From sequence record PP400778: DNA of 64,000 nucleotides; one strand, written 5' to 3'. The notes beneath the pieces were generated by a model, which made no database searches, was not told where the DNA came from, and was given only the letters and a program-made list of their open reading frames with translations. Both the position numbers and the translations under genes were made by a program. This stretch comes from Escherichia phage FL15. How positions within the stretch are numbered: position 1 is the first letter of the stretch; the number at the start of each line of letters is the position of its first letter. Below, piece by piece: positions 1 to 64,000 of this stretch.

Positions 1-160
1 AGGCTGTAGCCATCTTTTTAGTGGTCAGTAATGGGAAACCCTTGCTTAAATCAATTCGCATCTCTGCGCCGAATTTAGAGAGCGTACCTACCCCCGTGCG
101 GTCTTCACGAGGCCAGCCATTATCAAGAACATCACGCAACAGTTTCAAATATTCTTTCAT
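1..160 (-). CDS. td: thymidylate synthase, 5' part only (C-terminus lies beyond window start)
   Basis: Minus-strand ORF from ATG at 160 reads [51 protein letters not shown], the conserved ThyA N-terminus; runs off the window edge. Confidence 0.85.
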
Positions 161-395
161 CCCACTTCCCCTTTTTCTTTGCTTTCTTACGCAGTTTGGC
201 TACTGTCTCGCTAATGTTAATAAAAATATCGTCTGGACCGAATACAGTAACAGGTCTTGATATATCGCTATTTTCTTGTACAGGAAACCATGACGCTTTC
301 GATTCATCATAGAGATATTGCAACCCGTAAAGATCTTCTGCTACTGCGTAGTTTTCATTGGTTGCCGGCCATAATCGAATAATACTGATTTTCAT
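132..395 (-). CDS. hypothetical small protein between frd and td
   Basis: ORF with internal ATG ([16 protein letters not shown]...), overlaps td start in another frame; no recognisable motif. Confidence 0.3.
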
Positions 396-488
396 TATTG
401 TTCCCGTCCGCAGTGTAAACACCGACTACCAGCAAACATCAAAGATTCACCACAATGTTTGCACTCATAATCTGTCAGAATTTTCATG

Positions 489-1070
489 TTACGCCTTCTT
501 ACGTTCTAAAATTTGTTCGCTGATCAGGTAATCATCAAGGAAGTAATTATGTTCTTCTTTGGTTACAAAGTCAAAATATAATTCCTGAATCATTTCCTTA
601 GAGATACCAACATCATATTCAAATGGATCGTTGATTCCTGAACGTTGAACATACGTTAACACAATACGATCCGCAAAGTCAACCGCTTTTTCAATCAGGG
701 AAGGTCCGCCGATAACACTTACCAAACCTTGCAATTTCTCTATGACTTCTAATAATTCCTTCAATCCACCATCATTAGTAATCGCGGTATACACATCTGG
801 TTGGTCGCCGTTTTTTGCTTTCGGTGCTGGCTTACTGGTATCGGTGCTAACAACCACATTCACACGACCTTCCAGTGCTTTAGGGAGACTTTCAAAGGTA
901 TTACGTCCCATTACAACCGCCGCAAGTTCAACATCTCCCATAGTGCGCATTTTAAAGTTTTCCATGTCCTTTTTAATTGGACGCCCCCAGGGTAAACCGC
1001 CTTTAAAACCAAAAGCCCAATTTTCATCTGACATTTTAGTGTCACCAATAGCAAATACACATTGAATCAT
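489..1070 (-). CDS. frd: dihydrofolate reductase
   Basis: 193 aa; GGLPWGRP, VVMGRNTFESLP and VIGGPSL motifs typical of DHFR; T4 frd position next to td. Confidence 0.9.
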   Translation of the reverse strand: MIQCVFAIGDTKMSDENWAFGFKGGLPWGRPIKKDMENFKMRTMGDVELAAVVMGRNTFESLPKALEGRVNVVVSTDTSKPAPKAKNGDQPDVYTAITNDGGLKELLEVIEKLQGLVSVIGGPSLIEKAVDFADRIVLTYVQRSGINDPFEYDVGISKEMIQELYFDFVTKEEHNYFLDDYLISEQILERKKA

Positions 1071-1085
1071 AATATAAATCTCCCA

Positions 1086-1414
1086 TCAAATCAGTTTGAA
1101 ATAGTTTTCGTTTACATTTTCTTCTGTGATTGCTGTCTTAAATTCTTGACCGTTATCCGGTGTGATGAAATAACGGTCAGAATAATCACGAAAACGTTTT
1201 AAGTGAGATACCCCAACATTAACACCATTTTCCCAAAAACGAAAGGTAATCATTTTTGGTTCATATCGATAGTCGCTGGTTAACACAGTACCATCCCCGC
1301 GACGGGCTTCATAAACCGTAATACATTCACGATTAGCGGCTTTAAGGCATTCTTCAATAGTGCCGCACGAGATAATACTTACTTTTTCATCTACGATTTG
1401 TTCTACAGTCCACA
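1086..1414 (-). CDS. hypothetical protein
   Basis: ORF; likely start at ATG 1414 (MWTVEQ...) preceded by AGAGAGGA SD; the longer track ORF would include the promoter -10. Confidence 0.55.
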
Positions 1415-1446
1415 TAATATCATCCTCTCTTTGTTTCGATATGTGC

Positions 1447-1475
1447 ATTATACACTATTGCGTTACGCTGTCAAC
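1447..1475 (-). promoter_or_regulatory. sigma70-type early promoter (TTGACA-17-TATAAT)
   Basis: Minus strand TTGACA (1470-1475), 17-nt spacer, TATAAT (1447-1452), followed by conserved leader ATCGAAACAAAGAGAGGA. Confidence 0.6.
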
Positions 1476-2642
1476 TCTTTTTCAAAAGATTTTACGATAT
1501 ACATGATGGTGCTCAATTCGGACGGCGCTACTGTCTCTGTGTAGCCATCCGGCATATCTTCTTTCGAGATATAGGAAGTTTTACCTTTCATTACTTCCTT
1601 GATTTTGTTCTCTAATTCTAAGATCTTTTGACCGTCTTGTAAAGTCAATTCATAAAAGATCTCATGATCGAACTTTGAAACACGAGATTGGTTTCTCATG
1701 CGCTCATGTGTTTCTTTGTTTGTTATTCCAAATTTCACGCCAACAAAGGAATCATTGTTGGTTAATTTCTGTATATAAAGAGTTCCTGTCTTTAATGCCT
1801 GATAACCATGCTTAGAACACAACGGGCAGCGTGTTCCGCGATTAACAAAATTATCAATAGTTACATCCCATTCATGGTTACGTTCGCATGTCAGAAGTAT
1901 TCTTGTTAATGCACCTTTCCACTTTCCTGAAATCCCAATAAATTTTAGTCTGTTGGTTTCGCATATTTTTTTCAATTTGTTTTAATCGGTCACTTTTTGT
2001 TATTGGTGCTGTTCCGCTACATTTGCGACACCGACGACCTAGTTTGAACTTATCATAACTTTGTTCGTAAATGTGATTATTAGGACACTCAAATTTAAGT
2101 TTAGTTTTTGTTCCTCTCCATTCCCCAATTATACCCAAAAATTTATAATCTCCTTTATTTTCATTTATATAAGATAAGGAATCTTCTTTATCATGCATCT
2201 TGCCCCCGTTACATAAAGGACATCTTGTTTTTTGATGAATGAAATCTGTATATGTTGGTTGGTATGTGTGTCCGTTTGTACAGTTCATAATGAGTCTTGT
2301 TCTGCTATTTTTATACTCCCCACCAACAAAACCAACAAATACATCGTTTGTTTCTTGTTTTATTCTTTCTATCACATTGTTTGGGTTTAATCTTTGAGAA
2401 TCAACCACACATTTCTTACACGAAACGTTTTTCCTGATATTTGCTAGAGTTGATGTGTATTCATGCTTGTTATTACATAATATAAGAGCTTTTGTTTTGA
2501 GACCAGACCATTCTCCAACAAACCCCATGAAAGAATAACCAACTTCCAAACATGAATTTTTTACAACATTTTCCCAATAGAAGGGAGTTTTCGTGTTTCC
2601 TTTTATTTCTATACTAATCTCATGTGCTTGACGTACTAACAT
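1463..2642 (-). CDS. protein with four tandem ~65-aa Cys/His zinc-ribbon-like repeats, interrupted by a frameshift in an A7 run (ORFs 1878..2642 and 1463..1975)
   Basis: Repeats G-[FI]-x-G-x-W-x-G-x-x-T-[KR]...C-x3-H...C-x2-C occur 3x in the upstream ORF and 1x in the overlapping downstream ORF; linker lengths match only if one A is removed from the A7 run (plus T7 at 1966-1972). Start ATG 2642 has a GGAGGA SD. Confidence 0.55.
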
Positions 2643-2672
2643 ATTTTTATCCTCCGTTGTTTCGATGATTGT

Positions 2673-2700
2673 ATTATACATTACCACATCAGCATGTCAA
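2673..2700 (-). promoter_or_regulatory. sigma70-type early promoter (TTGACA-16-TATAAT)
   Basis: Minus strand TTGACA (2695-2700) and TATAAT (2673-2678), then leader CATCGAAACAACGGAGGA upstream of ATG 2642. Confidence 0.55.
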
Positions 2701-2723
2701 TACATTTTCATAAAATTTTAGGC

Positions 2724-2754
2724 AATAAAAAAAGCCTTCCCGAAGGAAGGCTTT
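2724..2754 (-). terminator. intrinsic terminator downstream of gene 32
   Basis: Hairpin AAGCCTTCC-CGAA-GGAAGGCTT followed by a U-run on the minus strand, just after the gene 32 stop. Confidence 0.7.
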
Positions 2755-2762
2755 AAAATTCA

Positions 2763-3731
2763 TTACATCCCTAACAGAGCGTCAAGATCATCCAGATCAG
2801 AAGCGGAGGAAGTACCGCCACCCAGGTCCAGAGATGCCATCAGGTCATCAGCGGAAGAATCTAACGCCGTGCTAGCTGCGTTAATACCAACTACAGTGCT
2901 AGCTGCGGTAGTACCAGCGTCGAATGCATTCATCTGTGCGTCAAAATCATCAAGCTGGCTGTTAATCGCTGCCGCAGCACTGGAAGCCGCAGCACCAGCT
3001 ACCATAGAAACGCCCATAGTTTTCTTAAATTTGGTTTCCAGTTCATCGAACGGTTTAAACTGGCTAGGTGCTACAATCTCACTCAGATCAACCATGTTTT
3101 CCATCAGATATTTCTGATATGCTTCGTCTTCAATTTTCGGAAGCTGTGATTGCTGCATGAAACGAGAATCATCATAGTTCTGGTGTTTATCAACCTTCTT
3201 AGCTTTCAGGAGGAAGTTAGCACCGGAGAACACACAAGTTACATCTACCGGAACTTCGCCCATGTCGGTATTCACGTTCACCATTGCAACGATCTTATCA
3301 TAAATTTTCTGACCGAAGCGGAATTTGAATACCTTACCTTCATTTTCTGGTGCTTGAGGATCTTTCAGTACCAGAATGTTTGCGTAGTAAGACGCTTTAC
3401 GCTTAATCAGTTGCCATTCGGTTTTATCGGTATTGTACAAGTCTTTTTCGTTAATATATTTGCACACAGGGCAAGAATCAAAATCACCGTGGGTGCTGGA
3501 GCAGTTTTCCCAATACCATTTGCCATTAACTTTGAAGGAATGGTTTACCAGTTTCACAATCGGCAGACCGTCTTCTGTCTTAGACGGCAGGAAGCGAATC
3601 AGGGCTTCACCGTTACCTGCTGCATCAGTCTTAATCTTCCACTCTTTCGGATCTTCTTTGGAGAAACCGTTGCCACCTTTCAGTGCGGCCAGTTGAGCTT
3701 GCAGTCTGGAAGAATCTTGGCGTTTAAACAT
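2763..3731 (-). CDS. 32: single-stranded DNA-binding protein gp32
   Basis: Strong similarity to T4 gp32 ([28 protein letters not shown], acidic C-terminal tail); start at MFKRQ with AAGGAA SD. Confidence 0.95.
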
Positions 3732-3767
3732 ATTCACTATTCCTTCTTTTGATTAATTTACTAGACT

Positions 3768-3795
3768 ATTATACAGATTTAAATTTACTTGTCAA
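3768..3795 (-). promoter_or_regulatory. sigma70-type promoter upstream of gene 32
   Basis: Minus strand TTGACA (3790-3795), 16-nt spacer, TATAAT (3768-3773). Confidence 0.55.
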
Positions 3796-4472
3796 CTATT
3801 TGTTTCGGCTTTTAATTGAGATATTTCTTTACACTCTTTAACTACTTTAACAAATAATGCTCTTGCTTTTGCGGCGTCAATAACAAGTAGTTTCTTGTAC
3901 GCCTTCATTTTAACACTATAAGTTTGCCAAATCAAGTCTTTGGCTACCTTGTCGTGTTCGTCGATTATATTTAGAAAGCTATCTAACAACATAAACGACT
4001 CAAACGATATAATCCGATTTTGCAGTAGTTTAAAGATACCGCTAGTTTCGGTTGCGGGATTATATGTAATTAGCTCTTTAAGAGTAACCCCGCGTTTCTC
4101 TGAGAAGTATACAAGACTTTTAATGTCATCGTCAAATCGTGTTGCCGCATCAGTGATTTTACCGATGTACTCCATGTAAAACCCGTATGCGTCAACATCG
4201 GTGATTTCACCTACCCATGCATCGGTATTAGCTACCAGATTGCTTAGGAATAGGAAGTATAATTCTCTTAGATTGTACTTTTCCGCTAATTTTGCGAAAT
4301 AATACTTATCTCTGCGTTTATTGAATGCGGCATCAGACAACCGCATCCTCCAATTGTATTTTACGCAATCATAACGCCCGTTCATATGAGCTTTCATCAT
4401 GCAATATAACATATACACAGATTTAGCATTAATTCGCATATCTGGATCTGGAGGAAGACGGTTTCTGATCAT
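3792..4472 (-). CDS. 59: helicase-loading protein gp59
   Basis: 226 aa; matches T4 gp59 (GKSVY, HMNGRYD, KYNW.MR.SDAA, NLVAN.DAW, ISFE.F.LLDSFLNIID). Confidence 0.9.
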   Translation of the reverse strand: MIRNRLPPDPDMRINAKSVYMLYCMMKAHMNGRYDCVKYNWRMRLSDAAFNKRRDKYYFAKLAEKYNLRELYFLFLSNLVANTDAWVGEITDVDAYGFYMEYIGKITDAATRFDDDIKSLVYFSEKRGVTLKELITYNPATETSGIFKLLQNRIISFESFMLLDSFLNIIDEHDKVAKDLIWQTYSVKMKAYKKLLVIDAAKARALFVKVVKECKEISQLKAETNS

Positions 4473-4481
4473 ACATACCCC

Positions 4482-4736
4482 TTAAATATCGAGAGTGTTG
4501 GTCGGTTCGTCGATCACTCCCTTCCTGAGCGTTCTATTTACTATACATTCTTGTGTGATCTTGTCAATAATGGACACCGGAATATATTTCTGATAGTGAC
4601 CATATTCTATAGAGTTTTCCTCTACAAACTGAGTTGTCGCTTCAAGATAAGTCAATCCCTCTTCAACAACCAGTTTTTCGATTGCAAGACCGTTTGCTGT
4701 TTTATTCGCGGCTTTTACCGCATGTTCATTAAGCAT
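4482..4736 (-). CDS. 33: late transcription co-activator gp33
   Basis: Matches T4 gp33 (IEK.V.E.G.TYLEATT.F.EENSI, C-terminal NTLD); exact start ambiguous. Confidence 0.75.
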   Translation of the reverse strand: MLNEHAVKAANKTANGLAIEKLVVEEGLTYLEATTQFVEENSIEYGHYQKYIPVSIIDKITQECIVNRTLRKGVIDEPTNTLDI

Positions 4737-5004
4737 TGAACACCCGATCATAGAGTTCTACTGCTTCATCGCGTTCTGCTTCGAAGGTTTCGCGCTGTTG
4801 CTGGTGATACAGTTTAAACAGAATGCCCCACATTTTACCATCTACGCCTAATTCTTCTTTAGCACGCTGTTTGATCTCTTTGATCTTATCGCCGTATGCT
4901 TCTTGAATGGTTTTCTGATCGCTGGCTTCTTTAATCAGTTGTGCCAGGGTATTTCCGTGTACATTTTCGTCAAATACTACTTTTTCTTTTTTCTGTTCAG
5001 TCAT
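4729..5004 (-). CDS. dsbA: double-stranded DNA-binding protein DsbA
   Basis: 91 aa; matches T4 DsbA (FIKEASD, AKEELGVDGKM, VELYD.VF). Confidence 0.85.
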   Translation of the reverse strand: MTEQKKEKVVFDENVHGNTLAQLIKEASDQKTIQEAYGDKIKEIKQRAKEELGVDGKMWGILFKLYHQQQRETFEAERDEAVELYDRVFNA

Positions 5005-5008
5005 AATA

Positions 5009-5605
5009 TTAACCCTCTTTCGTCATTAATTGAAAACCACGTTCAGCTTTTGAAATTTCGCTAGGACTTAAATCGTCACCAACATATTCTAGCATCATTT
5101 CTCGGATAATGTCAAGTGCTTTTTCATCACCTGATTTTAACTCGAACTCAAGTTCATAGTGAGCCTCTCCCATTCTTTCGCCGACTTTGCAATAATAGAA
5201 AGTGTCTTTGCACATTTCCACTATAGCACCCTCAAGGTCAAGTGTCAATGACTTGCGGTATGTCATTACTTGCAATAAAGGAACGATAAGGTCGGAGTTT
5301 ACGCCTAGACTATCAACATAATGATAGAAATCATCCATTGTTGAAAAAGTAATTTCTTCTCGGTTGAAGAGTCCAGATTCACTATCACCTATTTTGACCA
5401 TGATCAATGATCTATTAACGTCAAGTCGAGCATAAATTCCTTTTCGACGCAGTGCATGATCTTCGGTATCATAATAAAATTCGTGTTTTAGAGTGTTAGC
5501 ACGATCTACTAGATTGTATCCGTCATACATTGCTACCCACAAATCACAGATTGTTTCGACGCCAATTTGTGAGTGTGCATAGTATTTTAATTCAAGTTCT
5601 TTCAT
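5009..5605 (-). CDS. CYTH-domain protein (triphosphate tunnel metalloenzyme family, YgiF N-domain-like)
   Basis: 198 aa; N-terminal ELELKY (ExExK), FYYDTEDHALRRKG...R, ELEFELKSGDEKAL and C-terminal SKAERGF all match CYTH signature positions. Confidence 0.75.
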   Translation of the reverse strand: MKELELKYYAHSQIGVETICDLWVAMYDGYNLVDRANTLKHEFYYDTEDHALRRKGIYARLDVNRSLIMVKIGDSESGLFNREEITFSTMDDFYHYVDSLGVNSDLIVPLLQVMTYRKSLTLDLEGAIVEMCKDTFYYCKVGERMGEAHYELEFELKSGDEKALDIIREMMLEYVGDDLSPSEISKAERGFQLMTKEG

Positions 5606-5615
5606 ATGTCAACCC

Positions 5616-6563
5616 TTAGAACTCACCAATTTTCTGCAACATTTTAACTAACGCATTTGTTACAAAATAGTTATAAATTTTACCGCGTGGCGCTGGTTTA
5701 GATTTTTCCCATGCTAACAAAATTTCATATTCGATGTTATCAGGAATAAATTCAAAATCAATAAGTTCGCGGTTTTCGTCAAAGCGTCGTGCTTCTTCCT
5801 CTGTCATCAAAGACTTTGGATCTTTGGCATCGAAAATTTGCTCTAACCATTTGGTTGCAATTGGTTTAGCTCGTTCTCCTTCCAGTCGTGAGATAATGAA
5901 ATCACTACGGCACTTGATCGAAGCTACACCGTCTTTTGCGTCACCCTTAACACATTTTACCATAAGGTCTTTGTAAGGGCTACCATATTTGCATTTCTTC
6001 CATGCTTTCTGTACTGGCGCCCACTGTTTCACATTTTTGTATTTGTGCAACTGTGTGTAGTCACCATCGCCGGAGTTGATCAGCACCTGGCGACCTTCGA
6101 CAGAAAACTTTTTAGTTAACACAGCGATTATATCATCCGCTTCAACTTTGTCAACCTTAATAACGTGATAAGGCATGTTCTCTTTAAACTCTTCGGTGAT
6201 CTTATTGATCGCAGCAAAAATCATCTCCCAATCACGCGGATCTGCGTCTCGTTTTTCCTTACGGTTGCGTTTATAGTAAGGTGCGATATCACGTCGCCAG
6301 TAACCTTTGCTTGAATCAAAGGCAAGTACCGTAATTGGGTATTGCTCTTTGAATTTTGTCATATTATAACGCATGGTGTCAAGGATAAGATGACGGATCA
6401 TGCCTTCATTAATAGGGTCTTCCGGTTTAAAGGTATGCGAGATAGTAGCAATCATAAGCTGCGACATATCAATCAAATGCACACCTTCCGGTAGTTTATC
6501 TTCTGGATCATCAAAGAAATCATTAAGTGTAGCGGTAGTTTTTGTAAACGGGTTATACGTCAT
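5616..6563 (-). CDS. rnh: RNase H / 5'-3' flap exonuclease
   Basis: 315 aa; matches T4 RNase H (GYWRRD, YYK.NR, VEADD.IAVL, SGDGD.TQLHKY.NVKQW, PRGKIY.YFV). Confidence 0.95.
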   Translation of the reverse strand: MTYNPFTKTTATLNDFFDDPEDKLPEGVHLIDMSQLMIATISHTFKPEDPINEGMIRHLILDTMRYNMTKFKEQYPITVLAFDSSKGYWRRDIAPYYKRNRKEKRDADPRDWEMIFAAINKITEEFKENMPYHVIKVDKVEADDIIAVLTKKFSVEGRQVLINSGDGDYTQLHKYKNVKQWAPVQKAWKKCKYGSPYKDLMVKCVKGDAKDGVASIKCRSDFIISRLEGERAKPIATKWLEQIFDAKDPKSLMTEEEARRFDENRELIDFEFIPDNIEYEILLAWEKSKPAPRGKIYNYFVTNALVKMLQKIGEF

Positions 6564-6565
6564 AA

Positions 6566-6751
6566 TTAAGTTCTCTCCACTCTCACAACAACATATTCGC
6601 CAAACGAGTTAGATACTTCACGATCATACCCGTACTTCTCCATAACTCGCAGAATTGCATTGTTTAGTTCTGCGCGAAAATAATTATAATCCTTATCAGG
6701 TATTCTGTCAACTATCCATTTTGCACCGTCTGACAAATCAACTTTAACCAT
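6566..6751 (-). CDS. hypothetical small protein
   Basis: 61-aa ORF with AAGAGGA SD, packed between the HNH gene and rnh. Confidence 0.55.
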   Translation of the reverse strand: MVKVDLSDGAKWIVDRIPDKDYNYFRAELNNAILRVMEKYGYDREVSNSFGEYVVVRVERT

Positions 6752-6757
6752 AATATA

Positions 6758-7321
6758 TCATCCTCTTTTTGGAAAATTTAAATAAGCATACTCGCCAACT
6801 ATTTCATGTGCTGCACGGTCATAAGCCTTAGCCGCCTCAACTTCTGTCTCAAAGTATCCTAGATGTATATTCTTTCGATTGATAACAATATACGCCTTCC
6901 ACGGCTTTTTCTTGCTTGGTGATAATGATACACCTTTATATTTGCTATGGCAAGCCTTTTTCTTTGAGACGTTAAACTGATTTTGCTGTTCGGTTGCTTC
7001 TCTCATGTTTGACGGTCTATTGTTAGTTTTGTCTTGGTCTATGTGATCTATTCGTTCAACCTGAGTACCATACTCTAAAAACCAGACAACTCTATGTACA
7101 AACAGATTAAGTTTATGACCATTGTTGTAAAATGTAAAGTATAAATATCCTTCTTTATGGAGACATACCCTTACCACATCACCTTTTTTGTATATGGACC
7201 CTTCTTTTCGGAATCCAGCAGCTACAGAATCCTTTAAATGGTATAATATTCCATCGACATGATAGAATCTACCTTTTATCGCTTTCTGTGTCTCGATATC
7301 CCAAAATTTTGTTTTTGCCAC
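6758..7321 (-). CDS. free-standing HNH homing endonuclease with AP2 DNA-binding domain
   Basis: HNH motif (HRVVWFLEYG...IDHID.DK.NNRPSNMREAT) and AP2-like YKGVS...WKAYI...HLGYFETEVEAAKAYD; likely GTG start with GAGGTG SD; paralog at 30558-31121. Confidence 0.8.
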   Translation of the reverse strand: MAKTKFWDIETQKAIKGRFYHVDGILYHLKDSVAAGFRKEGSIYKKGDVVRVCLHKEGYLYFTFYNNGHKLNLFVHRVVWFLEYGTQVERIDHIDQDKTNNRPSNMREATEQQNQFNVSKKKACHSKYKGVSLSPSKKKPWKAYIVINRKNIHLGYFETEVEAAKAYDRAAHEIVGEYAYLNFPKRG

Positions 7322-7373
7322 AACAAACACCTCACACAATAAATAATTTCATATTATAACAGGAGACCCAATA

Positions 7374-10300
7374 ATGGCAGATTTTTCTCAACATTTCAAG
7401 GCCACATTTGGCTTTGACGCTGGTAATGAAAAGGTCGTCAATGTAGCATACGCAGATAAAAACACATCAACGGATGCGGTCAACGTTGAATTTTTCAATT
7501 ACCATAATGGTATTACTCAGTATGACACAACTCGCGGTTATGATCAATACGGCACTACAATCTATCAAAACCGTCCGTATTATGCAAAAGAAGATATCGC
7601 AAAACCAGCAGGTGACTTTGACCCGACTAAATGGCAAGCACTGCGCACGGACCCACGTTGGGATTATGTTGCAGCAACTTCCGGCGATACTCCTTTAAAG
7701 TCCGGTGACTATATCGCAGCGGACTGTCAGTTTGCAAACTTGACATTCTCAATGCCTACTAATCCGGTAGAGGGCGACACTATAACAGTAAAAGATATCG
7801 GTGGCAAGTGTGGTGTTAACGAATTATCGTTCTTGAGTACAGGACATGAGTTTTACCATAATGGTAATGTGTATAACAGAAAATGGTATTGCACTACCCC
7901 GTATGCAATGAACTATTTCATCTTTGTTCGGAATCGTTGGCATGTTTATCAGACAGGAACAGAGCCACGCGGTGTGTACGCACAGCCAGCGATTGATGCT
8001 ATTCAAATGCAGAATGGTGATCAGGTATTTCGTCGTAGTTCGTTGGGTAATATTACCTTAGTGCTTCCTAAGTTTGCCAACAATGGCGACATGATCCAGA
8101 CTACAGACCTTGACGGATTAACCGCAACCAACCACGTTACGGTTAAAGTTCATGAGCACGCAGAAGAACAATCAATTGGCACGTCCGGTCTAAAAGAGAT
8201 TATCGGTAAGCGTAGCGGTCATGGTGTATTCATCTTTGACAAGACGGAAAACTTATGGCGTTTGTGGGATGGTGATCAGTCTGTTCGTCTTAAACCGATC
8301 ATCAATGACACTCGCTTGCAACCTAATAGCTATGTTTCTGTATTTGGTGGTCGTGATGTTACTCTGACGCTGCCGACCAATGTCGAGCCGGGTGATCGTA
8401 TTCAAGTTTCTATGCAGTATATGCACGGAAACCAGACTTGCCGAATCATTACCTCAGAAGAGGATACAAAAATCCTTATGCAGAAAAACATGGTTCAGTT
8501 TCCTAAGCGTAGCGAGTACCCATTCAATGGGACCGATACATGGACTGGAGTGTCTGAATTGTCTTTCAACGCTGCAAATGATTATGTACCTTATCTGGAG
8601 TTCTCTTATTCAGAAGGTGATGATGGTAAGAAATACTGGTTGGTGGCACATGCTCACCCGATTGTAGAACGAGTAGATCCGACTCGTAAAGATCGTGTTG
8701 GTGTAATTGCACTGGCTACCCAGGATGAAACAAACAAAAACCATGAAGATAATCCTAGCGACGAAGTTGCGGTGACTCCAAAGGTTCTGGCTAACAAAAC
8801 AGCCAACGAAACTCGACGCGGTATTGCTCGCATTGCGACTCAAGCGGAAACGCATCAAGATACTGGTTCCAGCTTCCTGGATGATGTTATCGTTACGCCT
8901 AAAAAGTTAAATGATTGTGTTGCTACCGAAGCCCGTCGTGGTGTAATGGAAATTGCAACTCAACATGAAACCAACGAAGGTTTAGACGATACTCGCGCAA
9001 TAACTCCTAAGAAGTTAGAAGAACGTCGCGCTTCCGAAGATCTCGCTGGTATTGCTGAAATTGTTCAGGTTGGCGGTAGTGCTGCCGCTCGACGTGGCGA
9101 AGCTGGTACAGGGATCTATAACATCAATGACCATGCTAAAATTGTTACGCCACAAAACATCAACGAAGTCAAGGCGACCGAAACTTCCCGTGGTGTTGGG
9201 TATCTGGCAACTGACGCGGAAGTGCAAGGGGCTACAGAATCAACCCCGCAAGATGCTTTACTAATCACGACTCGCACGCTAACGAAACGTACTGCTACCG
9301 AATCGCGTACTGGTATCGCTGAAATTGCAACTCAGGAAGAAACAAACTTAGGTCAAAGTGATAACCATATCATCACGCCTAAAAAGCTGCATACTCGCCG
9401 CGCAACGGAAACTTTACATGGTTTAGCAGAAATTGCAACCCAACCGGAGTTTGACGCAGGTCGTGACGATGCTCGCATTTCTACCCCATTGAAGATTAAA
9501 ACCTTCTTTGAGAATGCACAGCGTTTGAAAGTAGACCCGACTCAGGGGCTTAACCTTACTGGTGATTTGTGGCAAGGTATCATGATCAGCGGTCTGGATG
9601 CAACCGAAGACACAAAAGGTGTCGCTAAAGTTGCTACTACTCAGCTTACGGATGCTGGTCAAGATGATACTACAATCATCACTCCTAAAAAGCTGCAAGG
9701 CAAAAAGGCCACCGAAGGTAAAGAAGGTATTATCCGAGTTGGTACTCAAGCCGAAACCGTGGCTGGTGCACTGGCTAATGTAGCAATTTCTCCGAAGAAC
9801 TTCAAATATGTTGTTCAGACAGAGGATACATGGAAAGCAACCGAAGCACGTCGTGGTTTCTTGAAAGTTGCTACTCAGGAAAACTGTTTTGTTGGTGATA
9901 ATCTGCAAGGTTCTACTCAAGAACTAGGAAACTACCAGCATGACGGAATTGCTGTTACTCCGAAAGGATTAAACTACGCACTTGCTAATTTCTTACCTAA
10001 GATGGCAACCGCTCAGAATAGTTTGAAATTGGGTAACGTAGAGGCCGCTAAATGGGCGCGTAGAGACATTGACCAAATCATAGAGAGCAATTACACGTTT
10101 AATAAAAAAGTTAACGTGAAGGGCGATTTAGAGTGCTTAAAATCAGGTTCCTTTGAAACTCTGTCTGTGACTAAGAACTCGACCGATGTTCCGAGTAATG
10201 GTCATCTGGTGTTGGGTGAGCGTGGAGTTGACGGTCACACCGGAATTACTCTGCATGGCACAACCGCATCGGAAGGCATGAAAAACTCTTGGTCTATTAT

Positions 10301-11114
10301 CGTTGGTGGTACTGGAACAGCGCAAGTTGTTGATAGTGATGCTATCGCTTTCGGTAAAATCAATGATGGTGGAGTCGTTGAGCATTACGCCTTTGCTATG
10401 AAACACAATGGCGACGCGACAGCATATAGAGACTTTATTGCAGGTCGTAACCTGTATGCGAAACAAGGCGGTTTATACATTGTTGACCAGTCTAATCCGG
10501 CAATGACTCGTTCCTCAGATGGTATGCTGAATATCGGTCACGGTGGAAGTGTTAACATCAAGGCAGGTCATCAAACGTTAACTACAGAGATCGCCGGACA
10601 GAAATATCAGATCGTACACGCAGGAAACGCTGACGAAGTTCTTAACCGTCAGTTTGTTAAGAATGCTGGCGATACAATGGTCGGTAAGCTGACTATGGAT
10701 AATGCGCCTATTGTTTCTGTTAAGCATGAAGCTAGCGCGGAAACCGCTCCGGCAATCGGTAACATCGGTTTCTGGAATATGCGAGTTACTACCCAGAACA
10801 TCAAAGAAACTTATCCAGAGAAGAAAAACGGTACTCTGATGCAATGGGGTACTGACGCGGACGGGCTTACCCAGCTTTGGTCCCCTGATGGTACTCATAA
10901 ACATTATATCCGTTCCGGTACTGGTGGTCAATGGACCGCATGGGGTGAAATTTACACCAAACAGAACAAGCCTACCGCTCAGGAAATTGGGGCAGTGGTT
11001 GCCGAAGGTGGTTTGATGAACTCTATGACGGTTCGTGATTGGATCAAAGTTGGTAATGTTAAAATCATCGCCAATAATCTGACTCGTACCGTAGACTTTA
11101 TCTGGGAAGACTAA
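7374..11114 (+). CDS. 34: long tail fibre proximal subunit gp34
   Basis: 1246 aa; N-terminus and repeated ETRRGIARIATQ / PKKL motifs match T4 gp34; C-terminal NVKIIAN...VDFIWED. Confidence 0.95.
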   Translation: MADFSQHFKATFGFDAGNEKVVNVAYADKNTSTDAVNVEFFNYHNGITQYDTTRGYDQYGTTIYQNRPYYAKEDIAKPAGDFDPTKWQALRTDPRWDYVAATSGDTPLKSGDYIAADCQFANLTFSMPTNPVEGDTITVKDIGGKCGVNELSFLSTGHEFYHNGNVYNRKWYCTTPYAMNYFIFVRNRWHVYQTGTEPRGVYAQPAIDAIQMQNGDQVFRRSSLGNITLVLPKFANNGDMIQTTDLDGLTATNHVTVKVHEHAEEQSIGTSGLKEIIGKRSGHGVFIFDKTENLWRLWDGDQSVRLKPIINDTRLQPNSYVSVFGGRDVTLTLPTNVEPGDRIQVSMQYMHGNQTCRIITSEEDTKILMQKNMVQFPKRSEYPFNGTDTWTGVSELSFNAANDYVPYLEFSYSEGDDGKKYWLVAHAHPIVERVDPTRKDRVGVIALATQDETNKNHEDNPSDEVAVTPKVLANKTANETRRGIARIATQAETHQDTGSSFLDDVIVTPKKLNDCVATEARRGVMEIATQHETNEGLDDTRAITPKKLEERRASEDLAGIAEIVQVGGSAAARRGEAGTGIYNINDHAKIVTPQNINEVKATETSRGVGYLATDAEVQGATESTPQDALLITTRTLTKRTATESRTGIAEIATQEETNLGQSDNHIITPKKLHTRRATETLHGLAEIATQPEFDAGRDDARISTPLKIKTFFENAQRLKVDPTQGLNLTGDLWQGIMISGLDATEDTKGVAKVATTQLTDAGQDDTTIITPKKLQGKKATEGKEGIIRVGTQAETVAGALANVAISPKNFKYVVQTEDTWKATEARRGFLKVATQENCFVGDNLQGSTQELGNYQHDGIAVTPKGLNYALANFLPKMATAQNSLKLGNVEAAKWARRDIDQIIESNYTFNKKVNVKGDLECLKSGSFETLSVTKNSTDVPSNGHLVLGERGVDGHTGITLHGTTASEGMKNSWSIIVGGTGTAQVVDSDAIAFGKINDGGVVEHYAFAMKHNGDATAYRDFIAGRNLYAKQGGLYIVDQSNPAMTRSSDGMLNIGHGGSVNIKAGHQTLTTEIAGQKYQIVHAGNADEVLNRQFVKNAGDTMVGKLTMDNAPIVSVKHEASAETAPAIGNIGFWNMRVTTQNIKETYPEKKNGTLMQWGTDADGLTQLWSPDGTHKHYIRSGTGGQWTAWGEIYTKQNKPTAQEIGAVVAEGGLMNSMTVRDWIKVGNVKIIANNLTRTVDFIWED

Positions 11115-11119
11115 TTAAA

Positions 11120-11136
11120 GGGGGCGAAAGCCCCCC
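11120..11136 (+). terminator. GC-rich stem-loop after gene 34 (weak terminator or RNA stability element)
   Basis: GGGGGC-GAAA-GCCCCC hairpin; no clear U-run. Confidence 0.3.
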
Positions 11137-11148
11137 TATGGGGTTATT

Positions 11149-12288
11149 ATGACACAAGAGATAGAATTACGCAACACTGGAATTAAGTTTGCGCATTTCG
11201 ACGAAGACTCCGCGACATTTACAAGCATTTCAGAAAACAACTCTGTGATGTATAAGCTGGAAGTGCGCGGATCTAATGCGGATTCTACCAAACCAGCAAG
11301 AATTAGATTTAATGGAGTGGAGATCGTTGGCGCTGGCTATGAAAATGGCCTAAATTTTAAAGTTCTTACTCCAACTGGACAACTACACGAAGAAAAGGTA
11401 TTCTATGGTCGCGGTGCTGTTTTGGCAATGCGTGATTATCTTTCTTTGCTGAAAGGTGACTATATCATTGCGATGGTAACGCATGGAGAATTGTTTGCAG
11501 ACCCGATAAGTGATGTTGTATTTTCTAAGATGGGATCTGTATCATTCCCGAATCACATTTTGTTACAGCAAATGCCTCGTGTATCCTATGCAGCAATTTA
11601 TTCTACTAAAATGGGCAAAATTGTGTGCGAAGGGATGCAAGCAACGAACGGGGAAGGTCAAGATTCGTCTATACAGATCGAGAAAGTTTATGATACTATA
11701 GACGATCTTGCAATAACAGGAACACCACAACGATTTTTAGATTATCCGGTTGAATATGTTAGCGAAGATGCCGAACATTTCGAGCTAATACAATGGCATC
11801 ATGATGAGATCAGCGCACCACTTGAAGATTTTAACATAAAGGCAGGTGACAAACTATCAATATCCTTTGAATTGTTCCGTGATAGTGCCGCAGCCGCAGC
11901 CAACGTAACAGCGCGTTTCTATCACAACTACTTCACCGATGGACAATATAAAACTGGCGTTCGTTATAATGCCATCCAGAAAGATCAATGGGAAAAGTTT
12001 GAAGCCGTCTATACAGTACCGGAAGGAGTTGATAGTGTTACCACTGGTTGTATCAGATATCCAACCAACTCCAACGAAGGTGTTGTTAAGGTTAGAAACA
12101 TACTAATAACGCCGATTAGTGGAGTCGTCAAAACTACTGGTCCTACTTCCTTTGGTGTTAACGGTATTAGAACAACTCACATTCAGGATAACGGCAATTT
12201 CGATAACCCTGTTATGAGTCTTCTTAAATTACCTAGAGACAATAAACATATCACATCCAACAACTTTAAAGAGTTCGATGTTGATTAA
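11149..12288 (+). CDS. 35: long tail fibre hinge protein gp35
   Basis: 379 aa ORF between gp34 and gp36 on the late strand; size and position match T4 gp35 (372 aa). Confidence 0.8.
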   Translation: MTQEIELRNTGIKFAHFDEDSATFTSISENNSVMYKLEVRGSNADSTKPARIRFNGVEIVGAGYENGLNFKVLTPTGQLHEEKVFYGRGAVLAMRDYLSLLKGDYIIAMVTHGELFADPISDVVFSKMGSVSFPNHILLQQMPRVSYAAIYSTKMGKIVCEGMQATNGEGQDSSIQIEKVYDTIDDLAITGTPQRFLDYPVEYVSEDAEHFELIQWHHDEISAPLEDFNIKAGDKLSISFELFRDSAAAAANVTARFYHNYFTDGQYKTGVRYNAIQKDQWEKFEAVYTVPEGVDSVTTGCIRYPTNSNEGVVKVRNILITPISGVVKTTGPTSFGVNGIRTTHIQDNGNFDNPVMSLLKLPRDNKHITSNNFKEFDVD

Positions 12289-12299
12289 CATTTTTAACA

Positions 12300-12328
12300 A
12301 GCCGATCCTCGTGGTCGGCTTTATTTTT
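12300..12328 (+). terminator. intrinsic terminator after gene 35
   Basis: Hairpin AGCCGATCC-TCGT-GGTCGGCT followed by TTATTTTTTA; the same stem recurs at 23316 and 61868. Confidence 0.7.
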
Positions 12329-12450
12329 TATACAGTTGGTTAAAACATAACCAAAACGAAGAAAGATCTTTAGAATAATAGAAAATTTGTTTCGGTTAAA
12401 AAATAGTCAGTGCCTACGGCACGTCGCGAAGCGATATTTTGTTAACATTC

Positions 12451-12458
12451 TATAAATA
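12451..12458 (+). promoter_or_regulatory. T4-type late promoter core TATAAATA
   Basis: Exact TATAAATA about 34 nt upstream of the gene 36 start codon. Confidence 0.45.
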
Positions 12459-12491
12459 CTCGGAACTATAACTAATTTTTGAGGTTACTTT

Positions 12492-13982
12492 ATGGCAGAT
12501 TTGAAACATGGATCTACTGTAGGCGGATCTCCCATTTGGACGCAAGGAAACTTGACGATCCAACCAGCGGGCGATCAGCTTTTCTATAAAGGTCATAAAA
12601 TCTATACCGCTTTTGATAAACCTTCGGCTGCCGATTTTGATGCTGTTAGTGCATCTGAGGGTGGTACATTTCAGAAACTGGTCCATTTTGAGGAAGGTTT
12701 AAGCGTAGGTAGCGCATCCGGTGGAGAAACCAAAAAGAACGGGATCTTTAAAGGAAAGAGCGACGCTGCTAATTTTGACGGCGTAAGCTGGGGTTTGCAT
12801 TCATGGAAGTCAATCGGCTTTGTTAATGCCCGTGATGGCGTTATTATGGCGTATATTGACACCACAACGGGCGAATTTAAGTCTAAAGGGACTATCGAAG
12901 GGACAACCATTAAAGACACAGGTCAACGCGTCTATAGCCCTGTTAATAAACCAACGAATAATGATTTGGATTTAGTTTCCCGTCGCGGTGATACTCTCTC
13001 AGGAACGTATAATTTAAACACTGTCACTGTTAAACTATCGGTTGATTCGAAATTAATTGCAAGGGAACGTGATTTAATTAATTTTGATGCGACTAAGATC
13101 TATTATGGTAACGTTCTTGATACGTTGGTCTTCCGAAGTAAAGATGAGCCTACCATTTTTGTTAATGGCAAAGAAGGTCGTTTTTATCACACCAACAATA
13201 AACCGACTAAAGCCGATGTTGGACTAGGTAATGTCACCAATGATGCACAGGTTAAACGTGCTGGTGATATTATGGAAGGTAACTTGCAAGCTCCTAGAAT
13301 GTTGGCGACAAACGATCCTGCTGGTCCTAATGAATTGGTTCGTTTGAGCTACTTTGAGAAAAAATCAATGGTAGCAAATCCAACAATCATCGGAAACGTT
13401 GATTGGAACACTCTTATTAATCGCGGTATCTATCGTGTTGAAAATGCTGGGTCAGGTACTAATAAACCGTCTGATAGCTATTATAACGGCGTTTTGATGG
13501 TATATCGCCCAGAAGATGCGGTCGGTACTCGTCGAATTGTTCAGGTATACTATCCTGAATCTATTGATCATCCTATGTGCTGGCGTTCTTGTTCTAATGA
13601 ATCATGGACTGCATGGAACTATGTCGATCACCGTAAATTAGCCGATATTCGCTATGTTAACGTAACTGGCGATACCATGAGAGGTGCTTTGACAGTTCCC
13701 GCTGCAAACGGCGTTCGTACCGCAAAAGCTAACTATAATGGTGATAATTGCTACGCTGGACTTAATAGCTTAGATGGCACAGCAATGATTCATCGTGTTA
13801 GTGATATTAAAGCGCATGAGAAACTAGGCATCACACATGATTCTAAAATTATTTTCGTTAAATCACGCAACAATACTCAGGACACCGATACATTTGAATT
13901 ATACCACGAAGGGCATAAACCTACCCCTGCCGAAGTTGGCGCTGTTCCGCTTAATGCGGTAATTGATTTTGGTACTTTCTAA
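12492..13982 (+). CDS. 36: long tail fibre distal connector gp36 (enlarged, 496 aa)
   Basis: N-terminus MADLKHGSTVGGSPIWTQGN matches T4 gp36 (MADLKVGSTTGGSVIWHQGN); much longer than the 221-aa T4 protein. Confidence 0.8.
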   Translation: MADLKHGSTVGGSPIWTQGNLTIQPAGDQLFYKGHKIYTAFDKPSAADFDAVSASEGGTFQKLVHFEEGLSVGSASGGETKKNGIFKGKSDAANFDGVSWGLHSWKSIGFVNARDGVIMAYIDTTTGEFKSKGTIEGTTIKDTGQRVYSPVNKPTNNDLDLVSRRGDTLSGTYNLNTVTVKLSVDSKLIARERDLINFDATKIYYGNVLDTLVFRSKDEPTIFVNGKEGRFYHTNNKPTKADVGLGNVTNDAQVKRAGDIMEGNLQAPRMLATNDPAGPNELVRLSYFEKKSMVANPTIIGNVDWNTLINRGIYRVENAGSGTNKPSDSYYNGVLMVYRPEDAVGTRRIVQVYYPESIDHPMCWRSCSNESWTAWNYVDHRKLADIRYVNVTGDTMRGALTVPAANGVRTAKANYNGDNCYAGLNSLDGTAMIHRVSDIKAHEKLGITHDSKIIFVKSRNNTQDTDTFELYHEGHKPTPAEVGAVPLNAVIDFGTF

Positions 13983-13987
13983 TTCTA

Positions 13988-14010
13988 GCGGGGATTATCC
14001 CCGCTTTTCT
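13988..14010 (+). terminator. stem-loop / weak terminator after gene 36
   Basis: AGCGGGG-ATTAT-CCCCGCT hairpin followed by TTTT. Confidence 0.45.
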
Positions 14011-14049
14011 AAATAATATTATTCTAACAACCGTTAAGGATTTTATAAA

Positions 14050-16809
14050 ATGGCAGATTTACAGAGAATCCAATTTAAAAGAACAAGTACGGCAGGTCGC
14101 AAGCCGGATGCGAATATTCTAACTCCGGGTGAACTTGCTATTAACCTAGCGGATCGAAAACTATATACAAAAGATGACAGCAATAATGTAATTACTTTGG
14201 GACACTTTCGCGGTGAGTTGCCATCTGATGCAAATTTAGATAATTATGGACCTACTGGTAAATTTACTGGCGTTTGGTCTAAATCAAGTTCAACAAATGC
14301 GCAGCCAGCAAATAAATTCCCAGAAGCGAATGCTGTAGGTGTATTAGAAGTATTTGTGGCTGGTCAATTTGCTGGCAGTCAGCGTTATACTGTTAGATCT
14401 GGTAACGTTTATATCCGTTCTTTGTCTGCGAAATGGAATGGTGTAGATGGTCCATGGGGTCCGTGGCTCAATATTCAAAATGGCACACGTCCACTATCAA
14501 CTACACTAGACTTGAATACTTTAGGTGATGCTTCTCATTTTGGGTTATGGCGAAATAGTTCAAGTTCCATTGCATCATTTTCTCGAAATTACCCAGAAGA
14601 AGGTGGTCTCGCGCAAGGTCTTTTAGAAATTTATGAAGGTGGTAACTATTCTTGCACGCAACGTTATACTACCCGAATGGGTGTTGTATATGTTCGTTGT
14701 CTTGCAGGTGCATGGGATCCAGAAGCTCCGAATTGGGGACCGTGGCAACAAGTAGGTATGGTTACTCCCAGCACATTCTATGACGGGGATCTTAATAATT
14801 TTCGTTCTCCTGGCTTGTATAACATTTTAGGGACTGATGCCGTTATTAACCGTCCAGTTGCAGAAGGTGTTCCGGTTGAGATGACCGGATTGCTTGAGGT
14901 TAAACAGCGTGCTTCCGGTGGCGCTATTTTCCAACGTTTCACTACCGCAGGAACGGGTGCAACTACGCGATCTCGCGTGTTTGAACGTGCAATGACAAAT
15001 AATATCTGGGGAAATTGGTACGAAGTATATACGTCCTATTCTATGCCAATTACTTTGGGTATGGGTGGTGTTAAAACTCAATTAGCGGAGCTAGATTGGC
15101 AAACATTTGATTTTGTTCCTGGTAGTATGTTTAGCGTTCCTTTGAACAAAATAAAGAACATGCCAGCAAATATGAATTGGGGTACGATTGACGGAGACTT
15201 GGTTATGTTTTCTGTCGGTCCTAGCGAACACACTGGCACAGGACGTACTGTTCAGGTTTGGCGTGGTACTGTATCCCAGACAAACTACCGTTATTTTGTC
15301 GTTCGTGTGTTCGGTAATTCTGGAAATAGAACTTGCACAGTTCGCCGTGTTGTTCTTGAAGATGGATCACATACTTGGACTGCTCAACAAAACTTTAGGG
15401 GATTGTTGAATATCACTGCTGCTGTTAATCTTGGTGCTAATCAGAAAATTTCACTTGCTCCAGGAGCATATATTCAAGCCCCTGCTAGCGGTTCTGGTTC
15501 TAATACTTACGCGAATCAGAATACTACCATTGCACCATTATATCAGGCCATTGACGATTCAAATAAAAACCAGTTTGCGCCAATTGTTAAACAGAAAAAC
15601 ACTGTAACAAATATTACTATGGCTTCTGGTATGGATATTGCTAGTTCAGAATATCGTATCGTTGCTCAGGGTGATTTATCCGCTACTGGAACTACAGCCA
15701 CTGAATTAGCTACATGGCGTTTCTTGCCGTCTGGCCGATTCATGTCACAAAGCCGAGTTTATGCTGGCGCAGCATTCTTGAACACTGATGGTAACATTGC
15801 TGGTTCAATCTGGAAGAAATACAACGATGCAACCAATTTAGATGCTGCCTTGAATACTCGCCTAGGTAAAGGCGGTGATACGATGACAGGTCGGTTAACA
15901 ATCAATGCACCTAATGATTCTATCGTATTATCAACAACTGCTAGTAATTCTTTGCATATTCGCGGTGACATAGACGGGACTGGTAACTGGTATATTGGCA
16001 AGGGTGGTGCTGATAATGGATTAGCGTTCTATAGTTATGCTACTAATGCTGCTGTAAACATTACAAACGCGGGGGATATCGCTCTAAGTCCAAAAGGCAT
16101 CGAAATGACTCATGTCAATAACGTTCGATTCTATGTTCATGGTGAACGTTGGACTGCTAGCCAATCTGGAGGTTGGAACGACCAATGGGGATTAGAAGCT
16201 CCGATATTTGTTGACCACGGCTATGTTGGACCAGACAGTTATTATCCGATTATCAAAGGAAGAAGTTTAATCACCAATCAAGGATATACAACTGCCGTCG
16301 ATTTTGGTCTACGTCGTGTCCCTAACAATTGGGGGCAAGCAATTATTCGTGTTGGATCTGCGGAAAACTCGCCAGCGGCTGGTCATCCTCAAGCTGTATT
16401 CGAGTTCCATCATGATGGTACTTTCTATTCTCCAGGTAATGGTAACTTTAACGATGTGTATATTCGTTCCGATGGTCGTCTTAAGATTAATAAAAAAGAG
16501 CTAGAAAACGGAGCACTTGAAAAAGTATGTCGACTGAAAGTTTATATTTACGATAAAGTTAAGTCTATTAAAGACCGTAGTGTTATTAAACGTGAAGTTG
16601 GTATTATTGCTCAGGACCTTGAAAAGGAATTACCGGAAGCTGTATCTAAAGTTGAAGTTGATGGATCTGATGTTCTGACAATTTCTAACTCTGCAGTGAA
16701 TGCTCTTTTAATTAAGGCTATTCAGGAAATGAGTGAAGAAATTAAAGAATTGAAAACGCCTCTCTTTACTAAAATTGCTCGCAAAATTAGTAAATATTTT
16801 AAATTCTAA
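14050..16809 (+). CDS. 37: long tail fibre distal subunit gp37 with C-terminal intramolecular chaperone domain
   Basis: 919 aa; N-terminus MADLQRIQFKRTSTAGRKPDANILTPGELAINLADRKLYTKDDS matches gp37; C-terminal ~100 aa (GIIAQDLEKELPEAV...ISNSAVNALLIKAIQE) resembles S74-type intramolecular chaperone. Confidence 0.9.
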   Translation: MADLQRIQFKRTSTAGRKPDANILTPGELAINLADRKLYTKDDSNNVITLGHFRGELPSDANLDNYGPTGKFTGVWSKSSSTNAQPANKFPEANAVGVLEVFVAGQFAGSQRYTVRSGNVYIRSLSAKWNGVDGPWGPWLNIQNGTRPLSTTLDLNTLGDASHFGLWRNSSSSIASFSRNYPEEGGLAQGLLEIYEGGNYSCTQRYTTRMGVVYVRCLAGAWDPEAPNWGPWQQVGMVTPSTFYDGDLNNFRSPGLYNILGTDAVINRPVAEGVPVEMTGLLEVKQRASGGAIFQRFTTAGTGATTRSRVFERAMTNNIWGNWYEVYTSYSMPITLGMGGVKTQLAELDWQTFDFVPGSMFSVPLNKIKNMPANMNWGTIDGDLVMFSVGPSEHTGTGRTVQVWRGTVSQTNYRYFVVRVFGNSGNRTCTVRRVVLEDGSHTWTAQQNFRGLLNITAAVNLGANQKISLAPGAYIQAPASGSGSNTYANQNTTIAPLYQAIDDSNKNQFAPIVKQKNTVTNITMASGMDIASSEYRIVAQGDLSATGTTATELATWRFLPSGRFMSQSRVYAGAAFLNTDGNIAGSIWKKYNDATNLDAALNTRLGKGGDTMTGRLTINAPNDSIVLSTTASNSLHIRGDIDGTGNWYIGKGGADNGLAFYSYATNAAVNITNAGDIALSPKGIEMTHVNNVRFYVHGERWTASQSGGWNDQWGLEAPIFVDHGYVGPDSYYPIIKGRSLITNQGYTTAVDFGLRRVPNNWGQAIIRVGSAENSPAAGHPQAVFEFHHDGTFYSPGNGNFNDVYIRSDGRLKINKKELENGALEKVCRLKVYIYDKVKSIKDRSVIKREVGIIAQDLEKELPEAVSKVEVDGSDVLTISNSAVNALLIKAIQEMSEEIKELKTPLFTKIARKISKYFKF

Positions 16810-16813
16810 CAAC

Positions 16814-16832
16814 AAGGGGCTTTGCCCCCTTT
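16814..16832 (+). terminator. stem-loop after gene 37
   Basis: AAGGGGC-TTTG-CCCCCTT hairpin; weak U-run. Confidence 0.3.
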
Positions 16833-16844
16833 GGAGTATAAATT

Positions 16845-17627
16845 ATGGCAGTAGTTGGAGTTCCTGGCTGGATTGGAAGTTCAGCCGTAAATGAAACGGG
16901 TCAGCGCTGGATGAGTCAAGCGGCTGGTCAATTAAGATTGGGTGTTCCTTGCTGGATGAGTCAATTTTCAGGTCGCTCGCGAGAAATTATTCACACGCTT
17001 GGCGCAGACCATAACTTCAATGGTCAGTGGTTCCGTGATAGATGCTTTGAGGCAGGTAATGCACCTATAGTGTTTAATATTACCGGTGATTTAGTATCAT
17101 ATTCTAAAGATGTTCCTTTATTCTTCATGTACGGAGATACACCAAATGAATATGTTCAGTTGAATATACATGGCGTAACGATGTATGGTCGTGGCGGGAA
17201 TGGCGGTAGCAATGGTCCTGGATCAGCCGGGGGGCATTGTATTCAAAATGATATTGGTGGGAGACTAAGAATTAATAATGGTGGAGCTATTGCAGGTGGC
17301 GGTGGCGGTGGCGGTGGCGGGTATTATTCTCCTTTTTCACAAATGAGATTAACCTTTGGCGGTGGCGGTGGGCGTCCGTTTGGTGCGCCCGGCGGATCTA
17401 TTGATATGCAATCAGGCGCAACTGCTGGTACTCTTTATGCGCCCGGATCGGGGTCCGTGAACGGTGTCTATAATGGCGGAAGCGGTGGTGAGGTAGGTGC
17501 TGCGGGAGGTAGATGTAATATTCGTGGTCAAGGATCTGAATATAATGGCGGCGATTCTGGATATGCTGTTATAGGGTCTTCTCCAACGTGGCAAAATCGC
17601 GGAGCTATTTACGGACCGGCTGTTTAG
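16845..17627 (+). CDS. 38: T2-type receptor-binding adhesin gp38 (glycine-rich motifs)
   Basis: 260 aa; N-terminus [15 protein letters not shown] and multiple poly-Gly islands separating variable segments are the T2/T6-type gp38 architecture. Confidence 0.85.
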
Positions 17628-17690
17628 ATGTAATTATAAAAAGAATTAAGGAAACCTCCCACGGAAGGGAACTACTAAGGAGAAACGGCT

Positions 17691-17930
17691 ATGGTCTATA
17701 ATATCGTCATTGGTGCTTTGTCTAATTTCGGAATGAAACTATTGTCAAAGTTAATTAGTGAAAAGATGCTCACTAAAATTTTCTTCTATTGCGCTCGTCG
17801 TCTTGCGTCTTATACCAATACGCCAATTGATGATCGTTTTGTGGAAGAACTTTATAAGGAGTTTAATAAAGATCAGTCAGAAGATAGCAACGAGCAAGAT
17901 AAACCTAGTGATAGTCAACTACCTAAATAA
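17691..17930 (+). CDS. hypothetical small protein with hydrophobic N-terminus and acidic C-terminus
   Basis: 79-aa ORF with AAGGAG SD on the late strand between gp38 and holin t; no counterpart at this position in the T4 map as I recall it. Confidence 0.55.
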   Translation: MVYNIVIGALSNFGMKLLSKLISEKMLTKIFFYCARRLASYTNTPIDDRFVEELYKEFNKDQSEDSNEQDKPSDSQLPK

Positions 17931-17963
17931 GAGTACACTGTCATAGTTATCTTAGGGCATTAT

Positions 17964-18620
17964 ATGCAAGTTTCTGAAAAAGGGAAAGACTTTGCTATCT
18001 CAAATGTCCTGCGCGCTATTTTCACAACTAAAAGCACGGAGTTGCTCGTACTTCGTGTTTTTGCTGCCGTCGTGTTGTCCATATTGGCATTTGTCGTTTA
18101 TAGTAAAAACGAGTTATTTGCGCTTTATAAAGAGACTCGTTATGAGACTTATGCTCACATTCTCCAGGTAGAGAAAGACCGCAATTTTGATAATGCAGCA
18201 CAGGAGCAGTTACAGATAGTTCATGTGTCGGCTGATGCCGATTTTTCTGCTGTTTTTAGTTTTCGTCCGAAAAACCTAAACTATTTTGTTGATTTGGTGG
18301 CATATGAAGGAAAGCTACCGCATACAATCGATGAAAAAAATTTAGGCGGATTCCCTATCAATAAAACGAGTGAAGAATATCGTAGGCATCTTTTAGGTAA
18401 ATCATATTTTACCGATAAAGATTTCCAGTATATTCCATCAAGAGAAAAGAAATTAGAGAGTATCGATATAGGGTTTATGTATTCTTGTCCTATATTCAAT
18501 CTCGATAATGTCTATTCTGGTAGTATCGCCATTTCATGGAAGAATAAACCGGATATTGACATTGAGAATTTAGATACTCTTTGCAATCAATCTGCCAGAA
18601 TCCTCGGAAGGATTAGATAA
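17964..18620 (+). CDS. t: holin t
   Basis: 218 aa; matches T4 holin (LEQLQIVH.S.DADFSAV.SFRPKNLNYFVD..AYEGKLP, MYSCP.FNLDN.Y.G.I, ARILGR). Confidence 0.95.
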   Translation: MQVSEKGKDFAISNVLRAIFTTKSTELLVLRVFAAVVLSILAFVVYSKNELFALYKETRYETYAHILQVEKDRNFDNAAQEQLQIVHVSADADFSAVFSFRPKNLNYFVDLVAYEGKLPHTIDEKNLGGFPINKTSEEYRRHLLGKSYFTDKDFQYIPSREKKLESIDIGFMYSCPIFNLDNVYSGSIAISWKNKPDIDIENLDTLCNQSARILGRIR

Positions 18621-18626
18621 CTTAAA

Positions 18627-18659
18627 GGGGAAGCCTTTCGGCCTCCCCTTCTTTTTATT
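18627..18659. terminator. intrinsic terminator at the convergence of the late (+) and early (-) blocks
   Basis: Hairpin GGGGAAGCC-TTTC-GGCCTCCCC followed by TTCTTTTTATT on the plus strand. Confidence 0.65.
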
Positions 18660-18903
18660 GGGGCATAGAAGCCCCTGAATCACATTTTGACGCTGTATGA
18701 TGAAAACAGGTAGCGTACCAGTCATCTGCTTGTTTGTCTTCGTCAGAAAACGCGTAATTTCGTTGTGTGCCGTTTTCTACTTTGACCAGTGCAATAGCTG
18801 TTTCTGGAAGATCAATCAGTCGGACAAAATCACCATCTTCCCACTCTACACGAGCAATATCATATCCCATCTCAAAGTATACAATCGCTTGTTCTAATTT
18901 CAT
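18655..18903 (-). CDS. small protein, possibly DUF2829-like
   Basis: 82 aa; start ATG overlaps upstream stop (ATGA coupling); pattern A..Y...G..IAR.EW...................DDW resembles DUF2829 as I remember it. Confidence 0.5.
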   Translation of the reverse strand: MKLEQAIVYFEMGYDIARVEWEDGDFVRLIDLPETAIALVKVENGTQRNYAFSDEDKQADDWYATCFHHTASKCDSGASMPQ

Positions 18904-19223
18904 TCTGGAAACTTCCCGTAAACATTCTCTGCCAGCTTACGTGCATCTTTTACAATATCTTTCATGTAATGACTATAATTTTTAGCTAGATCAATGATGC
19001 AATCAACAAAGAAGTAATAGCGTCGCAGTGCTACCAGCTCAACATCTTCAAGATGACCATTTTCTCCAATCGCTGAAATATGTTTAAATTCCTTTCGGAT
19101 CGCGTCCATCGCTACATTAACTTCTTTTATAATATCTTTCGTATTATATGCACCTCGACTAATCAAAATTTTGGTTAGGTCTTCTGCTTTTTCGTGAAAG
19201 TTGTCAATTTCAAACTCGATCAT
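18900..19223 (-). CDS. hypothetical protein (paralog of 19338-19670)
   Basis: 107-aa ORF; C-terminal ...KDARKLAENVYGKF aligns with ...DEARIMTENIFGKF of the neighbour. Confidence 0.55.
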   Translation of the reverse strand: MIEFEIDNFHEKAEDLTKILISRGAYNTKDIIKEVNVAMDAIRKEFKHISAIGENGHLEDVELVALRRYYFFVDCIIDLAKNYSHYMKDIVKDARKLAENVYGKFPE

Positions 19224-19337
19224 AATCACCTCTCATAATTTCACTCTGTTGTGTCAACATTTTTTCGTGGTTTGCTAATTCTATACCTTGTAATAGCATA
19301 ACCAGTGCAATTTTCAATGATTCATCATCTTTCATAA

Positions 19338-19670
19338 TCAAAATTTACCGAAAATATTCTCTGTCATAATTCTTGCTTCGTCGATTATTTTCGTCATGTT
19401 CATGGTGTAGTTATGATCATTTAGTGCCTTAATGACAACGAGCAAGGAATCTAAAAACACTCGATACCGGGTATATTCTACGCTATTTGTGAATACCGAT
19501 GTTTTCTCTACTTTATCGATCAGATAGCCTAAAGCCGATAGCGCCTCGTTTACTTCCCTTGTTACTTTATCGGCGCTAAACAACACCGGATAAAGACGCG
19601 GTGTGATTAACCGCGCTGCCTCTTTCAATTCGGTAGCTTTCCATGATTCATATTTGTCATAGTTAAACAT
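19338..19670 (-). CDS. hypothetical protein (paralog of 18900-19223)
   Basis: 110-aa ORF with AAGGAG SD; shares C-terminal half with the neighbouring gene. Confidence 0.55.
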   Translation of the reverse strand: MFNYDKYESWKATELKEAARLITPRLYPVLFSADKVTREVNEALSALGYLIDKVEKTSVFTNSVEYTRYRVFLDSLLVVIKALNDHNYTMNMTKIIDEARIMTENIFGKF

Positions 19671-19682
19671 TGTATAATCTCC

Positions 19683-20015
19683 TTACAGATGAAAACCTGT
19701 TACGATCACCGCATCGATCATACCGCTAGGAATAAACGGTTCGCCCTCTTTTATTTCAACTTTGAATTGATGCCATTTCGCTAATACTTCTTCCGGTACA
19801 CCCAGCGATTCGGCGTCTGCTTTAGTTTCATCCATAATCCAACTAGGCTGCATGAGAGCATAGTTTACATAGTCCATTTCTGGGGTCATGTCATCAATGT
19901 TAATATATTTGCAGTTGACGCGTTTCAGAATTTCAAATTCTTTATTGTCAACCTGTACCATGTATAATTCAGTAGTTTCTGGAATCAGTTCCCACACAAT
20001 CAGTACATTTTTCAT
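19683..20015 (-). CDS. hypothetical protein
   Basis: 110-aa ORF, tightly packed in the early-gene run. Confidence 0.5.
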   Translation of the reverse strand: MKNVLIVWELIPETTELYMVQVDNKEFEILKRVNCKYINIDDMTPEMDYVNYALMQPSWIMDETKADAESLGVPEEVLAKWHQFKVEIKEGEPFIPSGMIDAVIVTGFHL

Positions 20016-20023
20016 AGTTCACC

Positions 20024-20392
20024 TCACTTAACAAAGATTTTCTTTAATGCTTTCAGGATCGTTGCTTCCGGTGCTTCTTCCGGTGGAGGAAGCAATTCTA
20101 CCACTTCCTCTTCCAACTCGATATAGTCTACCAGATATTCTACATAGAATGCAAGTGCTTCCATGAAATTAGATGCTACATCCGATTCACCACAAGCGCC
20201 TACATGCATTGTATAAACATCACTGCGATCAAGTTTGTGGATGCTTCCCAGATAGTTTCGGTTATACCAGACTTCCCACACTTTCAGCTTTCCGGTTTTG
20301 GTTGCTGTTTTATAATCGGTTTCGTAATGATGCAATTGACGTTGCAAATCATTGATAATAACACATTTTTCGTAATTGTTTTGAATTTCCAT
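20024..20392 (-). CDS. hypothetical protein
   Basis: 122-aa ORF with GAGGA SD. Confidence 0.5.
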   Translation of the reverse strand: MEIQNNYEKCVIINDLQRQLHHYETDYKTATKTGKLKVWEVWYNRNYLGSIHKLDRSDVYTMHVGACGESDVASNFMEALAFYVEYLVDYIELEEEVVELLPPPEEAPEATILKALKKIFVK

Positions 20393-20402
20393 GATGTAAT
20401 CC

Positions 20403-20594
20403 TCACTTATCGTTAAGAAGTTCTAAAACTTTCTGTCGTACTTTGTCAATATTAGTTGATTCAAAAACTGTACGGTATCCCCAGCTTTGACCGTATGATC
20501 GCGAGCAATCCCCATATCCCCATTGTTCAACCTGATAGTATTCAAGGAATGGGTGCTGCCGAACTATGATACCATCGCGATTAAAAATTACCAT
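20403..20594 (-). CDS. hypothetical small protein
   Basis: 63-aa ORF with GAGGA SD. Confidence 0.45.
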   Translation of the reverse strand: MVIFNRDGIIVRQHPFLEYYQVEQWGYGDCSRSYGQSWGYRTVFESTNIDKVRQKVLELLNDK

Positions 20595-20617
20595 AATATA
20601 ATCCTCACGTCAACAAC

Positions 20618-20905
20618 TTATTTTCGGTTGTGGTCACGATATGTTTTAAAATATCCCTCGTACCACGGTAAAATATCTGGATTTTTACCACTATACAGAC
20701 CTTTAACCATCATGTCAATAAGGCCATCTGGTGTTTGATAGTTTCCAGCTTTTATAAGCTCTCTGATTAAAATCTCTCTGTATATGTCTTTCGGATCTTC
20801 GTAATCAACTTGTATTGTGGTTGTTGTCTCGCTTAATTTGGTTTCTGGAGTATCTTGCATCGCCTTCCACCAATCTTTTGTAATCTTCATGTTATTGAAT
20901 TGCAT
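20618..20905 (-). CDS. hypothetical protein
   Basis: 95-aa ORF. Confidence 0.45.
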   Translation of the reverse strand: MQFNNMKITKDWWKAMQDTPETKLSETTTTIQVDYEDPKDIYREILIRELIKAGNYQTPDGLIDMMVKGLYSGKNPDILPWYEGYFKTYRDHNRK

Positions 20906-20916
20906 AATTTAACCTC

Positions 20917-21675
20917 TTACTTGCAAACGTATTGATCTACATCAATTGCTCCACCGAATGTAGGATGACGTTTTTCAAATCGAATAGTTCCGTCGTTTGG
21001 TTCGAAAACGGAGTATTCATATAGATCTTTCTTGCCAACATTCTTATAAAACCCGCCTTTAGTCATAACGGTTTCTTGTACGTTTGCTTTGTGTACGTTG
21101 TATTCATCAATGTATACAAAATCAACCATCTTCCCATTTTTAATGGTTACTTTAAGATCCCCTGGCTGGTTTCCATATTTTGCATACAGTGGAGCCTCTT
21201 TAATTTTTGTGGAAATTCCATCTTTCATACTCCACTCATAACGAACGGTGCATTGATAGGTAAAAGTTTCGACCTTCGGTTCTTCTACCACTTTTGCTTC
21301 CTGTTTCGGTTGTTCTTCTTCAACCTTCGCAGAAGTCTCTGAATCGCTTTCTGACGCGGTTTCTTCTTTAGGTAATACATTCATCAAGTTTTGGATTTGA
21401 GCGTTATATACAGCCTCCAGTGGCTGAATCTGCCCGATATTGATCATTGTATCACGAACAGTTTTATTCCAGTTTCGTTGCTCTTGTTTCAGAGACGGAT
21501 CAATCTTAACAGCCTTAACATACACCTCATGAAGTTTAGAGTCCAGTGCGGAGATAGACTCATTAGCACAAATAAACTTCTCTGATTTGGTAGTAGCTTT
21601 AGCGCAATCAAAGGACGCAGCGTTAGCACCGAAAGCAGTAGCAGAAAGAACGATAGCAGCGATAATGTTTTTCAT
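20917..21675 (-). CDS. secreted protein with N-terminal LprI-like (DUF1311) domain
   Basis: 252 aa; signal peptide MKNIIAAIVLSATAFGANA; then C-x10-E-x2-IC...LDSKLHEVY matching the DUF1311 Cys/Leu/Tyr pattern; Glu/Lys-rich linker; C-terminal domain unknown. Confidence 0.6.
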   Translation of the reverse strand: MKNIIAAIVLSATAFGANAASFDCAKATTKSEKFICANESISALDSKLHEVYVKAVKIDPSLKQEQRNWNKTVRDTMINIGQIQPLEAVYNAQIQNLMNVLPKEETASESDSETSAKVEEEQPKQEAKVVEEPKVETFTYQCTVRYEWSMKDGISTKIKEAPLYAKYGNQPGDLKVTIKNGKMVDFVYIDEYNVHKANVQETVMTKGGFYKNVGKKDLYEYSVFEPNDGTIRFEKRHPTFGGAIDVDQYVCK

Positions 21676-21699
21676 AATATATTCCTCAGTGTTTTGTCT

Positions 21700-21740
21700 T
21701 GATGGGAGTATCTTACTACTCCCTTAATCCGGTGTCAACT
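21700..21740 (-). promoter_or_regulatory. early promoter cassette with palindrome (PeSL-like)
   Basis: Minus strand GTTGAC (21734-21739), then palindrome GGGAGTA-N6-TACTCCC (21704-21723) enclosing a TAAGAT -10, upstream of ATG 21675. Confidence 0.5.
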
Positions 21741-21749
21741 ACTTTTAAA

Positions 21750-22010
21750 TTATTTTCGCCATTCACCGGAAACAATAAAGTTTGTAAAGTGATCGTGGTC
21801 CATGATAACGTCATTAAGTACCATATGCGGATATGCTTTAGTGTAATCACGTTTACGATCAGTCATCCAGCCAACGAAAGTTGGTGCAAAGTACGGTACA
21901 CCGTCAGACGATGCCATATTAAACCCTTTATCAACCATAAATGCAGCCGCCCTAAGATTTTTAATTGAAGTAGTGCGACTAATTTCAAAAACTTTATCGG
22001 TAAAATTCAT
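21750..22010 (-). CDS. hypothetical protein
   Basis: ORF; start at MNFTDK (ATG 22010) directly after the upstream stop. Confidence 0.5.
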   Translation of the reverse strand: MNFTDKVFEISRTTSIKNLRAAAFMVDKGFNMASSDGVPYFAPTFVGWMTDRKRDYTKAYPHMVLNDVIMDHDHFTNFIVSGEWRK

Positions 22011-22011
22011 T

Positions 22012-22221
22012 TTAAGCCCCCGCTCGTGCATTAATACGCATTTTCTGTATAGCCATGATCTGGTTTACTGCTTCTTCTTTACGTTCTTGCGTGATAATGT
22101 GACCAGATTCCGCAAACTCTCCAGCAACTTCTTCTACGATCTCGCGAACTTGAGAACGTCCAAAGATGCGGTTTCCTTCGTAGCTCATAAACTCTGTTAC
22201 TACTTGCTCGATAGATTTCAT
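22012..22221 (-). CDS. hypothetical small protein
   Basis: 69-aa ORF preceded by conserved leader AAAGGAGAATCAC. Confidence 0.5.
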   Translation of the reverse strand: MKSIEQVVTEFMSYEGNRIFGRSQVREIVEEVAGEFAESGHIITQERKEEAVNQIMAIQKMRINARAGA

Positions 22222-22244
22222 GTGATTCTCCTTTCGTTTGGTAT

Positions 22245-22280
22245 GGGAGTATCTTACTACTCCCTTATCTTTACGTCAAC
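22245..22280 (-). promoter_or_regulatory. early promoter cassette with palindrome (PeSL-like)
   Basis: GTTGAC (22275-22280) plus GGGAGTA-N6-TACTCCC palindrome (22245-22264), near-identical to the 21700 copy. Confidence 0.5.
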
Positions 22281-22286
22281 TAGTTT

Positions 22287-22529
22287 TTAGAAATTTTTCG
22301 CTTCTTCTTCGGTCATCATAACCGCGCATTCGTGCATAACTTTGAAAACCGGATCAATCATGTCGAATGCTTCGCGGGACAGTTTACGAGAAGCGATTTT
22401 GATTGCTTCTACGTCTTCTACTACAGGAACAAAAACAGTTTTCAGTTCGTCGAGGACGGCAGCTTCTTTTTCATTCAGGAAGATCCCAGCGTCGTACAGT
22501 GCAACTTCGATAACATTAACTTTAACCAT
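22287..22529 (-). CDS. hypothetical small protein
   Basis: 80-aa ORF with GGAGG SD. Confidence 0.5.
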   Translation of the reverse strand: MVKVNVIEVALYDAGIFLNEKEAAVLDELKTVFVPVVEDVEAIKIASRKLSREAFDMIDPVFKVMHECAVMMTEEEAKNF

Positions 22530-22559
22530 TTTATTTCCTCCAGTTCGTTTCGGTATGGG

Positions 22560-22592
22560 AGTATAATACTACCGATGACCTTTGGCGTCAAC
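22560..22592 (-). promoter_or_regulatory. early promoter cassette (PeSL-like, degenerate palindrome)
   Basis: GTTGAC (22587-22592), -10 TATTAT/TATACT inside GGGAGTATAATACTACC, conserved leader CCCATACCGAAAC. Confidence 0.45.
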
Positions 22593-22792
22593 TAGTTTTT
22601 TGTTATTTTCGTGAAATTTTTCGTCGCCTCATGTGCTTTTCGCTGGGCTTCTTGTTGTGCTTGCTGGCGTGCTGCCTCTTGCGATGTCATAACAGACGCA
22701 TTTGCAGCAGTTACAGCCGCGACCATCGCTGCGGTATTAGCATTTACCGTACATGCACTAGCCAGCAAAGCAATCGCAATCATTTTCTTCAT
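22592..22792 (-). CDS. small secreted protein (signal peptide)
   Basis: 66 aa; MKKMIAIALLASACTVNA signal-like N-terminus then Ala/Gln-rich mature part; AAAGGGGAA SD. Confidence 0.5.
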   Translation of the reverse strand: MKKMIAIALLASACTVNANTAAMVAAVTAANASVMTSQEAARQQAQQEAQRKAHEATKNFTKITKN

Positions 22793-22959
22793 AGTTTCCC
22801 CTTTAGGTTATCTTCGACCTTCACCCATTCCGCGTATTCTTGCGCGGCTACTTTCGGATTTAAGCCGTCTTCGTACATTGCTTCAAGTAATTCTTCGTCG
22901 GTGGGCTTATACCCTAGATAAGCCTCCACCTGATTTTTCCAAATTTTATACCAGTTCAT
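22789..22959 (-). CDS. hypothetical small protein
   Basis: ORF; start at MNWYKIWK abuts the upstream stop. Confidence 0.45.
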   Translation of the reverse strand: MNWYKIWKNQVEAYLGYKPTDEELLEAMYEDGLNPKVAAQEYAEWVKVEDNLKGKL

Positions 22960-22963
22960 ATTA

Positions 22964-23236
22964 TCACCAATCAAGAGCGCGTGTCTCTGCGTCTTCCCAT
23001 GCTTGATCCATAACAGCCTTGAAAACATATTCTAGAGTATCATCTTTAGAGAATCCGAAGACCTTAGACGGAATATCTTCAATTGCTACTCCCGCAACTT
23101 CTGCATTACGCGCTTGGCAATAATGCAACTCTAAGTTATCGAGATAGCGACCGCCTAATTTCTCCATATCATCCCAGCATTTCCAGTAACCTACTTTATC
23201 TGCAATTGCCAACACTTTGCTGTTTTCGTTGTTCAT
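22964..23236 (-). CDS. hypothetical protein
   Basis: ORF starting MNNENSKVLAIADKV with leader AAAGGAGAATCAAAG. Confidence 0.5.
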   Translation of the reverse strand: MNNENSKVLAIADKVGYWKCWDDMEKLGGRYLDNLELHYCQARNAEVAGVAIEDIPSKVFGFSKDDTLEYVFKAVMDQAWEDAETRALDW

Positions 23237-23267
23237 CTTTGATTCTCCTTTTGTTTGGTATGGGTGT

Positions 23268-23296
23268 ATTATGCAATGCTGGATTATGGAAGTCAA
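23268..23296 (-). promoter_or_regulatory. sigma70-type early promoter
   Basis: Minus strand TTGACT (23291-23296), 17-nt spacer, CATAAT; leader ACCCATACCAAAC...GGAGAATCA conserved with other cassettes. Confidence 0.45.
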
Positions 23297-23307
23297 ACAA
23301 CTTTTCA

Positions 23308-23337
23308 AATAAAAAAGCCGACCACAAGGATCGGCTT
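23308..23337 (-). terminator. intrinsic terminator
   Basis: Minus strand AGCCGATCC-TTGT-GGTCGGCT + TTTTTTATTT; same stem as the terminators at 12300 and 61868. Confidence 0.7.
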
Positions 23338-23346
23338 AATAGTCAG

Positions 23347-23742
23347 TTACTTACTAAATTTCTTTTTGGCTTCGTCTACTGCATGAGATGCCAGCACCGC
23401 TGCCGCATGTGCACTTTTATCTGTGTTGCATAGAACACCCAGATAAACATCACGCCAAAGTTTAATCATCTCGTAGATCATATCAATATCATTTTCTTGT
23501 TTGTTGGCGATGCTATTCGTCGTTATCTGGTAAGGCAACGGCTTGATCTGTACTGGTTCCGCCATCGGGCTAATCGGTTTCGGATCAGTCATAATAGGTG
23601 CTGTTGTTGGTGGTGTTTTCCATACACCATTATTCCACGGTTTAATCGTTGTATCGTAAAGTTTATAAGGATTTTTGTCTGGATTAACCATCCAGGCATG
23701 ATGAGTACCCAAACCATTTGAAGTAATGCGTCGTTCAGTCAT
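23347..23742 (-). CDS. hypothetical Pro-rich protein
   Basis: 131-aa ORF followed by a strong terminator. Confidence 0.5.
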   Translation of the reverse strand: MTERRITSNGLGTHHAWMVNPDKNPYKLYDTTIKPWNNGVWKTPPTTAPIMTDPKPISPMAEPVQIKPLPYQITTNSIANKQENDIDMIYEMIKLWRDVYLGVLCNTDKSAHAAAVLASHAVDEAKKKFSK

Positions 23743-23944
23743 ACTTTCCCTCCAAAAATTCTTTCATCAAATAGTCTATCGTTGCTCTGTGTTCTGGTGT
23801 GTTTGTTATCTCTGCTAACTTGTTCAGAGATTCAATAGTGATCCGGTTGGCTTCTTCCATAGTCTCAACGACCATCGGTACAATCTTTTTATTGTTGTAC
23901 ACGAAAGCCACATAACCGCCTTCTGGATATTCTTTCATAATCAA
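23735..23944 (-). CDS. hypothetical small protein
   Basis: 69-aa ORF immediately downstream of gene 52. Confidence 0.5.
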   Translation of the reverse strand: MIMKEYPEGGYVAFVYNNKKIVPMVVETMEEANRITIESLNKLAEITNTPEHRATIDYLMKEFLEGKYD

Positions 23945-25287
23945 CCCTTCTTAAGTTCTTTAAGATCTTTCTTATATTCCTTCATTGCGGTCGTCTTTGT
24001 CCAATACTCATATTCACTATGATGTTTATCGGCATCTTTGACCAGTCGATCATACTCTTCTTGAGTAACGCTATACAATGGCATAGAAACTAGCTTATCG
24101 GCGTATGGACGCAGTTTTTCATGTCCATTGATGGATTGCATTACCTCGGCCTTTTTCTTTCCCTGTAGCTCGATTTCGCCCTTAATTACAAGGTCGATAA
24201 ATTCAGCTTTAGCCATTGCATAATTGTATGCTTCCAGTGTTTCCGCTTGCATCAATTCAATGCGTTTATCGACATACCCTAATCGGATTTCGACGAATCG
24301 ACGGATCAGATCGCTCGCTTTCTCGAATACTTCAACTAAACCACGTTCATTAACCACTACGATATTCTGGGCTACTAACTGCGTTAGTTTAAAATCCTTC
24401 ATGATTTGCTCATGTCGAGCGGATTCATCTTCGCTTTTGAAATAATCGCGTTTCAGTGTTACTTCAAATCTGAATCCGTCCTTAGAGCAACGGTCATTAT
24501 ACGATACAATCAGATCTTTTTCTTCCAGTGCATCAAGTACCGCTACATATTCTTCACGGTCGAACTTATAAGGAACTTCTGATATTGTCAGCTTAGTCTT
24601 GCCGTTTAGTTCATATGTACCCTCAAGAATCACACCATCGCGATCATCTCGCGGGATAACTTTACCCGTGAATTTCGGGAATTGAACACTAGGTTCTTCA
24701 TCCAGTTTTCCGGCAAGTGCTAGCTCTGTGCATTCAATGAGGCTTTCCAGTGAATGCGGTAAAATGTCAGTTTTATACCCTGTAGCAATACCACTAATAC
24801 CATTAGCCAATACCATTGGCACAACTGGCAAGTAGAACGCTGGCGGGATGTGTTCCAGATCTTCGTGCTTGGGTGCGCAATTCATATCTTTATAGATTTT
24901 AAAGAAGTTTTCATGCACGCGAGCAAAGATATAACGTGCCGCACCTGCTTTCTGGACTAAACGTGATCCGAAGTTACCTTGACCGTCAAGCAGTGGAGTA
25001 TTATTGCTCCATGTATTCGCCATAAGTGATCCGGCTTCTACGGCATTAGTTTCCCCGTGGTGATAACCCAACTCGGCAACACCAGATCCAATATCTGCCA
25101 TCTTACGGAATTTCTTACGGTCGCCTTTACTCTTTTGCAAAGCACATTCCATAACAAAGCGTTGCACTGGTTTAAGCCCATCTACTAATTGAGGAATCCC
25201 GCGTTCCTCGGCAGAATAGATCGCATATTCCTTAGCTTCATTATGTACAATGCTTTCAAGGCTGCGGTAAGTAACTGATTTATTCAT
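23941..25287 (-). CDS. 52: DNA topoisomerase II medium subunit gp52
   Basis: Matches T4 gp52 (NEA..YA.Y..E.R.IP...DG.KPVQRFV, LGYHHGE, LLDGQGNFGSR, RYIFARV, PPAFYLP, TGY.T.ILPHS); start at 25287 or 25302. Confidence 0.9.
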   Translation of the reverse strand: MNKSVTYRSLESIVHNEAKEYAIYSAEERGIPQLVDGLKPVQRFVMECALQKSKGDRKKFRKMADIGSGVAELGYHHGETNAVEAGSLMANTWSNNTPLLDGQGNFGSRLVQKAGAARYIFARVHENFFKIYKDMNCAPKHEDLEHIPPAFYLPVVPMVLANGISGIATGYKTDILPHSLESLIECTELALAGKLDEEPSVQFPKFTGKVIPRDDRDGVILEGTYELNGKTKLTISEVPYKFDREEYVAVLDALEEKDLIVSYNDRCSKDGFRFEVTLKRDYFKSEDESARHEQIMKDFKLTQLVAQNIVVVNERGLVEVFEKASDLIRRFVEIRLGYVDKRIELMQAETLEAYNYAMAKAEFIDLVIKGEIELQGKKKAEVMQSINGHEKLRPYADKLVSMPLYSVTQEEYDRLVKDADKHHSEYEYWTKTTAMKEYKKDLKELKKG

Positions 25288-25294
25288 CTTCACC

Positions 25295-25657
25295 TCATAC
25301 ACGCTTACAAATCACATTCTTTACTTTATCAGATTTATCAGCCCAATCCAATAGCCATTTTAACGGAAGGATTGACACAATAAACGGGGCAGCAATCAAA
25401 GCAAACATGATACACCTGATAATCAGGAAAACGCAAGTGACAAAACTAGCGATAGTGATCCCGACAAAACAAAATACCATAGAAAACAGAGTAATGATAT
25501 AGAAAGGCCAGAATACCCACTCCCGCATCTTAACGCCTTTGTATTCTCTGAATTGCTTAAAATCTACAAACAACTCTCGGATAGACGCGTACAGGACAGA
25601 AAAATCATCTTTCATTGCTCTGAATGAGCAATCTTCTATTTTAGAATGACCTAGCAT
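25295..25657 (-). CDS. hypothetical membrane protein (two predicted TM helices)
   Basis: 120 aa; two long hydrophobic stretches (WVFWPFYIITLFSMVFCFVGITIASFV, FLIIRCIMFALIAAPFIVSILP). Confidence 0.5.
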   Translation of the reverse strand: MLGHSKIEDCSFRAMKDDFSVLYASIRELFVDFKQFREYKGVKMREWVFWPFYIITLFSMVFCFVGITIASFVTCVFLIIRCIMFALIAAPFIVSILPLKWLLDWADKSDKVKNVICKRV

Positions 25658-25659
25658 TA

Positions 25660-25953
25660 TTAACCGCCTTTAACCATTGATACAGGAATTGTTTTCTGAT
25701 TTGTGTATAAGTGGCCTACTTCAATTTTTTCTTGAATCACCACGACGTTACAATATCCACTGTCTTTAAGTTTTCTGATAATGACTCGCTTTTGTTCGTC
25801 GGTGATAGGATTGACTGTTCTCACCAATTCACCGCAAATAATAGCACCATCTTTACAATTACCAGTAACTTTCATGCTACGACCGTGAACAACAACCACG
25901 TCACCGTAAATCACATTTTCGTCGTCGTATTTGGTAATAACCGTGACCGTCAT
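25660..25953 (-). CDS. hypothetical protein
   Basis: 97-aa ORF. Confidence 0.45.
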   Translation of the reverse strand: MTVTVITKYDDENVIYGDVVVVHGRSMKVTGNCKDGAIICGELVRTVNPITDEQKRVIIRKLKDSGYCNVVVIQEKIEVGHLYTNQKTIPVSMVKGG

Positions 25954-25998
25954 AATGTATTCCCTCTAAGAAAGGCCGCGCAAAGCGGCCTATGTTGA

Positions 25999-26331
25999 TT
26001 ATTGTTCTACAGTATAACCGTTGTTTTCAAGCCATGCAATAACAATCTTTTCGCCAATTTCATCGAGCATTTCATCAGCGCCATATTCTTTAATGAAAGT
26101 CGATGGATCATTATTGCTTACTACGTGCTGGATCACAACATGTTCAGGAATTGCGTCTAGTAGTTCGCTATGATCATACTCATTAACGATATCTTCAACA
26201 CTAACATTATTAACCAAATCAACATCATCCATAGTCACAGTAACGCGACCGGACGGACGCAATGAATATTGGCTACTTTCAACTTCAACATGTGCACTTT
26301 CGCAAGTAACTTTCATATCAACCATAATCAA
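25999..26331 (-). CDS. hypothetical acidic protein
   Basis: 110-aa ORF downstream of rIIB, followed by a GGCCGC-GCAAA-GCGGCC stem-loop. Confidence 0.45.
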   Translation of the reverse strand: MIMVDMKVTCESAHVEVESSQYSLRPSGRVTVTMDDVDLVNNVSVEDIVNEYDHSELLDAIPEHVVIQHVVSNNDPSTFIKEYGADEMLDEIGEKIVIAWLENNGYTVEQ

Positions 26332-26339
26332 TTCCTCTG

Positions 26340-27341
26340 TTAGTAATGGCTAAAACCTTCGGTCACATCTTCAACCACATAGTAACGATGACAGCGCATT
26401 TTGGCATTTGCATAATCTTTCGGGATACTTACAACGTGACGCGGATCAACTTTGCATTTAATGATTCGGCCTCGTCCACCGCCATAGTGCGGAATATAGT
26501 GTTTCGCTGCAACGTGGAGGCCATTAGAGCAAGTGCGATCATCATCTGGGTCCACGTCTTTACGCTTCATTTTAACCGTGCGACCTGGGCTATTATCAAA
26601 CGTATGCGTAAAGAAATCTTTATAATCAACATCAACACGTTTCCATGCATAGAAACAACCATCTTCCACGATCTCAATGTCGTTGTGCTCTAAGAAGTCA
26701 AATAGACGATCTACGGCCTTACGGCTAGGGTTTTTCTTGCACTTCTCAAAGAAGTTCAGATAGTGCGTATATGGCTTATTCTCTTTAATCGACTCCACAA
26801 CTCGACGAGTCAGATTATTATCAAGAACAATATTATGATAATACACAATACCATTTTCGATACGGAAAGCGCCGTGATAATATACTTCAACCGCTTTCTT
26901 AATGTCAATCAGCGTAATTGCTTTAATAAAATCATTCTGCTTAATTGCTTCCAGTGCTTCATTAAAGTTAACATGTGATGGATCAGCAGTATAAACAATG
27001 TCACCACATGTAATAGTAATAAACTTAGTTGAGGCTATGGCTACGATTTTTGAGGAAGTAGTCACGGGCTTTTTTGCGCGTTCACCGCCTTTTCCTTTAC
27101 TGGTTTTACGGCGTGCTTTACGTTTTTCTAGTGCCTTGCGACCTTCCGCTACTGCGTCTTTCTGAATCAGTAATACACGGGAGGCAGTACGACGAGATAC
27201 CCCAAATGCTGCCGCAAGTGCTTCGCGGGTAGTAAACTTACCTTCGCCCCACTGTTTAGCCAGTTTGATTTGTTTTTCAGAATCCAGGCATTGAACGTTA
27301 CGGTCAGAGACGGTGATTTTTGCTTTAGTCATAGTATTCAT
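26340..27341 (-). CDS. rIIB: rIIB protein
   Basis: 333 aa; C-terminal two-thirds match T4 rIIB (SRLFDFL..NDIEI.EDG.FYAWK, FDNSPG..VKM.R..V, CS.GLHV, PRDVVSIP.DY..AKMR); N-terminal region carries an HTH. Confidence 0.9.
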   Translation of the reverse strand: MNTMTKAKITVSDRNVQCLDSEKQIKLAKQWGEGKFTTREALAAAFGVSRRTASRVLLIQKDAVAEGRKALEKRKARRKTSKGKGGERAKKPVTTSSKIVAIASTKFITITCGDIVYTADPSHVNFNEALEAIKQNDFIKAITLIDIKKAVEVYYHGAFRIENGIVYYHNIVLDNNLTRRVVESIKENKPYTHYLNFFEKCKKNPSRKAVDRLFDFLEHNDIEIVEDGCFYAWKRVDVDYKDFFTHTFDNSPGRTVKMKRKDVDPDDDRTCSNGLHVAAKHYIPHYGGGRGRIIKCKVDPRHVVSIPKDYANAKMRCHRYYVVEDVTEGFSHY

Positions 27342-27394
27342 TCCTCTATTAGTTGGGCGACTATCGCCGCCCGATTCACATCATTATACCAGAA

Positions 27395-27526
27395 TTATTT
27401 TGCTTCCACAACCTTGCGGATTGTGCGGTCTGATACATTATAGATTCGTGCCAGTTCGCCTTTAGTCAAGCCGCGAGCGTATTGTTTACGGATGGTTTCT
27501 TTCTGGATAGCGGTCAGTTTAGTCAT
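27395..27526 (-). CDS. small helix-turn-helix protein (43 aa) between rIIA and rIIB
   Basis: ATG 27526 with AAGAGGTGA SD; MTKLTAIQKETIRKQYARGLTKGELARIYNVSDRTIRKVVEAK has a resolvase/IS-type HTH pattern; stop at 27395; a GGGCG...CGCCC stem-loop follows. Confidence 0.55.
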   Translation of the reverse strand: MTKLTAIQKETIRKQYARGLTKGELARIYNVSDRTIRKVVEAK

Positions 27527-27537
27527 AATATCACCTC

Positions 27538-29646
27538 TTAAAATTTAACATTCTTAACCAGTTTCATAAAGTCTTGTGCGCGTTTGTCGTTATGCAGAAT
27601 ACGATACCAGTTATCTACAATATCATACAGTAACGGGCTATTCTCTTTAAACTTCGCACAAACTGCTTTAATTCGTTCGTTTGCTGCCGTGAATTTTTCA
27701 TCACAGATCTTTTTAGTTTCTTCGTCCATAATCCAACGAGTATGAAGGAGTAACTTGGAAACCTCTTTATTATAATGACGACCGTACAGTCTGTCAATAA
27801 ATTCTGGAACACAGCGTTCTAGTTCATCGTCATGAAACAACATAGTGATCACACCCAGATATTCGCCATACCCCAGATGATTGGTCTTAACCTTCTTAGC
27901 CAGACCAGCCAGCTTACCGCGAACAAATTCTAGCGCACATTCCAATTGTTCGTCAACGAGATATTTTTGTGTCTCGTTACGAGTAATAATATACTTTGTT
28001 ACCCCGAAGTAGTCAAGCGCCGTGTGTAATGTATTTTCACTATAGATCGATTTACGACTACGGCTTTCGAATGCATCACCTACGCGGAACATGTGCAAGC
28101 CGGATAACTCGCGAATCTCTGCCGCTTTCATGTGATGGCTGGTTTTATGCCAACTGTCACCAATCTTTTCCATAATATACACGTTAGGCAGCTTAGGAGT
28201 CGCTTCACGTTGTGTACGCTCGGTCTTCTCCGGTTTAACTGCTTTAGCACGCAGATCATCGGCCTCAGACACTTTAATCACGGTCATTTCAGAATCATCA
28301 TAATACTGTTTGATGTACTCGAAAGTCTCCATATGTTTTTCGTTGCGCTGACGGAACACAAGTACCTTTTTATTGATGCCGTATTCCTGGACCATACCGT
28401 TAAGAGTCAGTGCACGCAGTTTCGGTTTATCGGTATCATCAATAAGACACGTAATATCTTCTTTATGCATCCATACAAAATGCGTAATGTTGTATTGACT
28501 GCTAACGAAAGCAGGGCGCAATTTACTGATTGTGTGACGAGTACGATACAGAGTATACACTTGACCTTCTACGTCATTAGGCGAATCTTTACCCGCATTC
28601 ACAAACTTATTATAGATTGCTACCGGATCGTCCCATTGCCCGACCTTACCCATCTTGCTAATAATATTGCGTTGAGTCGATGAATACTCGCTCATAAATT
28701 GCGCAAGTTTACGCTCTGTTTTAATGTTGGCGATCTTTTCTTTAACCTTTTCCAACATCATTTCATTTATTTCTGCAATACGTTTTTCGATGTTTGCTTT
28801 AGTCTCAATTGACAAGTGAACTTCTTCACGCGATGGCATCAGGTCCAGATCACCCAACTCAAAATTAATGTAAATGGTCTGGTGCTGGCGGTTTACAGCT
28901 TCTAACCATGTTCCGCGAACATATTCATACGGGATCGGATACTGGATCTTACCCATGATTGCATATACTACATAGGAATCGTTATCACGCCCATTGCAAA
29001 CATAATAATTATCAAAGCTAGGGAAATAATTAATTTCGATTGCATTGATATTAGGTTTGTGTTCCCCAAAATGACGAAGTACAAATTGTGCTTCTCGATG
29101 CCATGTCTGAATGTCTTTTTCTTTCACCGGAATAGTGATTTTCAGACCATTGTCTTCATAGGTCGGTTCGTCGAAAATCTGCACCATTTTCGGCATAGAG
29201 TTTTGCACAAATGCCGTAAAGCCATAAGCGCGACCATTGTAATAGTTTACGATTGTAAAGGTGTCAGTGTAGCTATAAGCAGATTTCGCACCTAAACCAA
29301 AAGATCCGATATAATCATTAGTTTGGTCTTTTGTTGATTCAAAGTAAACCGTAAACAGTTGTTCTAATTCTTTCTTAGACGGAATACCCGTACCATAATC
29401 ACGCACAGAGAAATAAGGTTCAATTGCGGTAGGCAAATGAATATCAAACGGACGATCTAAGGTTCCGGCTTCTTTGTGAGTGTCGGTAGCATTGCACGAA
29501 TACTCACGGACGCAAGCACGCTCACAATATTGATAAGTGTTCTTAGAAAGCACCATAAAAGCCTTGCTACTTGCTTTCAGAGAAAAATCAACCTCACCGC
29601 TCAAGTCACTGCCAAATACTTCTTCATTATCAATATGCATTTTCAT
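27538..29646 (-). CDS. rIIA: rIIA protein
   Basis: 702 aa; N-terminal region (GEVDF.LKASSKAF.VLS.N.YQ, SCNA.D.HK.AGTLD.PF..HLP.AIEPY) matches T4 rIIA; adjacent to rIIB. Confidence 0.9.
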   Translation of the reverse strand: MKMHIDNEEVFGSDLSGEVDFSLKASSKAFMVLSKNTYQYCERACVREYSCNATDTHKEAGTLDRPFDIHLPTAIEPYFSVRDYGTGIPSKKELEQLFTVYFESTKDQTNDYIGSFGLGAKSAYSYTDTFTIVNYYNGRAYGFTAFVQNSMPKMVQIFDEPTYEDNGLKITIPVKEKDIQTWHREAQFVLRHFGEHKPNINAIEINYFPSFDNYYVCNGRDNDSYVVYAIMGKIQYPIPYEYVRGTWLEAVNRQHQTIYINFELGDLDLMPSREEVHLSIETKANIEKRIAEINEMMLEKVKEKIANIKTERKLAQFMSEYSSTQRNIISKMGKVGQWDDPVAIYNKFVNAGKDSPNDVEGQVYTLYRTRHTISKLRPAFVSSQYNITHFVWMHKEDITCLIDDTDKPKLRALTLNGMVQEYGINKKVLVFRQRNEKHMETFEYIKQYYDDSEMTVIKVSEADDLRAKAVKPEKTERTQREATPKLPNVYIMEKIGDSWHKTSHHMKAAEIRELSGLHMFRVGDAFESRSRKSIYSENTLHTALDYFGVTKYIITRNETQKYLVDEQLECALEFVRGKLAGLAKKVKTNHLGYGEYLGVITMLFHDDELERCVPEFIDRLYGRHYNKEVSKLLLHTRWIMDEETKKICDEKFTAANERIKAVCAKFKENSPLLYDIVDNWYRILHNDKRAQDFMKLVKNVKF

Positions 29647-29660
29647 AATATAATCCTCAC

Positions 29661-29918
29661 TTAATTAAAATCTTCTTTGTCCATCTCTGCGTAGATTACA
29701 TCCCACGCCCATAAATCAATAAACGAATTATATGTCACGGTGCAATCGTTGTCAATCACTTCTTTCGCATATTTCTTGATGTTTTCGTAGGCAACTTGCG
29801 GATCAATTTTGTGTTTACGAAGGTGTGCATATTCATACCTCAAACATTTCATAAACAGGTCCATCGATTTCTTTTCTCGATGACACTTGGCGATCAGAAA
29901 ATCAAAACTTCGACTCAT
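29661..29918 (-). CDS. hypothetical protein (rIIA.1 position)
   Basis: 85-aa ORF with AAGGAG SD. Confidence 0.5.
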   Translation of the reverse strand: MSRSFDFLIAKCHREKKSMDLFMKCLRYEYAHLRKHKIDPQVAYENIKKYAKEVIDNDCTVTYNSFIDLWAWDVIYAEMDKEDFN

Positions 29919-29928
29919 TTTCTACTCC

Positions 29929-30123
29929 TTATACATTTTCAATCACCCATTGCAGATGGGCTTCTGCGTCAACCAGTTCAGCGCGGCTTTTCTCTAAGCA
30001 CTTGCTGTATTCTTTACGTTCCCAATCAGCAATTTTGTTTTTCAGGACTTCTTCATAGTAAGCAATTACGCCTTTCAGGTCTGAAACTTTACGGCTTGCC
30101 AATTCGATGTAATGGTTACGCAT
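29929..30123 (-). CDS. hypothetical small protein
   Basis: 64-aa ORF with leader TTAGGAGAATCAAAAT. Confidence 0.5.
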   Translation of the reverse strand: MRNHYIELASRKVSDLKGVIAYYEEVLKNKIADWERKEYSKCLEKSRAELVDAEAHLQWVIENV

Positions 30124-30155
30124 TTTGATTCTCCTAAGTGGTATCTCGTTTCGAT

Positions 30156-30191
30156 GGGGACATTATGATATATCCCCGATCCAGTGTCAAC
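30156..30191 (-). promoter_or_regulatory. early promoter cassette with palindrome (PeSL-like)
   Basis: Minus strand TTGACA (30185-30190), 17-nt spacer, CATAAT; palindrome GGGGATATATCATAATGTCCCC encloses the -10. Confidence 0.5.
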
Positions 30192-30199
30192 AACTTTTT

Positions 30200-30499
30200 T
30201 TAATCTTTTTTCAGTGCGTCCATTACTCGCTCTGCGATCAGTTCTCGTAAGCACTGATAACCATGATATTTGATGGCAATGTCACGCAGATCATTAACCA
30301 GTTCCCGTACTTCATGGTCTTTCAGATCGTCTCTGTATTTCGATTTAATCGTATCTTTAGGTGGATTGCGGATAACCTGAAAACCTTGTTCTGCAATCAC
30401 TGCGGCTTCTCGCTGGCGTTCATGCTGTACTGTATTTTTGATCAGGTCTACTTCCATGAACTTTGTCATACTCATCATCATGTTATTCTTTTTGATCAT
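30200..30499 (-). CDS. hypothetical protein
   Basis: 99-aa ORF with GAGGA SD. Confidence 0.5.
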   Translation of the reverse strand: MIKKNNMMMSMTKFMEVDLIKNTVQHERQREAAVIAEQGFQVIRNPPKDTIKSKYRDDLKDHEVRELVNDLRDIAIKYHGYQCLRELIAERVMDALKKD

Positions 30500-30533
30500 T
30501 ATTCAATCCTCATAAAAGAAAAGGGAGACTCCC

Positions 30534-30561
30534 ATTATAGAGAATCTCCCTTGTATGTCAA
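30534..30561 (-). promoter_or_regulatory. sigma70-type early promoter (TTGACA-16-TATAAT)
   Basis: Minus strand TTGACA (30556-30561) and TATAAT (30534-30539) with GGGAGA...TCTCCC inverted repeats around the -10. Confidence 0.5.
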
Positions 30562-31121
30562 CTAAAATTTAAAGATGCAAACTCCCCGTGATGAATTTTT
30601 GCATATTCATCATATGCTCTAGCGGCTTCCTCCTGAGTAGCAAACGATCCTATGTATTTTCTGTATCCGTTTATCCTTATTTGTGCTTGCCACGGTCTTT
30701 TGCTAGATCCTTTGCGATGAGTAACACCATTATATATGCTCGTGCACCCGTCCATTTTCTTTTTATTGTACATGTTTTGTTGTTGTGTTGCCTCCCGTAA
30801 ATTTGGTGGATTGTTGTTTTCTGGATTCCCGTCTATGTGGTCTATTACCTTAACCTGTGTTCCATATTCAAGAAACCAGACAATTCTATGTACAAGATAT
30901 GTAGATGTTCTCTTTTTAACCTTATTGTAAACATCTATTGCCAAATGACCGTAATTTAACTTTTTTGTTTTTACTTTATCACCGACTCGGTAGAAATATC
31001 CCTCTGGTAGACCATTAAAAGACGGACTATTTGTTTTGTGATATAGAACACCTTCCGTGTGTTCAAATCTGCGTTTTAATTCCTCTTGAATTTCAGTATT
31101 CCAAAATTTCGCACTTTTCAT
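30558..31121 (-). CDS. free-standing HNH homing endonuclease with AP2 domain (paralog of 6758-7321)
   Basis: 187 aa; LVHRIVWFLEYGTQVKVIDHIDGNPENNNPPNLREATQQQN and YNGVTH...WQAQIRINGYRKYIGSFATQEEAARAYD; begins 1 nt after the gp39 stop. Confidence 0.8.
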   Translation of the reverse strand: MKSAKFWNTEIQEELKRRFEHTEGVLYHKTNSPSFNGLPEGYFYRVGDKVKTKKLNYGHLAIDVYNKVKKRTSTYLVHRIVWFLEYGTQVKVIDHIDGNPENNNPPNLREATQQQNMYNKKKMDGCTSIYNGVTHRKGSSKRPWQAQIRINGYRKYIGSFATQEEAARAYDEYAKIHHGEFASLNFS

Positions 31122-31122
31122 A

Positions 31123-32946
31123 TTATGACGCCATCCATGCCTTCCTCATGTCTGAATCTTCACTATAGAGCAAATCGAATAGCTCTTTATAGTTTTCCGG
31201 TAACGTGATGATTTCCATTACAGGATCGTTGATCACGCGATGATAATCTGATTCTGTAAGCGATGCTAACCCTTTGATATATCGAATGCTATAACCTTTG
31301 ATATTATCTCGGTCGTTCTCAAAATCTTCTAGGTCATAATACCATCGAACATCATCACCTTTCTTTGGTTCCGCAATGATAATAGGTGTTTTGATAAACC
31401 GGATTCGTCCATATTCGAACAATTCAGGCCAACGAGCAAAGAAAGAGATCAGACTAGGTTTAATAGACCCGATCCCGTCAGTATCAGCGTCGGTCATAAT
31501 CGCAATATTTTTGTATTGCATAACTTCCAATGCATCAACACCAAATTGCAAGCCTGTGATCGCCATGATGTTAAAAATTTCGGCGTTCTTAACGATCTTT
31601 GCCTCCGGTTGTTCCCACGTTGTAAGAGTTTTGCCTCGCAACGGGAAACCTCCATGTAAATCTTGATCACGTACAGAGATCAGATAGTTGATCGCGGAAT
31701 CACCTTCCGTCAAAAACAGGGTAGTTTCTGCGTCAGTTCCAATAAGGTTAGCTTTAACGTGTTTTGCCACCTTAGCCCGTTTCGCTGCCTTTGCTGCCTT
31801 AGTCGCTGCCGCTTTATCTGCTGCCTCTTTGCGTGCCAGGACTACAGCAATAATAGGCATGATAATGTTTTCTTTCTTCGCAATGACTTTAGCCAGCTTT
31901 TTAAAATCCAGATCAATGTGTCGCTTGATATCACCAGTTGGGTTAGTCAAGCGTTCTTTTGTTTGTGAATCAAAACGAAGGTTTGGCAATTCACGAACAA
32001 TAAGAATACAGGTCAATCCAGACTTAACCGCAGCTTTAGTAACATCAACCTTATATTCTTTCTTGATTCGTTTTACAATCTCTTCACAAAGATCATCTGT
32101 CACGTAGTCTACGTGTGTTCCCCCGTTTTTGGTAAACAGACCATTAGCAAAGGATACTGATTTAAAACCTTCTCCCTCGACCGCAGGAACTAGGGCAAGT
32201 GAAAAGTTTTTATCTTCAATGACAAACGGATTATCATTGTATAGTTTAGCATAATCCTTGAACTTACTAACAATACGTTTACCATTAAACTTAAACGTGA
32301 TCTTAGGAAATATTACGCTCAATGATTGCAGACGATCATGAACAATATCTAAAACAGAGTTGTCCATCATATAACCTTCGAAGTGGTCGAAGTCTGGGCA
32401 AAATGTAACCTTTGTTCCCTTCAATTTTGATGGTTTCGATGACCATGTGATATTTTCAGCACCGTTTGTACATTGAACGGTCATTTCTGTTTCGCCGTCA
32501 CAGGTCACACCAGTAAACCAATCGCTAAAGAAATTTGATAACGACGACCCAACACCGTTCATCCCTTGCGTTAATCGATTGGTATCATCAAAGTTAGACC
32601 CTGCTTTTGTTCGTGTCCATGCGGCTACAGGTTGCGGAATCTGCGTACCCTCTGGGGTAGTAACCATATGTTGAGGAATACCGCGACCATTGTCTGTTAC
32701 CGTAACAATATTGTTTTGGATATCGACGCTAATCACATTGGCAAATTCAAAATTAGTGCGAATCGCCTCGTCTACAGAGTTGTCGATGATCTCATCAATG
32801 ATTTTAACCAGTCCAGGAACGTATGAAATTTTTGTCCACTTACCGAACAGGAAACGTTGATGTTCTTCGTAAGTTGTTGATCCTATATACATTCCTGCAC
32901 GCTTAAGGACATGCTCACGATCAGATAAAATGCGAAACTCACTCAT
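31123..32946 (-). CDS. 39: DNA topoisomerase II large subunit, fused gp39+gp60 form
   Basis: 607 aa; GyrB-like ATPase (SDREHV.KRAGMYIGS, IDEIIDNSVDE, DNGRGIP) through TOPRIM (LFLTEGDSA, IMTDADTDG) to the gp60-like C-terminus (WPELFE.GRIRF.KTP, IRYIKGL) in one uninterrupted ORF. Confidence 0.9.
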   Translation of the reverse strand: MSEFRILSDREHVLKRAGMYIGSTTYEEHQRFLFGKWTKISYVPGLVKIIDEIIDNSVDEAIRTNFEFANVISVDIQNNIVTVTDNGRGIPQHMVTTPEGTQIPQPVAAWTRTKAGSNFDDTNRLTQGMNGVGSSLSNFFSDWFTGVTCDGETEMTVQCTNGAENITWSSKPSKLKGTKVTFCPDFDHFEGYMMDNSVLDIVHDRLQSLSVIFPKITFKFNGKRIVSKFKDYAKLYNDNPFVIEDKNFSLALVPAVEGEGFKSVSFANGLFTKNGGTHVDYVTDDLCEEIVKRIKKEYKVDVTKAAVKSGLTCILIVRELPNLRFDSQTKERLTNPTGDIKRHIDLDFKKLAKVIAKKENIIMPIIAVVLARKEAADKAAATKAAKAAKRAKVAKHVKANLIGTDAETTLFLTEGDSAINYLISVRDQDLHGGFPLRGKTLTTWEQPEAKIVKNAEIFNIMAITGLQFGVDALEVMQYKNIAIMTDADTDGIGSIKPSLISFFARWPELFEYGRIRFIKTPIIIAEPKKGDDVRWYYDLEDFENDRDNIKGYSIRYIKGLASLTESDYHRVINDPVMEIITLPENYKELFDLLYSEDSDMRKAWMAS

Positions 32947-33045
32947 TATTAAACCTCTTCATAACATAACCATAACTTACTGCAACCGCCACAAAGACGG
33001 CTGCAACAATCATATTAAAAATTGAGTGATTGTCAAGTATATGAC

Positions 33046-33219
33046 TCATGACACGCGCACATTTTTATCATAGTACCCGCCATTAATCCCGCGCGGGGCA
33101 GTCAATCCCTGTTTGCATTCTTTACCGCATTCAGGGCATTCTGCCTTTTCACGCTCGGAAATTTTGCGGATTTTCTGAAATTGACCGTGTTCTTCACAAG
33201 AATAATCGTATAATGGCAT
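33046..33219 (-). CDS. FmdB-family zinc-ribbon protein
   Basis: 57 aa from ATG 33219: MPLYDYSCEEHGQF...CPECGK with two CxxC pairs; AAGGGG SD. Confidence 0.6.
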   Translation of the reverse strand: MPLYDYSCEEHGQFQKIRKISEREKAECPECGKECKQGLTAPRGINGGYYDKNVRVS

Positions 33220-33220
33220 A

Positions 33221-33889
33221 TTATCCCCTTTGTTTCTTAACTGAATTTGGATCTGGATTTTCTGGTAGGTCTTCCAGACCCATAGCATAACGTTGTGCAT
33301 AGATTAGCATAAGAATATCGCGAGCGCAATCATGAATTGCATCATGTGCGATAAAACCATCTAGCGTACCCATTGGTAACGGACACTCACACATCCCGCG
33401 ATGCATCAATGTACGCTCAATGGCGGTGCGAACATCTCGGATATTCCAGAATCGCACAGGTTCAAGGCTGAACGTCTCTCGTGTATTGTGTGCACGGCGG
33501 ATCATATCAACTAGTAACGGAATATCAAACGCATTACCGCGTGACCACATTACGGATTTAACCGGATCTACCCCTACGGCTTCACAGAATGCGTTAAAAC
33601 GCGCTAAACCTTCTTTAGTTGATACTTCCGTACCATTTGTGATTAATTGCTTTCTCATGCCTTCTGAGGCGGTATTCTTCCACCATTCAACTACACCATG
33701 ATCAAACACCCTTACACCTTTCTGGGAAGGAATATCAAATTTTACCAGAAAGGAATTGTCAACCAGTTCTTTAAATGTAGGTGGGTTGTGCGGATCTTCT
33801 TTAAATCCGATTGCCGCCATATTGATCACCGCCCCATCAGGCGGATAACCTAAACTTTCAAAGTCAATCATTAAATCCACTGGAAGCAT
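33221..33889 (-). CDS. dexA: exonuclease A (DnaQ-like 3'-5' exonuclease)
   Basis: Matches T4 DexA (IDFE..G, KFD..SQKG, WWKN, FD.PLLVD.IR, LEP.RFWN.RD.RT, CPLP.GTLDGF.AHD.IHDCA.DILM..YA.RYAMGLED). Confidence 0.9.
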   Translation of the reverse strand: MLPVDLMIDFESLGYPPDGAVINMAAIGFKEDPHNPPTFKELVDNSFLVKFDIPSQKGVRVFDHGVVEWWKNTASEGMRKQLITNGTEVSTKEGLARFNAFCEAVGVDPVKSVMWSRGNAFDIPLLVDMIRRAHNTRETFSLEPVRFWNIRDVRTAIERTLMHRGMCECPLPMGTLDGFIAHDAIHDCARDILMLIYAQRYAMGLEDLPENPDPNSVKKQRG

Positions 33890-33890
33890 T

Positions 33891-34133
33891 TTAAATATCC
33901 TCCGCGATATGCCGGAACAACTCCAGATCGTTTTTATCCAGAATGAAACCGCTACAATCAATAATCCCGTTACCGTAATTATCGGTTAACAGTCGTTCCG
34001 TTGCCATGTATGCGCGTACTTTGTTGTTAAAATTCATTACATGTTGTGCATAGTCACAATGAATCTTTTGACGGTTCCACGCGACAATTGATTGTAGATG
34101 TATTACATTAGCCACATTATCAATAACAACCAT
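33891..34133 (-). CDS. hypothetical protein
   Basis: 80-aa ORF abutting dexA. Confidence 0.45.
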   Translation of the reverse strand: MVVIDNVANVIHLQSIVAWNRQKIHCDYAQHVMNFNNKVRAYMATERLLTDNYGNGIIDCSGFILDKNDLELFRHIAEDI

Positions 34134-34134
34134 A

Positions 34135-34302
34135 TCAAAACCCTCGCTTAGTGAAATGCTCGATCATTTTATTGATACATGCAGCTTCACTATCGCCGGA
34201 CACGTTCCAGCCGTATAGACCCCATCTAAAGCACATGGTAACAGTTCCATTGTGACGGCTTACCGTCACATCATTAAATTCTGGGATACTTCGCATAATC
34301 AT
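34135..34302 (-). CDS. hypothetical small protein (55 aa)
   Basis: Below the ORF-track cutoff; ATG 34302 with GAGGA SD; exactly fills the gap between dda and the 33891-34133 ORF. Confidence 0.4.
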   Translation of the reverse strand: MIMRSIPEFNDVTVSRHNGTVTMCFRWGLYGWNVSGDSEAACINKMIEHFTKRGF

Positions 34303-34312
34303 AATAATTTCC

Positions 34313-35704
34313 TCAAATATAGTCTACTCGATACCGCGCACGGGTAACACCCACATATAATAACTGCATTGCCAATTCAAAGTCAACATTGTCTGTACAC
34401 ATGCAAGGAGTATACAGGAACACGCGGTCTACGCTGATCCCTTGTGACTTATGAATGGTGCAAGCTGGTAATGCTTTTACATTCAAGAACATACGCTTCA
34501 TCGTCCAGAATGAATCCCAATCTGGTTTAAATTTTGGATTCTCTTTCTTCATTTCGCGATATTGTCCGGCGACCGTATTCAGATAGATAGAGAAAATGTT
34601 CTTCTGACGTTGTTCTGTCAGAATGTTGATTTCTACTAAATCTGGTTTATCTGTAGTGATTCCGACTGCATCTAAACCGACTTTCTGATTTAGGATTTCT
34701 TTGTCTTCGTCATCATCGACGCTTTCCACTTTCAGAGTATATCCTAAAACTGGTTGCGGATCTACCCCCGTGCAACGTAATGTAAATTCACGCGGGATGA
34801 CCTCTTTAACTCGGATCATCTCACCATTGTTAAAAATAACATTGGGAATCTTCTTCCCGCGTTCATCTCGCAGATATTCGATCAATGGTTCCTGAGTAAC
34901 CAGAATTTCATCTACAATCACTGGTTCATCGGTGTTATAAACGCGCTTACGCACAATTTCATTTAGTTTTTCGACGCTCTTGTTAGTGTAGGCCAGAATA
35001 CGGTTTTCTAGAAGGTCTTCCGGCGTTTTAACGGTTTCGAAATAATGCTTCATAAACTCCGGCAGAGTTGAGCTATGGAATACACCCTCGTTACCGCACT
35101 GCTTTTCGAATACCCATTTACCATTACGGACAGCGGTCGCCACATCAATTATTGGCGCATTAGATCGTTTAATCTCTGTAAGTTCTACATTCTGAAACCT
35201 TTCATCGGTGAAGAAAGGAGAGATCGACGTTGCACCGCCCGGATCAACTGGTCGTAACTGGTACAGATCACCCACGGCAATAATAACAATTCGACCGTTG
35301 ATACTCTTCATGAGAATATCAAATAGTTTCTTATCGACCATACTCGCTTCATCAACAATGATGATCTGAACATCATCTAGCTTAGGAGTATCTTTTTGCT
35401 CAAATACTTGAGTATCTTCATAGTTGGTCGGGTTTAGTCGCAGTAGTGCATGTAAAGTAAATGCTTGACGACCTACCGCTTTACTCAAAACTTTTTTAGC
35501 CTGGTGGGTAGGCGTTGCCAAAACCACACCAGTTACACCACGGCGGACCATTTCCTGAACAATGAATTTCATCATTGCGGTTTTACCAGTACCCGCCGCA
35601 CCACGGACAGTTGTATGCTTCTTTTGTTCAATGCGTTTCATTAGAACATCAAAAGCATGTTTTTGCCCGTCTGTTAACATATCGAAAGTTAATACTCTGC
35701 TCAT
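34313..35704 (-). CDS. dda: Dda DNA helicase (SF1)
   Basis: 463 aa; Walker A GAAGTGKT, VDEASMV, EIKRSNAPIIDVATAVRNGKW, TIHKSQG, LYVGVTRAR match T4 Dda. Confidence 0.95.
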   Translation of the reverse strand: MSRVLTFDMLTDGQKHAFDVLMKRIEQKKHTTVRGAAGTGKTAMMKFIVQEMVRRGVTGVVLATPTHQAKKVLSKAVGRQAFTLHALLRLNPTNYEDTQVFEQKDTPKLDDVQIIIVDEASMVDKKLFDILMKSINGRIVIIAVGDLYQLRPVDPGGATSISPFFTDERFQNVELTEIKRSNAPIIDVATAVRNGKWVFEKQCGNEGVFHSSTLPEFMKHYFETVKTPEDLLENRILAYTNKSVEKLNEIVRKRVYNTDEPVIVDEILVTQEPLIEYLRDERGKKIPNVIFNNGEMIRVKEVIPREFTLRCTGVDPQPVLGYTLKVESVDDDEDKEILNQKVGLDAVGITTDKPDLVEINILTEQRQKNIFSIYLNTVAGQYREMKKENPKFKPDWDSFWTMKRMFLNVKALPACTIHKSQGISVDRVFLYTPCMCTDNVDFELAMQLLYVGVTRARYRVDYI

Positions 35705-36018
35705 TATCCTAAAATCCTCACCTTGCGAACACAGATAGTATTGAGTTCTCGCCGTACCCGTTCTTTTTCATATTCAGGAATTTTATATTCGATACCATCC
35801 CGAACAATTTCAGAAGACCGGATTATGCCAAATTTTCGTTTAGGTACAACCTTGTATTTCGGTTCACCCGCCAATAGACTCTCACAATAATCTATCTGAT
35901 CACACATTGACGCTAACGCAGCATCATGTGTTTCGCAAGTTAGGACGCGACCTTTCGCGTCCACTGAGTATTGAAAGAATCCGTCTTTATCACGATAACA
36001 TACAGCAAATACATGCAT
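35704..36018 (-). CDS. hypothetical protein
   Basis: 104-aa ORF. Confidence 0.45.
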   Translation of the reverse strand: MHVFAVCYRDKDGFFQYSVDAKGRVLTCETHDAALASMCDQIDYCESLLAGEPKYKVVPKRKFGIIRSSEIVRDGIEYKIPEYEKERVRRELNTICVRKVRILG

Positions 36019-36773
36019 TATAAACCTACCTTCGCTTTCATCAATTCAATCCACGACGCATCAATCGGAAGCCCGTATTTCACGCGTTCTTTTTGTGCTG
36101 GCGTTAAGTTCTCATACTTAGAAAGAGATTCAATCAAAACGCTGGTATATTTTAGCACGATTTCGGTATTGTTTGCAATAGCCTTAAGTTTTTCTTCTTT
36201 CTTGTTGATTTCGCTAAGTGCTTGCTTGAGATCTGCAATTTTCTGATAACGTTCTTCCATACGGAAGAGAGTATTTTTAATCGCTCGCTCGGCTGCCTCT
36301 GCTTTCTCCGGTTCGTTGTGCTTTTTGTGGCGCTCGATTGCTAATTTCTTTTCTTCGATTGCCATTTCCTGATTTTTGATGCGATTCTCGTTAAGTTCGA
36401 TCCACTCGATGTACTTCGCACGTAGGGCAATTTCATCATCAGAAAGTTTACCGTTAGTTCCTAGTTCTTGGATCTCTTTAAGAGATTCGATAGTGTGATT
36501 GCCACGGAAAGAATTATATTTCAGTTTAACCGGAATTACATTGCCATCAACATATCCCAGATTGCAATCAATGCGCTCTAAGGAGAGTCCGTCATCACCT
36601 TCACCGAAAGCCTCACCTGAATAGGCGCAATGAGTCTGACGGTAAATGTTACGCACAGTGACTAAGCTCATAGAGAAGTCTTTGTTGCGACGTGAAGCGC
36701 CAGCCATGATAGAGTTCAGACGGAAAACAACCAGCGCCAATTCTTCGTTAGATTTAAAAGCAAACAGTTTCAT
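36018..36773 (-). CDS. hypothetical protein with coiled-coil C-terminal half
   Basis: 251-aa ORF, leader AAGGAGAATCAATT; Glu/Lys-rich heptad-like C-terminus; in the T4 srd/mod region but identity not established. Confidence 0.5.
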   Translation of the reverse strand: MKLFAFKSNEELALVVFRLNSIMAGASRRNKDFSMSLVTVRNIYRQTHCAYSGEAFGEGDDGLSLERIDCNLGYVDGNVIPVKLKYNSFRGNHTIESLKEIQELGTNGKLSDDEIALRAKYIEWIELNENRIKNQEMAIEEKKLAIERHKKHNEPEKAEAAERAIKNTLFRMEERYQKIADLKQALSEINKKEEKLKAIANNTEIVLKYTSVLIESLSKYENLTPAQKERVKYGLPIDASWIELMKAKVGL

Positions 36774-36834
36774 AATTGATTCTCCTTAGTTGGTATGGGT
36801 GTATTATTGTCTATCTGGTTTGTGCTGTCAACAC

Positions 36835-37338
36835 TTAAATTAAAGAAAATTTGTAAATCTCTATCAGATCGCCATTACACGCGTAAACTTCCTCGATCTC
36901 ATCAAGGATCATGGTCGTCCCTGTCTTGTATATGCACTCGCGCTCATCTGCCAACATAGCATACAAAGACAGTCGAGTAGTCGGATTGTCATACTCTTTA
37001 GACACCACTCGGTCAATAGCATGTTCGTAATAATTCATGCAAGGCTTGGTAGGTTTTATTGCAATAATCTTTCCTGTTGCATAAACATCGGTTGCAAAGT
37101 CCTCTGCTGTTGATTGCAGTGGCGTAAAGCTCATAGGACGCTCTACAACGAAAGAATCACCAACAATTAAGGTATCCAGCTTACGGCCTTCTCTTTTGCT
37201 CACACCGCGATACAAGGCTTCATGATGCACTAACCGCTCAGTCTTTTCAATCAATCCATTAAGGATCGACATATCGATATTTTCTTTAGAGTTCATCACC
37301 TCATCAATGATGTTAAGTTCTTCTGGTGTAAATTGCAT
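36835..37338 (-). CDS. hypothetical protein, possible ADP-ribosyltransferase-like (ModA/ModB position)
   Basis: 167 aa; YRG, S-T-x and E-x-E-like elements in the expected order; weak. Confidence 0.4.
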   Translation of the reverse strand: MQFTPEELNIIDEVMNSKENIDMSILNGLIEKTERLVHHEALYRGVSKREGRKLDTLIVGDSFVVERPMSFTPLQSTAEDFATDVYATGKIIAIKPTKPCMNYYEHAIDRVVSKEYDNPTTRLSLYAMLADERECIYKTGTTMILDEIEEVYACNGDLIEIYKFSLI

Positions 37339-37340
37339 AA

Positions 37341-37371
37341 TAAAAAAGCCTCCAATCTTTCGACGGGAGGC
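37341..37371 (-). terminator. intrinsic terminator after gene 56
   Basis: Minus strand GCCTCCC-loop-GGAGGC hairpin followed by TTTTTTATT. Confidence 0.55.
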
Positions 37372-37400
37372 ATAATAAAACCATGATAGAGTAGTGTCAA
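37372..37400 (-). promoter_or_regulatory. sigma70-type early promoter
   Basis: Minus strand TTGACA (37395-37400), 17-nt spacer, TATTAT (37372-37377), overlapping the terminator. Confidence 0.45.
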
Positions 37401-37407
37401 CTAATTT

Positions 37408-37932
37408 TTAGTAGCCGCGTTCTTGACGGGCGAAGTTTTCAGCATTTTTCAGATAGTACAGAATAAAGAGTTCTTGAGCGTCAATACCCAGCGGGATCAT
37501 CTTTGACAGAATGAAGTGGATCGCGTCCACAAATTCAAATTTCACTTCAAGCTGATCTTCTGGTGACAGTTCAGAGAATTTACGCGCTCGCGCTTCCCCG
37601 TGGTTCTTTTTCCACATTTTCCAGATTGCACTTGCATCTTTACCATTGGACATTCCACCCAGCGATGTGTAAAGCTCTCGTGTTTCGTCTGCGATAGCGT
37701 CATCCATCCGTTGCATCCAATCCAGCATTTCACCGCAAGTCTCTAGCTTAGTTGGATTTGGGACCCAATCAAATTTTTCGGATAGTGCAACCTGCAAACC
37801 AGTTTGCATTTCTAGCATCACCTGAAACGGATCTTTACCTTCTGCAATCGCGTGATGATATGCGGCGATAGCCGCGTTAATATCTTTTTCGTTAACCAGA
37901 CCAGCACAAGAATTAAATTCTGACATATTCAC
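37408..37932 (-). CDS. 56: dCTP pyrophosphatase gp56 (MazG-like)
   Basis: 174 aa; matches T4 gp56 (KDP.QVML.MQ, KLET.G.M..WM, ASA.WKKWK, SPEDQLE.KFE.VD..HF.L, LYYLKN.ENFARQ.RGY). Confidence 0.9.
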   Translation of the reverse strand: MNMSEFNSCAGLVNEKDINAAIAAYHHAIAEGKDPFQVMLEMQTGLQVALSEKFDWVPNPTKLETCGEMLDWMQRMDDAIADETRELYTSLGGMSNGKDASAIWKMWKKNHGEARARKFSELSPEDQLEVKFEFVDAIHFILSKMIPLGIDAQELFILYYLKNAENFARQERGY

Positions 37933-37940
37933 CTCATTAA

Positions 37941-38969
37941 TTAAAATTTACAATATTTCATAAACCGCATTTTAGCCATCAGACCTTGTACGGTGTTCTC
38001 TTTGATATATTCCATGATCTGGTCGCGTGTAGCGCCCTCGTCCTGAATCATGGCGTTAACGTCTTTAGAATGCCACGGGCAACGGTCCCACAATACAATC
38101 TTTTCCCCTGCATTGATAAACTTTTCCAGTCGGTGCATTGTATCGGCAGACCGTGGTTCCGCATCAAGTACAAACACTCGCTGATCAGGGAAAGGAATTT
38201 CATCTAATCCCAAAGTACCGCCAGTAATTGCACACCCGTTATCAATAAACAATGAATCGATCGGACCTTCTAAGAAATACACTGGCCTACTCGGATCGGC
38301 GCGTTCAAGACCATAGACCTTACTCGCTAACTCATGAGTTTTAATCGTCATATATTTGGTCTTTCCGTAATCCTTTCTCAATGCTCGCCCCTGAATGGAT
38401 TCTATCTTGTTCTCGCGGTTAAAGATAGGAATCACTAAACGCGGTTCAGGTTGTGGATTCTTGAAAGTATCAGCCTTAATGTGATTTGCTACCTTTTGCC
38501 ATTCTCTCGTGAAATACAGAAGATACCATTTATCGTGGGGAATGCAACGATCACTGACATACTTTATTATAGGATGATTAGCCGGAAGAGTATCTAATCT
38601 CTCGCAGAAAGGCAATGTTTGCACTTTCTTAATCTCCGGCTTTTCTACCTTTTTCAGTGGCTTGAACGTGGTGTTCTTGTGGTCGCCTTGTTCCTTCCGT
38701 CGTTCCATAAGCCATTCCCTGAATAGGTCCGGCTTATACTGTTTAAGAAATTCACCTAACGGCTGATTGTAGTTACAGTTGAAACAGCCGCAACGCAAAC
38801 TATCCTTATAGGTATAGATACGGAATCGCGCTTGAGTATGATTTTTCTTTGAGTCACCGCAGATCGGACAACTACAGACCAGCGTAAATGAGCTAGTATG
38901 CAACCGTTTAAAATTTCGTTCGCCGTATATGGCTTTTTCCGCTATTTCATAATCTGCGTAGTAAATCAT
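37941..38969 (-). CDS. 61: DNA primase gp61
   Basis: 342 aa; N-terminal zinc ribbon CSCPICGDSKKN...CGCFNC and TOPRIM-like core; T4 position next to gene 41 region. Confidence 0.9.
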   Translation of the reverse strand: MIYYADYEIAEKAIYGERNFKRLHTSSFTLVCSCPICGDSKKNHTQARFRIYTYKDSLRCGCFNCNYNQPLGEFLKQYKPDLFREWLMERRKEQGDHKNTTFKPLKKVEKPEIKKVQTLPFCERLDTLPANHPIIKYVSDRCIPHDKWYLLYFTREWQKVANHIKADTFKNPQPEPRLVIPIFNRENKIESIQGRALRKDYGKTKYMTIKTHELASKVYGLERADPSRPVYFLEGPIDSLFIDNGCAITGGTLGLDEIPFPDQRVFVLDAEPRSADTMHRLEKFINAGEKIVLWDRCPWHSKDVNAMIQDEGATRDQIMEYIKENTVQGLMAKMRFMKYCKF

Positions 38970-38978
38970 AATAACCTC

Positions 38979-39182
38979 TTATAGCTCAAATTTCATGAAA
39001 GTTCCTACACTTTCATTTTCATTCTCTCCGTTTTCATCTAAGCCAAATTTGTAGACACTACCATCTGGCGATGTGTAAGAGAATACACGAAAACGGCCTA
39101 CCGGATCAAGTTCTGTAAATTCATATTCTTTTCCGGCTTCAAAAAGTGCATATGTGCTTTTAAGACATTTCATCGTAATCAT
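38979..39182 (-). CDS. hypothetical small protein
   Basis: 67-aa ORF; ATG overlaps the upstream stop (ATGA). Confidence 0.5.
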   Translation of the reverse strand: MITMKCLKSTYALFEAGKEYEFTELDPVGRFRVFSYTSPDGSVYKFGLDENGENENESVGTFMKFEL

Positions 39183-39322
39183 TTAAGCGCCACCGATAAC
39201 AGAATGAGAACTACACCAACATACATTGTGATCTCGGATAACTTTTCTGTTTTTGTTTTGTGTCCAGATAATCCGAAAACAACAACACCGATAATAGCGG
39301 ACAGCAAGCCAACGATAAACAT
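39179..39322 (-). CDS. small membrane protein (47 aa, two hydrophobic segments)
   Basis: Below track cutoff; MFIVGLLSAIIGVVVFGLSGHKTKTEKLSEITMYVGVVLILLSVALK; stop overlaps next start (ATGA). Confidence 0.4.
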   Translation of the reverse strand: MFIVGLLSAIIGVVVFGLSGHKTKTEKLSEITMYVGVVLILLSVALK

Positions 39323-39329
39323 GATGATA

Positions 39330-39506
39330 CTAAGCACCGTCTTTCTCCTTTTTGCGTTTTTCTTTACCCGCTACACTAGGTCCACGATTGGTAATAGATC
39401 CGCTCGTTTCACCTGCTGCGATCTTCTCAGGATTGCCGCCAGCATCGCCAGCGGTCATATCTTCTTTGAGTTTATTTTCTTCAACAAACTGTTTAAATCC
39501 AATCAT
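39330..39506 (-). CDS. hypothetical small protein (58 aa)
   Basis: Below track cutoff; ATG overlaps the stop of the 39503-39787 ORF (ATGA); basic C-terminus. Confidence 0.4.
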   Translation of the reverse strand: MIGFKQFVEENKLKEDMTAGDAGGNPEKIAAGETSGSITNRGPSVAGKEKRKKEKDGA

Positions 39507-39787
39507 AGAATAATCTCTTTCAGTAAGTCAACAATCTGGTCTTTCGTCAGTTTATCCTGATCCTCTACAATCTTGATAACACAAGCATTAACATCTTTTC
39601 GAGTCACGCGGGAGATCGTTTTAATACGATGAAACGGTTCGTAGAAATATACTGCTTCATTATAGGTCGCAGCAATTTTTTGACGCATTTGATCTTTATC
39701 GGCCATAAAAACAATTGCAATTTTCGGATCTACACCAGCCACATCATAAAGTTCGGCGACTCCCCAGCGTCCTCCCGGTTCAATCAT
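39503..39787 (-). CDS. hypothetical protein
   Basis: 94-aa ORF; a 30-aa ORF in another frame ends on its ATG, so a frameshifted longer gene cannot be excluded. Confidence 0.45.
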   Translation of the reverse strand: MIEPGGRWGVAELYDVAGVDPKIAIVFMADKDQMRQKIAATYNEAVYFYEPFHRIKTISRVTRKDVNACVIKIVEDQDKLTKDQIVDLLKEIIL

Positions 39788-39906
39788 CCCAGCGTGTTTA
39801 CCGTTAATAAAGATAAGATGTCTCCGTTATTTGCGGTTTTAAATGCTACATCTTCCGGCGTAATCATATTCTTCATAATATCGTCTCCTTAGAGTTTCAT
39901 TATAGA

Positions 39907-40542
39907 TCAAGCGAACGTAGAAAGCAAATGTTTTGTTTCTTTCAGTTGTCGTTCAAGATCTTTGCGTTTCTCTTTAAGTTGCATTTTAGCATTATTTCGC
40001 TGTTTTTCAACATCTTTATCAATATGCTTAGTCCAATTATCAATATCAGAATAAGTTGGCATACCCAATTCTAGACCTAATGCGGTTGGATACAGGGTAA
40101 CAGTCCATAAACCGCTAATCTTCTTAAATAGGTCTGTGTGTAGTGTACTATCTACATCTTCCGGTGTCAACTCTTTTTCTTCTTTCAGTGGTGGGATCTC
40201 GTCATATGGTTCCAGTGCATTTACTTTAATATCAGATACCTCATCAAAGAATCCGCGTACATCCGCAGGAAATACACAAGCAATTTCCCAACCGTGATCA
40301 CGCAGAGAAGTAATATTTTTCACTCCCCCACCATGTGTGATGATTGATGTGACATTGCCATCAAGGTCCACCGAATTTACGAGAAATGGCTTATCGTCTG
40401 TCAGATCATTATAAAACTGTGCTTCGGCTGTAGTCATCTCCAGAAACAGATCTCGGATCGGACGACCATCCGGTGCGTTACCTTCCTTGAGAGTATAAAA
40501 GCGACTTACGATCCATTTTGGCGGTAAAGCATTAGCAATCAT
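39907..40542 (-). CDS. hypothetical protein
   Basis: 211-aa ORF between gene 41 and the small-ORF chain. Confidence 0.5.
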   Translation of the reverse strand: MIANALPPKWIVSRFYTLKEGNAPDGRPIRDLFLEMTTAEAQFYNDLTDDKPFLVNSVDLDGNVTSIITHGGGVKNITSLRDHGWEIACVFPADVRGFFDEVSDIKVNALEPYDEIPPLKEEKELTPEDVDSTLHTDLFKKISGLWTVTLYPTALGLELGMPTYSDIDNWTKHIDKDVEKQRNNAKMQLKEKRKDLERQLKETKHLLSTFA

Positions 40543-40592
40543 GTTATATCTCCTATCAAATCATTCACCAGCGCCCCGCAGGGCGCATTTTA

Positions 40593-42005
40593 TTAGAAAG
40601 TCATGTTATTTGCTAGCTCGTCGAGTTTTTCTCGTTTCTCGGCTTGCTGTGCGCTTTGTGGTTTAACTTGTGCGTTCTCCTGATCTGCGATCTGGTTTGG
40701 TACTTCATACCAACGCTGATTGCCTTTCTTCACACCAACGTTAAACCGTGAATAATAGTTCTTATCACCGTAACGAGACTTGATCTGCTTCATGAGTTGG
40801 ACGCCCATTTTAGCCAGGTCTTCGGTTTCGATAACACCCAACATAAAATCTGCTGTAGCCGGAAGACCTGCTGATTCAGCGGTATCACTCATGTTAAGGT
40901 CGGAAGCATCCCAACCAGCACGGGTAGTCTGTGCCGCAGTCCAACCAACAACATCCCACTTAACAAAAAAACCTCGCAGTTCTTCCGCAATCGCCTTAAC
41001 TAGTGTGTAACTATTTTCAGAGTATACACGCAAGCGAGACGATGCGCAAATCCCCAGATAGTCAACAATCACAACATCAGGTTTAAACTGTTTCTTGAGT
41101 CGCAATTCATTCATTAACGCCTCAAAGTGATTGGAGTTCGCGCCACCAGTCGGATACTGCTTGATCATCAATTTTCCAACCGGACGATCTCCGATCTTCT
41201 TATTCTTAACACGCTTCATACGTGCGGAATATTCCGCAAAAGAAACATTACCATTATCCAATTCATCTAATGTAATGTCAAGCAAGTTTGCGTCGATACG
41301 TTTGGCTACGACATGCTCTGCCATCTCCATTGAGATATACAATACATCATAACCACATTCCATATAATCCGCAGCAAGAGAACACAATCCAAGCGATTTA
41401 CCAACATTTACACCAGCAAGCAACACATTTAGCGTTTTTCTTTCCGCACCTCCTTTCGTGATTTTATTCAACATCGGCAGCTTAAACGGGATCTTATTCG
41501 CCTTAGTCTGATATAGCAAGAATCGTTTTTCAAAGTCATTAAACCAGTCATGACCTACATCAGAATCAAACGTAATGGATAGTGCTTCCTGCATGATCTC
41601 AGGAATAGCACCCTCACTCGGCAATTTCTTATTCTGTTTCTCTTTTGGTAGTTGTGCGTTCGCCTGAATCTCTAGCGCCCGTGACATTGCATTGTACATA
41701 GCACGGTCACGAATAAATTTTTCGGTTTCCTTCATTAACCAATCAAGGTCTTCCGGTGTATTCTCCAGCGAATCGAGAAGAGTTTTAGCCCCTTCATATG
41801 TTGTCTGATTGCCTCTCTCCTTGTCTAAAGCAATCTGTAATGCAGTTGGCGTAGGAATATTGGAATATTCGTCTACGTGCTTTTTAATCAGCTTATAAAT
41901 CAGTTTTTCTTCGTCTTCGGTGAAGTAGTCCGCTTTAAGGTGAGGCCATACATTCGTAAAGAATGCGCCATTGTAAATCAACTGTGAAAAGATAGTTTTA
42001 ATCAT
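40593..42005 (-). CDS. 41: replicative DNA helicase gp41 (DnaB-like)
   Basis: 470 aa; Walker A GVNVGKS, DnaB-type motifs, matches T4 gp41. Confidence 0.95.
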   Translation of the reverse strand: MIKTIFSQLIYNGAFFTNVWPHLKADYFTEDEEKLIYKLIKKHVDEYSNIPTPTALQIALDKERGNQTTYEGAKTLLDSLENTPEDLDWLMKETEKFIRDRAMYNAMSRALEIQANAQLPKEKQNKKLPSEGAIPEIMQEALSITFDSDVGHDWFNDFEKRFLLYQTKANKIPFKLPMLNKITKGGAERKTLNVLLAGVNVGKSLGLCSLAADYMECGYDVLYISMEMAEHVVAKRIDANLLDITLDELDNGNVSFAEYSARMKRVKNKKIGDRPVGKLMIKQYPTGGANSNHFEALMNELRLKKQFKPDVVIVDYLGICASSRLRVYSENSYTLVKAIAEELRGFFVKWDVVGWTAAQTTRAGWDASDLNMSDTAESAGLPATADFMLGVIETEDLAKMGVQLMKQIKSRYGDKNYYSRFNVGVKKGNQRWYEVPNQIADQENAQVKPQSAQQAEKREKLDELANNMTF

Positions 42006-42319
42006 ACATAGCCCCCAACTACACGCATAACAAAGGTCTTGAGTTTATACCAGAAAGTTTCTTTTTTCAACTTTTCTTCTGCTTCTTTGATCTGCGCGGT
42101 TAACGCCTTAATGACGTGTGGATATACCACATCACGATCTGACGGCGTGGAGTAGTCGACCACAATACCTTTAGTGTCTGGATCGTATTCAACATTATGA
42201 ATATAGACAATATGATGTTCTCCCTCTTCATCAACAATTATCAGTTCCTGGATAACTGTCTTCATTGCTTCTTGAATCAAGCTGTGTGCTTCTTCTAAAC
42301 TTGTTGGTTTCTTATCCAT
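42002..42319 (-). CDS. 40: hypothetical protein at the gp40 position
   Basis: 105-aa ORF between uvsX and 41, the position of T4 gene 40; call is positional only. Confidence 0.4.
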   Translation of the reverse strand: MDKKPTSLEEAHSLIQEAMKTVIQELIIVDEEGEHHIVYIHNVEYDPDTKGIVVDYSTPSDRDVVYPHVIKALTAQIKEAEEKLKKETFWYKLKTFVMRVVGGYV

Positions 42320-42341
42320 AATATAATCCTCTCTAGATATG

Positions 42342-42366
42342 AAAAAGGGGCATGTAGCCCCTTTAC
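42342..42366 (-). terminator. intrinsic terminator after uvsX
   Basis: Minus strand AAAGGGGC-TACAT-GCCCCTTT followed by TTCAT; plus strand has AAAAA upstream of the stem. Confidence 0.55.
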
Positions 42367-42374
42367 TACCATTG

Positions 42375-43445
42375 TTATGCTAACATATCTTCGATTTCTT
42401 TGTCAACTGCTTCGTCGCTGATCACTTGCCCCAGCTTATAATGATCGTTGATTGCTTCGTTAAACTTATCGTTTGTCAGAAGTGGTTTCCAGAACTCAAT
42501 GCTATTGGTTTCTTTAGCACGGAACTTGCGTTCTTCGGTTTCCATCTCTCCGGTCTCGGTATTTAGGATTGAACGGGAATACCAGCCGTTTGACGGTTTC
42601 ACCACCCAGCCTAACTCTACAGCCAATTCCAGCAAGCCGGAATAAGGATCGATGCCACCGCTAAATGTTACGCTAATCGGGAACTTCGATTTTTCTTTAA
42701 CGGTTCGTGATTTTTCCGCATTCAGGATAAAATCATAACCAGTAATTTCGGTTCCTTCTTTCTGCTGACGACGACCAATAATGAAAACTTCATTGGCTGA
42801 ATACATCGCGCCCGTACCGCCGGACATAACGGTCTTACTAAACATTTCTTGCGTTTCGTAAGTGTGGTTAATAGCGATGCACGGGATATCATTCATAGTC
42901 AGATACGGCGTAACCATACGGAACAAGCCTTTAAGTGCTTTCGCTCGCGTCATATCCTGTGCGGATTTCTCATTAATCGCGTCTTCAACTTCTTTTTTAC
43001 TTGCTAAGTTACCGATTGAGTCAATAAAGATGATCACTTTATCTTCACGGGTAATTTGCTCAAGCTGGTTCATGATTTCAAATTTAAATTCTTCGATGTT
43101 CTTGATTGGAACATGCACCACGCGATCAGGATCTACACCCATAGATTCAAGATAAGCGGGTGTAATACCGAACTCAGAATCAAAGAACAAACACGCCGCA
43201 TCAGGATTCTGTTTCATGTATGCACTAACACAAGTTAATCCCATGTTTGATTTAAAGTGCTTAGACGGACCAGCAAAGAAAATCAGACCAGATTGAAAGC
43301 CTTTTTTAAGATCACCTGAAAACGCAATATTCAGCATCGGGATCTTAGTGCGAGTATTTGTTTTTTCGTTAAAGAAGCTGGATTTAGACAGTACCGCAGT
43401 AGTTTTCAGGGTAGAGTTCTTTTTCAGTTTTTCCAGTACAGACAT
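42375..43445 (-). CDS. uvsX: UvsX recombinase (RecA-like)
   Basis: 356 aa; matches T4 UvsX (RTKIPM.NIA.SG, FFDSEFGITPAYL.SMGVDP.RV.H, FIDS.GNLASKKE.EDA, CIAINHTYETQEMFSKTVM.GGTG). Confidence 0.95.
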   Translation of the reverse strand: MSVLEKLKKNSTLKTTAVLSKSSFFNEKTNTRTKIPMLNIAFSGDLKKGFQSGLIFFAGPSKHFKSNMGLTCVSAYMKQNPDAACLFFDSEFGITPAYLESMGVDPDRVVHVPIKNIEEFKFEIMNQLEQITREDKVIIFIDSIGNLASKKEVEDAINEKSAQDMTRAKALKGLFRMVTPYLTMNDIPCIAINHTYETQEMFSKTVMSGGTGAMYSANEVFIIGRRQQKEGTEITGYDFILNAEKSRTVKEKSKFPISVTFSGGIDPYSGLLELAVELGWVVKPSNGWYSRSILNTETGEMETEERKFRAKETNSIEFWKPLLTNDKFNEAINDHYKLGQVISDEAVDKEIEDMLA

Positions 43446-43456
43446 TATTAATACCT

Positions 43457-43684
43457 CTATTCAGTTAATCCGTAATACTTTAATTGCTTCATTGTTATTC
43501 GATCTTTGTAGTGCTCTTGAATTAACTTTTTCATCGCATCAACATCGATCGTCACAAATACTTCGTTGCTGTGATTTCCGTGAACTTTCTTGAAATGCTC
43601 TATGCCTTCCTCACGTTCACGTTTAATCTTTTCAATTTCTCTCATAGTATATTTCTCACGTTGGCGGGTATCGTCACCCAACAC
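43457..43684 (-). CDS. hypothetical protein (occupies the T4 imm/42/beta-gt interval)
   Basis: 75-aa hydrophilic ORF; start uncertain; not similar to Imm, gp42 or beta-gt. Confidence 0.4.
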   Translation of the reverse strand: MLGDDTRQREKYTMREIEKIKREREEGIEHFKKVHGNHSNEVFVTIDVDAMKKLIQEHYKDRITMKQLKYYGLTE

Positions 43685-43706
43685 CCGCCATTATACACAC
43701 TTTATC

Positions 43707-46385
43707 TTAAATGTCAAACAGGTCTGTAAGAGATGCCACTTTTTCATATTGCAGCTTTGCAGCCGTGGTAATGTTCTCCAGTGGTTTGACGAAAGTCTTA
43801 TTAAACAACAAAGGCCAGTCTAACCACTTTAACACCTTTGATTCAATTTCTGGAGGAATACGAGTACCGGACAACCAACCAAAACAGATTTCTCCAAACG
43901 GATTTCGATCTTTCAGCGGTACAATCATAACCTTCTCGCCTTCACGAATCGGATCTAGTCCGAATTTTCGAGCATTACGATTATAACACAATACACTCTT
44001 AACCGCATACGGACAACCCTTAATCGGATACCCGTTTGAATCGCTGTATTTCTGTAGGTTGTTTGCAGATGATACCGCAGCAACATCAAGATAGTCAAGT
44101 TTTCTAAATTCTTGCTCAAAAATACCGTAGTATTCCTGCAACGACTCTTCACCTTCCTGCAACATACGGCGAATACATTCTTTCAGTGATTTCTGACATG
44201 CTTTAGGGGTGGAGCTACGTTGCGTTTCCAAGCCCATGATTTTTAGCTTAGGTTCAGCAAAGCGCGTTCCTTCCATATCCCAAACATTAAGAGCATAACG
44301 CTTTTTACCAGTCCAGAATCCACCGATACCCGCAGATTTCAATGGAGGACCAGCAATTGCCTCACGGTCCATAAACATCAAGTGCTCATAGTTGTTCATG
44401 TACTCGCATAACTCGCGATATCCCTTGTCGATAATAGGTTCCATTCGATGTTTACCGAAATTATCAAGGAAGTCAACAAGTTTTTCGGTATCGTCGAAAC
44501 GGTCTTCCCCGCCAACCTTATCAACAACATTGTTAACCAGCACATAAACGGAGTCAGTATCACAATAACGAACATATGCAAAATCGGTTGTTCCACAAAG
44601 CTCGTTTAAGTATTCATTAATCTTACGCTCAATCCACTGAATTGCAAGCTGACCAAACAAGGTGATCGCACTAGCGTTACGGAGATCATAAAAACGGAAT
44701 TTAGGATTCCCCAACGCACCATAAAGGGAGTTGATCAAAACTTTACGAGAAAGCTGGTTTGTATTGCACAAGATCGACTCGTCTTTACATTCTTCCAGCA
44801 ATTTCTCTAAGGCATCTTTACTTAATTCAGAAAGCATCGATTTAAACGCTTCATCAAAGTCGTGACGCACTTCAACGCTATAGTTAATGGTTCCTCCATA
44901 AACATGATTTTCATCGTGTAGAATCGCTTTACAGAGTTCAGCATTGCGATCACATGCCAACATCATGTTTTTGTACTGCTTACGCTGATCGAATACCTTT
45001 TTAATCTCAATCGGTACGATACCGTGAATATCTTTTCTATACATCCATCCGTTAGGCGAGCAAGAATACTCATCACTCGGACGTGGTGCAGTTTTATTGA
45101 TATACTCGTGCATCGGTGCAGCATCAAAAGATCCAGCGATTGTTTCAGGCGAAATATTAACCTGTCGAATAATAGATGGGTACAGACTTGTTAAGTCAAA
45201 GCTCATCATCCAACGGTAAGCATTCGGCACAGGTTCTTTTACGAATGCGCCTGGATACGTCTGCTTAGGCTGTATCTTATTTTCCGGTACTACTTTACCC
45301 TCAGCTTTCAGAGATCCGAAGATAATAGCATCCCACACTTTCATCGGGTTATAAACATGGTTAAATTTAATCTTTGCATAGAAACATAGACTATACACCA
45401 GATCGATAAATCCACGCTTTTTATCAATCGCCAGAACACGATCAACGTCGCCGATGTTATAATCGATGTAAAGTTGATGGTTGTCATCACGCAATTTCTT
45501 TAACGGACCATCATAATCAACCTTACCGATTCCTGTCTCATATTCAGCAACATAATCTAATGCATATGTTGGTTGAGTCGTAAAGCTAAATTTCTTGTAC
45601 AGGTCAATATAATCAAGGCTTTCGATCCCCATGATCGTAAATGCTTCACGCTCGTTGCCAAAATCATCCTGTGAGATTCGGGATTTAATCTTACCGCACG
45701 GGCTTAGACGGTTAGCGGTTCTACTTCCGAACTTATTACTGATACGTTTAATGATATATGGAATATCGAATGTTTCTGTGTTCCAGCCAGTGAAACCAAC
45801 GGGTCGGTTTTCCTCAAAGAATCGGATGTATTCTAACAGCAATTCATCTTCTGTGTCATAGACGTTATAAACAACGCGCTCTACAATATCAGGTCGAAGA
45901 ATAGACTTGCTAGATTCCCAGATTTCACAGTTTTTTCCTTTCAAATCAAATACAAAGAAACGATCATGTACGGAATCATAATGCGTAATTGCATCGATAG
46001 GATATTTCGCTTCTTCTGGTTTAGGAAATTCTGGGGCAGTGACCTCGATATCAACCCATGCTACACGGATTTTATTTCGGTCATATCGAATCTCGCCTTT
46101 ATACGTATCAGACAGATAGGAGATGATAAAATCATCCATCCCTAGCGCCTCTTGCCCCATTTCTCCCATCTTTTTACGCCATTTGTTGGCCTCGTTCATA
46201 GAGGGGAATTTTTTAGCAATGCAAGGCTTGCCATAGATATCTTTATAATTCGTAACCATACCAGGCGCGGCATGATGAAATAAAGTTGGCGTATATTCAA
46301 CGTAACGCTCTTGTTCTTGTCCAGCATCATCAATATAACGCTCGTAGATCTTATCACCTACTCGCTCACATGACAGAAAATACAT
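43707..46385 (-). CDS. 43: DNA polymerase gp43 (family B)
   Basis: Start MYFLSCERVGDKIYERYID (AAGGAG SD); exo and pol motifs (FD.E, YNI.DV, SLYPSII, DTDS, KKRYA) match T4 gp43. Confidence 0.95.
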   Translation of the reverse strand: MYFLSCERVGDKIYERYIDDAGQEQERYVEYTPTLFHHAAPGMVTNYKDIYGKPCIAKKFPSMNEANKWRKKMGEMGQEALGMDDFIISYLSDTYKGEIRYDRNKIRVAWVDIEVTAPEFPKPEEAKYPIDAITHYDSVHDRFFVFDLKGKNCEIWESSKSILRPDIVERVVYNVYDTEDELLLEYIRFFEENRPVGFTGWNTETFDIPYIIKRISNKFGSRTANRLSPCGKIKSRISQDDFGNEREAFTIMGIESLDYIDLYKKFSFTTQPTYALDYVAEYETGIGKVDYDGPLKKLRDDNHQLYIDYNIGDVDRVLAIDKKRGFIDLVYSLCFYAKIKFNHVYNPMKVWDAIIFGSLKAEGKVVPENKIQPKQTYPGAFVKEPVPNAYRWMMSFDLTSLYPSIIRQVNISPETIAGSFDAAPMHEYINKTAPRPSDEYSCSPNGWMYRKDIHGIVPIEIKKVFDQRKQYKNMMLACDRNAELCKAILHDENHVYGGTINYSVEVRHDFDEAFKSMLSELSKDALEKLLEECKDESILCNTNQLSRKVLINSLYGALGNPKFRFYDLRNASAITLFGQLAIQWIERKINEYLNELCGTTDFAYVRYCDTDSVYVLVNNVVDKVGGEDRFDDTEKLVDFLDNFGKHRMEPIIDKGYRELCEYMNNYEHLMFMDREAIAGPPLKSAGIGGFWTGKKRYALNVWDMEGTRFAEPKLKIMGLETQRSSTPKACQKSLKECIRRMLQEGEESLQEYYGIFEQEFRKLDYLDVAAVSSANNLQKYSDSNGYPIKGCPYAVKSVLCYNRNARKFGLDPIREGEKVMIVPLKDRNPFGEICFGWLSGTRIPPEIESKVLKWLDWPLLFNKTFVKPLENITTAAKLQYEKVASLTDLFDI

Positions 46386-46417
46386 AATATAAACTCCTTC
46401 ACTTACGAAAGACACTC

Positions 46418-46446
46418 ATTATAGGGGAATCGACTTAGTTTGTCAA
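46418..46446 (-). promoter_or_regulatory. sigma70-type promoter upstream of gene 43
   Basis: Minus strand TTGACA (46441-46446), 17-nt spacer, TATAAT (46418-46423). Confidence 0.55.
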
Positions 46447-46467
46447 TACCCCTATCCCATCAGTATC

Positions 46468-46830
46468 TTATCGCCCGATCTGATATTTCTCGATCAGCGT
46501 CCACTCTTCTTTCTGTTTGAAAGACAATACACGGAAATTATTAACTTCGGTAGTTTCAAAATCACTATCAATCAGGGTACACAGATTCCACTGCGCCAGA
46601 AGTTTTGCAATGTTATTACGGCGTAATTCATCTTCCCACGTCATTTTAACACTACGACCATCTAATTTCAACAACTCCTTGAAATGAACGATGTAATAGC
46701 GCCCTTTCTTCTGGAGAATATGACAAGACTGATACAGCGTCTTGTCTCGATTGTTGGCAATGCCGCAGCGGGTTAAAGTTTCCTTAATTTTAAGGAAGTT
46801 TTCAGGACTAATCAAATTAATTTCAATCAT
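46468..46830 (-). CDS. regA: translational repressor RegA
   Basis: 120 aa; MIEINLISPENFLKIKETLTRCGIANNRDKTLYQSCHILQKKGRYYIVHFKE matches T4 RegA almost residue for residue. Confidence 0.95.
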   Translation of the reverse strand: MIEINLISPENFLKIKETLTRCGIANNRDKTLYQSCHILQKKGRYYIVHFKELLKLDGRSVKMTWEDELRRNNIAKLLAQWNLCTLIDSDFETTEVNNFRVLSFKQKEEWTLIEKYQIGR

Positions 46831-46831
46831 T

Positions 46832-47410
46832 TTACCACCTTTCTATAATCTTTTTAAGTCGTTTCCTTTCTGTCTGATTCTTAGTAACACCCGCCAAAAG
46901 TTCATCGGTCGCATACGGTTTAATGTGCTTCAATAACTTGTCCATATATCCCTTTTCATTAGCCAAATCGAGATAAAACCGGGCGTCATCCATATTTACA
47001 CAATATGCTTTCGCCACTGCCATTAAAACCAATTTTTGGTCCAATTCTTCTGTTAGTTTAGCCCATTTACCGTATCGTTTCCCCTTAGAAATACTCTGTA
47101 AGAGATAATCAAAATGCATTTGATCTGGGAGGCCATGACCGATTAAATTCATCACATACGCGCTATATAGGCAATCTGCGTGCTGGGAAAGAGCGGTGTT
47201 AATCCATCTCTGGTTATATGCAGAATTGTTTCCCACATTAACGCGCTGTTTATCTAAGGTGATATGATCCATCAGAGCAAATAATGCATTGTCGGTTTTC
47301 TCGGTGAATGTATCCGCTAATTCAGACACCTTTTCCCAATCACGAGAGCGCCATGCAATTTCATGCTCGTTTAATTGTGTATCATCTTCACCGAAAAATT
47401 GACCTAACAT
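46832..47410 (-). CDS. 62: clamp-loader small subunit gp62
   Basis: 192 aa; matches T4 gp62 (QLNEH..AW.S.DW, Y.MNLIG.GL, KGKRYGKWAKL, QLKK). Confidence 0.9.
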   Translation of the reverse strand: MLGQFFGEDDTQLNEHEIAWRSRDWEKVSELADTFTEKTDNALFALMDHITLDKQRVNVGNNSAYNQRWINTALSQHADCLYSAYVMNLIGHGLPDQMHFDYLLQSISKGKRYGKWAKLTEELDQKLVLMAVAKAYCVNMDDARFYLDLANEKGYMDKLLKHIKPYATDELLAGVTKNQTERKRLKKIIERW

Positions 47411-48384
47411 TATACGAACTCCAATTCAACCATTAATTGCATTAACAAAAAGACAATGTGAATCTCTTTATCAGCCGCGTGTGCAAACATCTGATTATTT
47501 TCACCGATAATCTCAGTGAGACGAATAATAGAAGCTGGCTTAACTTGAGTATACAACTCATTATAAAGTTTCTTGACAAATTGAGCGTATGTATTGGTAT
47601 ATCGCGGCGCAAGTTTACGCACATTAGCAAACTGTTTAGTTTTAAGTGCTTCCACCACATCGGTTACTTCGGTATTGCTACTTTCGATAACCATGCTCAA
47701 TACGCCAGCATCAATTTTACCATGTTTAGCGTAGCGGTCCAAAAGTTTCATTACGCGTCGGAAGTCTGGGAAGTTCTGTTTAACCAGTTCCGCTAATACG
47801 CGCATTTCTTCTACTGGCACACCTTCTTTATCAAGAATTGCTTTACACCGGACGATCATTTCTTTCATCATGCGAAGCTGATCATCTTTAGTCGGAGATC
47901 CAAACGTTATGGGGTCAAATCGAGATCGTAACGCTGGGATAATACCTTCTAGATCGTTTGCTGTGATAATGAATGTCACATTGTTTGAGTATGCCTCAGA
48001 GAAACTACGCAAGTGTCTTTGAGCGTCAGCCAACCCCGCTCGGTCATACTCATCGATAATAACAACTTTGCCTTTTTCTCTTTTTTCTTCATCGAGTGAT
48101 ACACTCTGCGCAAAGCGTGTAATCTCATCGCGGATAAAATCAATCTTACAATCTGCGCCGTTAACAAACAGATAATCAACACCCACATCTTCGCAAAGCG
48201 CCTTAGCAACGGTTGTTTTACCAGTACCCGGCGATGGGCTATGCAGGATCATAGAAGGGATTCGGCCTTGCTTAACAATCTGCGCGAAGATCTTTTTATC
48301 TGCTTCCGGCAGAATACATTCAGAAATTGATTTCGGACGGTATTTCTGTTCCCACTGAAACTCATTTTCATTAACACTCAGCAT
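47410..48384 (-). CDS. 44: clamp-loader large subunit gp44 (AAA+)
   Basis: Start MLSVNEN with GAGGTG SD; Walker A SPGTGKTT, DEYD, SRFD; overlaps gp62 start (ATGA). Confidence 0.95.
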   Translation of the reverse strand: MLSVNENEFQWEQKYRPKSISECILPEADKKIFAQIVKQGRIPSMILHSPSPGTGKTTVAKALCEDVGVDYLFVNGADCKIDFIRDEITRFAQSVSLDEEKREKGKVVIIDEYDRAGLADAQRHLRSFSEAYSNNVTFIITANDLEGIIPALRSRFDPITFGSPTKDDQLRMMKEMIVRCKAILDKEGVPVEEMRVLAELVKQNFPDFRRVMKLLDRYAKHGKIDAGVLSMVIESSNTEVTDVVEALKTKQFANVRKLAPRYTNTYAQFVKKLYNELYTQVKPASIIRLTEIIGENNQMFAHAADKEIHIVFLLMQLMVELEFV

Positions 48385-48417
48385 ATAATCACCTCTCACA
48401 AATTACATCATTAAAAC

Positions 48418-48438
48418 GGGGAGTATTTTATACTCCCC
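48418..48438 (-). promoter_or_regulatory. intergenic stem-loop between genes 45 and 44 sharing the GGGAGTA palindrome
   Basis: GGGGAGTA-TTTTA-TACTCCCC; same arms as the palindromes in the 21700 and 22245 promoter cassettes; loop reads TATAAAATA on the minus strand. Confidence 0.4.
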
Positions 48439-48450
48439 ACAAACATTATA

Positions 48451-49137
48451 TTAGTCGGTGTAGCTGGAGTCAAGGTCACACGCGATCATATAAGATACGG
48501 TTTCACTTGCCAGCCATACAGCCTTACGGCGAGTGAAGCTCAGTTTGTAATCGCCGAAGTCAGTAGCAACCAGTTTCATGTTATCTTTACGAATAAAGAA
48601 ATGGAAGTCTGCGGTTCCGGTATATTCGCCCATATCAAGACAAAACATCTCATTAGGATTATTTTTGTCAATCTCTTCCCAACCTTTGATCATCAGACGA
48701 CCATCAATCGGAAGAAATTCAAGGCGATCCACTTTAAGCTGATTGCTCATTTTCATAAGCTGTTTCAGATCGTCGTTGCTCAGTTCGTAATCTACATCGC
48801 TTGCAGGTGGAGTAACTCGGCCTTTCGGTGATACGATAGCAGCAGCACTAGCACCAGGATAATTAATTTTCAGACGATCATTAGACACACGAATGTTTCC
48901 GGTGCGGTTATCAACCGTAATATCTGCTTCATCGCCCACCAGATTCAGAATGCCCAAGAAAGAGTTAAGATCATAGATCCCAATTTCGTGTTCCAGTTCT
49001 TGATTCAGAGTCGCTTCACCATATACAACGTTTGTCATGTTTTTGGTGATCAGGACGTTTCCTTTTTTCAGGATGATACCTGGGTTAATAGCGGAAAAGT
49101 TTTTCAGGATAGCAATGGTTTCTTTAGTCAGTTTCAT
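48451..49137 (-). CDS. 45: sliding clamp gp45
   Basis: 228 aa; matches T4 gp45 (LKNF..IN.GI.LK, IYDLN.FLGIL.LV); AAAGGTGA SD. Confidence 0.95.
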   Translation of the reverse strand: MKLTKETIAILKNFSAINPGIILKKGNVLITKNMTNVVYGEATLNQELEHEIGIYDLNSFLGILNLVGDEADITVDNRTGNIRVSNDRLKINYPGASAAAIVSPKGRVTPPASDVDYELSNDDLKQLMKMSNQLKVDRLEFLPIDGRLMIKGWEEIDKNNPNEMFCLDMGEYTGTADFHFFIRKDNMKLVATDFGDYKLSFTRRKAVWLASETVSYMIACDLDSSYTD

Positions 49138-49167
49138 CAAATCACCTTTATCATGTTAATCAATTAA

Positions 49168-49545
49168 TTACGGGTTTACTTCGTGCTCATTTTGAATCTT
49201 TAGCATTCTTTCGATAAATTTTTTCTCGGCTTCCTTGTCGGATGAGTGAGTATACTTCAATCCAATGTAAGCTGTCAAGTATTGTTGCAGAGCATAGACA
49301 GTAACAGGATTCTTTGCGGTCTTTTTGCCGTCGAGATATACCAGATCACCACGAACATCAAACGCAAGTTTACGACGAATCACATCATCAACAAATTTAT
49401 CTAGGACAAAATACCACTCAATACATTCTATCCCGTGACGGTAGTTCATTACATCATTATCTTTGATATAGTCAAACGGAATATGACATAATTTACGATT
49501 TTGTAGGATGAATAGCATTTGTTCTTTTAAGCTCATACGTTTCAT
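49168..49545 (-). CDS. hypothetical protein at the rpbA position
   Basis: ORF downstream of gene 45; start at MKRMSLKEQ; identity with RpbA not verified. Confidence 0.45.
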   Translation of the reverse strand: MKRMSLKEQMLFILQNRKLCHIPFDYIKDNDVMNYRHGIECIEWYFVLDKFVDDVIRRKLAFDVRGDLVYLDGKKTAKNPVTVYALQQYLTAYIGLKYTHSSDKEAEKKFIERMLKIQNEHEVNP

Positions 49546-49549
49546 TCTA

Positions 49550-49927
49550 TCACTTCCCATCAGCAATTGCGATCAGACGAGTTACTACTACGCTAGCGGC
49601 TTCAATCAGCAGTTCATCAGTGTCAATCTGATAACCCTTTTCGAGAATATCTTTACCTCGAATAGTTTTAGCGCCTTTAGCAATTGAATCATCGTAATAC
49701 TTGCGCATTGCCGCGATCCATTCTTTTTGCACCATATCATCAATATGAGCGTACAGTTCAAAGCGTGCTTGCTGCGGGATAACCTTCATTTTAGCTTTCT
49801 CGCTTTCTGGCATTTGTAGTACCCACGCTTTACGGATCTTGTTCATTGCTCGGTCAAATTCGAGACTGGTTTTCTTGTTCTGAATGTCTGCTACAGTAAT
49901 TTTAGCCAGGTTTGCGGAAGTAGTCAT
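49550..49927 (-). CDS. hypothetical protein
   Basis: ORF from ATG 49927 (MTTSANLAK...) with GGAG SD. Confidence 0.5.
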   Translation of the reverse strand: MTTSANLAKITVADIQNKKTSLEFDRAMNKIRKAWVLQMPESEKAKMKVIPQQARFELYAHIDDMVQKEWIAAMRKYYDDSIAKGAKTIRGKDILEKGYQIDTDELLIEAASVVVTRLIAIADGK

Positions 49928-49958
49928 AATATTAATCTCCAAAAATAAAATCAGTATA

Positions 49959-50189
49959 TCACGTTCTAAAGTTTGTTGCAACCCCAGCATCAGGGTAATC
50001 AAGTTTATCAAAGTTGGGGACCAGCATAAACTCATGATGACGACAAGACAACATTTTTGTTATGTCTGCATCGCTGTATATGCTGTTTTTCATGTCCCCC
50101 ATACTAACTACATATTCTTCACCGGAATATAGATTGATTAAGGTATACAATTCTAACTCCGGCTGCGTTACTCTGTCAAATGTTAACAT
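49959..50189 (-). CDS. hypothetical small protein
   Basis: 76-aa ORF overlapping the gene 46 stop. Confidence 0.45.
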   Translation of the reverse strand: MLTFDRVTQPELELYTLINLYSGEEYVVSMGDMKNSIYSDADITKMLSCRHHEFMLVPNFDKLDYPDAGVATNFRT

Positions 50190-51858
50190 TCATTTCAGTG
50201 AATCGCCCACGTTTAACCATCTTGAGATGACGGCTAAAATCATCAGGGTTATGGCCACGATGGCTGATAATATACACGTTATCATCTAACTTGTCAATGA
50301 TGGAATCAAGTGCTTTTACGCCCTGAACGTCCGTAGCCCCATCATAAATTTCGTCGAGTACCAACAAAGAAATATTAGTACCAGATACTTTACCAGCAAC
50401 ATCACGCCATGTAAAGAGCATCGCAAGGTCAATACGTGCTTTTTCGCCTTGACTGAATGATGTATACGAAAACGATTCCCGCCCCCGTGATTTGATTGTT
50501 TCGTTAAACTCTTCATCTAGCGTAAAGATATAATCCGCTTCCATGATATCAAGATAATACGCAATCCGATCATTGAAATATGGAATATATTTCTTGACGA
50601 TAGACGCCTTAACACCGGAATCCTTCAACATTTCTGTTACAAATCCACGGTGATATTTTTCAAGAACTAGCTTTGATTTTTCATTAGTAATCTCTACCAG
50701 TTCGTGTTCCAGTTTAGCAAGTTCTTCGGAATTGTCAACCCTTTCTTTTTGTAATTCCTGAATTGCTTTCTGGATCTGTTTAGCCCGACCTACAGATGCC
50801 GTTAAATTCGCTCTCTGTGACTCTATAGCGCGTTTAATTTCCAAGACCTTAGTTTGTGCTGTCTGGAAAGAATTGGCCTTCTCCGCGTATTCTACGCGTT
50901 TCTCGTCAATCAGAGACAGTTTATGTTCTGCTTGTGCTTTTTGTTCGCGTACAGCTTGATCATTACCTTGAATAATCGGTTGTGTGCACGTAGGACAGAC
51001 CCCGCCTTTCTCATGCATATGAATAACACGGTCAAAGTTCTGGATCTGCGCACCAATCTGAGCAATAGCAGTATTGATTTTAGTCAATGCCGCGCTAGGA
51101 TCTTCCGGCATAACAACCGACAATAGCTCATCTGTCAAGCGTGTTTCTTCCGCTTTAAATGCTTTAGCGGATTCTACTTCTTTCTCGTACATATTCTGCA
51201 AACGCTGTAGATTCTCGGCACTAGCCTTGCTAGCGTCCTCTATGTACTTTTTATGAGTATTGATTTGTTGCTGAACGTGATTAGCTTTCATTTCCTGCAT
51301 TTGGATATTCTGGGTTATCTCGCGCACATACGCTTTATTCAGTTTATCCATTTCGCCTAGCGTAGCAATATCAAGCAAATCCTCGACCAGCTTACGGCGA
51401 CCCGCTGCCGGAAGACTCATAAACGGAACATAACCAGCAGTGCCTAAAACAACGATCTGTTTAAAGCTGGCTAGGTTCATGCCTATGATACCTTCAAAAT
51501 ATTCCTGAAAGTCTTTGGTGCTTGCGCTCTCGTCGATCTTTTGACCGTCGCGATGCACTTCGAATACTTCCGGTTTTTGACCACGTTTGATATAAAACTC
51601 TTTCCCGTCCAGTTCAAACCAGACTTCGACTAACAGTTTCTTTTTGTTGACGCTGTTAATCAATTGGCCTTTCTTGATACTACGAAACGGTTTACCGAAC
51701 AACACAAAGCAAAGCGCCTCGATCATTGTTGATTTACCAGCACCGTTAACACCAGTGATTAGTGTCTTTTTGAATCCGTCTAGCTGAATCTCTACAGGTT
51801 CAGCACCCACGCTCATTATATTTTGATAGCGCAAGGTTTTAAAATTTAACTTTGCCAT
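50176..51858 (-). CDS. 46: recombination nuclease subunit gp46 (Rad50/SbcC-like ATPase)
   Basis: Start MAKLNFKTLRYQNIMSVG; Walker A GVNGAGKST, central coiled coil with CPTC hook, C-terminal FTLDEEFNETIKSRGRE.FSY.SFS.GEKARID and LLVLDE match T4 gp46. Confidence 0.95.
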   Translation of the reverse strand: MAKLNFKTLRYQNIMSVGAEPVEIQLDGFKKTLITGVNGAGKSTMIEALCFVLFGKPFRSIKKGQLINSVNKKKLLVEVWFELDGKEFYIKRGQKPEVFEVHRDGQKIDESASTKDFQEYFEGIIGMNLASFKQIVVLGTAGYVPFMSLPAAGRRKLVEDLLDIATLGEMDKLNKAYVREITQNIQMQEMKANHVQQQINTHKKYIEDASKASAENLQRLQNMYEKEVESAKAFKAEETRLTDELLSVVMPEDPSAALTKINTAIAQIGAQIQNFDRVIHMHEKGGVCPTCTQPIIQGNDQAVREQKAQAEHKLSLIDEKRVEYAEKANSFQTAQTKVLEIKRAIESQRANLTASVGRAKQIQKAIQELQKERVDNSEELAKLEHELVEITNEKSKLVLEKYHRGFVTEMLKDSGVKASIVKKYIPYFNDRIAYYLDIMEADYIFTLDEEFNETIKSRGRESFSYTSFSQGEKARIDLAMLFTWRDVAGKVSGTNISLLVLDEIYDGATDVQGVKALDSIIDKLDDNVYIISHRGHNPDDFSRHLKMVKRGRFTEMNVNI

Positions 51859-52102
51859 TAATCCACTCCGCAATCACACATTCCATAATATTAAATGCTA
51901 ACACATCTTCATCAATGTTGTAAACACTTGCCGCCTTCACTTTAACTAATGTGTCTCTGCGATCTGGCAACATGATCACATAATCCAGTGTCGCAGGATC
52001 ATATGTCATAAAGGGATCAACATAAATCCCTTTATTCAATGCCAGATATTCGCGAAGACCTTCTATAACCCTGTGTCTAAGGTAGGTCATCGATAGAATC
52101 AT
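51839..52102 (-). CDS. hypothetical protein
   Basis: 87-aa ORF between genes 47 and 46. Confidence 0.45.
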   Translation of the reverse strand: MILSMTYLRHRVIEGLREYLALNKGIYVDPFMTYDPATLDYVIMLPDRRDTLVKVKAASVYNIDEDVLAFNIMECVIAEWINGKVKF

Positions 52103-52671
52103 TTTAGTTTATGTTCCTCTAAAAATTCTTCAATTTCACCTTGCAGGTCTTCCGCTTGCTGTTCCAGAATATCGCGAAATTCACCTACAGTCAAGCGGTA
52201 ATCACATTTCACCAGTCGATGCGGGAGAATATACCCTTTATACATTGTCTCTGACGCTTCCAGGAATACCCCACTATGCATGACAGAGATCCAACCTGTT
52301 AACGTCAATGGAGTATTCGGAAAATAATACTTGCTGGATTGTTTCCACTGTACGAAAGCACCATATACAATCGGATTATATTCACCAACCACACTCTTAA
52401 TAATGGATTCTACTTTGTCTTTTACAAAGTCGCCAATGTCCATAGTTACCATCAAATCCTGTGGATGAATCACTTTAAGGTAACGACGATAACCGTCATC
52501 ATACCACATCTTAACCACTGGCTGACCCCACATTTTAGCAATACTCGCTTTCAGATAGCCATAGATCGGATTCTTGCAATGTGATTGTTTTAGTGTGTAT
52601 GTGTGCACCAATTTAATAAAATGTTCCATTACCAACAAATCAGAATCAGCCGCGACCATAGTCGTATTCAT
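52099..52671 (-). CDS. hypothetical protein
   Basis: ORF; start at MNTTMVAADSD with GAGGAA SD. Confidence 0.5.
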   Translation of the reverse strand: MNTTMVAADSDLLVMEHFIKLVHTYTLKQSHCKNPIYGYLKASIAKMWGQPVVKMWYDDGYRRYLKVIHPQDLMVTMDIGDFVKDKVESIIKSVVGEYNPIVYGAFVQWKQSSKYYFPNTPLTLTGWISVMHSGVFLEASETMYKGYILPHRLVKCDYRLTVGEFRDILEQQAEDLQGEIEEFLEEHKLK

Positions 52672-52963
52672 AATATGTTCCTCGTTCAATCTCATATTGT
52701 TTCAGGTCTTCTAAAAGTTCATCCACTGCTTGTTTCAGTACATGACGCAGCGTAAAGTAATAGCTTTCATCAAATTCTATTTCCGCGCGAGGAATAGAGC
52801 GAAACTTACACTTAACGGTAGTATCAGTGAGTCGCTTTTCGACCATCATCCGAACTTCTTCATGCTCTTTGGAATACCATACATCAACGGAGATCCCCTT
52901 ACGTCGAGCAAACATAGGCAATGCCTCATTAAATTCCATTACCTTTTGTGCAAGTGTTTTCAT
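52646..52963 (-). CDS. hypothetical protein
   Basis: 105-aa ORF. Confidence 0.45.
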   Translation of the reverse strand: MKTLAQKVMEFNEALPMFARRKGISVDVWYSKEHEEVRMMVEKRLTDTTVKCKFRSIPRAEIEFDESYYFTLRHVLKQAVDELLEDLKQYEIERGTYYEYDYGRG

Positions 52964-53223
52964 CGTACAGACCCCATAGATCCACGCGCAATAACATTCT
53001 GGGTAATATCAGCAACCTTACGGGATACGATGTTTGTTAGCCCCTCTTTGGTGATATTTTCACGATCAAATGGGATTTCGTCATGAGTCCACAAACCATA
53101 GTTAGATCGAAATGATAGCATATACTGACCATCTCGCACAACCTCAAATACATGGATCTTAGTGAATTTCGATAAACCTTCGTTGATTTCTTTCAATGCA
53201 TTAGTAATCATAACAACCTCCAA
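52960..53223 (-). CDS. hypothetical protein
   Basis: 87-aa ORF downstream of a promoter/stem-loop cassette. Confidence 0.5.
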   Translation of the reverse strand: MEVVMITNALKEINEGLSKFTKIHVFEVVRDGQYMLSFRSNYGLWTHDEIPFDRENITKEGLTNIVSRKVADITQNVIARGSMGSVR

Positions 53224-53236
53224 TCAATTTTTAGAG

Positions 53237-53265
53237 AGTATAACGGGGATTTCTCCCCGCGTCAA
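53237..53265 (-). promoter_or_regulatory. early promoter with stem-loop in the spacer (PeSL-like)
   Basis: Minus strand TTGACG (53260-53265), spacer containing CGGGGA-GAAA-TCCCCG hairpin, TATACT (53237-53242). Confidence 0.5.
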
Positions 53266-54291
53266 CTAACTTTTTGCGCTATTTACCTCGGCTAAAAGTT
53301 CATCAGAAATACGCTTGACCGCCGCAAGTTCTTCCGGTTCTAGGTTTTGTTCTTCCAGATATTCATATACCATCTGAATAGTGCTTTTAACTTCAATAAC
53401 ACCTGTTTCCTGTGATGCGCTACTCTCCAGTTTATGGACCACTTTTAGCTTGTGTACAACGGCCTCTAACGCGCTTTCTAACTTAGTTAACCCATTATCA
53501 GCAACCGTTGCAATAAGACGCACACTAAGCCCCTTAAAGCGTTCTACATCGATTTTATCATCTGACGGGTAAGTGATACGCACATGATAAGTTTTGTCAT
53601 TCTGGATAAACTCTTTTTTGTGTGTATCGGTATCGAATACCCAAAACCCACGCGGATCGTTTTCGTCACCCGCCGTTAGTGTGTATGGTGTACCGATATA
53701 CGTTACATTACCGCCATCGCTGATAGTATGAAAATGACCGGAAAACACTTCACGGTATTTCTTGAGGAAGTCCGCGCTATAACCTTCGGATTTTAGCCCT
53801 TTATAGAAATAGTAACCGGACAATTCCCAATGGCCTACACAATATTCGCTGAATGAGTTTTGAATAAACTCTAAAATCTCTGATTTATTGTCATCACAAA
53901 ACCACGGGAACAGATCAAATGATACACCATCAAAGGTAACTGTTTCCGGTTTATCGATAACCTTAATGCAATCATACTGGCTTAACACTTCACGCGGTGC
54001 GTTAGGCTGGATCTTGTTTCGTTTAAACATATCATGATTCCCGACCGTGATATAACAAGTAATTCCAGCCTCTTCCAGTAATGGGATGACCTTAGTACGG
54101 TTAAATTTCATGGTTTCATGGGTAATTGCTTTTCGGCAATCAAACCAATCCCCTGTTTGAATCCATGTCTTAATATTATGCTCTTTGGAGTATTCAACCG
54201 CTTTCTTGATGGTATCAAGAATATACTCATGCACCCACGGATCATCGCCACCGATACCAGTATGCAGATCACCTAAAAGCAAAATTTTCAT
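53266..54291 (-). CDS. 47: recombination nuclease subunit gp47 (Mre11/SbcD-like)
   Basis: 341 aa; phosphoesterase motifs (GDLH, GDWFD, GNHD, GHWE, GHFH) in Mre11 order. Confidence 0.95.
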   Translation of the reverse strand: MKILLLGDLHTGIGGDDPWVHEYILDTIKKAVEYSKEHNIKTWIQTGDWFDCRKAITHETMKFNRTKVIPLLEEAGITCYITVGNHDMFKRNKIQPNAPREVLSQYDCIKVIDKPETVTFDGVSFDLFPWFCDDNKSEILEFIQNSFSEYCVGHWELSGYYFYKGLKSEGYSADFLKKYREVFSGHFHTISDGGNVTYIGTPYTLTAGDENDPRGFWVFDTDTHKKEFIQNDKTYHVRITYPSDDKIDVERFKGLSVRLIATVADNGLTKLESALEAVVHKLKVVHKLESSASQETGVIEVKSTIQMVYEYLEEQNLEPEELAAVKRISDELLAEVNSAKS

Positions 54292-54333
54292 AGTCTCTTC
54301 CTCTCTTCGTTTTCGATGCTCTCACTATATCAC

Positions 54334-54359
54334 AGAAAAATAAAAAGGGAAACCCCTTT
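54334..54359 (-). terminator. intrinsic terminator
   Basis: Minus strand AAAGGG-GTTT-CCCTTT followed by TTATTTTTC, between the 54382 ORF and gene 47. Confidence 0.6.
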
Positions 54360-54381
54360 CAGAGTCTCCCTTATAAAGCCA

Positions 54382-54669
54382 TTACAGCATACTTAATACC
54401 GTTTGCCGTGTACTAATCCACATAGCAGAAAGCAGTTCTGGTGTGTGTGGCTGTTTGTAGATATCACGTAATTTTCCGATAGCGTAGATATACGCATCAC
54501 GATTATCATCGATGATAGCTTGTTCAGCCCACCGCTTAAGGCGTGCAATCTCTCGCGAGTTCTTACGCAAGATCTTTTCCGCTTTCTTAGCGGCTTTAGC
54601 CTCTAGTTCTGCTTGTACTTTGTCTACTTCATTCACTGCAATCTGGTCATGCTGTTCATCGTAAGTCAT
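54382..54669 (-). CDS. hypothetical protein
   Basis: 95-aa ORF. Confidence 0.45.
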   Translation of the reverse strand: MTYDEQHDQIAVNEVDKVQAELEAKAAKKAEKILRKNSREIARLKRWAEQAIIDDNRDAYIYAIGKLRDIYKQPHTPELLSAMWISTRQTVLSML

Positions 54670-54670
54670 G

Positions 54671-54904
54671 TTATTTTCCTTCTGGGATATAGTCGATGAT
54701 TAAAGAAAATTCATCTTCTGATACATTATAGCTATGTGAGATTGTACCCGTAAAGACCTCAAGATCCGGTGATTTGATATTGCACGGATCGATAATCACC
54801 GGAACGCCGCAATCTCTCAAAAATAATTTGGCGAAATACGGCACGAGGTCAGTTTCAAACTCTGCTTCTTCCAGCAAACGGGAAATGTTAATTTTCAATC
54901 TCAT
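54671..54904 (-). CDS. hypothetical protein
   Basis: 77-aa ORF directly downstream of gene 55. Confidence 0.45.
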
Positions 54905-55421
54905 AAAATTGGTCCAGGCTAGGCAATTCCTCGGTCAATACATCTTCAACCTTTGGCGCTTTCGGTTTATTGACCGATTCCTCGTAGTTGTTGATTTTAT
55001 CGTAAATGTCCTGTATGAATGCCTCATCAGCAATCTGGCACATATCAGCGTCGCGTTCGTCATATACATGATGCACAAAATATTTGTATTTTGCGGCTGT
55101 CGCTGTTCTCTCTTTTTTAATGCGCTGTACAAAAGCATTAAAGCACGCTTGCGTGATGTAAGCATGAGGATTTTTATACTTTGTCTCGTCAAAATTAATC
55201 AAACCCTTGACCGCCGCTTCGATTCCGTCGTCGATCATTTCTTCGCGCCATGTTTGACTATAACCAGAAAAGTTAAAACGACGTGATAGATTTTTAGAGA
55301 TTTGCATAATTGCTAGGCCGATTTGATCGCTCATTGGAACTTGCCGACCTTGTGCTGCAATTTGTTGTTTCCAACGGCAAATTTCTTCGTAAAGCTCTTT
55401 ATTGTTTACATAATCAGACAC
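54888..55421 (-). CDS. 55: late-transcription sigma factor gp55
   Basis: 177 aa; [66 protein letters not shown] match T4 gp55; GTG start with GAGGGTG SD. Confidence 0.95.
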
Positions 55422-55461
55422 TTCGCACCCTCGCTATTATTTAGGAAATAACCCTTTCGGG

Positions 55462-56931
55462 CTATTCCCCATTACCATTATACTTTCTTTGCTTAGTTAT
55501 CCACACTCTAACCATCTCTACAGATTCACCGTCAGACGGATCAAGAGTTTTTCCTTTTTTCTTCATGCGGTACTTAAATCCGTTAAATCTTGCATTCTCT
55601 TGCTCGTTAAAGTCGAACATCTTTTTAAATGATTTTCGCCCTTTACGCTCACCACATTCTAGCGGAATCATTCGGTCTGTTATTACATTGGCATTAGGTA
55701 GAAACGTTTTTAGATAATCCACCAACGCCCAATCAGGAACATATAGATTAACATTCTCCTTGCTCTCGTTGTCTCTCAGGTTACAACGCAAACATAATTG
55801 AAATGCTGGTTCCAGATAATCAGACACATGACGCGCTTTCAAAAACTCGTTTGTCGGGAGATCACAACTATTAGCAAGACCTTTTAAAATATCAATCTCC
55901 CATCGTTGAGGGTTAAAGCTGAACATCACAGCAACATTTTTATGATGAATGTAAGAGTTAAGACCATAAGATCCGTAAGGTATCCGCTCACCAATACCAT
56001 TTGTACACGCTTCACGGTCCCGATTCACGGTATAAATGAAGTCATCGCCACATTCATTTTTAACCATATCAACAAGACGTTCAAAGGTATTGTTTGTTTC
56101 TGACTGGTGACGCGACCATCGTTCAGAGTCCGTCATAAGGATGATATTAACTCTATCTGTATTTTTATACTCTTTGAAATATAGTCTGGATTCTAGCGCA
56201 CTCGGAACAAAATCGCAATTTGCATAGTATCGTAGATACTTCCCACTATATGTATCAAAGAGATTTGCACATGCTATCGTAACCTTTTTAAAGTCTCCCC
56301 ACGTACCGTGTTTGTTATCGTTCAAGAAAACAATTTTCGACCCATTCTTCCGGTGTCCTTCGTTATGTTTTACCATAACGTTGATTTTCTTCTCTAATAA
56401 CGCCTCATAAAGCCCTCTAAGAGAAGAATCGATCATATCAGTACCATCCTTTGCACTTTCTATCTTTTCTTTGATAGCGGCCTTCTCAGAGTCTTTTAGA
56501 ACTAAGTTCTGTAGGCATTCCGATTCGTCGGCGATTGGTTCGCAATGCTTCGTGATAAGTTCAAGATTAGACTTAAACGGATACTCATTAAATTCAACCA
56601 GTTGAGGAACTTCATCAATGTAAAGAGCATATTCACCAAAAATTTTTGAACGTTCCATATTAGATAACGCTGTATGTGTAATGAATATCACATCAGCACC
56701 GTCTTTAACTGATTGCATTATCGACGCTTGCACTGTCTTAAGGCTTCTTAGTCGTGTGCTATCAATCAAGACAGCACGACCACCCATTCTTTTAAACTTA
56801 TTGTAAGATTGTTCACTTAAAACACGAGATGGCGAAGCAATAACCGCTTTTTCTTTTGTCTCTAGGACGTGGGAAAGTATAGCATCAGTTTTCCCCGCCG
56901 CTGGCAATGCGATTAATGTTTCAATCTTCAT
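55462..56931 (-). CDS. P-loop NTPase of unknown function (489 aa)
   Basis: N-terminal Walker A-like LPAAGKT and Walker B-like ALYIDEV; large Cys/Trp/Tyr-rich C-terminal region without recognisable motifs; sits where T4 has alpha-gt. Confidence 0.6.
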   Translation of the reverse strand: MKIETLIALPAAGKTDAILSHVLETKEKAVIASPSRVLSEQSYNKFKRMGGRAVLIDSTRLRSLKTVQASIMQSVKDGADVIFITHTALSNMERSKIFGEYALYIDEVPQLVEFNEYPFKSNLELITKHCEPIADESECLQNLVLKDSEKAAIKEKIESAKDGTDMIDSSLRGLYEALLEKKINVMVKHNEGHRKNGSKIVFLNDNKHGTWGDFKKVTIACANLFDTYSGKYLRYYANCDFVPSALESRLYFKEYKNTDRVNIILMTDSERWSRHQSETNNTFERLVDMVKNECGDDFIYTVNRDREACTNGIGERIPYGSYGLNSYIHHKNVAVMFSFNPQRWEIDILKGLANSCDLPTNEFLKARHVSDYLEPAFQLCLRCNLRDNESKENVNLYVPDWALVDYLKTFLPNANVITDRMIPLECGERKGRKSFKKMFDFNEQENARFNGFKYRMKKKGKTLDPSDGESVEMVRVWITKQRKYNGNGE

Positions 56932-57218
56932 TAGAAACCCTTACGTCGTGCTTTCTGGCATTTCTTGATCATTTTATCAGAAATTTCTCGCTTAGGTGCA
57001 ATCTCTTTCACACCGAAAGCACTAATGCCAAATTCAGAGAGAATATATTCAACCAACAATTCACGCACACGAGCTTTACCGATATTCACGCCGTTATTTT
57101 TCAGATATGTCTGGCCTTCGACTTGCATCAGATCTAAATCTGCGTCGGTAATATTGATTTCTTCCATGCGCCCAAATCGAGAATAAACCATGTGTGCGAT
57201 TGCATTGTGTACTAACAT
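56931..57218 (-). CDS. hypothetical protein
   Basis: ORF; start MLVHNAIAH with GAGGA SD; stop overlaps the NTPase start. Confidence 0.5.
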   Translation of the reverse strand: MLVHNAIAHMVYSRFGRMEEINITDADLDLMQVEGQTYLKNNGVNIGKARVRELLVEYILSEFGISAFGVKEIAPKREISDKMIKKCQKARRKGF

Positions 57219-57240
57219 AATATATTCCTCACTCAAGAAT

Positions 57241-57399
57241 TACTTAATGATACTTACTTTACCAGATCCATGACAATGAGCGCAACACCCATCACCACGC
57301 AATCCTGTTCCGTTACAGTGTTTACACTTCTTCAACGGTAAAGCCATTATAGCAAATAAAGCAATAATGAACACCGAAACTAAATTCTCAATAATCATA
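57241..57399 (-). CDS. 52-aa membrane-anchored mini-protein with two CxxCxGxG (DnaJ-type) zinc-finger motifs
   Basis: Below track cutoff; MIIENLVSVFIIALFAIMALPLKKCKHCNGTGLRGDGCCAHCHGSGKVSIIK; GAGGG SD; overlaps the nrdH 3' end. Confidence 0.4.
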
Positions 57400-57657
57400 A
57401 ATCGCCCTCAGTTCTTTATAGCCTCCAATGTGCTCGTTGTCAATGAATATCTGGGGGTATACAAACCGGAGGCTCTTTGAGTTTAGCCTCCCCGCCAGTT
57501 CTTCAATCATATCACGGTCGGGAATAATGTCAACCCCGACCTGCTTGAATACTGGTTTAAGTGTATACGGAATACCCAGATCATCCAGTAGCTTCATTGC
57601 ACTAATACAACCATAACAATGATAAGCCTCTTTCGGTATACCGTATATCTCGATCAT
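57388..57657 (-). CDS. nrdH: NrdH-like glutaredoxin
   Basis: 89 aa; thioredoxin-fold pattern with CYGC redox motif near the N-terminus; T4 nrdH position. Confidence 0.8.
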   Translation of the reverse strand: MIEIYGIPKEAYHCYGCISAMKLLDDLGIPYTLKPVFKQVGVDIIPDRDMIEELAGRLNSKSLRFVYPQIFIDNEHIGGYKELRAIYDY

Positions 57658-58138
57658 TTCTCAGCCTTTAATCTTTCTAGTTCTTCTTCCAGTTCCTTAA
57701 TGCGCTTCTCGCGTTCAATATCACGTTGGATCTTAGTGGCGAATACTCGTTTAAACTGATTATAGTCATCAATTTTAAATACTTCCTCTTCACCGTATCG
57801 ACGTACAGAAACTTCGTAGTTGTTGAAAAATTGTTCCAACATTGCATCAGTGGTCAGTTCTGCCGATACCACTTTAAAATGACGTTCTTCTGATTGCAAA
57901 AACCAGTTGTGCGCGTATTCCCGTACATCATCAACATTGCGGCAGGTGTATACCGTGCCATCAATTTCAATCGCAGAAACATAATCAACATCCGATGCAT
58001 GGTGATCAAATGCGATAACTTTAAATGGACGGTCGCCTATAAACTCTGCTATTGCATCATTTACAACGCTAAAGTTTGCAAAATCTTCTCTCGTTTTCTT
58101 ATCTTTCCACTGATAGGTCACGCCAGCAACAAACATAT
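57654..58138 (-). CDS. member of tandem paralog family (WxD N-domain + coiled-coil tail)
   Basis: Start MFVAGVTYQWKDKK (GAGGA SD); N-domain aligns with neighbours (TYxW+D ... DRPF ... IEIDG ... +FF.EV); Glu/Lys-rich C-terminus. Confidence 0.6.
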
Positions 58139-58962
58139 TACCATCCTCGCTCTTTACCAATCAAAAATTCAACTTCACGACGTTTAATGTCTTCTTGAAG
58201 GTCTTTAATCTTCTGTCGGTCTTGCATGATTTCATCCATCTTGTCAAGTGCCGCAATGAAATCATCGAAACGTTCAAAGGTTTTACCTTCATTTGCTTCG
58301 CCAAATTTAACCATTGTCAGGCCGTAACGACTACTAAACAGACGTTTCAACTGTCCAACGATTTTAGAATCAGTGGTTATAACTTCCAATTCTTCTACTT
58401 CACGAAAGAATTTTCTATCAGAATCAATAAACCAGCTAGTTCCTTTATGGTCTCTATCTTCGGTTGCGCTCATTAGAGTATGGTCTTTACCATCAATTTC
58501 AATTACATCAATTTGCCCACATGGACTAACATTTTTAACAGTAAAAGGTCTATAATTTATTGCTCGTGCAATAACATAATTAAGGTTAGATACGTTTTCA
58601 GCATAATGACAGAAGTCGGTCATAGCATTCGCATCTTTCCAAGTATAAGTTTTACCAACTTCCCATTTCTGGGGAACTTCTTCAACTTCACGAAAGAATT
58701 TTCTATCGAATGGACTAAAGAAATATGTTGCAGTCCAAATGTCTTTTCCTGTAGCAGTTTTCGCCGTATGATAAACACCGTCTAGCTCTATTGCATCAAT
58801 CCAACCGTTACTCTCGATCTCGATGATGGTAAATGGCTTGTCACCAATAGCTGCACTGATATCGCTGTTAAGTGGAGAAAGAACACCTTCTCCGTTAGTA
58901 ATAAACTCAGTTTTAGCGTTTTCATCTCTCCAAGTGTAAGTTTTACCAATTTCCCATTTCAT
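58138..58962 (-). CDS. member of tandem paralog family carrying two N-domain copies
   Basis: 274 aa; MKWEIGKTYTWRD...DRKFFREVEE repeated as KWEVGKTYTWKD...DRKFFREVEE, then a helical tail. Confidence 0.65.
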   Translation of the reverse strand: MKWEIGKTYTWRDENAKTEFITNGEGVLSPLNSDISAAIGDKPFTIIEIESNGWIDAIELDGVYHTAKTATGKDIWTATYFFSPFDRKFFREVEEVPQKWEVGKTYTWKDANAMTDFCHYAENVSNLNYVIARAINYRPFTVKNVSPCGQIDVIEIDGKDHTLMSATEDRDHKGTSWFIDSDRKFFREVEELEVITTDSKIVGQLKRLFSSRYGLTMVKFGEANEGKTFERFDDFIAALDKMDEIMQDRQKIKDLQEDIKRREVEFLIGKERGW

Positions 58963-58974
58963 AATATATTCCCC

Positions 58975-59440
58975 TTAACCGATTTTATCAAGTTCGTTTA
59001 ATGCTTTCTCAGCTTCCTGTATAGCTTGCACTCTTTCCGGCATTTTGTCAAGAAAATCTTTCAACTCTTCAAAACTGGAGATATGACGCAAGGCGTTAGC
59101 ACCGATAGCCGCATGTGATTTGCATTCAAAGCGGATTTTATAATTATCCATCGCCAATTTGAGAAGATCAATTAATTTAGATTCTTCTGGAATAATAATT
59201 TCTTCAAATCTGCTACGGTCATGATCCAGAAACCAACAAGATAGACCTACATCGGTTGAACTCATATAAGTTCCATCATGAAGATAAACAGACCGCACGT
59301 ATCCTTTTTTTCGCATCAACCGACGCAACTTTAAACGGTAATCGCAGATATTTCAAATAATCAACATCATACCATTTAAAAAATTGGTTTGCATCTTTTA
59401 CATCTTTCCACGCATAGGTCTTACCAGCTTCCCATTTCAT
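58975..59440 (-). pseudogene. member of tandem paralog family interrupted by a frameshift at an A7 run
   Basis: N-domain start MKWEAGKTYAWKD (ATG 59440) is in a different frame from the rest (58975-59328); frames join at the A7 run (plus T7 59305-59311) and would be continuous with one fewer A. Confidence 0.55.
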
Positions 59441-59444
59441 AATA

Positions 59445-59972
59445 TCATCTCTCATTTTTGATACGTGATTCTAATTGGATCATACGGTCGCGCGTTTGTT
59501 TGTATTCTCGGATAGCACCGATCCGGCTAGGCATACCATCCAGTACGCTCTTAATACCTTCTAGGGTAGTAATTTTGGCAATGCTATTATGTAACCCCAT
59601 CTTATCGATCAACTGAATGTCGTAGGCTTCCATAAGCAGACCCAGGCGTTCTAAAGTTAGGTCTTCTTCTTTTTCTTCCGAATCTGGAATCTTAGGTTCA
59701 ATAGCAACTTCGGTAAAGAAACGACGCTCACCCGACCAAAACCACACACCGGAACAGCCAATAGGGGATTCTTTTAACGTCATAGAGTCGAAATTACTAC
59801 CAATAATAGTAATTTCTCTAACATCACCATCATCGTCAAGGTCTTCTACCCTAAACGGGCGACCAGCCAACAAGTCAACAATACATCTGTTAATAGACGA
59901 CGAAAATTTAGTAAGTTCGGCTTTCGACGCTTCGCATTCAATCTTGTAAGTTTTACCAACTTCCCATTCCAT
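59445..59972 (-). CDS. member of tandem paralog family
   Basis: Start MEWEVGKTYK with GAGGTG SD; same N-domain and helical C-terminal tail. Confidence 0.65.
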   Translation of the reverse strand: MEWEVGKTYKIECEASKAELTKFSSSINRCIVDLLAGRPFRVEDLDDDGDVREITIIGSNFDSMTLKESPIGCSGVWFWSGERRFFTEVAIEPKIPDSEEKEEDLTLERLGLLMEAYDIQLIDKMGLHNSIAKITTLEGIKSVLDGMPSRIGAIREYKQTRDRMIQLESRIKNER

Positions 59973-59982
59973 AATAATCACC

Positions 59983-60486
59983 TCAAATAATTTTCACTGG
60001 AATACTATTAACAATCTTGTATTGTACTTGATTGTCAGACCCCCGCCACGGCTTCTTCGTTGGCATATCTTTAATATAACGCCCATCGATGAACATGTCA
60101 ACTGATTCTACAATTTTTCTTTGCTCATCATTCAATTGGTCAAGGGTATAACCGGACCATAGCCAAATATCTTTATTTGGCATCCATGATTTTACTTCAT
60201 CGATGATCCGCTGTACACCCTTTAAATTGCGTTTATACAGTGGATCGCCACCTAAGAATGTTAGCCCCTGAATAAAATCAGGTCTAAGCAGATCCAGAAT
60301 CAATCCCATTGTATCATCGGTGAATGGTTCCCCGTTCTTAGGATTGAGTAGACTAGCATTAAAGCAACCATCACATGCGTGTGAACATCCGGTAACGTAA
60401 AGGGAGACTCTCACTCCCTCACCGTTAACCATATCACAATCTTTAATATCGGCATAGCGTAGTTTGCCGTATGTATCAGAACTCAT
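59983..60486 (-). CDS. nrdG: anaerobic ribonucleotide reductase activating protein NrdG (radical SAM)
   Basis: CxxxCxxC radical-SAM cluster (CSHACDGCFN), GGDPL, WLWSGY, WRGS.NQ match T4 NrdG. Confidence 0.9.
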   Translation of the reverse strand: MSSDTYGKLRYADIKDCDMVNGEGVRVSLYVTGCSHACDGCFNASLLNPKNGEPFTDDTMGLILDLLRPDFIQGLTFLGGDPLYKRNLKGVQRIIDEVKSWMPNKDIWLWSGYTLDQLNDEQRKIVESVDMFIDGRYIKDMPTKKPWRGSDNQVQYKIVNSIPVKII

Positions 60487-60628
60487 ATTCAATTACCCCG
60501 AACTCGTTTACAATCTGCGCTTTATAGTAACCACCGCGAGATGCTAATAGATAAGCTGGGCTTAGGTATTCGTATTCACGGATTTCTACTTGTGCGTTTT
60601 CAGTTTCCCAAATCAGTAAAGTCCACAT
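60476..60628 (-). CDS. hypothetical small protein (50 aa)
   Basis: ATG 60628 (MWTLLIW...) preceded by conserved leader CAGGAGAATCAAAT; the longer track ORF would include the promoter. Confidence 0.45.
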   Translation of the reverse strand: MWTLLIWETENAQVEIREYEYLSPAYLLASRGGYYKAQIVNEFGVIEYEF

Positions 60629-60670
60629 ATTTGATTCTCCTGTAAAGTTGTATCTCGTCTTGATGAATAT

Positions 60671-60699
60671 AGTATAGGGGATCGCGAGATCCCCGTCAA
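60671..60699 (-). promoter_or_regulatory. early promoter with perfect palindrome in the spacer (PeSL-like)
   Basis: Minus strand TTGACG (60694-60699), spacer GGGGATC-GCGA-GATCCCC, TATACT (60671-60676). Confidence 0.5.
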
Positions 60700-60703
60700 G
60701 CAT

Positions 60704-61231
60704 TTATTTTAAATTTTTTCGAATGTATTCAGACCATTCCTTCCCTGTCATTTCGGACCCATTCTGGAAACTGAAATATTCATACGGCATCGAGTCAAGA
60801 TAAAACAGGATCATACATCGCGCCATATAATACCAATCACGATTAAAGTAAACTACGTTATCACCAGTACCATCAACCCCTTTATCATAACCATCGCGGG
60901 TACGGGCGACCCATTGAATAGTATCATTTTTCTCGCGGATCGTAACAGGTTCCCAATATCCAGCACATCCAGCATGACCACACGAACAAGTCAGGAAATA
61001 TTGACCTTTTGCTTTGTTGTCATCCCATTCACGATGGATTGGTTCGATCTCGTGAAACAGTGCTAAGCAATCATGATTATGCAACACTGGCTTACCATCA
61101 ATCAATGCATGGAATGTATACAAACGACCAGTAGACAAATAGCTATCCTCACGCTCAACCAGTTCAATAGCAATCTTTTTAGCTCGTTCTTTGTGTCGTT
61201 GTGCTTTACGCTTACGGTTTAATGATTTCAT
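60704..61231 (-). CDS. hypothetical protein
   Basis: ORF; start MKSLNRKRKAQRH with GAGGTG SD; basic N-terminus, Cys/His-rich middle. Confidence 0.5.
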   Translation of the reverse strand: MKSLNRKRKAQRHKERAKKIAIELVEREDSYLSTGRLYTFHALIDGKPVLHNHDCLALFHEIEPIHREWDDNKAKGQYFLTCSCGHAGCAGYWEPVTIREKNDTIQWVARTRDGYDKGVDGTGDNVVYFNRDWYYMARCMILFYLDSMPYEYFSFQNGSEMTGKEWSEYIRKNLK

Positions 61232-61248
61232 ATTCACCTCACACATTA

Positions 61249-61794
61249 TCAAAGGTCGCGATATAGTACATTATGAAAATGAGAACTTGCATTACCAATA
61301 TTGTAGATAATAAATTCTTCATCCGGCGCTTGCGCTACAAATTGAGTATGAGCAACCGCCACAACCTTAAAAATACGATCCGTGATCTTGTGTTTAATTT
61401 CGGCTCCTACTTCCATAGGAACATATTCATGTGTTTCTGTTTCAGTCGCAAAACAGCCATCTTCTTCATAAGCACGAACAAATCGATCGCAATCAGTACG
61501 CTTAACAAATTCAAGAGTATACAATTCTCGTGAATTGTCGGTATAGACTAATACAGAATTATTCTGATAGCGAATCACATACAGGTTATTATCATCGTCA
61601 ATTACGCAAAAGCTACGGATTTGTGTTCCTTCGCCTTTACTCCAGCAGATATTAACCACCGTTCCTCTAATAAAAAAACTTTCCTTTAAATTAAAACTAG
61701 TCAATGTGCTAGCGTGCATTTTAACAACAACACCATCGCCAATTTCCAGTTTACGAAGTTTAACTTCTTTGCTCAGTACACAAAACATCATCAT
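61249..61794 (-). CDS. hypothetical protein
   Basis: 181-aa ORF downstream of a strong promoter. Confidence 0.5.
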   Translation of the reverse strand: MMMFCVLSKEVKLRKLEIGDGVVVKMHASTLTSFNLKESFFIRGTVVNICWSKGEGTQIRSFCVIDDDNNLYVIRYQNNSVLVYTDNSRELYTLEFVKRTDCDRFVRAYEEDGCFATETETHEYVPMEVGAEIKHKITDRIFKVVAVAHTQFVAQAPDEEFIIYNIGNASSHFHNVLYRDL

Positions 61795-61823
61795 GTTGTC
61801 CTCTCGTTGTTTTCGATGTGAGC

Positions 61824-61851
61824 ATTATACATGAGCTAATCATGTTGTCAA
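61824..61851 (-). promoter_or_regulatory. sigma70-type early promoter (TTGACA-16-TATAAT)
   Basis: Minus strand TTGACA (61846-61851), TATAAT (61824-61829), leader CATCGAAAACAACGAGAGGA. Confidence 0.6.
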
Positions 61852-61862
61852 CACCCCAAAAC

Positions 61863-61894
61863 GAAAAAGCCGACCCTTTCGGATCGGCTAAAAA
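61863..61894 (-). terminator. intrinsic terminator after nrdD
   Basis: AGCCGATCC-GAAA-GGGTCGGCT hairpin flanked by A/T runs on both sides; third copy of this conserved stem. Confidence 0.7.
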
Positions 61895-63757
61895 TTACAT
61901 GTGCTTAACGCGGTTTACCATCTCGGAGTGTTTCCCGTGGTTAAATGGACGCAGATCAACAGATCCAAGATATCCACTAACGCGACGGATAACATTCATC
62001 TTTTCCAGATTGTCATTACCGCAATCAGGGCAAACAAAACCAGACTCGGTCGCTCTCATTTCCTTATTAGATCCGCATACATGACATACATCAGAAGGAG
62101 TATTAACACCGAAGTAGTGCAATTTATCCATTGCATAGTCTACTACAGTTTCAAGACCTTTCAGGTTGTTTTTCATGTCTGGGAACTCAACATAAGAGAT
62201 CATGCCACCGGACGCCAGCCAGTGATAATCTTTCTCAAAGTCGATTTTCTCAAATGGTGTGACTTTCCGGTCTACGTCAAGGTGGAATGAGTTGGTGTAC
62301 CAGTCTTTATCGGTAGCACCCTTAACAATACCAAATTGCTCTCGATCCAGTCGATTAAATCGATAGCAAAGGCTCTCGGCTGGCGTACCGTAAAGACTAA
62401 ACCCAAGTCCGGTTTCATCCTTCCATTTTTCAGTATAATGACGCAAGATCTTAAGAATATGTTTACCGTATCGCTGCGCATCTTCCGAATCAAACGGATG
62501 AACACCAAACAGGACGCTCAATACCTCATGTAAACCAATATATCCAAGAGAGATACTAGCGCGACCATCTTTCAACACTTCCAAAATTTCATCGTTTTGA
62601 TGAATACGGAAAAATGCACCTTCTGTATACAGCACCGGAGCAACATTGGCTTTAGCCCCTTTTAAAGCGTCTACGCGACTCATGAGCGCATCAAAGCAAA
62701 TAGGCATACGATTAGCTAGCTCTTGTTCGAATAGCTCAATTCTGCGCATTACAGACGCTTTACCAGCACGACGAGCGGCAATAAGGGCAATACGCGGAAG
62801 ATTCAGAGTCACAACACCTAAGTTATTACGTCCGTCTAATACTTCCTCGCCTTTCTCATTATGCCACACACCCAGGAAGCTACGACAACCCATCGGGCTA
62901 ACCGGAACACTAGATCCAGTGATACTACGGTTATTCTTCGCAGAGATATAATCAGGGTAAAGACGCTTACTAGAACATTCCAATGCAAGTTGCTTAATGT
63001 CGTAGTTCGGATCTTCCGGTTTAAGGTTTAATCCTTCTTCTAAGAACATCACCAGCTTAGGAAACACCGGAGTGATACCATCTTTACCTAAACCTTTAGT
63101 TCGAACGTTCAGGATCGCTTTCTGAATCAGTTTTTCTTCCCAGCTAGTACCCATACCAAATGTTAAAGTCACAAAAGGTGTTTGACCGTTGGTGGAGAAC
63201 AAAGTGTTGATTTCATATTCCAACGCTTGATACCCGTCTAGCGTTTCTTTTTCTGTCTTCTCTTGTGCATAGAGAGTATCCGCTTTGATTCCGTAGGTTT
63301 CGGCATCAGCAAGGTGTTTATGATATGTTTTCTTAACATACGGTGCTAACACCTGGTCGATGTTTGCAATTGTGGTCCCGCCATATTGATGACTTGCCAC
63401 CTGTGCGATAATTTGAGCGGTTACAGCACATGCAACACCGATCGATTTAGGACTTTCGATTTGTGCGCTACCCAATTTAAAACCATTCTCTAACATGTCT
63501 TTGAGATTAACAAGACAGCAGTTAGTAAACGGCATAGCGGGTGCATAATCCATATCATGATAATGAATATCACCGTCTACATGCGCTTTATAGATGTGCT
63601 CAGGTAACACGGTTTTAGCAATCTGTTTAGACACAGCGCCAGCAATCAGATCTCGACGTGTCGGGAATGTTCGCGCGTCTTTGTTCGCGTTCTCTTTACT
63701 TACTTCGTTTTCTTTACCCGTTGCGATCTCTGTAATGTCTTTGATTAGTTTTTCCAT
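61895..63757 (-). CDS. nrdD: anaerobic ribonucleoside-triphosphate reductase NrdD
   Basis: 620 aa, uninterrupted; C-terminal CxxC...CPDCG zinc site and glycyl-radical region (RVSGYLG) typical of class III RNR; AGGTGA SD. Confidence 0.95.
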   Translation of the reverse strand: MEKLIKDITEIATGKENEVSKENANKDARTFPTRRDLIAGAVSKQIAKTVLPEHIYKAHVDGDIHYHDMDYAPAMPFTNCCLVNLKDMLENGFKLGSAQIESPKSIGVACAVTAQIIAQVASHQYGGTTIANIDQVLAPYVKKTYHKHLADAETYGIKADTLYAQEKTEKETLDGYQALEYEINTLFSTNGQTPFVTLTFGMGTSWEEKLIQKAILNVRTKGLGKDGITPVFPKLVMFLEEGLNLKPEDPNYDIKQLALECSSKRLYPDYISAKNNRSITGSSVPVSPMGCRSFLGVWHNEKGEEVLDGRNNLGVVTLNLPRIALIAARRAGKASVMRRIELFEQELANRMPICFDALMSRVDALKGAKANVAPVLYTEGAFFRIHQNDEILEVLKDGRASISLGYIGLHEVLSVLFGVHPFDSEDAQRYGKHILKILRHYTEKWKDETGLGFSLYGTPAESLCYRFNRLDREQFGIVKGATDKDWYTNSFHLDVDRKVTPFEKIDFEKDYHWLASGGMISYVEFPDMKNNLKGLETVVDYAMDKLHYFGVNTPSDVCHVCGSNKEMRATESGFVCPDCGNDNLEKMNVIRRVSGYLGSVDLRPFNHGKHSEMVNRVKHM

Positions 63758-63769
63758 TGTATCACCTAT

Positions 63770-63790
63770 GAAAAAGCGGGATTTCTCCCG
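63770..63790 (-). terminator. stem-loop / terminator immediately upstream of nrdD
   Basis: Minus strand AGCGGGAG-AAAT-CCCGCT followed by TTTTTC, about 15 nt before the nrdD SD. Confidence 0.45.
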
Positions 63791-63802
63791 CTCGTTGATA
63801 GT

Positions 63803-64000
63803 TATTTTACCAGTTCTGCTAATTCTTTTTCCGCCGCTTCCAGTTCAGCTTTCAGTTGTTTGATCTCTTGTCGCTTCTTATTAGCGGCTTCCTGCTTACT
63901 ATTTCGGATAATCTGATCTAGATATGAATCCCACTCCTGAATATTTTTGATAATGTAACCGTCAACATTAATTGGTCGGAGATTTAGTACAGCTTCCAGT
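63803..64000 (-). CDS. 3' end of a gene whose start lies beyond the window end
   Basis: Open frame on the minus strand to the window edge, ending ...KQLKAELEAAEKELAELVK; not in the ORF track because no start is in the window. Confidence 0.35.

Follow-up and report, generated by a model that had tools for sequence, protein, structure and literature searches.

In T4-type phages, the interval between genes 41 and 61 holds five small accessory early genes, which in ECML-134 are dmd/61.5, 61.4, sp/61.3, 61.2 and 61.1. The accessory early genes of these phages are often dispensable in the laboratory, and their gene 60 uses translational bypassing. Likewise, five small accessory early genes occupy the same interval in RB49-like phages (genus Krischvirus, family Straboviridae), 61.1 being the only gene in common. 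The Krischvirus gene dc2 was considered as a counterpart of T4 61.2 on account of its similar size and position, and was rejected since the two share no similarity; Krischvirus phages moreover have a 52-aa and a 67-aa gene between 61.1 and 61, unlike the T4-type phages. Such a slot of lineage-specific small genes matches the picture of variable regions between core genes, these regions having been described in T4-type phages as hyperplastic and as differing between lineages (PMC4122927).

We analysed a stretch of 64,000 nucleotides of Escherichia phage FL15 (sequence record PP400778), hereafter the window. Between genes 41 and 61, a first-pass annotation had described four consecutive short genes of 94, 58, 47 and 67 aa linked by ATGA stop/start overlaps, with a further 30-aa ORF ending on the start codon of the 94-aa gene. 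The coordinates of the four ORFs are correct (for the 47-aa one, in its ATG reading). We estimate at roughly 0.9 the probability that what lies here is the usual set of accessory genes found in RB49-like (Krischvirus) phages between the helicase and primase genes. This block is already known: RB49 (AY343333 / NC_005066) has it annotated, and all Krischvirus records found contain it. The chain of micro-ORFs, as a known and ordinary gene block, matters little in the terms in which it was first described. Two points of the comparison deserve a closer description, namely the state of dc1, which is interrupted in FL15, and the resemblance of gp61.1 to the major capsid protein gp23, the only element of wider interest.

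The accessory-gene block of the window

The 1.7 kb around the locus match 58 phage records at 90-99% identity, all from Krischvirus and none identical, and a 20-kb query from the window recovered the same Krischvirus set at 95-99% identity. On this similarity, the window is assigned to an RB49-like coliphage of the genus Krischvirus, family Straboviridae. The gene order is common to the annotations of RB49, pEJ01, G37-3, kvi, JSE and GEC-3S and reads, on the minus strand, 41, dc2, dc1, 61.1, two hypothetical genes (a small one, then one of 67 aa), 61 and 56. In RB49 (RB49p017-p021) and JSE (EpJSE_00018-22), order, strand and junctions are the same as in the window, at 96-99% nucleotide identity; dc1 is intact in both, whereas in FL15 it is interrupted by a 1-nt deletion. 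The features of the interval are, in coding-strand order:

40593..42005, minus strand: gene 41, replicative helicase, 470 aa; upstream border, after the RB49 annotation.
40571..40586, minus strand: G+C-rich hairpin GCGCCC-TGCG-GGGCGC, directly after the gene 41 stop.
39907..40542, minus strand: dc2, Krischvirus-specific hypothetical protein of 211 aa (PHROG 16187, E=1e-147); annotated as Dc2 in RB49 and JSE.
39899..39927, minus strand: candidate promoter of the sigma-70 type, TTGCTT-N17-TATAAT, upstream of dc1 and across the dc2 stop.
39784..39876, minus strand: 5' fragment of dc1, the 30-aa ORF (PHROG 16174 positions 1-25, E=3e-9).
39818..39819, minus strand: site of the 1-nt deletion in dc1 codon 20/21, from alignments with RB49, pEJ01, G37-3, JSE and kvi.
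39503..39787, minus strand: 3' fragment of dc1, the 94-aa ORF (PHROG 16174 positions 31-125, E=1e-57).
39330..39506, minus strand: gp61.1 homologue, 58 aa (PHROG 1823, E=5e-24 over residues 1-56); annotated 'Gp61.1' in RB49.
39179..39337, minus strand: two-helix membrane peptide, 52 aa with a GTG start (PHROG 18360, matched over 1-52 of 52, E=3e-32).
38979..39182, minus strand: all-beta protein of 67 aa (PHROG 9181; AlphaFold model).
37941..38969, minus strand: gene 61, primase, 342 aa; downstream border, 9 nt after the stop of the 67-aa gene, after the RB49 annotation.

Protein-level conservation among relatives, on which the first-pass annotation had made the reality of its chain depend, is borne out, with dN/dS values of 0.06-0.39 across the genes of the interval and the 58-aa gene occurring in 1440 phage records. 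The values are 0.06-0.12 for dc2 (window vs RB49 and JSE), 0.12 for the 67-aa gene (window vs JSE), 0.16 for dc1 (JSE vs RB49), 0.30 for the membrane peptide (window vs JSE, with a pS of 0.53) and 0.39 for 61.1 (window vs JSE, on very few changes). Owing to these low ratios, to PHROG matches for all of them and to the confident fold predicted for the 67-aa protein, the small ORFs of the interval are regarded, at the level of sequence comparison, as real conserved genes under purifying selection. Pfam and NCBIfam returned nothing above noise for all five proteins, and neither Rfam families nor repeats were found within the interval.

The distribution of these genes is contrasted. The 1440 records retrieved by tblastn with the 58-aa protein belong to T4-type phages of Escherichia, Klebsiella, Aeromonas, Acinetobacter and Vibrio. 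Dc1 is confined to Krischvirus, as is the membrane peptide (57 records, all Krischvirus), and the 67-aa protein was found in Krischvirus and in 14 siphophages of ~50 kb; in one of the siphophages, IME347 (Drexlerviridae, T1-like), the homologue lies within a cluster of small hypothetical genes. A word-indexed protein search lacked the sensitivity needed for queries of 58 and 67 aa. The AlphaFold model of the 67-aa protein is all-beta, with six strands and a pLDDT of 94; its comparison with the PDB gave no significant match (best E=0.49, to weak SH3/Sso7d-like barrels), and its BFVD matches were all uncharacterised proteins of phages. The first ATG of this gene, located inside the ATGA, is supported as its start by GEC-3S, which has ATA at the position of the second ATG; more distant homologues begin at the second Met.

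The two ORFs of dc1

The 30-aa and 94-aa ORFs match adjoining parts of the single 125-position profile of PHROG 16174. Together they account for a match over the whole profile (~125 residues) to Krischvirus Dc1, and the uninterrupted frame of 124-129 codons typical of this family is absent from the window. The alignment with RB49, pEJ01 and G37-3 contains one gap, at GGAGACA-TCTTATC in the window, where the relatives carry TT; the missing base is one T of this coding-strand TT, between 39818 and 39819. The window carries dc1 in its JSE allele: apart from the missing base, the two sequences agree throughout the first ~320 nt, and once repaired, Dc1 (124 aa) is 99.2% identical to that of JSE. 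In the 30-aa ORF, Dc1 codons 1-20 precede 10 codons that are out of frame. The 94-aa ORF, previously taken for a gene of its own, corresponds to Dc1 codons 31-124 according to both the profile and the alignments. From these comparisons, the two ORFs are very probably the halves of one 124-aa dc1 gene, split by the loss of one T.

Conservation is high over the N-terminal 30 residues of Dc1, and the family shows almost no variation at residues 21-30 (LIFINGKHAG). Since the latter are at once conserved and lost, the C-terminal 94-residue fragment is probably non-functional. The shifted frame ends at a TGA which overlaps the in-frame Met31 codon (ATGA, 39784-39787), and the ATGA at the boundary of the two ORFs is a coincidental by-product of this shifted frame. 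The structure model of Dc1 was poor (pLDDT 47) and unfit for a structure search.

With the repaired Dc1 as a query, tblastn retrieved 58 of 58 Krischvirus records at a coverage of at least 80%, and among the matches listed, all 30 Krischvirus rows, spread down the ranking, correspond to a single unbroken dc1 at 100% coverage. The 21 metagenomic Dc1 clusters of a large protein collection are likewise intact, each of 124-129 aa. The sole 94-aa Dc1 entry of the databases (P0022), considered as possible support for a split gene, was discarded as an artefact of gene calling across a scaffold gap of 10 N, the DNA being in frame. The deletion allele was not found in IMG/VR, and a single metagenome match to it (L010) turned out to be a chance 22-mer in an unrelated contig. 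On the sequences compared, the deletion is specific to FL15 among all the relatives examined. It is also recent, the flanking ~320 nt being identical to those of JSE, whose gene is intact.

Two origins are considered for the deletion: a true mutation, null or hypomorphic, of a gene that the phage can do without, or a miscalled base. To a sequencing or assembly error, which would leave dc1 intact in the real virus, we give a substantial chance, somewhat short of even. Apart from the missing base the flanks match JSE exactly, all relatives with a listed alignment have an unbroken dc1, and the conservation of the N-terminal 30 residues implies that their loss should be selected against; conversely, the run at the site is a TT dinucleotide and no long homopolymer, which is not typical of homopolymer errors, and T4-type accessory early genes are often dispensable. 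A comparison of the whole window with kvi moreover identified a single isolated indel that shifts the frame of a conserved CDS, at 39819, and the lack of a second one in the 64 kb indicates that the assembly is not generally error-ridden. For FL15 dc1, the label of frameshifted gene or of pseudogene, or else a recheck of the base, would be preferable to an annotation as two micro-genes. If the deletion is real, FL15 would represent a natural dc1 mutant, usable to probe the role of a conserved gene.

Programmed recoding, either as a -1 frameshift or as a bypass like that of gene 60, with take-off at the GGA that precedes the TGA and landing at a downstream GGA, appears highly improbable as a means of expressing dc1. 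A bypass could be envisaged from the known bypassing of gene 60 in T4-type phages and from the local sequence, the 30-aa frame ending with GGA-TGA and the dc1 frame having a GGA ~15 nt downstream. To restore the frame, ribosomes would have to shift by -1 within the stretch delimited by the TAA in the C-terminal frame of dc1 and the TGA of the 30-aa ORF. However, the coding strand of 39787-39820, read codon by codon (GGA GAC ATC TTA TCT TTA TTA ACG GTA AAC ACG CTG GGA TGA), has no slippery heptamer of the type X XXY YYZ, and the fold of 39750-39830 is no better than those of shuffled sequences (z = -0.42), which gives no indication of a stimulatory RNA structure. No homopolymer able to support transcriptional slippage occurs at the dc1 site, and the two-frame arrangement is absent from the Krischvirus genomes examined (58 records matched at a coverage of at least 80%, the 30 rows listed all being in one piece) and from the 21 protein clusters. 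The near-identical sequence of JSE is plainly in frame, and the product of a recoding event would still miss the conserved residues 21-30. Programmed frameshift and bypass were rejected on the lack of heptamer, structure and conservation of the shift. The frameshift suspected in the first-pass annotation at the junction of the two ORFs therefore exists as a 1-nt deletion and not as programmed recoding, and the dc1 shift is best read as a null mutation of recent date or as an error of sequencing.

Finally, that the two ORFs are genuine, separately evolved micro-genes coupled by ATGA is hardly credible and is ruled out by the shared profile and by the alignments with JSE and the RB49-type sequences: the ATGA does link them and the 94-aa ORF does begin with ATG, but both fall on one protein family profile, no relative examined carries them apart, residues 21-30 of the 30-aa ORF are out of frame and have no homologue, and Met31 has no usable Shine-Dalgarno sequence upstream.

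Start codons, overlaps and transcript signals

The gene downstream of 61.1 had been read as 47 aa, and RB49 also annotates its membrane peptide with this length, from an internal ATG. In the window, this ATG (39179..39322) lies at 39322, 7 nt downstream of the TAG stop of the 58-aa gene (39332..39330), and does not form the ATGA link previously assumed between the two genes; the other ATGA links are present. Read from a GTG at 39337, the gene has 52 aa and overlaps the 61.1 stop by 8 nt (GTGCTTAG, 39330-39337), an AAGGAG Shine-Dalgarno sequence being found within 61.1 with the GTG 7 nt after it. JSE and GEC-3S, whose membrane-peptide allele is diverged (63.5% protein identity), have ATG exactly at the position of this GTG and GTA at that of the internal ATG of the window. 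The PHROG 18360 profile consists of 52 residues, and the match includes residues upstream of the internal ATG. Based on the ATG of JSE and GEC-3S and on the length of the profile, a peptide of 52 aa starting at GTG 39337 is better supported than one of 47 aa, and the comparison favours the same start for RB49. The annotation of the gene, which several GenBank records omit or truncate, should use the GTG. Its description as a two-helix membrane peptide is confirmed, this character being apparent from its successive segments IIMFIVGLLSAIIGVVVFGL, SGHKTKTEKLSE and ITMYVGVVLILLSVAL.

ATGA overlaps are found at three junctions, 39784-39787 (30-aa to 94-aa ORF), 39503-39506 (94-aa to 58-aa ORF) and 39179-39182 (membrane peptide to 67-aa gene), where the plus strand shows TCAT. 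Such overlaps are routine in T4-type phages and no more than this type of genome yields by chance. In the 68 kb of kvi, which are syntenic, 22 of 96 same-strand junctions overlap (among them seven by ATGA, four by 8 nt and four by 1 nt), and a further run of four consecutive overlaps occurs elsewhere. A run of at least three consecutive overlaps arises in 61% of the shuffles of the kvi junction list; together with the proportion of overlapping junctions, this makes the overlap chain ordinary for such genomes.

With its three stop/start overlaps and one 8-nt overlap, the locus resembles the ATGA-coupled operons of phages and bacteria. It differs from them in that downstream genes have their own Shine-Dalgarno sequences and that no sequestering RNA structure was found, the folding of the junction RNAs having revealed no special or occluding structure. 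The Shine-Dalgarno sequences are AGGAG for dc2, AAGGAG for dc1 as for the 52-aa gene, GGTGG for the 67-aa gene and AAGAGG for gene 61, that of 61.1 being weak (AGAG). Stop and start overlap in the potentially coupled pairs at 39503-39506, 39330-39337 and 39179-39182. Co-translation of these packed small genes is plausible from their arrangement, and the presence of a Shine-Dalgarno sequence for each gene, together with the lack of sequestering structure, means that coupling is plausible without being required. In such a model, the genes would follow each other head to tail through an ATGA, the 8-nt overlap, a second ATGA and a 9-nt gap, probably on a single early transcript with ribosomes passing from gene to gene, both coupling and co-transcription being presumed. 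Termination and reinitiation at Met31 could still yield the C-terminal 94 residues of Dc1 and might maintain coupling to 61.1.

Two elements are candidate boundaries of this transcript. The hairpin at 40571-40586 has no T-run on the coding strand, which favours a stem-loop between cistrons over a clear terminator; in the annotation of G37-3, a terminator is predicted at this place. The putative promoter upstream of dc1 is conserved in relatives, and its -35 hexamer has only 3/6 matches to the consensus, which accounts for its absence from the promoter scan.

Resemblance of gp61.1 to gp23

The gene for gp61.1 lies between 41 and 61 both in the window and in the T4-type phage ECML-134, and belongs to an early replication operon, whereas the head genes are located elsewhere. 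The core of the gp61.1 family (PHROG 1823), E-x-M-V/T-A-G-D-x-G-G ... I-A-x-G-x-T/N-S-G ... G-P followed by a basic tail, is present in the window protein, and A19, G20, D21, G24, G32 and G36 are invariant in an alignment of 24 gp61.1 sequences. The 58 residues are arranged as an N-terminus resembling the capsid targeting sequence (CTS), an L-K-E motif, a core resembling the N-fist of gp23 and the basic tail.

Taken alone, the 58-aa protein matches T4 gp23 in the PDB with E=1e-3 over residues 64-101. The profile of 24 gp61.1 members matches gp23 residues 59-101 with E=4.7e-8, the next unrelated match being at 0.28, and the window gp61.1 is identical to RB49 gp23 residues 61-100 at 19 of 39 positions, with a z of about 16 against shuffled sequences. 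The aligned gp23 segment covers the gp21 maturation cut (E65|A66) and the 'N-fist' of mature gp23*, which after expansion contacts four neighbouring subunits (PMC9958956, a recent review). A nearly invariant glutamate of gp61.1 aligns with gp23 E65, and in most members an L or I occurs two residues earlier, as fits a gp21 site. Lineage-specific co-variation of gp61.1 with the gp23 of the same phage was not seen, the scores being similar across the 2x2 comparison. The giant RTX-like proteins which also matched the 58-aa query (P0033 and others) were discarded as a chance likeness to their 'ITIAAGQTSGTV' repeat, and not homology.

The N-terminus of T4-type gp61.1, MKTYKEFIKE, is identical at 8 of 10 positions to MKTYQEFIAE, the CTS of the internal proteins IPI-III. 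The shared residues include positions 4, 7, 8 and 10, of which 4 and 7 have been reported as important for targeting and 8 and 10 for processing (PMC9026906). The window protein starts with MIGFKQFVEE, followed by an extra NKLKE and then DMTAGD, and is a looser match to the CTS than the T4-type protein; it nevertheless has the F4, F7, V8 and E10 that correspond to the CTS pattern of an aromatic residue at 4, F at 7, I or V at 8 and E at 10.

As a tentative and rather unlikely reading of these similarities, gp61.1 could be a free-standing copy of the gp23 segment containing the gp21 site and the N-fist, equipped with a CTS-like leader, and either packaged and cut or acting as an early decoy. 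In the first case, it would enter the prohead and be cut after (L/I)-x-E, leaving a basic peptide of ~43 residues in or on the capsid, where it might fill the empty N-fist sites beside the gp24 vertices or the portal, or else be injected with the DNA. In the second case, it would be an early decoy for a host factor recognising the gp23 segment that adjoins the Gol peptide sensed by Lit. Should either hold, the picture of T4 head assembly or host interaction would gain a small protein of very wide occurrence, its family being known from more than 1400 T4-type phage genomes. In the literature searched, we found no paper linking 61.1 with gp23 or the CTS, or placing gp61.1 in heads. Some GenBank records label 61.1 as 'major capsid (domain-containing) protein', which suggests that annotation pipelines detect its similarity to gp23.

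Similarity of gp61.1 to a segment of the major capsid protein

Three small genes between genes 41 and 61 are considered here:

39330..39506, minus strand: gp61.1 family member, 58 aa (compared with loci L009:1501-1665 and L014:2779-4365 of two comparison records)
39179..39337, minus strand: membrane-peptide gene, with two alleles within Krischvirus
38979..39182, minus strand: gene of a 67-aa all-beta protein, with a homologue at L015:1801-2001 (phage IME347)

The gp61.1 family profile matches residues ~59-101 of gp23, the T4 major capsid protein (E=4.7e-8), and on this sequence comparison the family is considered homologous to that segment, which takes in the site cut by gp21 as well as the N-fist. 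T4-type gp61.1 begins with MKTYKEFIKE, identical at 8/10 positions to the capsid targeting sequence MKTYQEFIAE, and longer relatives of 120-160 aa, grouped in PHROG 2086, carry the same motif C-terminally.

Possible exchange of the neighboring small genes

The membrane-peptide alleles, one found in JSE and GEC-3S and the other in all other Krischvirus, share 63.5% protein identity, and since the DNA on either side is nearly identical between them, the difference looks like a recombinational cassette swap. The peptide is annotated as 47 aa in RB49 and G37-3 and has no annotation in kvi. Homologues of the 67-aa protein (46-58% identical) occur in ~50-kb Enterobacter, Klebsiella, Hafnia and E. 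coli siphophages, including the T1-like Drexlerviridae IME347, the one siphophage fetched, where the gene sits among clustered small hypothetical genes; this distribution suggests that such a gene was exchanged horizontally between unrelated phage families.

A miscalled dc1 and differences with kvi

The 94-aa dc1 of an ENA metagenome scaffold (L004) present in protein databases only imitates the split gene of the window: a 10-N scaffold gap at the dc2/dc1 junction (1640-1660) led the gene caller to fuse dc2 into a longer 246-aa ORF and to start dc1 at Met31.

In kvi, the DNA polymerase gene is interrupted by a ~1.1-kb inserted segment with an ORF (L006:11359-12481), and the gene is split likewise in several relatives listed with “DNA polymerase (x2)”. 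The gene 43 region of the window is continuous at that point (~45183-45192) and thus lacks the kvi insertion. Window positions ~17320-17490, within a gp38-like receptor-recognition gene of the distal tail-fibre region, are strongly diverged from kvi (L005:19775-19935), with many indels, consistent with a hypervariable host-range segment.

Follow-up and report, generated by a model that had tools for sequence, protein, structure and literature searches.

Gene 56 without gene 42 in a Krischvirus genome that very probably contains ordinary cytosine

Does a T4-type phage that carries gene 56 and has no gene 42 at its usual place keep its hydroxymethylcytosine (hmC) genes elsewhere in the genome, or does it do without them? 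The question arises at the uvsX-gene 43 locus of Escherichia phage FL15, of which a stretch of 64,000 nucleotides (record PP400778; termed the window) was analyzed. In T4 the genes uvsX and 43 are separated by segA, b-gt, 42, imm, and imm.1. A sequence-only reading of the window had found a single 75-aa ORF at this position, no a-gt between genes 47 and 55, and a homolog of the dCTPase gp56, which it regarded as existing to exclude dC. It left open whether the modification genes are located elsewhere or a different cytosine strategy is used.

The interval 43446-43706 was found to be the exact gap between the start codon of uvsX (43445) and the stop codon of gene 43 (43707), both encoded on the minus strand. 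The RecA-like recombinase gene uvsX (42375..43445) corresponds to RB49p024; its product is 63% identical to T4 UvsX and matches Pfam T4_UVSX_C (4.7e-35) and RecA. Gene 43 (43707..46385), the start of which was placed by analogy with RB49p026, encodes a DNA polymerase with the Pfam domains DNA_pol_B and DNA_pol_B_exo1 and 55% identity to T4 gp43 (903 aa). The gap contains, on the minus strand, an early promoter, a stem-loop, a short leader, and one small ORF. The reported absence of b-gt, 42, and imm from this interval was confirmed, and tblastn found none of them in the window. Since what was observed is a lack of genes, the question of chance does not arise.

There is indeed only one ORF in the gap, but its length of 75 aa did not hold up. 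The mechanical 75-aa version starts with a GTG at 43684, inside the hairpin described below, and the 62-aa ORF from the ATG at 43645 (43457..43645, minus strand) is likely to be the gene. This charged ORFan, the sole gene between uvsX and gene 43, is equivalent to RB49p025. It matched phrog_12120, which has no assigned function, over its full length (1.7e-41), and gave no match in the Pfam scan. The ORFan was found at an identity of at least 95% in 58 Krischvirus-type records, and relatives that are 45-50% identical are present in unrelated enterobacterial phages of ~48 kb. The same gene order was found in 58 related genomes, and the uvsX-ORFan-43 arrangement is identical in phages SAP and TB34.

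The early promoter (43690..43717, minus strand) matches the sigma-70 consensus TTGACA-16-TATAAT at 12 of 12 positions. It overlaps the end of gene 43, with the -35 box located within the last codons, and in RB49 a hypothetical early promoter is annotated at the corresponding position. Directly downstream of the -10 box is a 12-bp stem-loop (GGCGGGUGUUGG...; 43662..43690, minus strand). Folding of the 86 nt from 43640 to 43725 gave a minimum free energy of -25.9 kcal/mol, with z = -3.6 relative to shuffled sequences. Promoter-early stem-loop (PeSL) cassettes are known from RB49 and phi1, where modular shuffling has been attributed to them, and the gene 43 locus is plastic in several T4-type phages (Arbiol et al., 2010; PMC2839356). 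These cassettes combine a strong consensus sigma-70 promoter with a G/C-rich stem-loop, are intergenic, and lie directly upstream of a small ORFan. A strong sigma-70-like promoter with an adjacent stable stem-loop was found beside the ORFan at 43717-43662, and the predicted hairpin corresponds to the stem-loop component of such a cassette. The arrangement differs in that the -35 box is in the coding sequence of gene 43 and not in an AT-rich spacer. The gap between uvsX and gene 43 is probably a hyperplastic spot that holds a cassette of promoter, stem-loop, and ORFan.

The a-gt locus of T4, with 47.1, a-gt, mobB, and a-gt.2 to a-gt.5 between genes 47 and 55, is similarly reduced. Its left border, gene 47 for the SbcD-like nuclease subunit (53266..54291, minus strand; from the ORF list, equivalent to RB49p039), is followed on the same strand by homologs of a-gt.4 (54382..54669; tblastn with T4 a-gt.4, 44% identity, E 9.5e-13) and a-gt.5 (54671..54904; tblastn with T4 a-gt.5, 32% identity, E 5.8e-8). 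The right border is the late sigma factor gene 55 (54888..55421, minus strand), the product of which is 61% identical to T4 gp55. Only these two homologs were found between genes 47 and 55; a-gt was not, in agreement with the sequence-only reading.

To place the phage, window positions 40000-48000 were compared with a phage collection in a nucleotide search. The search returned 65 phage records, of which 58 span at least 80% of the stretch, and identity over this region was 99.5% for FL38, 99.4% for kaaroe, and 98.5% for RB49. The whole window aligned with FL38 at ~97% identity over 58 of 64 kb, with gaps at the tail-fibre adhesin region, the CapR-like gene, and two endonuclease insertions. 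For the first 25 kb of the window the best matches in the phage collection were 94-97% identical with a coverage of 80-91%. The G+C content of the phage DNA is about 40.5-40.6%. Judged by its high identity to and collinearity with RB49 and the rest of the genus, the window is Krischvirus DNA, i.e., from an RB49-type "pseudo-T-even" coliphage and T4 relative.

The window shows 64 kb of a genome of about 164 kb, and it is a mosaic. Gene 42 and the glucosyltransferase genes could accordingly have been relocated to a part of the genome outside it. We used 26 T4 proteins in tblastn (E <= 10) against the window and the complete FL38 genome (163,833 bp). No credible match was found in either for gp42, b-gt, a-gt, imm, imm.1, alc, denB, ndd, or arn, and for the glucosyltransferases no match was better than E 0.2. 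The one exception was T4 gp42 against FL38 89760-90125 (E 0.006, 23% identity), a site inside the thymidylate synthase gene td. Since a paralog that is only 23% identical was detected, the search would have picked up a true gp42 ortholog.

The possibility that td is a disguised gene 42 was considered and rejected. The ThyA-like protein of FL38 matched Pfam thymidylate synthase at 1e-84 and the NCBIfam equivalog TIGR03284 with 283 bits (cutoff 108). It has the catalytic Cys, and carries the Asn typical of thymidylate synthases where gp42 has the dCMP-specifying Asp179. It also contains an odd insertion of ~140 aa. The first 53 codons of td are at the edge of the window (2..160, minus strand), where the gene runs off, and their translation is identical to the N-terminus of FL38 Td. 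The genome-wide search for ThyA-like proteins and glycosyltransferases that had been proposed as a check thus returned, on the complete relative FL38, only a genuine thymidylate synthase.

Pfam and PHROG scans were further made of 20 unannotated window ORFs of at least 110 aa and of 20 FL38 ORFs outside the window. None of the 40 ORFs belonged to the ThyA-like, glycosyltransferase, or TET/dioxygenase families. A non-orthologous pathway based on TET, glycosyltransferase, or C5-methyltransferase enzymes was rejected on these scans, whose only finds were methyltransferases, among them a weak C5-like protein encoded outside the window.

Of the T4-type hmC system, gp56 was thus found in the window and FL38, while gp42, the glucosyltransferases, and alc/denB were not. 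This agrees with the restriction of gene 42, denB, and alc to certain lineages of T4 relatives (Petrov et al., 2010; PMC2993671 Table 4), and with surveys in which the hmC genes are absent throughout the genus (PMC12115623 Table 4; PMC13390438). The absence of alc and denB from FL38 and the window is likewise in agreement with PMC12115623 (Table 4), and a further survey (PMC8056088) agrees with the absence of the hmC genes. Relocation is contradicted by the complete FL38 genome, which has no gp42, a-gt, b-gt, or imm, and by the genus-wide surveys, including that of Petrov et al. (PMC2993671). It is also contradicted by the absence of alc and denB, the constant companions of gene 42, and by a strong avoidance of restriction sites inside the window, which is not a trait of hmC phages. 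We consider the probability of relocation practically negligible, and infer from the relatives that the rest of this phage's genome lacks hmC genes as well.

The reported gp56 homolog proved to be real. It is encoded within the ORF 37408-37932, where the alignment suggests that translation starts at the ATG at 37926 (37408..37926, minus strand; 172 aa). Aligned end to end with T4 gp56, the protein shows 49% identity (E 2e-60), and it matched phrog_173 (5e-37). It scores 24.8 bits for PF08761 (dUTPase_2), above the curated gathering threshold of 22.9; this is the family of all-alpha (dimeric) dUTPases/dCTPases, which are NTP pyrophosphohydrolases. The acidic motifs E83-T-R-E86 (ExxE) and E133-F-V-D136 (ExxD) align with EFRE and ELVD of T4 gp56; they are candidates for the catalytic metal-binding motifs of MazG and dimeric dUTPases. 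A sequence search for a solved structure of gp56 found none. Full-length homologs were found in 1423 phage records, 39 of them at an amino-acid identity of at least 95%. The 49% identity of gp56 to T4 is in the same range as that of denA (49%), dam (47%), cd (56%), and frd (about 35%). This level of divergence, the shared motifs, and the 1423 records argue for a maintained function of gp56.

The gene could instead be a functionless, decaying relic of an ancestor with hmC in its DNA, as gene 42 and its partners are gone and, in T4, gene 56 becomes dispensable once C-DNA is tolerated (PMC12115623). A decaying gene is not what was found: the reading frame is uninterrupted over its full length, it is conserved at 95% amino-acid identity or more in those 39 records, both motifs are kept, and it has diverged from T4 no more than the other auxiliary enzymes. 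Moreover, almost every T4 relative carries gene 56, be it with or without gene 42, and these include other lineages that lack gene 42 (PMC2993671 Table 4). A relic is thus very unlikely.

We favor retention of gp56 for nucleotide metabolism. T4 gp56 is a dUTPase/dUDPase as well as a dCTPase/dCDPase, and its products feed both gp42 and Cd (PMC2993671 Table 4). Judged by the 49% identity to this characterized enzyme, the Krischvirus gp56 would be a dUTPase/dCTPase as well. The view that gp56 exists to exclude dC, and the paradox that follows from it, does not stand, since the T4 enzyme also supplies dCMP and dUMP for dTMP synthesis and gene 56 is kept without gene 42 (PMC2993671). The gene set of the lineage was found to comprise 56, cd, td, frd, gp1 dNMP kinase, tk, nrdAB, denA, and dam. 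Of these, tblastn against the window and FL38 identified 56, cd, frd, denA, and dam, and Pfam matches identified Cd, DHFR, and dNMP kinase. The dihydrofolate reductase gene frd of the dTMP branch is located at 489..1070 (minus strand; tblastn with T4 Frd, about 36% identity, E 1.2e-24), and its FL38 ortholog matches Pfam DHFR_1.

In this lineage gp56 would convert dCTP/dCDP and dUTP/dUDP to dCMP and dUMP and would keep dUTP out of the DNA. In the absence of gp42 the route would run from dCTP/dCDP to dCMP (gp56), on to dUMP (Cd), dTMP (Td with Frd), and dTDP (gp1), and finally to dTTP. By tblastn and Pfam the genes for the route from dCTP to dTDP are complete in the lineage. It would shift the roughly 1:1 supply of C and T from the host towards T, which would fit a genome with 40.5% G+C. 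gp56 would have been retained because its role is independent of hmC. A point that counts against this explanation is that a strong dCTPase would have to be reconciled with the dCTP that the phage itself requires.

The state of cytosine is reflected in the restriction sites. We compared observed and expected (O/E) oligomer counts under a maximal-order Markov model, with non-palindromic hexamers as control. Of 54 C/G-containing 6-bp palindromes, 21 were wholly absent from FL38, including TCCGGA, GAATTC, AAGCTT, GGATCC, and CCGCGG with expected counts of 66, 45, 37, 34, and 27, respectively. None of the 3804 non-palindromic hexamers with an expectation of at least 10 was absent. The median O/E was 0.43 for C/G-containing palindromes compared to 1.00 for non-palindromes (Mann-Whitney p 2e-20), and O/E was 0.37 for CCWGG and 0.44 for GGCC. 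From the window alone, 13 of 52 such palindromes with C or G were missing, and the summed count was 434 observed vs. 751 expected (p 6e-23). Palindromes made up of A and T only were mostly undepleted, with the exception of TATATA (O/E 0.34 in FL38). The T4 control (77 kb in two segments) lacked no palindrome and had a median O/E of 0.97.

Restriction-site avoidance was thus found in both the window and FL38. It is in agreement with a survey in which T4-like coliphages without the hydroxymethylase avoid 55.8% of E. coli restriction sites, compared to 2.4% for those with the enzyme (Rusinov et al., 2018; PMC6286503). Chemical and enzymatic observations on relatives point in the same direction: HpaII and NheI cut RB49 DNA, which has served as an unmodified control (PMC4041780), and the DNA of Krischvirus TB34 is canonical by HPLC/MS (PMC13390438). 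Judged from the oligomer counts, the palindrome depletion is the signature of unmodified DNA that has long been exposed to Type II restriction. With neither dCMP hydroxymethylase nor DNA glucosyltransferases, and no discrimination against C-DNA by alc, denB, ndd, and arn, the lineage would make no hydroxymethylcytosine. Its virion DNA would contain ordinary cytosine, and Type II restriction would be escaped by the genome-wide removal of recognition sites. The supposition of a different cytosine strategy was hence right in its plainest sense, unmodified cytosine and avoidance of restriction sites. A separate point against this explanation is that denA is kept: its product EndoII attacks C-DNA in T4, and the phage's own DNA must be spared (PMC8056088).

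Site avoidance may not be the only protection. FL38 encodes a Dam-family enzyme (TIGR00571, 149 bits), a second amino-methyltransferase of 279 aa (phrog_3820), and a 238-aa protein with the C5-methyltransferase-like motifs FDGSG, PPC, and ENP (phrog_757). GATC is undepleted in FL38 (O/E 1.06), and a "DNA-cytosine methyltransferase" is listed for this group of phages (PMC8056088). Phage-encoded methyltransferases such as Dam would probably add some protection. That site-specific methylation by the three proteins forms a significant part of it, as a complement and not a competitor to site avoidance, is possible but doubtful. All three genes are outside the window, and the C5-like protein is short and reaches only 15.8 bits in Pfam, below the threshold of 22 bits; a sequence search for a solved structure of it found none. 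In addition, TB34 DNA has no detectable modified nucleoside (PMC13390438), and RB49 DNA is cut by HpaII.

One report is at odds with ordinary cytosine in the genus. In 2026 the Krischvirus SAP was reported to contain 5-hmdC and alpha-gentiobiosyl-hmdC (alpha-gentiobiosyl-mdC) and to be cleaved by BrxU, with no pathway genes found (PMC13390438). The report counts against our main explanation and is a potentially important loose end. Taken at face value it would mean that Krischvirus makes hypermodified cytosine by a cryptic, non-ThyA pathway of which gp56 is the sole recognizable piece, and the many Krischvirus ORFs without an assigned function could be invoked for it. However, TB34, which is 99.96% identical to SAP, is unmodified, and seven Tequatrovirus phages of the collection that includes SAP have the same base profile (PMC13390438). 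Over the 8-kb region from gene 41 to gene 44 (corresponding to window positions 40000-48000) we found SAP and TB34 to differ only by two 1-nt indels in homopolymers. As these frameshift the essential genes uvsX and 43 in the TB34 record, they are sequencing errors. The cutting of RB49 DNA by enzymes sensitive to cytosine modification (PMC4041780) and the long-term site avoidance of the lineage, absent in T4, also speak against a cryptic pathway.

The identity of the SAP and Tequatrovirus profiles suggests a mixed or swapped DNA sample. Together with the SAP/TB34 comparison, which covered 8 kb, and the site avoidance, we infer that a sample mix-up is more likely than a cryptic pathway, which we find highly improbable. 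The evidence argues that the hmC-type bases of SAP are not a property of the lineage. The broader proposition, that some Krischvirus phages replace cytosine with hmC-type bases without a ThyA-like gp42 or known DNA glucosyltransferases and with gp56 as the only recognizable component, appears extremely unlikely. If it were true, the unannotated ORFs of the window would include unrecognized biosynthetic genes.

Altogether, these observations make it very probable that the window is from a Krischvirus without the hmC system, which has ordinary cytosine, avoids restriction sites, and keeps gp56 for nucleotide metabolism. All of this has precedents. The lack of hmC genes, the retention of gene 56, and the restriction-sensitive C-DNA of RB49-type phages became known in the late 1990s and 2000s, the distribution of the hmC genes was described in 2010 (Petrov; PMC2993671), and the avoidance of restriction sites was published in 2018 (Rusinov; PMC6286503). 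T4 relatives with C-DNA are generalized transducers and therefore relevant to the safety of phage therapy (PMC12115623), and they are handy unmodified controls for CRISPR and restriction studies.

Compared to the hmC system of T4 (gp56, gp42, gp1, alpha-gt, beta-gt, alc, denA, and denB), the lineage has homologs of gp56, denA, cd, td, frd, and gp1 and a collinear backbone of replication genes. It differs in having no gp42, neither glucosyltransferase, and no imm, alc, denB, ndd, or arn, and in having unmodified DNA. T4 shows no avoidance of 6-bp palindromes, whereas that of the window phage is extreme. In this it resembles the non-modified lytic phages of Rusinov et al. (2018), in which orthodox Type II palindromic sites are depleted or absent and the hmC relatives of which show no such depletion. 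The published trend was reproduced on the window and FL38 with nothing substantively different.

The RB43/RB16-type (Pseudotevenvirus) coliphages are likewise T4 relatives that keep 56 and denA and have no 42, denB, or alc (PMC12115623 Table 4; PMC2993671), and they are generalized transducers with C-DNA. They differ from the window phage in belonging to another genus and in keeping ndd, and gp56 of presumed RB43-like phages is only about 51-54% identical to that of the window.

The closest resemblance is to RB49 and the other Krischvirus phages (phi1, JSE, FL38, kaaroe, and TB34), which are 95-99.5% identical to the window at the nucleotide level. They share with it the gene orders 56-61-...-41-40-uvsX-ORFan-43-regA-62-44-45 and 47-a-gt.4-a-gt.5-55. 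They also share the lack of the 42/gt/alc/denB/ndd set and the retention of 56, denA, cd, and td. Relative to RB49, the window lacks the HNH-AP2 endonuclease gene adjacent to gene 47 and has two additional ones, and it differs from the group as a new mosaic, in which the tail-fibre adhesin region and the CapR-like gene are divergent.

The gap between uvsX and gene 43 contains a single gene, the 62-aa ORFan, and a promoter of its own. On the minus strand at 43662-43717 a sigma-70 promoter with a perfect consensus match (12/12) extends over the end of gene 43, and a 12-bp stem-loop comes after it. Together they form a cassette of the PeSL type (promoter-early stem-loop, from RB49/phi1), which drives the ORFan and uvsX.

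The same region was compared between the Krischvirus phages SAP and TB34, of which SAP was reported to carry hmC-type bases and TB34 canonical DNA. Over the 8 kb corresponding to 40010-48000 of the window, their only differences were homopolymer indels (T6/T5 and C6/C5). Because both uvsX and gene 43 are split by these indels in the TB34 record, the differences point to sequencing errors and not to biology.

The gp56 homolog (37408-37926, minus strand) was compared with phage records and falls into two allele classes among Krischvirus-type genomes, with 39 records at 95% or higher amino acid identity and 20 records at 60-80%. KFS-EC differs from the window in gp56 (69% identity) while its uvsX-43 ORFan is 98% identical. 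Taken together, these sequence comparisons suggest that gene 56 undergoes allelic exchange.

Four proteins relevant to DNA modification are encoded by the relative FL38, all outside the window. One is a 238-aa C5-cytosine-methyltransferase-like protein (L004:19480-20196, minus strand) with the motifs FDGSG, PPC and ENP, which matches phrog_757 and falls below the Pfam threshold. Its gene adjoins that of a 171-aa GmrSD_N/DUF262 protein (L004:18634-19149, minus strand). The others are a second amino-methyltransferase within the baseplate gene cluster (L003:28034-28873, plus strand) and a Dam-family enzyme (L006:6499-7311, minus strand). Thymidylate synthase (td) is encoded on the minus strand at L004:39598-40830 in FL38, and only the first 53 codons of the gene lie within the window (2-160, minus strand). 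The Krischvirus enzyme is 410 aa long; an insertion of about 140 aa interrupts the TS fold midway, and the match to the Pfam profile breaks in two at position ~110.

Several parts of the window differ from FL38. The CapR-homology/treble-clef zinc-finger gene is a single 460-aa ORF in FL38, whereas the window has two overlapping ORFs (1463-1975 and 1878-2687, minus strand). Allelic divergence, a frameshift or an error in sequencing could account for this; positions 1786-2643 lack an alignment to FL38, with just 87.5% identity in the flanks. Free-standing HNH_3 + AP2-domain endonuclease genes are found upstream of gene 34 (6758-7339, minus strand) and directly upstream of gene 39 (30558-31121, minus strand). 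FL38 has none at either site, while in RB49 a copy that the window lacks lies between gene 47 and a-gt.4. The two window genes resemble mobile homing-endonuclease genes. There is no alignment to FL38 either for the region of the distal tail fibre and gp38 adhesin (14155-17637, plus strand; gp38-like ORF at 16845-17627), a typical host-range mosaic.

Among the remaining minus-strand ORFs are three distantly goF-like phrog_5347 paralogs (57654-58160, 58138-58962 and 59445-59981) clustered between gene 55 and nrdG; FL38 encodes a related 392-aa goF-like protein just past the window-equivalent end. A 489-aa DEAD-box-like helicase ORF lies directly downstream of gene 55 (55462-56931), a CYTH-domain protein is encoded between dsbA and rnh (5009-5605), and a 252-aa protein has an LprI (lysozyme inhibitor) domain (20917-21675). 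T4 MotA and AsiA had no match in the FL38 genome (tblastn, E <= 10), in line with RB49-type phages not being known to use T4-style middle-mode transcription.

Avoidance of 6-bp palindromes containing C/G was extreme and bimodal, with 13 of 52 absent from the window and 21 of 54 from the FL38 genome (L003-L006), and with other palindromes, NheI, XbaI and BclI sites among them, at expectation. Observed/expected counts under a Markov model were 0.37-0.48 for CCWGG in the window and FL38. T4 has no palindrome avoidance or CCWGG depletion of this kind, and is strongly depleted for GATC (0.33), whereas GATC is undepleted in the window and FL38 (1.02-1.06).

Follow-up and report, generated by a model that had tools for sequence, protein, structure and literature searches.

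A PeSL-family stem-loop at the gene 45-44 junction of an RB49-like phage: a probable leaky terminator joined to a predicted restart promoter

The palindrome at 48418-48438, between the sliding-clamp gene 45 and the clamp-loader gene 44 of an RB49-like phage, folds into a stable stem-loop that recurs in the PeSL early-promoter cassettes of the same genome, and it stands at a position where every T4-like genus that we sampled has a hairpin. Taking sequence, fold and conservation together, we consider it probable that this junction unites a leaky intrinsic terminator, which would also stabilise the 3' ends of gene 45 transcripts, with a promoter restarting transcription into 44-62-regA. The element is no new regulatory site: it already stands in public records as a terminator and as hypothetical promoters, and the family to which it belongs has been published.

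The stem-loop and the promoter at the end of gene 45

Positions 47400-49200 of the window (the whole stretch of 64,000 nucleotides that was analysed) are 98.5-99.5% identical to 58 annotated Krischvirus genomes or records (RB49-like, Straboviridae), with phage kaaroe as the closest match; by sequence, the window is a Krischvirus, an RB49-like T4-type phage. The gene order on the minus strand is 46, 45.2, rpbA, ORF031c, 45, 44, 62, regA, 43, and both Gp45 and Gp44 are annotated in RB49, GEC-3S and G2494. An Rfam search of 46000-50500 (E<=1) returned no match.

The plus strand of the palindrome (48418-48438) reads GGGGAGTATTTTATACTCCCC, and the minus strand, written as DNA from 48438 to 48418, reads GGGGAGTA TAAAA TACTCCCC. 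The hairpin lies 13 nt past the gene 45 stop and 33 nt ahead of the gene 44 AUG (48384) and is present in both the MFE and the centroid folds, with a stem of 8-9 bp including five G-C pairs, a loop of 3-5 nt and a dG of -13.1 kcal/mol for the 21-nt hairpin alone or -14.6 kcal/mol with one flanking base per side (Table 1). The motif TATAAAATA covers the loop together with the two inner stem pairs. On the gene-sense strand the hairpin is followed by GUUUUAAUGAUGUAAUUUGUGAGAGGUGAUUAU and then by the gene 44 AUG. A U-run is found on this side only, the stem being followed by ACAAACAU on the opposite strand, and the U-tract is short, with only four consecutive U residues and a G ahead of them.

As a GC-rich hairpin with a stem of 8-9 bp and a tail of U residues, lying past a stop codon, the element resembles a canonical E. 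coli Rho-independent terminator, but only one of three prediction methods calls it. GEC-3S, G2494 and other Krischvirus records annotate the hairpin as 'terminator' (ARNOLD, -13.1), whereas TransTerm, which lists '44<--45' terminators for RB69, RB43 and Aeh1, gives none for RB49 or 44RR (Nolan et al., 2006, PMC1524935 supplement), and a simple terminator scan of the window did not call the hairpin either, its tail being borderline.

The hairpin begins 6 nt past the TATAAT of a predicted sigma-70-type promoter whose -35 hexamer TTGACT lies inside the last gene 45 codons and whose -10 hexamer abuts the gene 45 stop, and which is annotated in RB49 (AY343333) as 'hypothetical early promoter'. Against a matrix derived from 41 promoters of PeSL type, the two hexamers score 16.2 bits, a typical value inside the PeSL range of 13.5-19. 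The upstream 20 nt (TTATATGATCGCGTGTGACC, gene 45 coding) score -19.0 bits, which is as low as chance sites inside genes, as against about 0 to +18 in typical PeSLs; the promoter thus lacks an AT-rich UP region. By a back-of-envelope estimate, a promoter match of this quality would turn up in any one stretch of 30 nt with a chance of about 1e-3. It does not appear in the HMM promoter list of Nolan et al. (2006), from which the perfect-consensus promoter of gene 43 is also missing. The predicted transcription start is at about the hairpin's first G, which would place the terminator hairpin on the promoter's own transcripts.

Alleles of the junction were compared in 12 representatives of the 58 related Krischvirus records. 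Throughout the 12 representatives, TTGACT-17-TATAAT is invariant and the stem GGGGAGT/ACTCCCC is unchanged, except that SSG23 is without the outermost C. The tail TTTTAATGATGTAA is invariant as well, preceded by G, A or T, and a G>T change after the stem gives a U-run of five in some Krischvirus genomes. Loop length, loop sequence and closing pair (A-U, G-U or absent) vary, and every allele folds with a dG of -10.6 to -14.6 kcal/mol. The loop is TATAAAATA in the window type (three records), TGTAAATA in the RB49 type, which is that of the majority of genomes, and TATAAAAC in 011D4, E26 and ELT3. In ELT4 and an ECD7-like IMG/VR contig, the loop matches the T4 late-promoter box TATAAATA perfectly; by identity, this class comprises 5 of the 58 records, two sequences of which were looked at directly.

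The gene 44 leader is nearly invariant among the relatives and reads UUUUAAUGAUGUAAUUUGUG directly after the hairpin (48385-48417, minus strand). Its UGAUGUAA resembles the T4 RegA SELEX consensus ..UUAUGUAA / aaAAUUGUUAUGUAA (PMC3014915), and GUUUAAUGAU likewise follows the junction hairpin of phage NHEP36; judged from this resemblance, the motif may be a candidate RegA operator of gene 44.

Table 1. Features of the 45-44 junction, related hairpins in the window and the corresponding hairpins of other T4-like phages
Feature	Position	Strand	Sequence or basis
Stem-loop of the 45-44 junction	48418..48438	-	5' arm GGGGAGUA 48438..48431; loop UAAAA 48430..48426; 3' arm UACUCCCC 48425..48418
U-rich tail GUUUUAAU	48410..48417	-	directly 3' of stem
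Sigma-70-type promoter, predicted: TTGACT (48473..48468), 17 nt spacer, TATAAT (48450..48445)	48445..48473	-	11/12 consensus
Gene 44 leader and translation initiation region UUUUAAUGAUGUAAUUUGUGAGAGGUGAUUAU	48385..48417	-	SD GAGAGG 48397..48392
Gene 45, sliding clamp, 228 aa	48451..49137	-	ORF 48454-49137: Pfam gp45-slide_C + DNA_PPF
Gene 45 stop codon TAA	48453..48451	-	sequence
Gene 44, clamp-loader large subunit, 324 aa	47410..48384	-	ORF 47413-48384: Pfam Gp44_lid + Gp44_C + AAA; annotations
PeSL hairpin GGGAGUAGUAAGAUACUCCC, same arms	21704..21723	-	loop + 3' arm form -10 TAAGAT; TTGACA 17 nt upstream
Second PeSL hairpin, identical to 21704-21723 copy	22245..22264	-	pattern search, census
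Degenerate PeSL hairpin GGUAGUAUUAUACUCCC, same arm family	22557..22573	-	census
T4 45-44 hairpin			AGGGC-UUCG-GCCUU
Asfd_1 45-44 hairpin			AUGCGGG-UUUC-GGCCCGCAU
NC-G 45-44 hairpin			AGGGAGGAAAUUCCUCCCU
FRZ284 45-44 hairpin			GGGGC-UUCG-GCCCC
NHEP36 45-44 hairpin			UGGAGGAGAAAUCCUCCA
TG1 45-44 hairpin			UAGGGAC-UUUG-GUCCCUA
Octan 45-44 hairpin			UGGGCC-UUCG-GGCCCA
leB 45-44 hairpin			AAGGGGC-GUUAA-GCCCCUU
phiAS5 45-44 hairpin			GGGGAGG-CUUGA-CCUCCCC
TCU-VP03 45-44 hairpin			GGGGC-GUAACA-GCCCC then UUUUUU

Relationship to the PeSL cassettes

PeSLs were described for RB49, in which 51 of them were counted, and for phi1 (Arbiol et al., 2010, PMC2839356). In a PeSL, a strong sigma-70-like promoter with AT-rich sequence ahead of it is combined with a stable stem-loop; five placements of the stem-loop with respect to the promoter occur, one of which is immediately past the -10. 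The 45-44 junction is like these cassettes (PMC2839356; Comeau et al., 2014, PMC4122927) in having a sigma-70-like promoter and a stable G-run/C-run stem-loop between two genes, with the stem-loop downstream of the -10 as in one of the five published layouts, and its hairpin matches the most frequent class of PeSL hairpins in the same genome almost exactly. It is unlike them in its location, which is flanked by two essential genes of the conserved replication core instead of adjoining an ORFan in a hyperplastic region, and in its -10-like loop without a -35 partner.

In the window, the pattern GGGAGTA-N(3-12)-TACTCCC occurs three times (21704-21723, 22245-22264 and 48419-48437) as against 0.00 expected from 100 shuffles, and the bare heptamer GGGAGTA ten times as against 3.3 expected. 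The preliminary description had reported the GGGAGTA palindrome between genes 45 and 44 with the same arms as in the early-promoter cassettes, which is confirmed by these three copies; one correction is needed, as an extra G-C pair makes the 45-44 stem one pair longer than that of the cassettes. The upstream hexamers of the two cassette copies, TTGACA and TTGACG, stand 17 nt ahead of TAAGAT, a -10 hexamer made up of the loop plus the base with which the 3' arm begins.

A census on the whole genome, assembled from the window and the remainder of kaaroe, found GGGAGTAGTAAGATACTCCC and close variants in at least eight PeSLs (four exact copies and at least four close variants), with identical arms in at least six PeSLs. 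Between the 45-44 hairpin and one PeSL copy, GGGAGTAGTAAAATACTCCC (kaaroe 67889-67908), an inserted G is the only difference, and 19/20 positions agree, loop included. The GGGAGTA/TACTCCC class has a fixed layout, TTGACA-N9/10-GGGAGTAG-TAAGAT-ACTCCC-AUC...-SD-AUG, and no U-run follows its hairpins, whereas the 45-44 copy has the extra G-C pair and a (G/A/U)UUUU tail. Judged by these matches, the 45-44 hairpin is the same stem-loop module as that of the PeSL cassettes, and the two would have a shared origin by common descent or gene conversion. G-run/C-run stems are frequent among the hairpins of this genome, and the arm identity could in principle be a chance resemblance of no functional or historical meaning; against the shuffle expectation, the 19/20 identity including the loop and the stem kept among relatives, we give this next to no credence, and the shuffles together with the PeSL census effectively refute it.

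As to a regulatory site shared by the replication operon and the early cassettes, which the preliminary description had also suggested, the shared part is the PeSL stem-loop module itself, while a shared protein site is not needed to account for it. In sister PeSL classes the layout is retained and the arms show compensatory changes; at pair 4, eight cassettes have A-T, five have G-C, three have T-A and one has G-T. It is thus the pairing, not the arm sequence, that is maintained. A palindrome acting at the DNA level, be it as the site of a dimeric protein, as a cruciform or as a recombination site common to PeSLs, would fit the fact that several PeSLs share the arm sequence and not just the pairing, as well as the recombination of PeSLs with each other reported by Arbiol et al. 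(2010, PMC2839356). However, the different arms of the other PeSL classes point to structure and not to sequence recognition, the junction hairpins of other genera are unrelated in sequence, and recombination of the 45-44 site with distant PeSLs would delete essential genes. We regard a DNA-level role as very improbable and reject the protein-site reading, since pairing is kept over sequence and the other genera have unrelated sequences.

By homology to the PeSLs, the 45-44 loop TAAAAU corresponds to the sigma-70 -10 hexamer (TAAGAT/TAAAAT). No -35 partner was found at a distance of 16-18 nt ahead of TAAAAT or TATAAA in the loop (TAATAT/ACTAAT; TAATAT at 17 nt), so that the loop itself is not a sigma-70 promoter. 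In the '-10 in loop' PeSLs of kaaroe and the window, transcripts would start just past the 3' arm, and only RNA reading through from farther upstream would contain the hairpin; the 45-44 promoter, in contrast, is predicted to start transcription at about the hairpin's first G.

Among the PeSLs assayed by Arbiol et al. (193/192, 206/205 and 211/210), PeSL211/210 had a stem-loop that reduced lacZ placed downstream of it to the same extent as rrnB T1 did (Arbiol et al., 2010, PMC2839356). The phi1 stem-loop upstream of ORF210 (ORF212/210 junction), presumed to be that of PeSL211/210, reads GGGGATCGGTGATCCCC followed by UUAUAAUA and is neither more stable (-10.4 versus -14.6 kcal/mol) nor more U-rich than the 45-44 hairpin. 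By analogy, this likeness to a stem-loop that was presumably tested makes termination at the 45-44 hairpin plausible.

Two further elements of the genome belong in this context. At the regA-43 junction (46418-46460, minus strand), a perfect TTGACA-17-TATAAT upstream of gene 43 lies inside a stem AUAGGGG...CCCCUAU with inner UUGAC/GUCGA; here the hairpin of a PeSL encloses the -35, as noted for gene 43 by Arbiol et al. (2010, PMC2839356). Another repeated stem-loop family consists of the nearly identical 23-nt hairpins AAGCCGATCCTCGTGGTCGGCTT and AAGCCGATCCTTGTGGTCGGCTT, in opposite orientations at 12299-12321 (plus strand) and 23315-23337 (minus strand).

The loop and late transcription

The preliminary description had placed the loop close to the late-promoter core, and the RB49 GenBank record labels the loop GTAAATA 'hypothetical late promoter'. 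A gp55-type late promoter in the loop would drive late expression of the clamp loader, and late transcription in T4 needs clamp loading. A perfect TATAAATA is present in ELT4 and in the ECD7-like IMG/VR contig that stands for the five-record class, and some single deviations are tolerated in T4, where perfect boxes account for 32 of the 50 late promoters, an A at -13 is found in 9 and nearly all the rest have one deviation, with AT-rich sequence downstream (PMC2988020).

However, the window allele TATAAAAT/ATAAAATA deviates from TATAAATA at two or more positions, and only the ELT4/ECD7-type allele stays within a single deviation; with four loop versions on an invariant stem, the late motif is not conserved. 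The motif is followed by CTCCCCGU, and the 8 nt downstream of it, CTCCCCGT, are GC-rich, as against mostly AT-rich sequence at the 14 exact TATAAATA sites of the genome, 11 of which lie within 60 nt upstream of an ORF. Of the variant forms, TATAAAAT has 16 occurrences in the genome, of which only the present one and another, overlapping a different late promoter, precede an ORF; TGTAAATA occurs twice, never upstream of an ORF. Instead of AT-rich sequence and a late gene, the motif has GC-rich sequence and the clamp-loader gene 44 downstream. Nolan et al. (2006) predicted no late promoter at the 45-44 junction, and the homology to the PeSL -10 already accounts for the loop. Late-promoter function is in our judgement improbable, and the reading of the loop as a late-promoter site is not supported: the deviations, the variable loop, the GC-rich downstream sequence and an allele that is not used upstream of late genes all speak against it.

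In the divergent region between the baseplate genes kaaroe_1 and kaaroe_2 (kaaroe, L025 814-833), TATAAAATA overlaps a perfect TATAAATA of the opposite strand and adjoins a ACTAAATA box, so that the motif can also be generated incidentally where late promoters stand back to back.

A dual use, to which we give a slightly smaller chance still, would have the RNA attenuate early transcription leaving gene 45 and the DNA of the loop evolve as a gp55 late promoter. If this were true, expression of the clamp loader would persist into the late period, in which it has to load gp45 for late transcription to be activated, and the loop polymorphism (TATAAATA in some genomes, TGTAAATA in most, TATAAAATA in the window) would tune late 44/62 expression.

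The junction hairpin among T4-like genera and its probable role

The junction was compared in 11 genera, i.e. Krischvirus and ten other T4-like genera (T4, Biquarta-, Dhaka-, Jiaoda-, Teguna-, Lazarus-, Pseudoteven-, Chryson- and Schizotequatrovirus and the unclassified NHEP36). A gp45 search of IMG/VR had returned only two near-identical contigs, and wider diversity was reached via tblastn and fetched records. The synteny 45-44 is intact in all ten others, whose spacers of 41-91 nt each contain a GC-rich hairpin; with Krischvirus included, a strong hairpin in sense orientation occupies the spacer in 11 of 11 genera, with unrelated stem sequences. Each of these hairpins beats at least 93% of mononucleotide shuffles, and the combined p according to Fisher is about 5e-12, a value limited by the 200 shuffles per sequence and to be read with the relatedness of the lineages in mind. 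In most of the other genera, a clear U-run is absent after the hairpin.

The C(UUCG)G hairpin of T4 and the predicted '44<--45' terminators of RB69, RB43 and Aeh1 (PMC1524935) are like the Krischvirus element in orientation, in their short GC-rich stem, in their U/A-rich tail and in position, a few to about 30 nt past the gene 45 stop and ahead of the gene 44 ribosome-binding site. Their stem and loop sequences are unrelated to it, T4 having a UUCG tetraloop and a stem of 5-6 bp; the Krischvirus version of the junction hairpin is borrowed from, or common to, the PeSL family. A perfect TATAAT is found within 5 nt past the 45-44 hairpin in T4 (L004 5895-5905), Asfd_1 (L016) and NC-G (L017), directly after it in T4 and Asfd_1, so that TATAAT stands before the hairpin in Krischvirus and after it in these three; no convincing MotA box or -35 partner was found for the post-hairpin TATAAT of the three.

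For the Krischvirus junction, we propose that the palindrome acts once transcribed, as a stem-loop in the RNA at the gene 45 3' end. It would serve there as a leaky terminator (attenuator) for gene 45 transcripts coming from upstream, e.g. from the promoter at 49278, and would also shield the 3' end of these transcripts. In consequence, the sliding clamp would be made in excess over the clamp loader 44/62, and TTGACT-17-TATAAT would restart transcription into 44-62-regA. A terminator hairpin together with a near-consensus restart promoter would make the junction a composite terminator/promoter of the PeSL kind. Since the U-tract is short and the U-run unclear in most genera, a leaky terminator and/or a 3'-protective hairpin is likelier than a strong terminator.

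The hairpin could also act purely after transcription, in RNA stability or processing without termination, either as a barrier to 3' exonucleases after cleavage or as a 5' stem-loop guarding the 44-62-regA mRNA from 5'-end-dependent decay by RNase E. What is kept across the 11 genera is the hairpin and not the U-tract, and the conserved role may hence be RNA stability or processing rather than termination; besides, a start at about the first stem G, as predicted for TTGACT-17-TATAAT, would put the hairpin at the extreme 5' end, and 5' stem-loops stabilise E. coli mRNAs. However, the invariant UUUU right after the stem and the G>U changes that lengthen it fit termination, programs call a terminator here, and the transcription start is a predicted one. 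A purely post-transcriptional hairpin therefore seems unlikely to us, albeit less so than the late-promoter and DNA-level readings, and the combination of leaky terminator, 3'-end stabiliser and restart promoter remains the preferred reading.

In this reading, a small piece of the replication-operon organisation in RB49-like phages would be explained, and two conflicting annotations of the same element would be corrected, RB49 having it as 'late promoter', GEC-3S and the G-series phages as 'terminator'. In Krischvirus, the conserved hairpin slot behind the clamp gene holds the genome's own mobile PeSL stem-loop, which suggests that in regulatory hairpins of this kind the sequence turns over while position and, probably, role are kept.

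Follow-up and report, generated by a model that had tools for sequence, protein, structure and literature searches.

A predicted XPD/DinG-like superfamily 2 helicase core encoded beside gene 55 in Escherichia phage FL15 and other non-T-even T4-like phages

Phage DNA replication has its textbook model in T4, yet a substantial fraction of T4 relatives possess an additional, well-conserved helicase-like gene that T4 itself does not have. Transcription of the corresponding region in T4 runs in the order 55.2-55.1-55-a-gt.5-a-gt.4-a-gt.3-a-gt.2-mobB-a-gt-47.1-47, and T4 gp55.2 has been reported to be a DNA-binding inhibitor of topoisomerase I. XPD, Rad3, DinG and CasDinG are superfamily 2 (SF2) DNA helicases with 5'->3' polarity, and the Arch domain of XPD is a lobe 1 insertion that lies between motif II and motif III. 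Primase-helicases of integrative elements and satellites, e.g., the P4 alpha protein, carry a hexameric SF3 or SF4 helicase C-terminal to the primase. Among the closest described systems are the proteins of Kazlauskas et al. (2018; PMC5862659), who predicted a virus- and plasmid-specific helicase family with its nearest relatives in T4-like phages. There, these “pVOG1685/pVOG9714-like” helicases are uncharacterized proteins from “some T4-like phages,” similar to SF2 only remotely and akin to the helicase domains that occur in fusions with All3500-type AEP primases; primase followed by helicase is the sole order in the section on this family (PMC5862659). Weak helicase-like matches for these T4-like phage proteins are already in print, including in that study (PMC5862659).

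The stretch analyzed here (the window) comprises 64,000 nucleotides of Escherichia phage FL15 (PP400778), and positions 55462..56931 of its minus strand hold an ATG-to-stop open reading frame (ORF) of 489 amino acids plus stop, as the first-pass annotation had proposed. The protein is 100% identical to the product of a CDS of phage vB_EcoM_G2494, its RB49 counterpart is RB49p044 (RB49ORF044c), and the homologue in Aeromonas phage 25 is P0034. The ORF matches PHROG 2467 (E value of 1.8e-174), and the helicase-like family is present in 243 phage records. Its GC content matches that of neighboring genes, and its divergence runs parallel to that of gp47 and gp55. The gene is genuine and is conserved in RB49-type phages and in many further T4-like phages outside the T-even group; its carriers include phages of the RB49, RB43, Aeromonas, Proteus and Cronobacter types, and several of these serve in phage therapy. 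A homologue search found T-even phages to be without it. That no function had been assigned by anyone, as previously stated, holds: all PHROG matches are annotated “unknown function,” NCBIfam gave no match to the protein, PADLOC gave only noise (E value of 0.009 to an unrelated DRT model), and a literature search on locus tags and family identifiers returned Nolan 2006 only, with nothing specific for Krischvirus, helicase or DinG.

The gene adjoins gene 55 in four genera and has been kept there since these genera diverged, and its juxtaposition with the gp55.2 homologue recurs in RB43. It is read in the same direction as gene 55 and, as first noted, as the paralogues upstream; three small ORFs (the 55.2 homologue, a 52-amino-acid ORF and nrdH), rather than two, separate it from the paralogue array. 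The spacers flanking it in the window are 0 and 40 bp long. No terminator was found in the 40 bp between its stop codon and gene 55, and no late promoter (TATAAATA) was found near the gene. In RB49-type phages and the other T4-like phages outside the T-even group, its transcription would belong with the pre-late nrd-55 block, and the overlap of stop and start codons suggests probable translational coupling to the gp55.2 homologue (Table 1).

Table 1. Positions of the helicase-like gene's neighbors, domains and motifs in the window
Feature	Residues	Positions	Strand	Basis or remark
gp55.2 homologue (DUF7570), upstream neighbor		56931..57236	-	stop overlaps helicase start (TAATG)
RecA-like lobe 1, first part (predicted)	1-112	56596..56931	-	motifs I, Ia, Ib, II; Pfam DEAD match; model secondary structure
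Motif I/Walker A, ALPAAGKT	8-15	56887..56910	-	P10, G13, K14, T15 invariant
Motif Ia-like, ASPSRVLSEQS	32-42	56806..56838	-	S33, L38, Q41, S42 invariant
Motif Ib-like, VIFITHTAL	81-89	56665..56691	-	V81, F83, T85, H86, L89 invariant
Motif II/Walker B, LYIDEVP	103-109	56605..56625	-	D106, E107, P109 invariant
Insertion of ~100 amino acids, motif II to motif III-like strand	113-213	56293..56595	-	model secondary structure
Motif III-like strand, VTIACAN, back into lobe 1	217-223	56263..56283	-	T218, N223 invariant
RecA-like lobe 2 (predicted)	~255-420	55672..56169	-	
Motif IV-like, FIYTVN	298-303	56023..56040	-	Y300, N303 invariant
Motif V-like, GLNSYIHHKNVAVMFSFNP	323-341	55909..55965	-	conservation in distant relatives
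Motif VI-like, QLCLRCNLR	378-386	55774..55800	-	Q378, R382, R386 invariant; predicted arginine fingers
Family-specific VPD motif	398-400	55732..55740	-	V398 93%, D400 94% in distant relatives
Basic helical C-terminal tail	430-489	55465..55644	-	T4-like clade only; model helices 435-486
Gene 55 (late sigma factor), downstream neighbor		54888..55421	-	40 bp past helicase stop
Counterpart of T4 alpha-gt slot (a-gt.4 homologue to gene 47)		54292..54381	-	90-bp spacer

The first-pass annotation had placed the ORF at the T4 alpha-glucosyltransferase (alpha-gt) position, but the T4 transcription order puts alpha-gt downstream of gene 55, so the ORF occupies the 55.1 slot upstream of it. The counterpart of the alpha-gt slot in the window is a short spacer that takes in the T-tract and the larger part of the stem of a hairpin resembling an intrinsic terminator (scan positions 54372-54345, with the tail continuing towards gene 47), and in RB49 this slot contains an HNH endonuclease instead. 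RB49-type phages have no alpha-gt, and gene 42 and beta-gt are missing from their syntenic positions. The only likeness of the ORF to T4 alpha-gt and gp55.1 is the shared 47-55-nrd neighborhood. A descent of T4 gp55.1 from the helicase-like gene as its remnant was rejected (E value of 0.52, short fragment).

In the structure model, the protein forms one contiguous and complete SF2 helicase core of two tandem RecA-like lobes, a feature of SF2 helicases, to which an insertion and a short tail are added. It had previously been read as a small NTPase domain followed by a separate domain of about 350 amino acids with no nameable motif; the model instead places a second RecA-like lobe, with equivalents of motifs IV to VI, in that C-terminal region. 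Profile searches recognize the first lobe: DEAD/DEAH (PF00270; residues 11-130) is the sole Pfam family above threshold, with 27.3 bits against a cutoff of 26, and 12 of the 23 relatives match it as well. Helicase_C, DEAD_2 and Helicase_C_2 are all absent from the Pfam search of the ORF (the latter two at E values of ≤1), and lobe 2 is recognized by structure only, without a Helicase_C match. The T4-like clade profile retrieved nothing meaningful from PDB sequences. A profile of the wider family gave weak N-terminal matches to reverse gyrase (E value of 1.4e-4), PriA, NS3 and UvrB, spread over many SF2 proteins and not telling subfamilies apart.

Residue invariance was scored in a clade alignment of 23 relatives with identities down to 32%, and conservation in the wider family was scored in 190 distant relatives. 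The Walker A- and Walker B-like motifs named in the first-pass annotation are genuine, and its reading of a conserved P-loop NTPase was right: P10, G13, K14, T15, D106, E107 and P109 are invariant in 23/23 relatives, so the motifs are conserved in orthologues. K14, D106, E107, Q378, R382 and R386 show no variation within the clade, and the distant relatives keep motifs I, II and VI at 95 to 99%: GK[TS] of motif I is found wherever these align, the DE of motif II occurs in 95% of the 190, and Q378, R382 and R386 of the motif VI-like stretch occur in 99%. In alignments made with the wider family profile, the motif Ia-like stretch pairs with motif Ia of reverse gyrase, PriA and DDX helicase domains. 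Conservation in distant relatives extends to T85 (85%) and H86 (73%) of the motif Ib-like stretch, N223 (66%) of the motif III-like one, which forms a strand (216-221) in the model, N303 (95%) of the motif IV-like one, and G323 and N325 (100% of the 190) and N340 (89%) of the motif V-like one. W477 in the tail is invariant in the clade, yet 96% of distant relatives have no residue aligned at that position.

The best fold matches of the model are XPD and DinG, at identities of about 10 to 16%, and its overall shape is closest to XPD/Rad3/DinG/CasDinG, without the iron-sulfur cluster. What has been a “hypothetical protein” can thus be read, from the model, as a complete XPD/DinG-like SF2 motor lacking that cluster. 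Unlike XPD, Rad3 and DinG, the protein has no four-cysteine Fe-S domain, with about 60 residues and zero cysteines between motifs Ia and II, and its motif II is DEVP (DE[VT]P across the clade) rather than a DEAH box. It is also much smaller (489 amino acids) than these proteins and CasDinG and has no N-terminal accessory domain. The insertion of about 100 amino acids is a candidate equivalent of the Arch domain, as its position and the XPD/DinG fold matches suggest. C130 and C380 are the only cysteines invariant in the clade and neither is kept in the wider family; because no cysteine is conserved beyond the T4-like clade, an Fe-S cluster or other cysteine-based metal site was rejected. The C-terminal region had been called Cys/Trp/Tyr rich, a description that was not borne out: residues 140-489 contain 2.3% C, 1.4% W and 4.6% Y, against 1.2, 1.25 and 4.0% in the window's long ORFs, a mild enrichment of cysteine and none of tryptophan or tyrosine. 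The protein is orthologous to neither Dda (SF1B) nor UvsW (SF2) of T4; dda is encoded separately in the window (34313-35704), and the structural match to UvsW is much weaker than that to XPD/DinG.

The ORF protein is a member of a large family of helicases found specifically in viruses and mobile elements; the family comprises at least 1,300 clusters, and its members are repeatedly fused to primase-polymerases in integrative islands. At the end where the phage protein has its tail, long-form relatives continue from the helicase core into an AEP primase-polymerase and a PriCT domain, and about 60 proteins with the order helicase, AEP and PriCT were found. This commonest fusion is opposite in order to that given for the family by Kazlauskas et al.; the T4-like clade profile also matches P0118, in which AEP motifs precede the helicase (E value of 5e-28), and the fusion-bearing distant relatives match the phage profile at E values of ~1e-30. 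The phage protein shares with the pVOG1685/pVOG9714-like helicases its T4-like origin, remote SF2 similarity and kinship to AEP-fused helicase domains, and it is a putative member of pVOG1685. Long-form genes in integrative islands follow an integrase and then HTH_17/AlpA, so that the helicase-primase fusion fills the replication-gene slot of these islands. They resemble P4 alpha-type replication proteins in joining primase and helicase directly after integrase and AlpA/HTH_17, but differ in that the helicase is SF2 and usually N-terminal; the phage ORF protein itself lacks a primase domain altogether. The homologue in three non-T4 phages adjoins a gene-free stretch of 1.2 to 2.1 kb full of short hairpins, in which a tRNA scan found no tRNAs.

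These observations favor, as the probable role of the protein, a stand-alone SF2 helicase or translocase that is accessory to phage replication or recombination-dependent replication. The two RecA-like lobes would clamp ATP between the Walker A and B residues (K14, D106 and E107) and the motif VI arginines (R382 and R386), and the resulting ATPase would drive unwinding of phage DNA, with movement on single-stranded DNA probably 5'->3', as in its structural neighbors. Polarity and substrate are suggested by fold similarity at about 10 to 16% identity, and the replication role by guilt by association, from fusions in distant relatives that lie outside the phage clade. The helicase would work beside gp41, Dda and UvsW. 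Against this role, the phage already has gp41, Dda and presumably UvsW, which leaves no obvious need for an extra helicase, and T-even phages manage without the gene.

A more specific and rather unlikely version is that the protein is a stand-alone representative of a monomeric SF2 lineage whose PrimPol-fused forms act as replicative or initiator helicases in many mobile elements, and that it provides non-T-even T4-like phages with a protein-driven origin-opening or primosome-loading route, possibly together with the cotranslated gp55.2 homologue. If so, initiation in these phages would involve a mechanism outside the T4 paradigm, and a family of monomeric SF2 replicative or initiator helicases would represent an uncommon way for bacterial mobile elements to replicate. 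An origin-recognizing initiator like herpesvirus UL9, which would bind and melt a phage origin and hand it over to gp41/gp61, a protein-based route of initiation missing in T-even phages, is similarly doubtful. The primase fusions and the replication-initiator slot of relatives in integrative islands are consistent with it, as are the hairpin-filled stretches beside the homologue in three non-T4 phages and the clade-specific basic tail, which could bind DNA. In addition, the sister group pVOG9714 resembles UL9 according to Kazlauskas et al. (PMC5862659), and the relative P0108 has a subthreshold match to Herpes_ori_bp (PF02399; E value of 0.014, 13.9 bits against a cutoff of 20). However, the Pfam search gave no Herpes_ori_bp match to the ORF itself, no recognizable DNA-binding or origin-binding domain was found, the short flanking spacers leave no repeat-rich noncoding region beside the gene in the window, and the top fold matches, XPD and DinG, are repair-type helicases.

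Action on RNA or RNA-DNA hybrids, either as a DEAD-box-like RNA helicase on mRNA or in translation or as a remover of R-loops like DinG, CasDinG and UvsW, is a slim prospect. The sole above-threshold Pfam family is DEAD/DEAH, many DEAD-box proteins occur among the fold matches, and unwinding of RNA/DNA hybrids by CasDinG is reported (PMC10450177). Nevertheless, the DEAD-box matches cover single lobes with Z scores below those of XPD/DinG, and the Q motif is absent, as the P-loop starts at residue 8 and only 7 residues precede it. DEAD, SAT and HRIGRxGR are likewise absent, their counterparts reading DEVP, TIACAN and QLCLRCNLR, and the fusion partners of the family are DNA primases. It is equally improbable that the gene serves in conflict and not in replication, its product being a translocase that strips or evades host defense or shuts out rival phages or satellites. 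The defense helicases Hna, CasDinG and DdmD are among the fold matches, the nrd-55 region of T4-like genomes is full of variable accessory ORFs, and the gene is missing from T-even phages. Against this, stable synteny and core-like divergence across Escherichia, Proteus and Aeromonas phages are unlike those of fast-turnover conflict genes, the PADLOC matches are no better than noise, and the protein lacks nuclease and effector domains.

A catalytically dead helicase-like scaffold, conceivable for any helicase-like protein of predicted activity and favored by nothing specific here, is very improbable, as all residues for ATP binding and hydrolysis are invariant over very large distances. The misleading idea that the protein joins a P-loop NTPase to a new kind of C-terminal domain and replaces alpha-glucosyltransferase in a role related to DNA modification, for which the one point in favor is the gene content of RB49-type phages (no alpha-gt, and no gene 42 or beta-gt at the syntenic place), is already refuted by the slot and by the RecA-like fold of the C-terminal region, and similarity to alpha-gt was rejected (BLASTP E value of 0.096 over 18 residues). 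A strict anticorrelation with hydroxymethylcytosine was also rejected: gene 42 (Petrov 2010) and the helicase-like gene occur together in Aeromonas phage 25, so the latter is no simple alternative to the hydroxymethylcytosine system.

The 489-codon ORF begins with ATG, and its GC content (0.39) and skew resemble those of its surroundings. It is present in 243 phage records (tblastn), 58 of which are Krischvirus (RB49-like phages) with at least 95% identity; identity is below 60% in the remaining 185, and the copy in vB_EcoM_G2494 is 100% identical. PHROGs assigns it to phrog_2467 (“unknown function”). The Walker motifs reported in the first-pass annotation are present as claimed (ALPAAGKT, residues 8 to 15; LYIDEVP, residues 103 to 109). 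P10, G13, K14, T15, D106, E107, and P109 are invariant among 23 aligned relatives with identities down to 32%, and the motifs, judged from this alignment, exceed chance. The description of the C-terminal 350 residues as rich in Cys, Trp, and Tyr does not hold: Cys is only mildly enriched (2.3% versus 1.2% in the window's long ORFs), and enrichment of Trp (1.4% versus 1.25%) and Tyr (4.6% versus 4.0%) is not notable.

Residues 11 to 130 match the Pfam DEAD/DEAH model (27.3 bits; cutoff, 26), as do 12 of the 23 relatives, and searches of NCBIfam, PADLOC, and PDB sequence profiles with the 489-aa protein returned nothing useful. A confident AlphaFold2 model made from the family alignment (mean pLDDT, 87.2; pTM, 0.76) has two alpha/beta lobes and gave 176 Foldseek matches in the PDB at an E value of ≤1e-3. 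The top matches, aligned over their full length, are XPD (3crw at 5.4e-11, 3crv, 2vl7, and 5h8w), CasDinG, and Staphylococcus aureus DinG. A second structure comparison showed a step down after the leaders, with E. coli DinG, Ino80, Chd1, and HsdR at 14.4 and below and Hna (13.6) and T4 UvsW (12.2) lower. Because of these fold matches, the C-terminal region, previously described as lacking any nameable motif, is assigned to the remainder of the helicase core. A broader profile of the short form (the helicase core without a primase, as in the window) gave weak alignments, around motifs I and Ia, with numerous SF2 proteins of solved structure, the best being reverse gyrase (E value, 1.4e-4), followed by PriA, NS3, XPB, UvrB, and Mfd; at the level of sequence, these matches confirm membership of the SF2 superfamily and not of any subfamily. 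The ORF product is very probably an SF2 helicase-fold ATPase.

Features of the locus (window coordinates) and of the 489-aa protein (residues); motif names were assigned by us from fold position and conservation
Feature	Location	Strand	Remarks
489-codon ORF	55462-56931	minus	RB49p044/RB49ORF044c
55.2 homologue (DUF7570)	56931-57236	minus	upstream neighbor of the ORF
Gene 55	54888-55421	minus	downstream neighbor of the ORF
a-gt.5 homologue	54671-54904		after gene 55
a-gt.4 homologue	54382-54669		after a-gt.5 homologue
True alpha-gt slot	54292-54381		90-bp spacer; intrinsic terminator-like hairpin inside
Gene 47	53266-54291		after terminator
Insertion after motif II	residues 113-213		~100 residues
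Return to lobe 1	residues 217-223		VTIACAN
Lobe 2	residues about 255-420		
Motif IV-like	in lobe 2		FIYTVN
Motif V-like	in lobe 2		GLNSY...FSFNP
Motif VI-like	in lobe 2		QLCLRCNLR
Basic helical tail	residues 430-489		

An exhaustive profile search over 1.84 billion cluster representatives recovered 1,324 proteins at an E value of ≤1e-3 and 768 at ≤1e-10. When 190 members from outside the T4-like clade were aligned to its profile, G323 and N325 were conserved in 100%, Q378, R382, and R386 in 99%, the DE of motif II and N303 in 95%, and D400 in 94%. This pattern fits selection on a putative ATP-hydrolyzing motor. The conservation of C130, C380, and W477, all invariant in the clade, does not extend to the distant members, and the variable cysteines argue against an Fe-S or any other Cys-based cofactor.

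The ORF product resembles XPD/DinG-type motors in appearance and predicted working. However, it lacks the Fe-S cysteines, its motif II reads DEVP instead of DEAH, and it has no DEAD_2 or Helicase_C_2 match; because these are the defining features, it is not filed in the XPD/DinG family. It is best filed in an uncharacterized SF2 helicase family of viruses and mobile elements predicted in 2018. Kazlauskas et al. (2018; PMC5862659) described fusions of All3500-type AEPs with domains that bear “only remote similarity” to SF2 helicases, and a marginal DEAD/DEAH match (E value, 0.069) was noted for RB49ORF044c by Nolan et al. (2006; PMC1524935). Its helicase-like nature is thus already published, as a weak prediction only, and a literature search found no functional study of the gene. 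New here are the structural resemblance to XPD/DinG, a complete set of motif assignments, the family size, the PrimPol-PriCT fusions in which the helicase comes first, together with their setting in islands, the synteny, and the corrected locus assignment.

The family has two size classes. Sixty long forms (about 750 to 890 aa) share one homologous C-terminal extension, in which conserved acidic motifs (LDxDxG... and G-x-D-x-S-K) precede a helical bundle, and 3 of 13 long-form members match Pfam PriCT_1 (best E value, 1.4e-4); this makes the long forms helicase-PrimPol-PriCT fusions. The homologue P0118 has the reverse order, with AEP-like motifs identified by eye (IVFDFDEDED and GSGHVYV) at its start and the helicase at residues 367 to 832. 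Long forms occur in bacterial chromosomes, e.g., those of Bradyrhizobium and Belnapia. On two metagenomic contigs, a long form directly follows a tyrosine integrase and an HTH_17 gene; another contig carries an integrase, AlpA, a short form, and then DUF927 genes. We take this layout to be that of the replication modules of P4-like and similar islands. In Bradyrhizobium sp. 172 (CP064701; locus L008, 8807 to 22319), the fusion gene lies among unannotated small genes and adjoins genes for an ATP-dependent DNA ligase and a 707-aa protein whose ORC/CDC6-like match is faint; the region may be an uncharacterized integrated element equipped for its own replication and ligation. The island of the long-form helicase-primase P0221 (L009:12759-20834 and L010:10614-18689) also encodes a metallophosphatase, a PLD-like protein, a phosphatase/ADP-ribosylglycohydrolase fusion, and an Mrr-like restriction protein, which look like a defense-type cargo region.

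With moderate confidence, the ORF product is considered an ATP-driven DNA helicase/translocase, accessory in replication or recombination-dependent replication; gp41 and Dda are also encoded in the window. ATP would be bound and hydrolyzed at the lobe interface (K14, D106/E107, and R382/R386), and the enzyme would travel along single-stranded DNA, probably 5′ to 3′, as XPD and DinG do. This polarity would also suit a primase-fused helicase, since enzymes of this kind, like T7 gp4 and gp41-gp61, move along the lagging-strand template. An origin-recognizing initiator is unlikely, and a helicase acting on RNA or R-loops and a conflict or anti-defense translocase are each a shade more doubtful. 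A dead scaffold is very improbable, and a replacement for alpha-gt still more so. As a putative accessory helicase gene, the ORF is a solid candidate for experiment, unsurprising in kind.

The first-pass annotation had placed the ORF at the T4 alpha-gt position. The transcription order in the T4 record (nrdG-55.8-nrdH-55.6...55.2-55.1-55-a-gt.5-a-gt.4-a-gt.3-a-gt.2-mobB-a-gt-47.1-47) puts alpha-gt downstream of gene 55. The window order is nrdH, a 52-aa ORF, 55.2 homologue, the 489-aa ORF, gene 55, a-gt.5 and a-gt.4 homologues, terminator, and gene 47, and the ORF, upstream of gene 55, therefore sits where T4 has gene 55.1. Its product is unrelated to that of 55.1 (E value, 0.52) and showed no similarity to alpha-gt in sequence comparison. 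Homologues of alpha-gt occur in 657 records, with T-even and Klebsiella-phage types among the matches listed. The alpha-gt slot, occupied by mobB and alpha-gt in T4 and by an HNH endonuclease (RB49p040) in RB49, is empty here; the window phage is therefore an RB49 relative lacking that homing endonuclease, like vB_EcoM_G2494. Gene 42 and beta-gt, which lie between uvsX and gene 43 in T4, are missing from that place in the window, where uvsX (42375-43445) is immediately followed by gene 43 (43707-46415). Gene 42 is listed for Aeromonas phages 44RR, 31, and 25 (Petrov et al. 2010; PMC2993671), and phage 25 also encodes an ORF homologue (P0034; PHG25ORF049c), which rules out the ORF gene as a simple alternative to cytosine hydroxymethylation.

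The stop codon of the 55.2 homologue overlaps the ORF start (TAATG; window 56931), and gene 55 begins only 40 bp after the ORF, with no terminator between the two; going downstream, a terminator-like hairpin first appears after the a-gt.4 homologue. The late-promoter motif TATAAATA was not found near the ORF, its two copies in the window lying near tail-fiber genes. These features suggest that the ORF is transcribed pre-late together with the nrd-55 block and may be translationally coupled to the 55.2 homologue. T4 gp55.2 is a reported topoisomerase I inhibitor. The same stop-start overlap is seen in Krischvirus and RB43, and in Proteus phage PM2 the start of the helicase gene is likewise overlapped by an upstream ORF of 102 aa that is not annotated (overlap sites, besides that in the window, at L002:6001-6004 and L004:3501); in Aes012, by contrast, the 55.2 homologue is found four genes further upstream. 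The 52-aa ORF (57240-57398, minus strand), conserved in RB49 as RB49p046, has a hydrophobic N terminus and a CxxC...CxxC pattern (CKHCNGTG...CAHCHGSG), and its product resembles a small zinc ribbon anchored in the membrane. Three ORFs (55.2 homologue, 52-aa ORF, and nrdH), not two as first stated, separate the 489-aa ORF from a run of paralogues (57654-59981, minus strand) of 168, 274, and 178 aa. They share the recurring module W(E/K)xGKTYxWKD..., present twice in the 274-aa ORF, and no Pfam family matched any of them. Amid them, two ORFs overlapping in different frames (58975-59328 and 59276-59455) correspond to a single 465-nt coding sequence annotated in G2494 and RB49; the split may reflect a frameshift or an indel in the window genome.

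In Krischvirus, Bragavirus (PM2), Tulanevirus (Aes012), and Ceceduovirus (AS-zj), gene 55 is the next gene downstream of the ORF; in the rearranged RB43 genome, the ORF still follows nrdH-55.2, with gene 34 next. Identities to PM2, Aes012, and AS-zj (42%, 36%, and 35% for the ORF product; 47%, 56%, and 38% for gp47; 61%, 50%, and 34% for gp55) fit long vertical inheritance with the T4-like backbone, and absence from T-even-type lineages is most simply later loss. Unrelated phages of ~140 kb (Pseudoalteromonas phage PH357 and two metagenomic contigs) carry short forms as well. In three such non-T4-like phages, the homologue adjoins a 1.2- to 2.1-kb gene-free stretch (L012:11497-12672, L013:11488-13247, and L007:1731-3899) in which no tRNAs were found. 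Many short hairpin palindromes (stems, 5 to 6 bp; loops, 3 to 4 nt) are scattered through these stretches, e.g., TGTTAC-N4-GTAACA, TGTTCCACGTGGAACA, and TATAGCGTTGCTATA, and the stretches could be origins or promoter/terminator cassettes.
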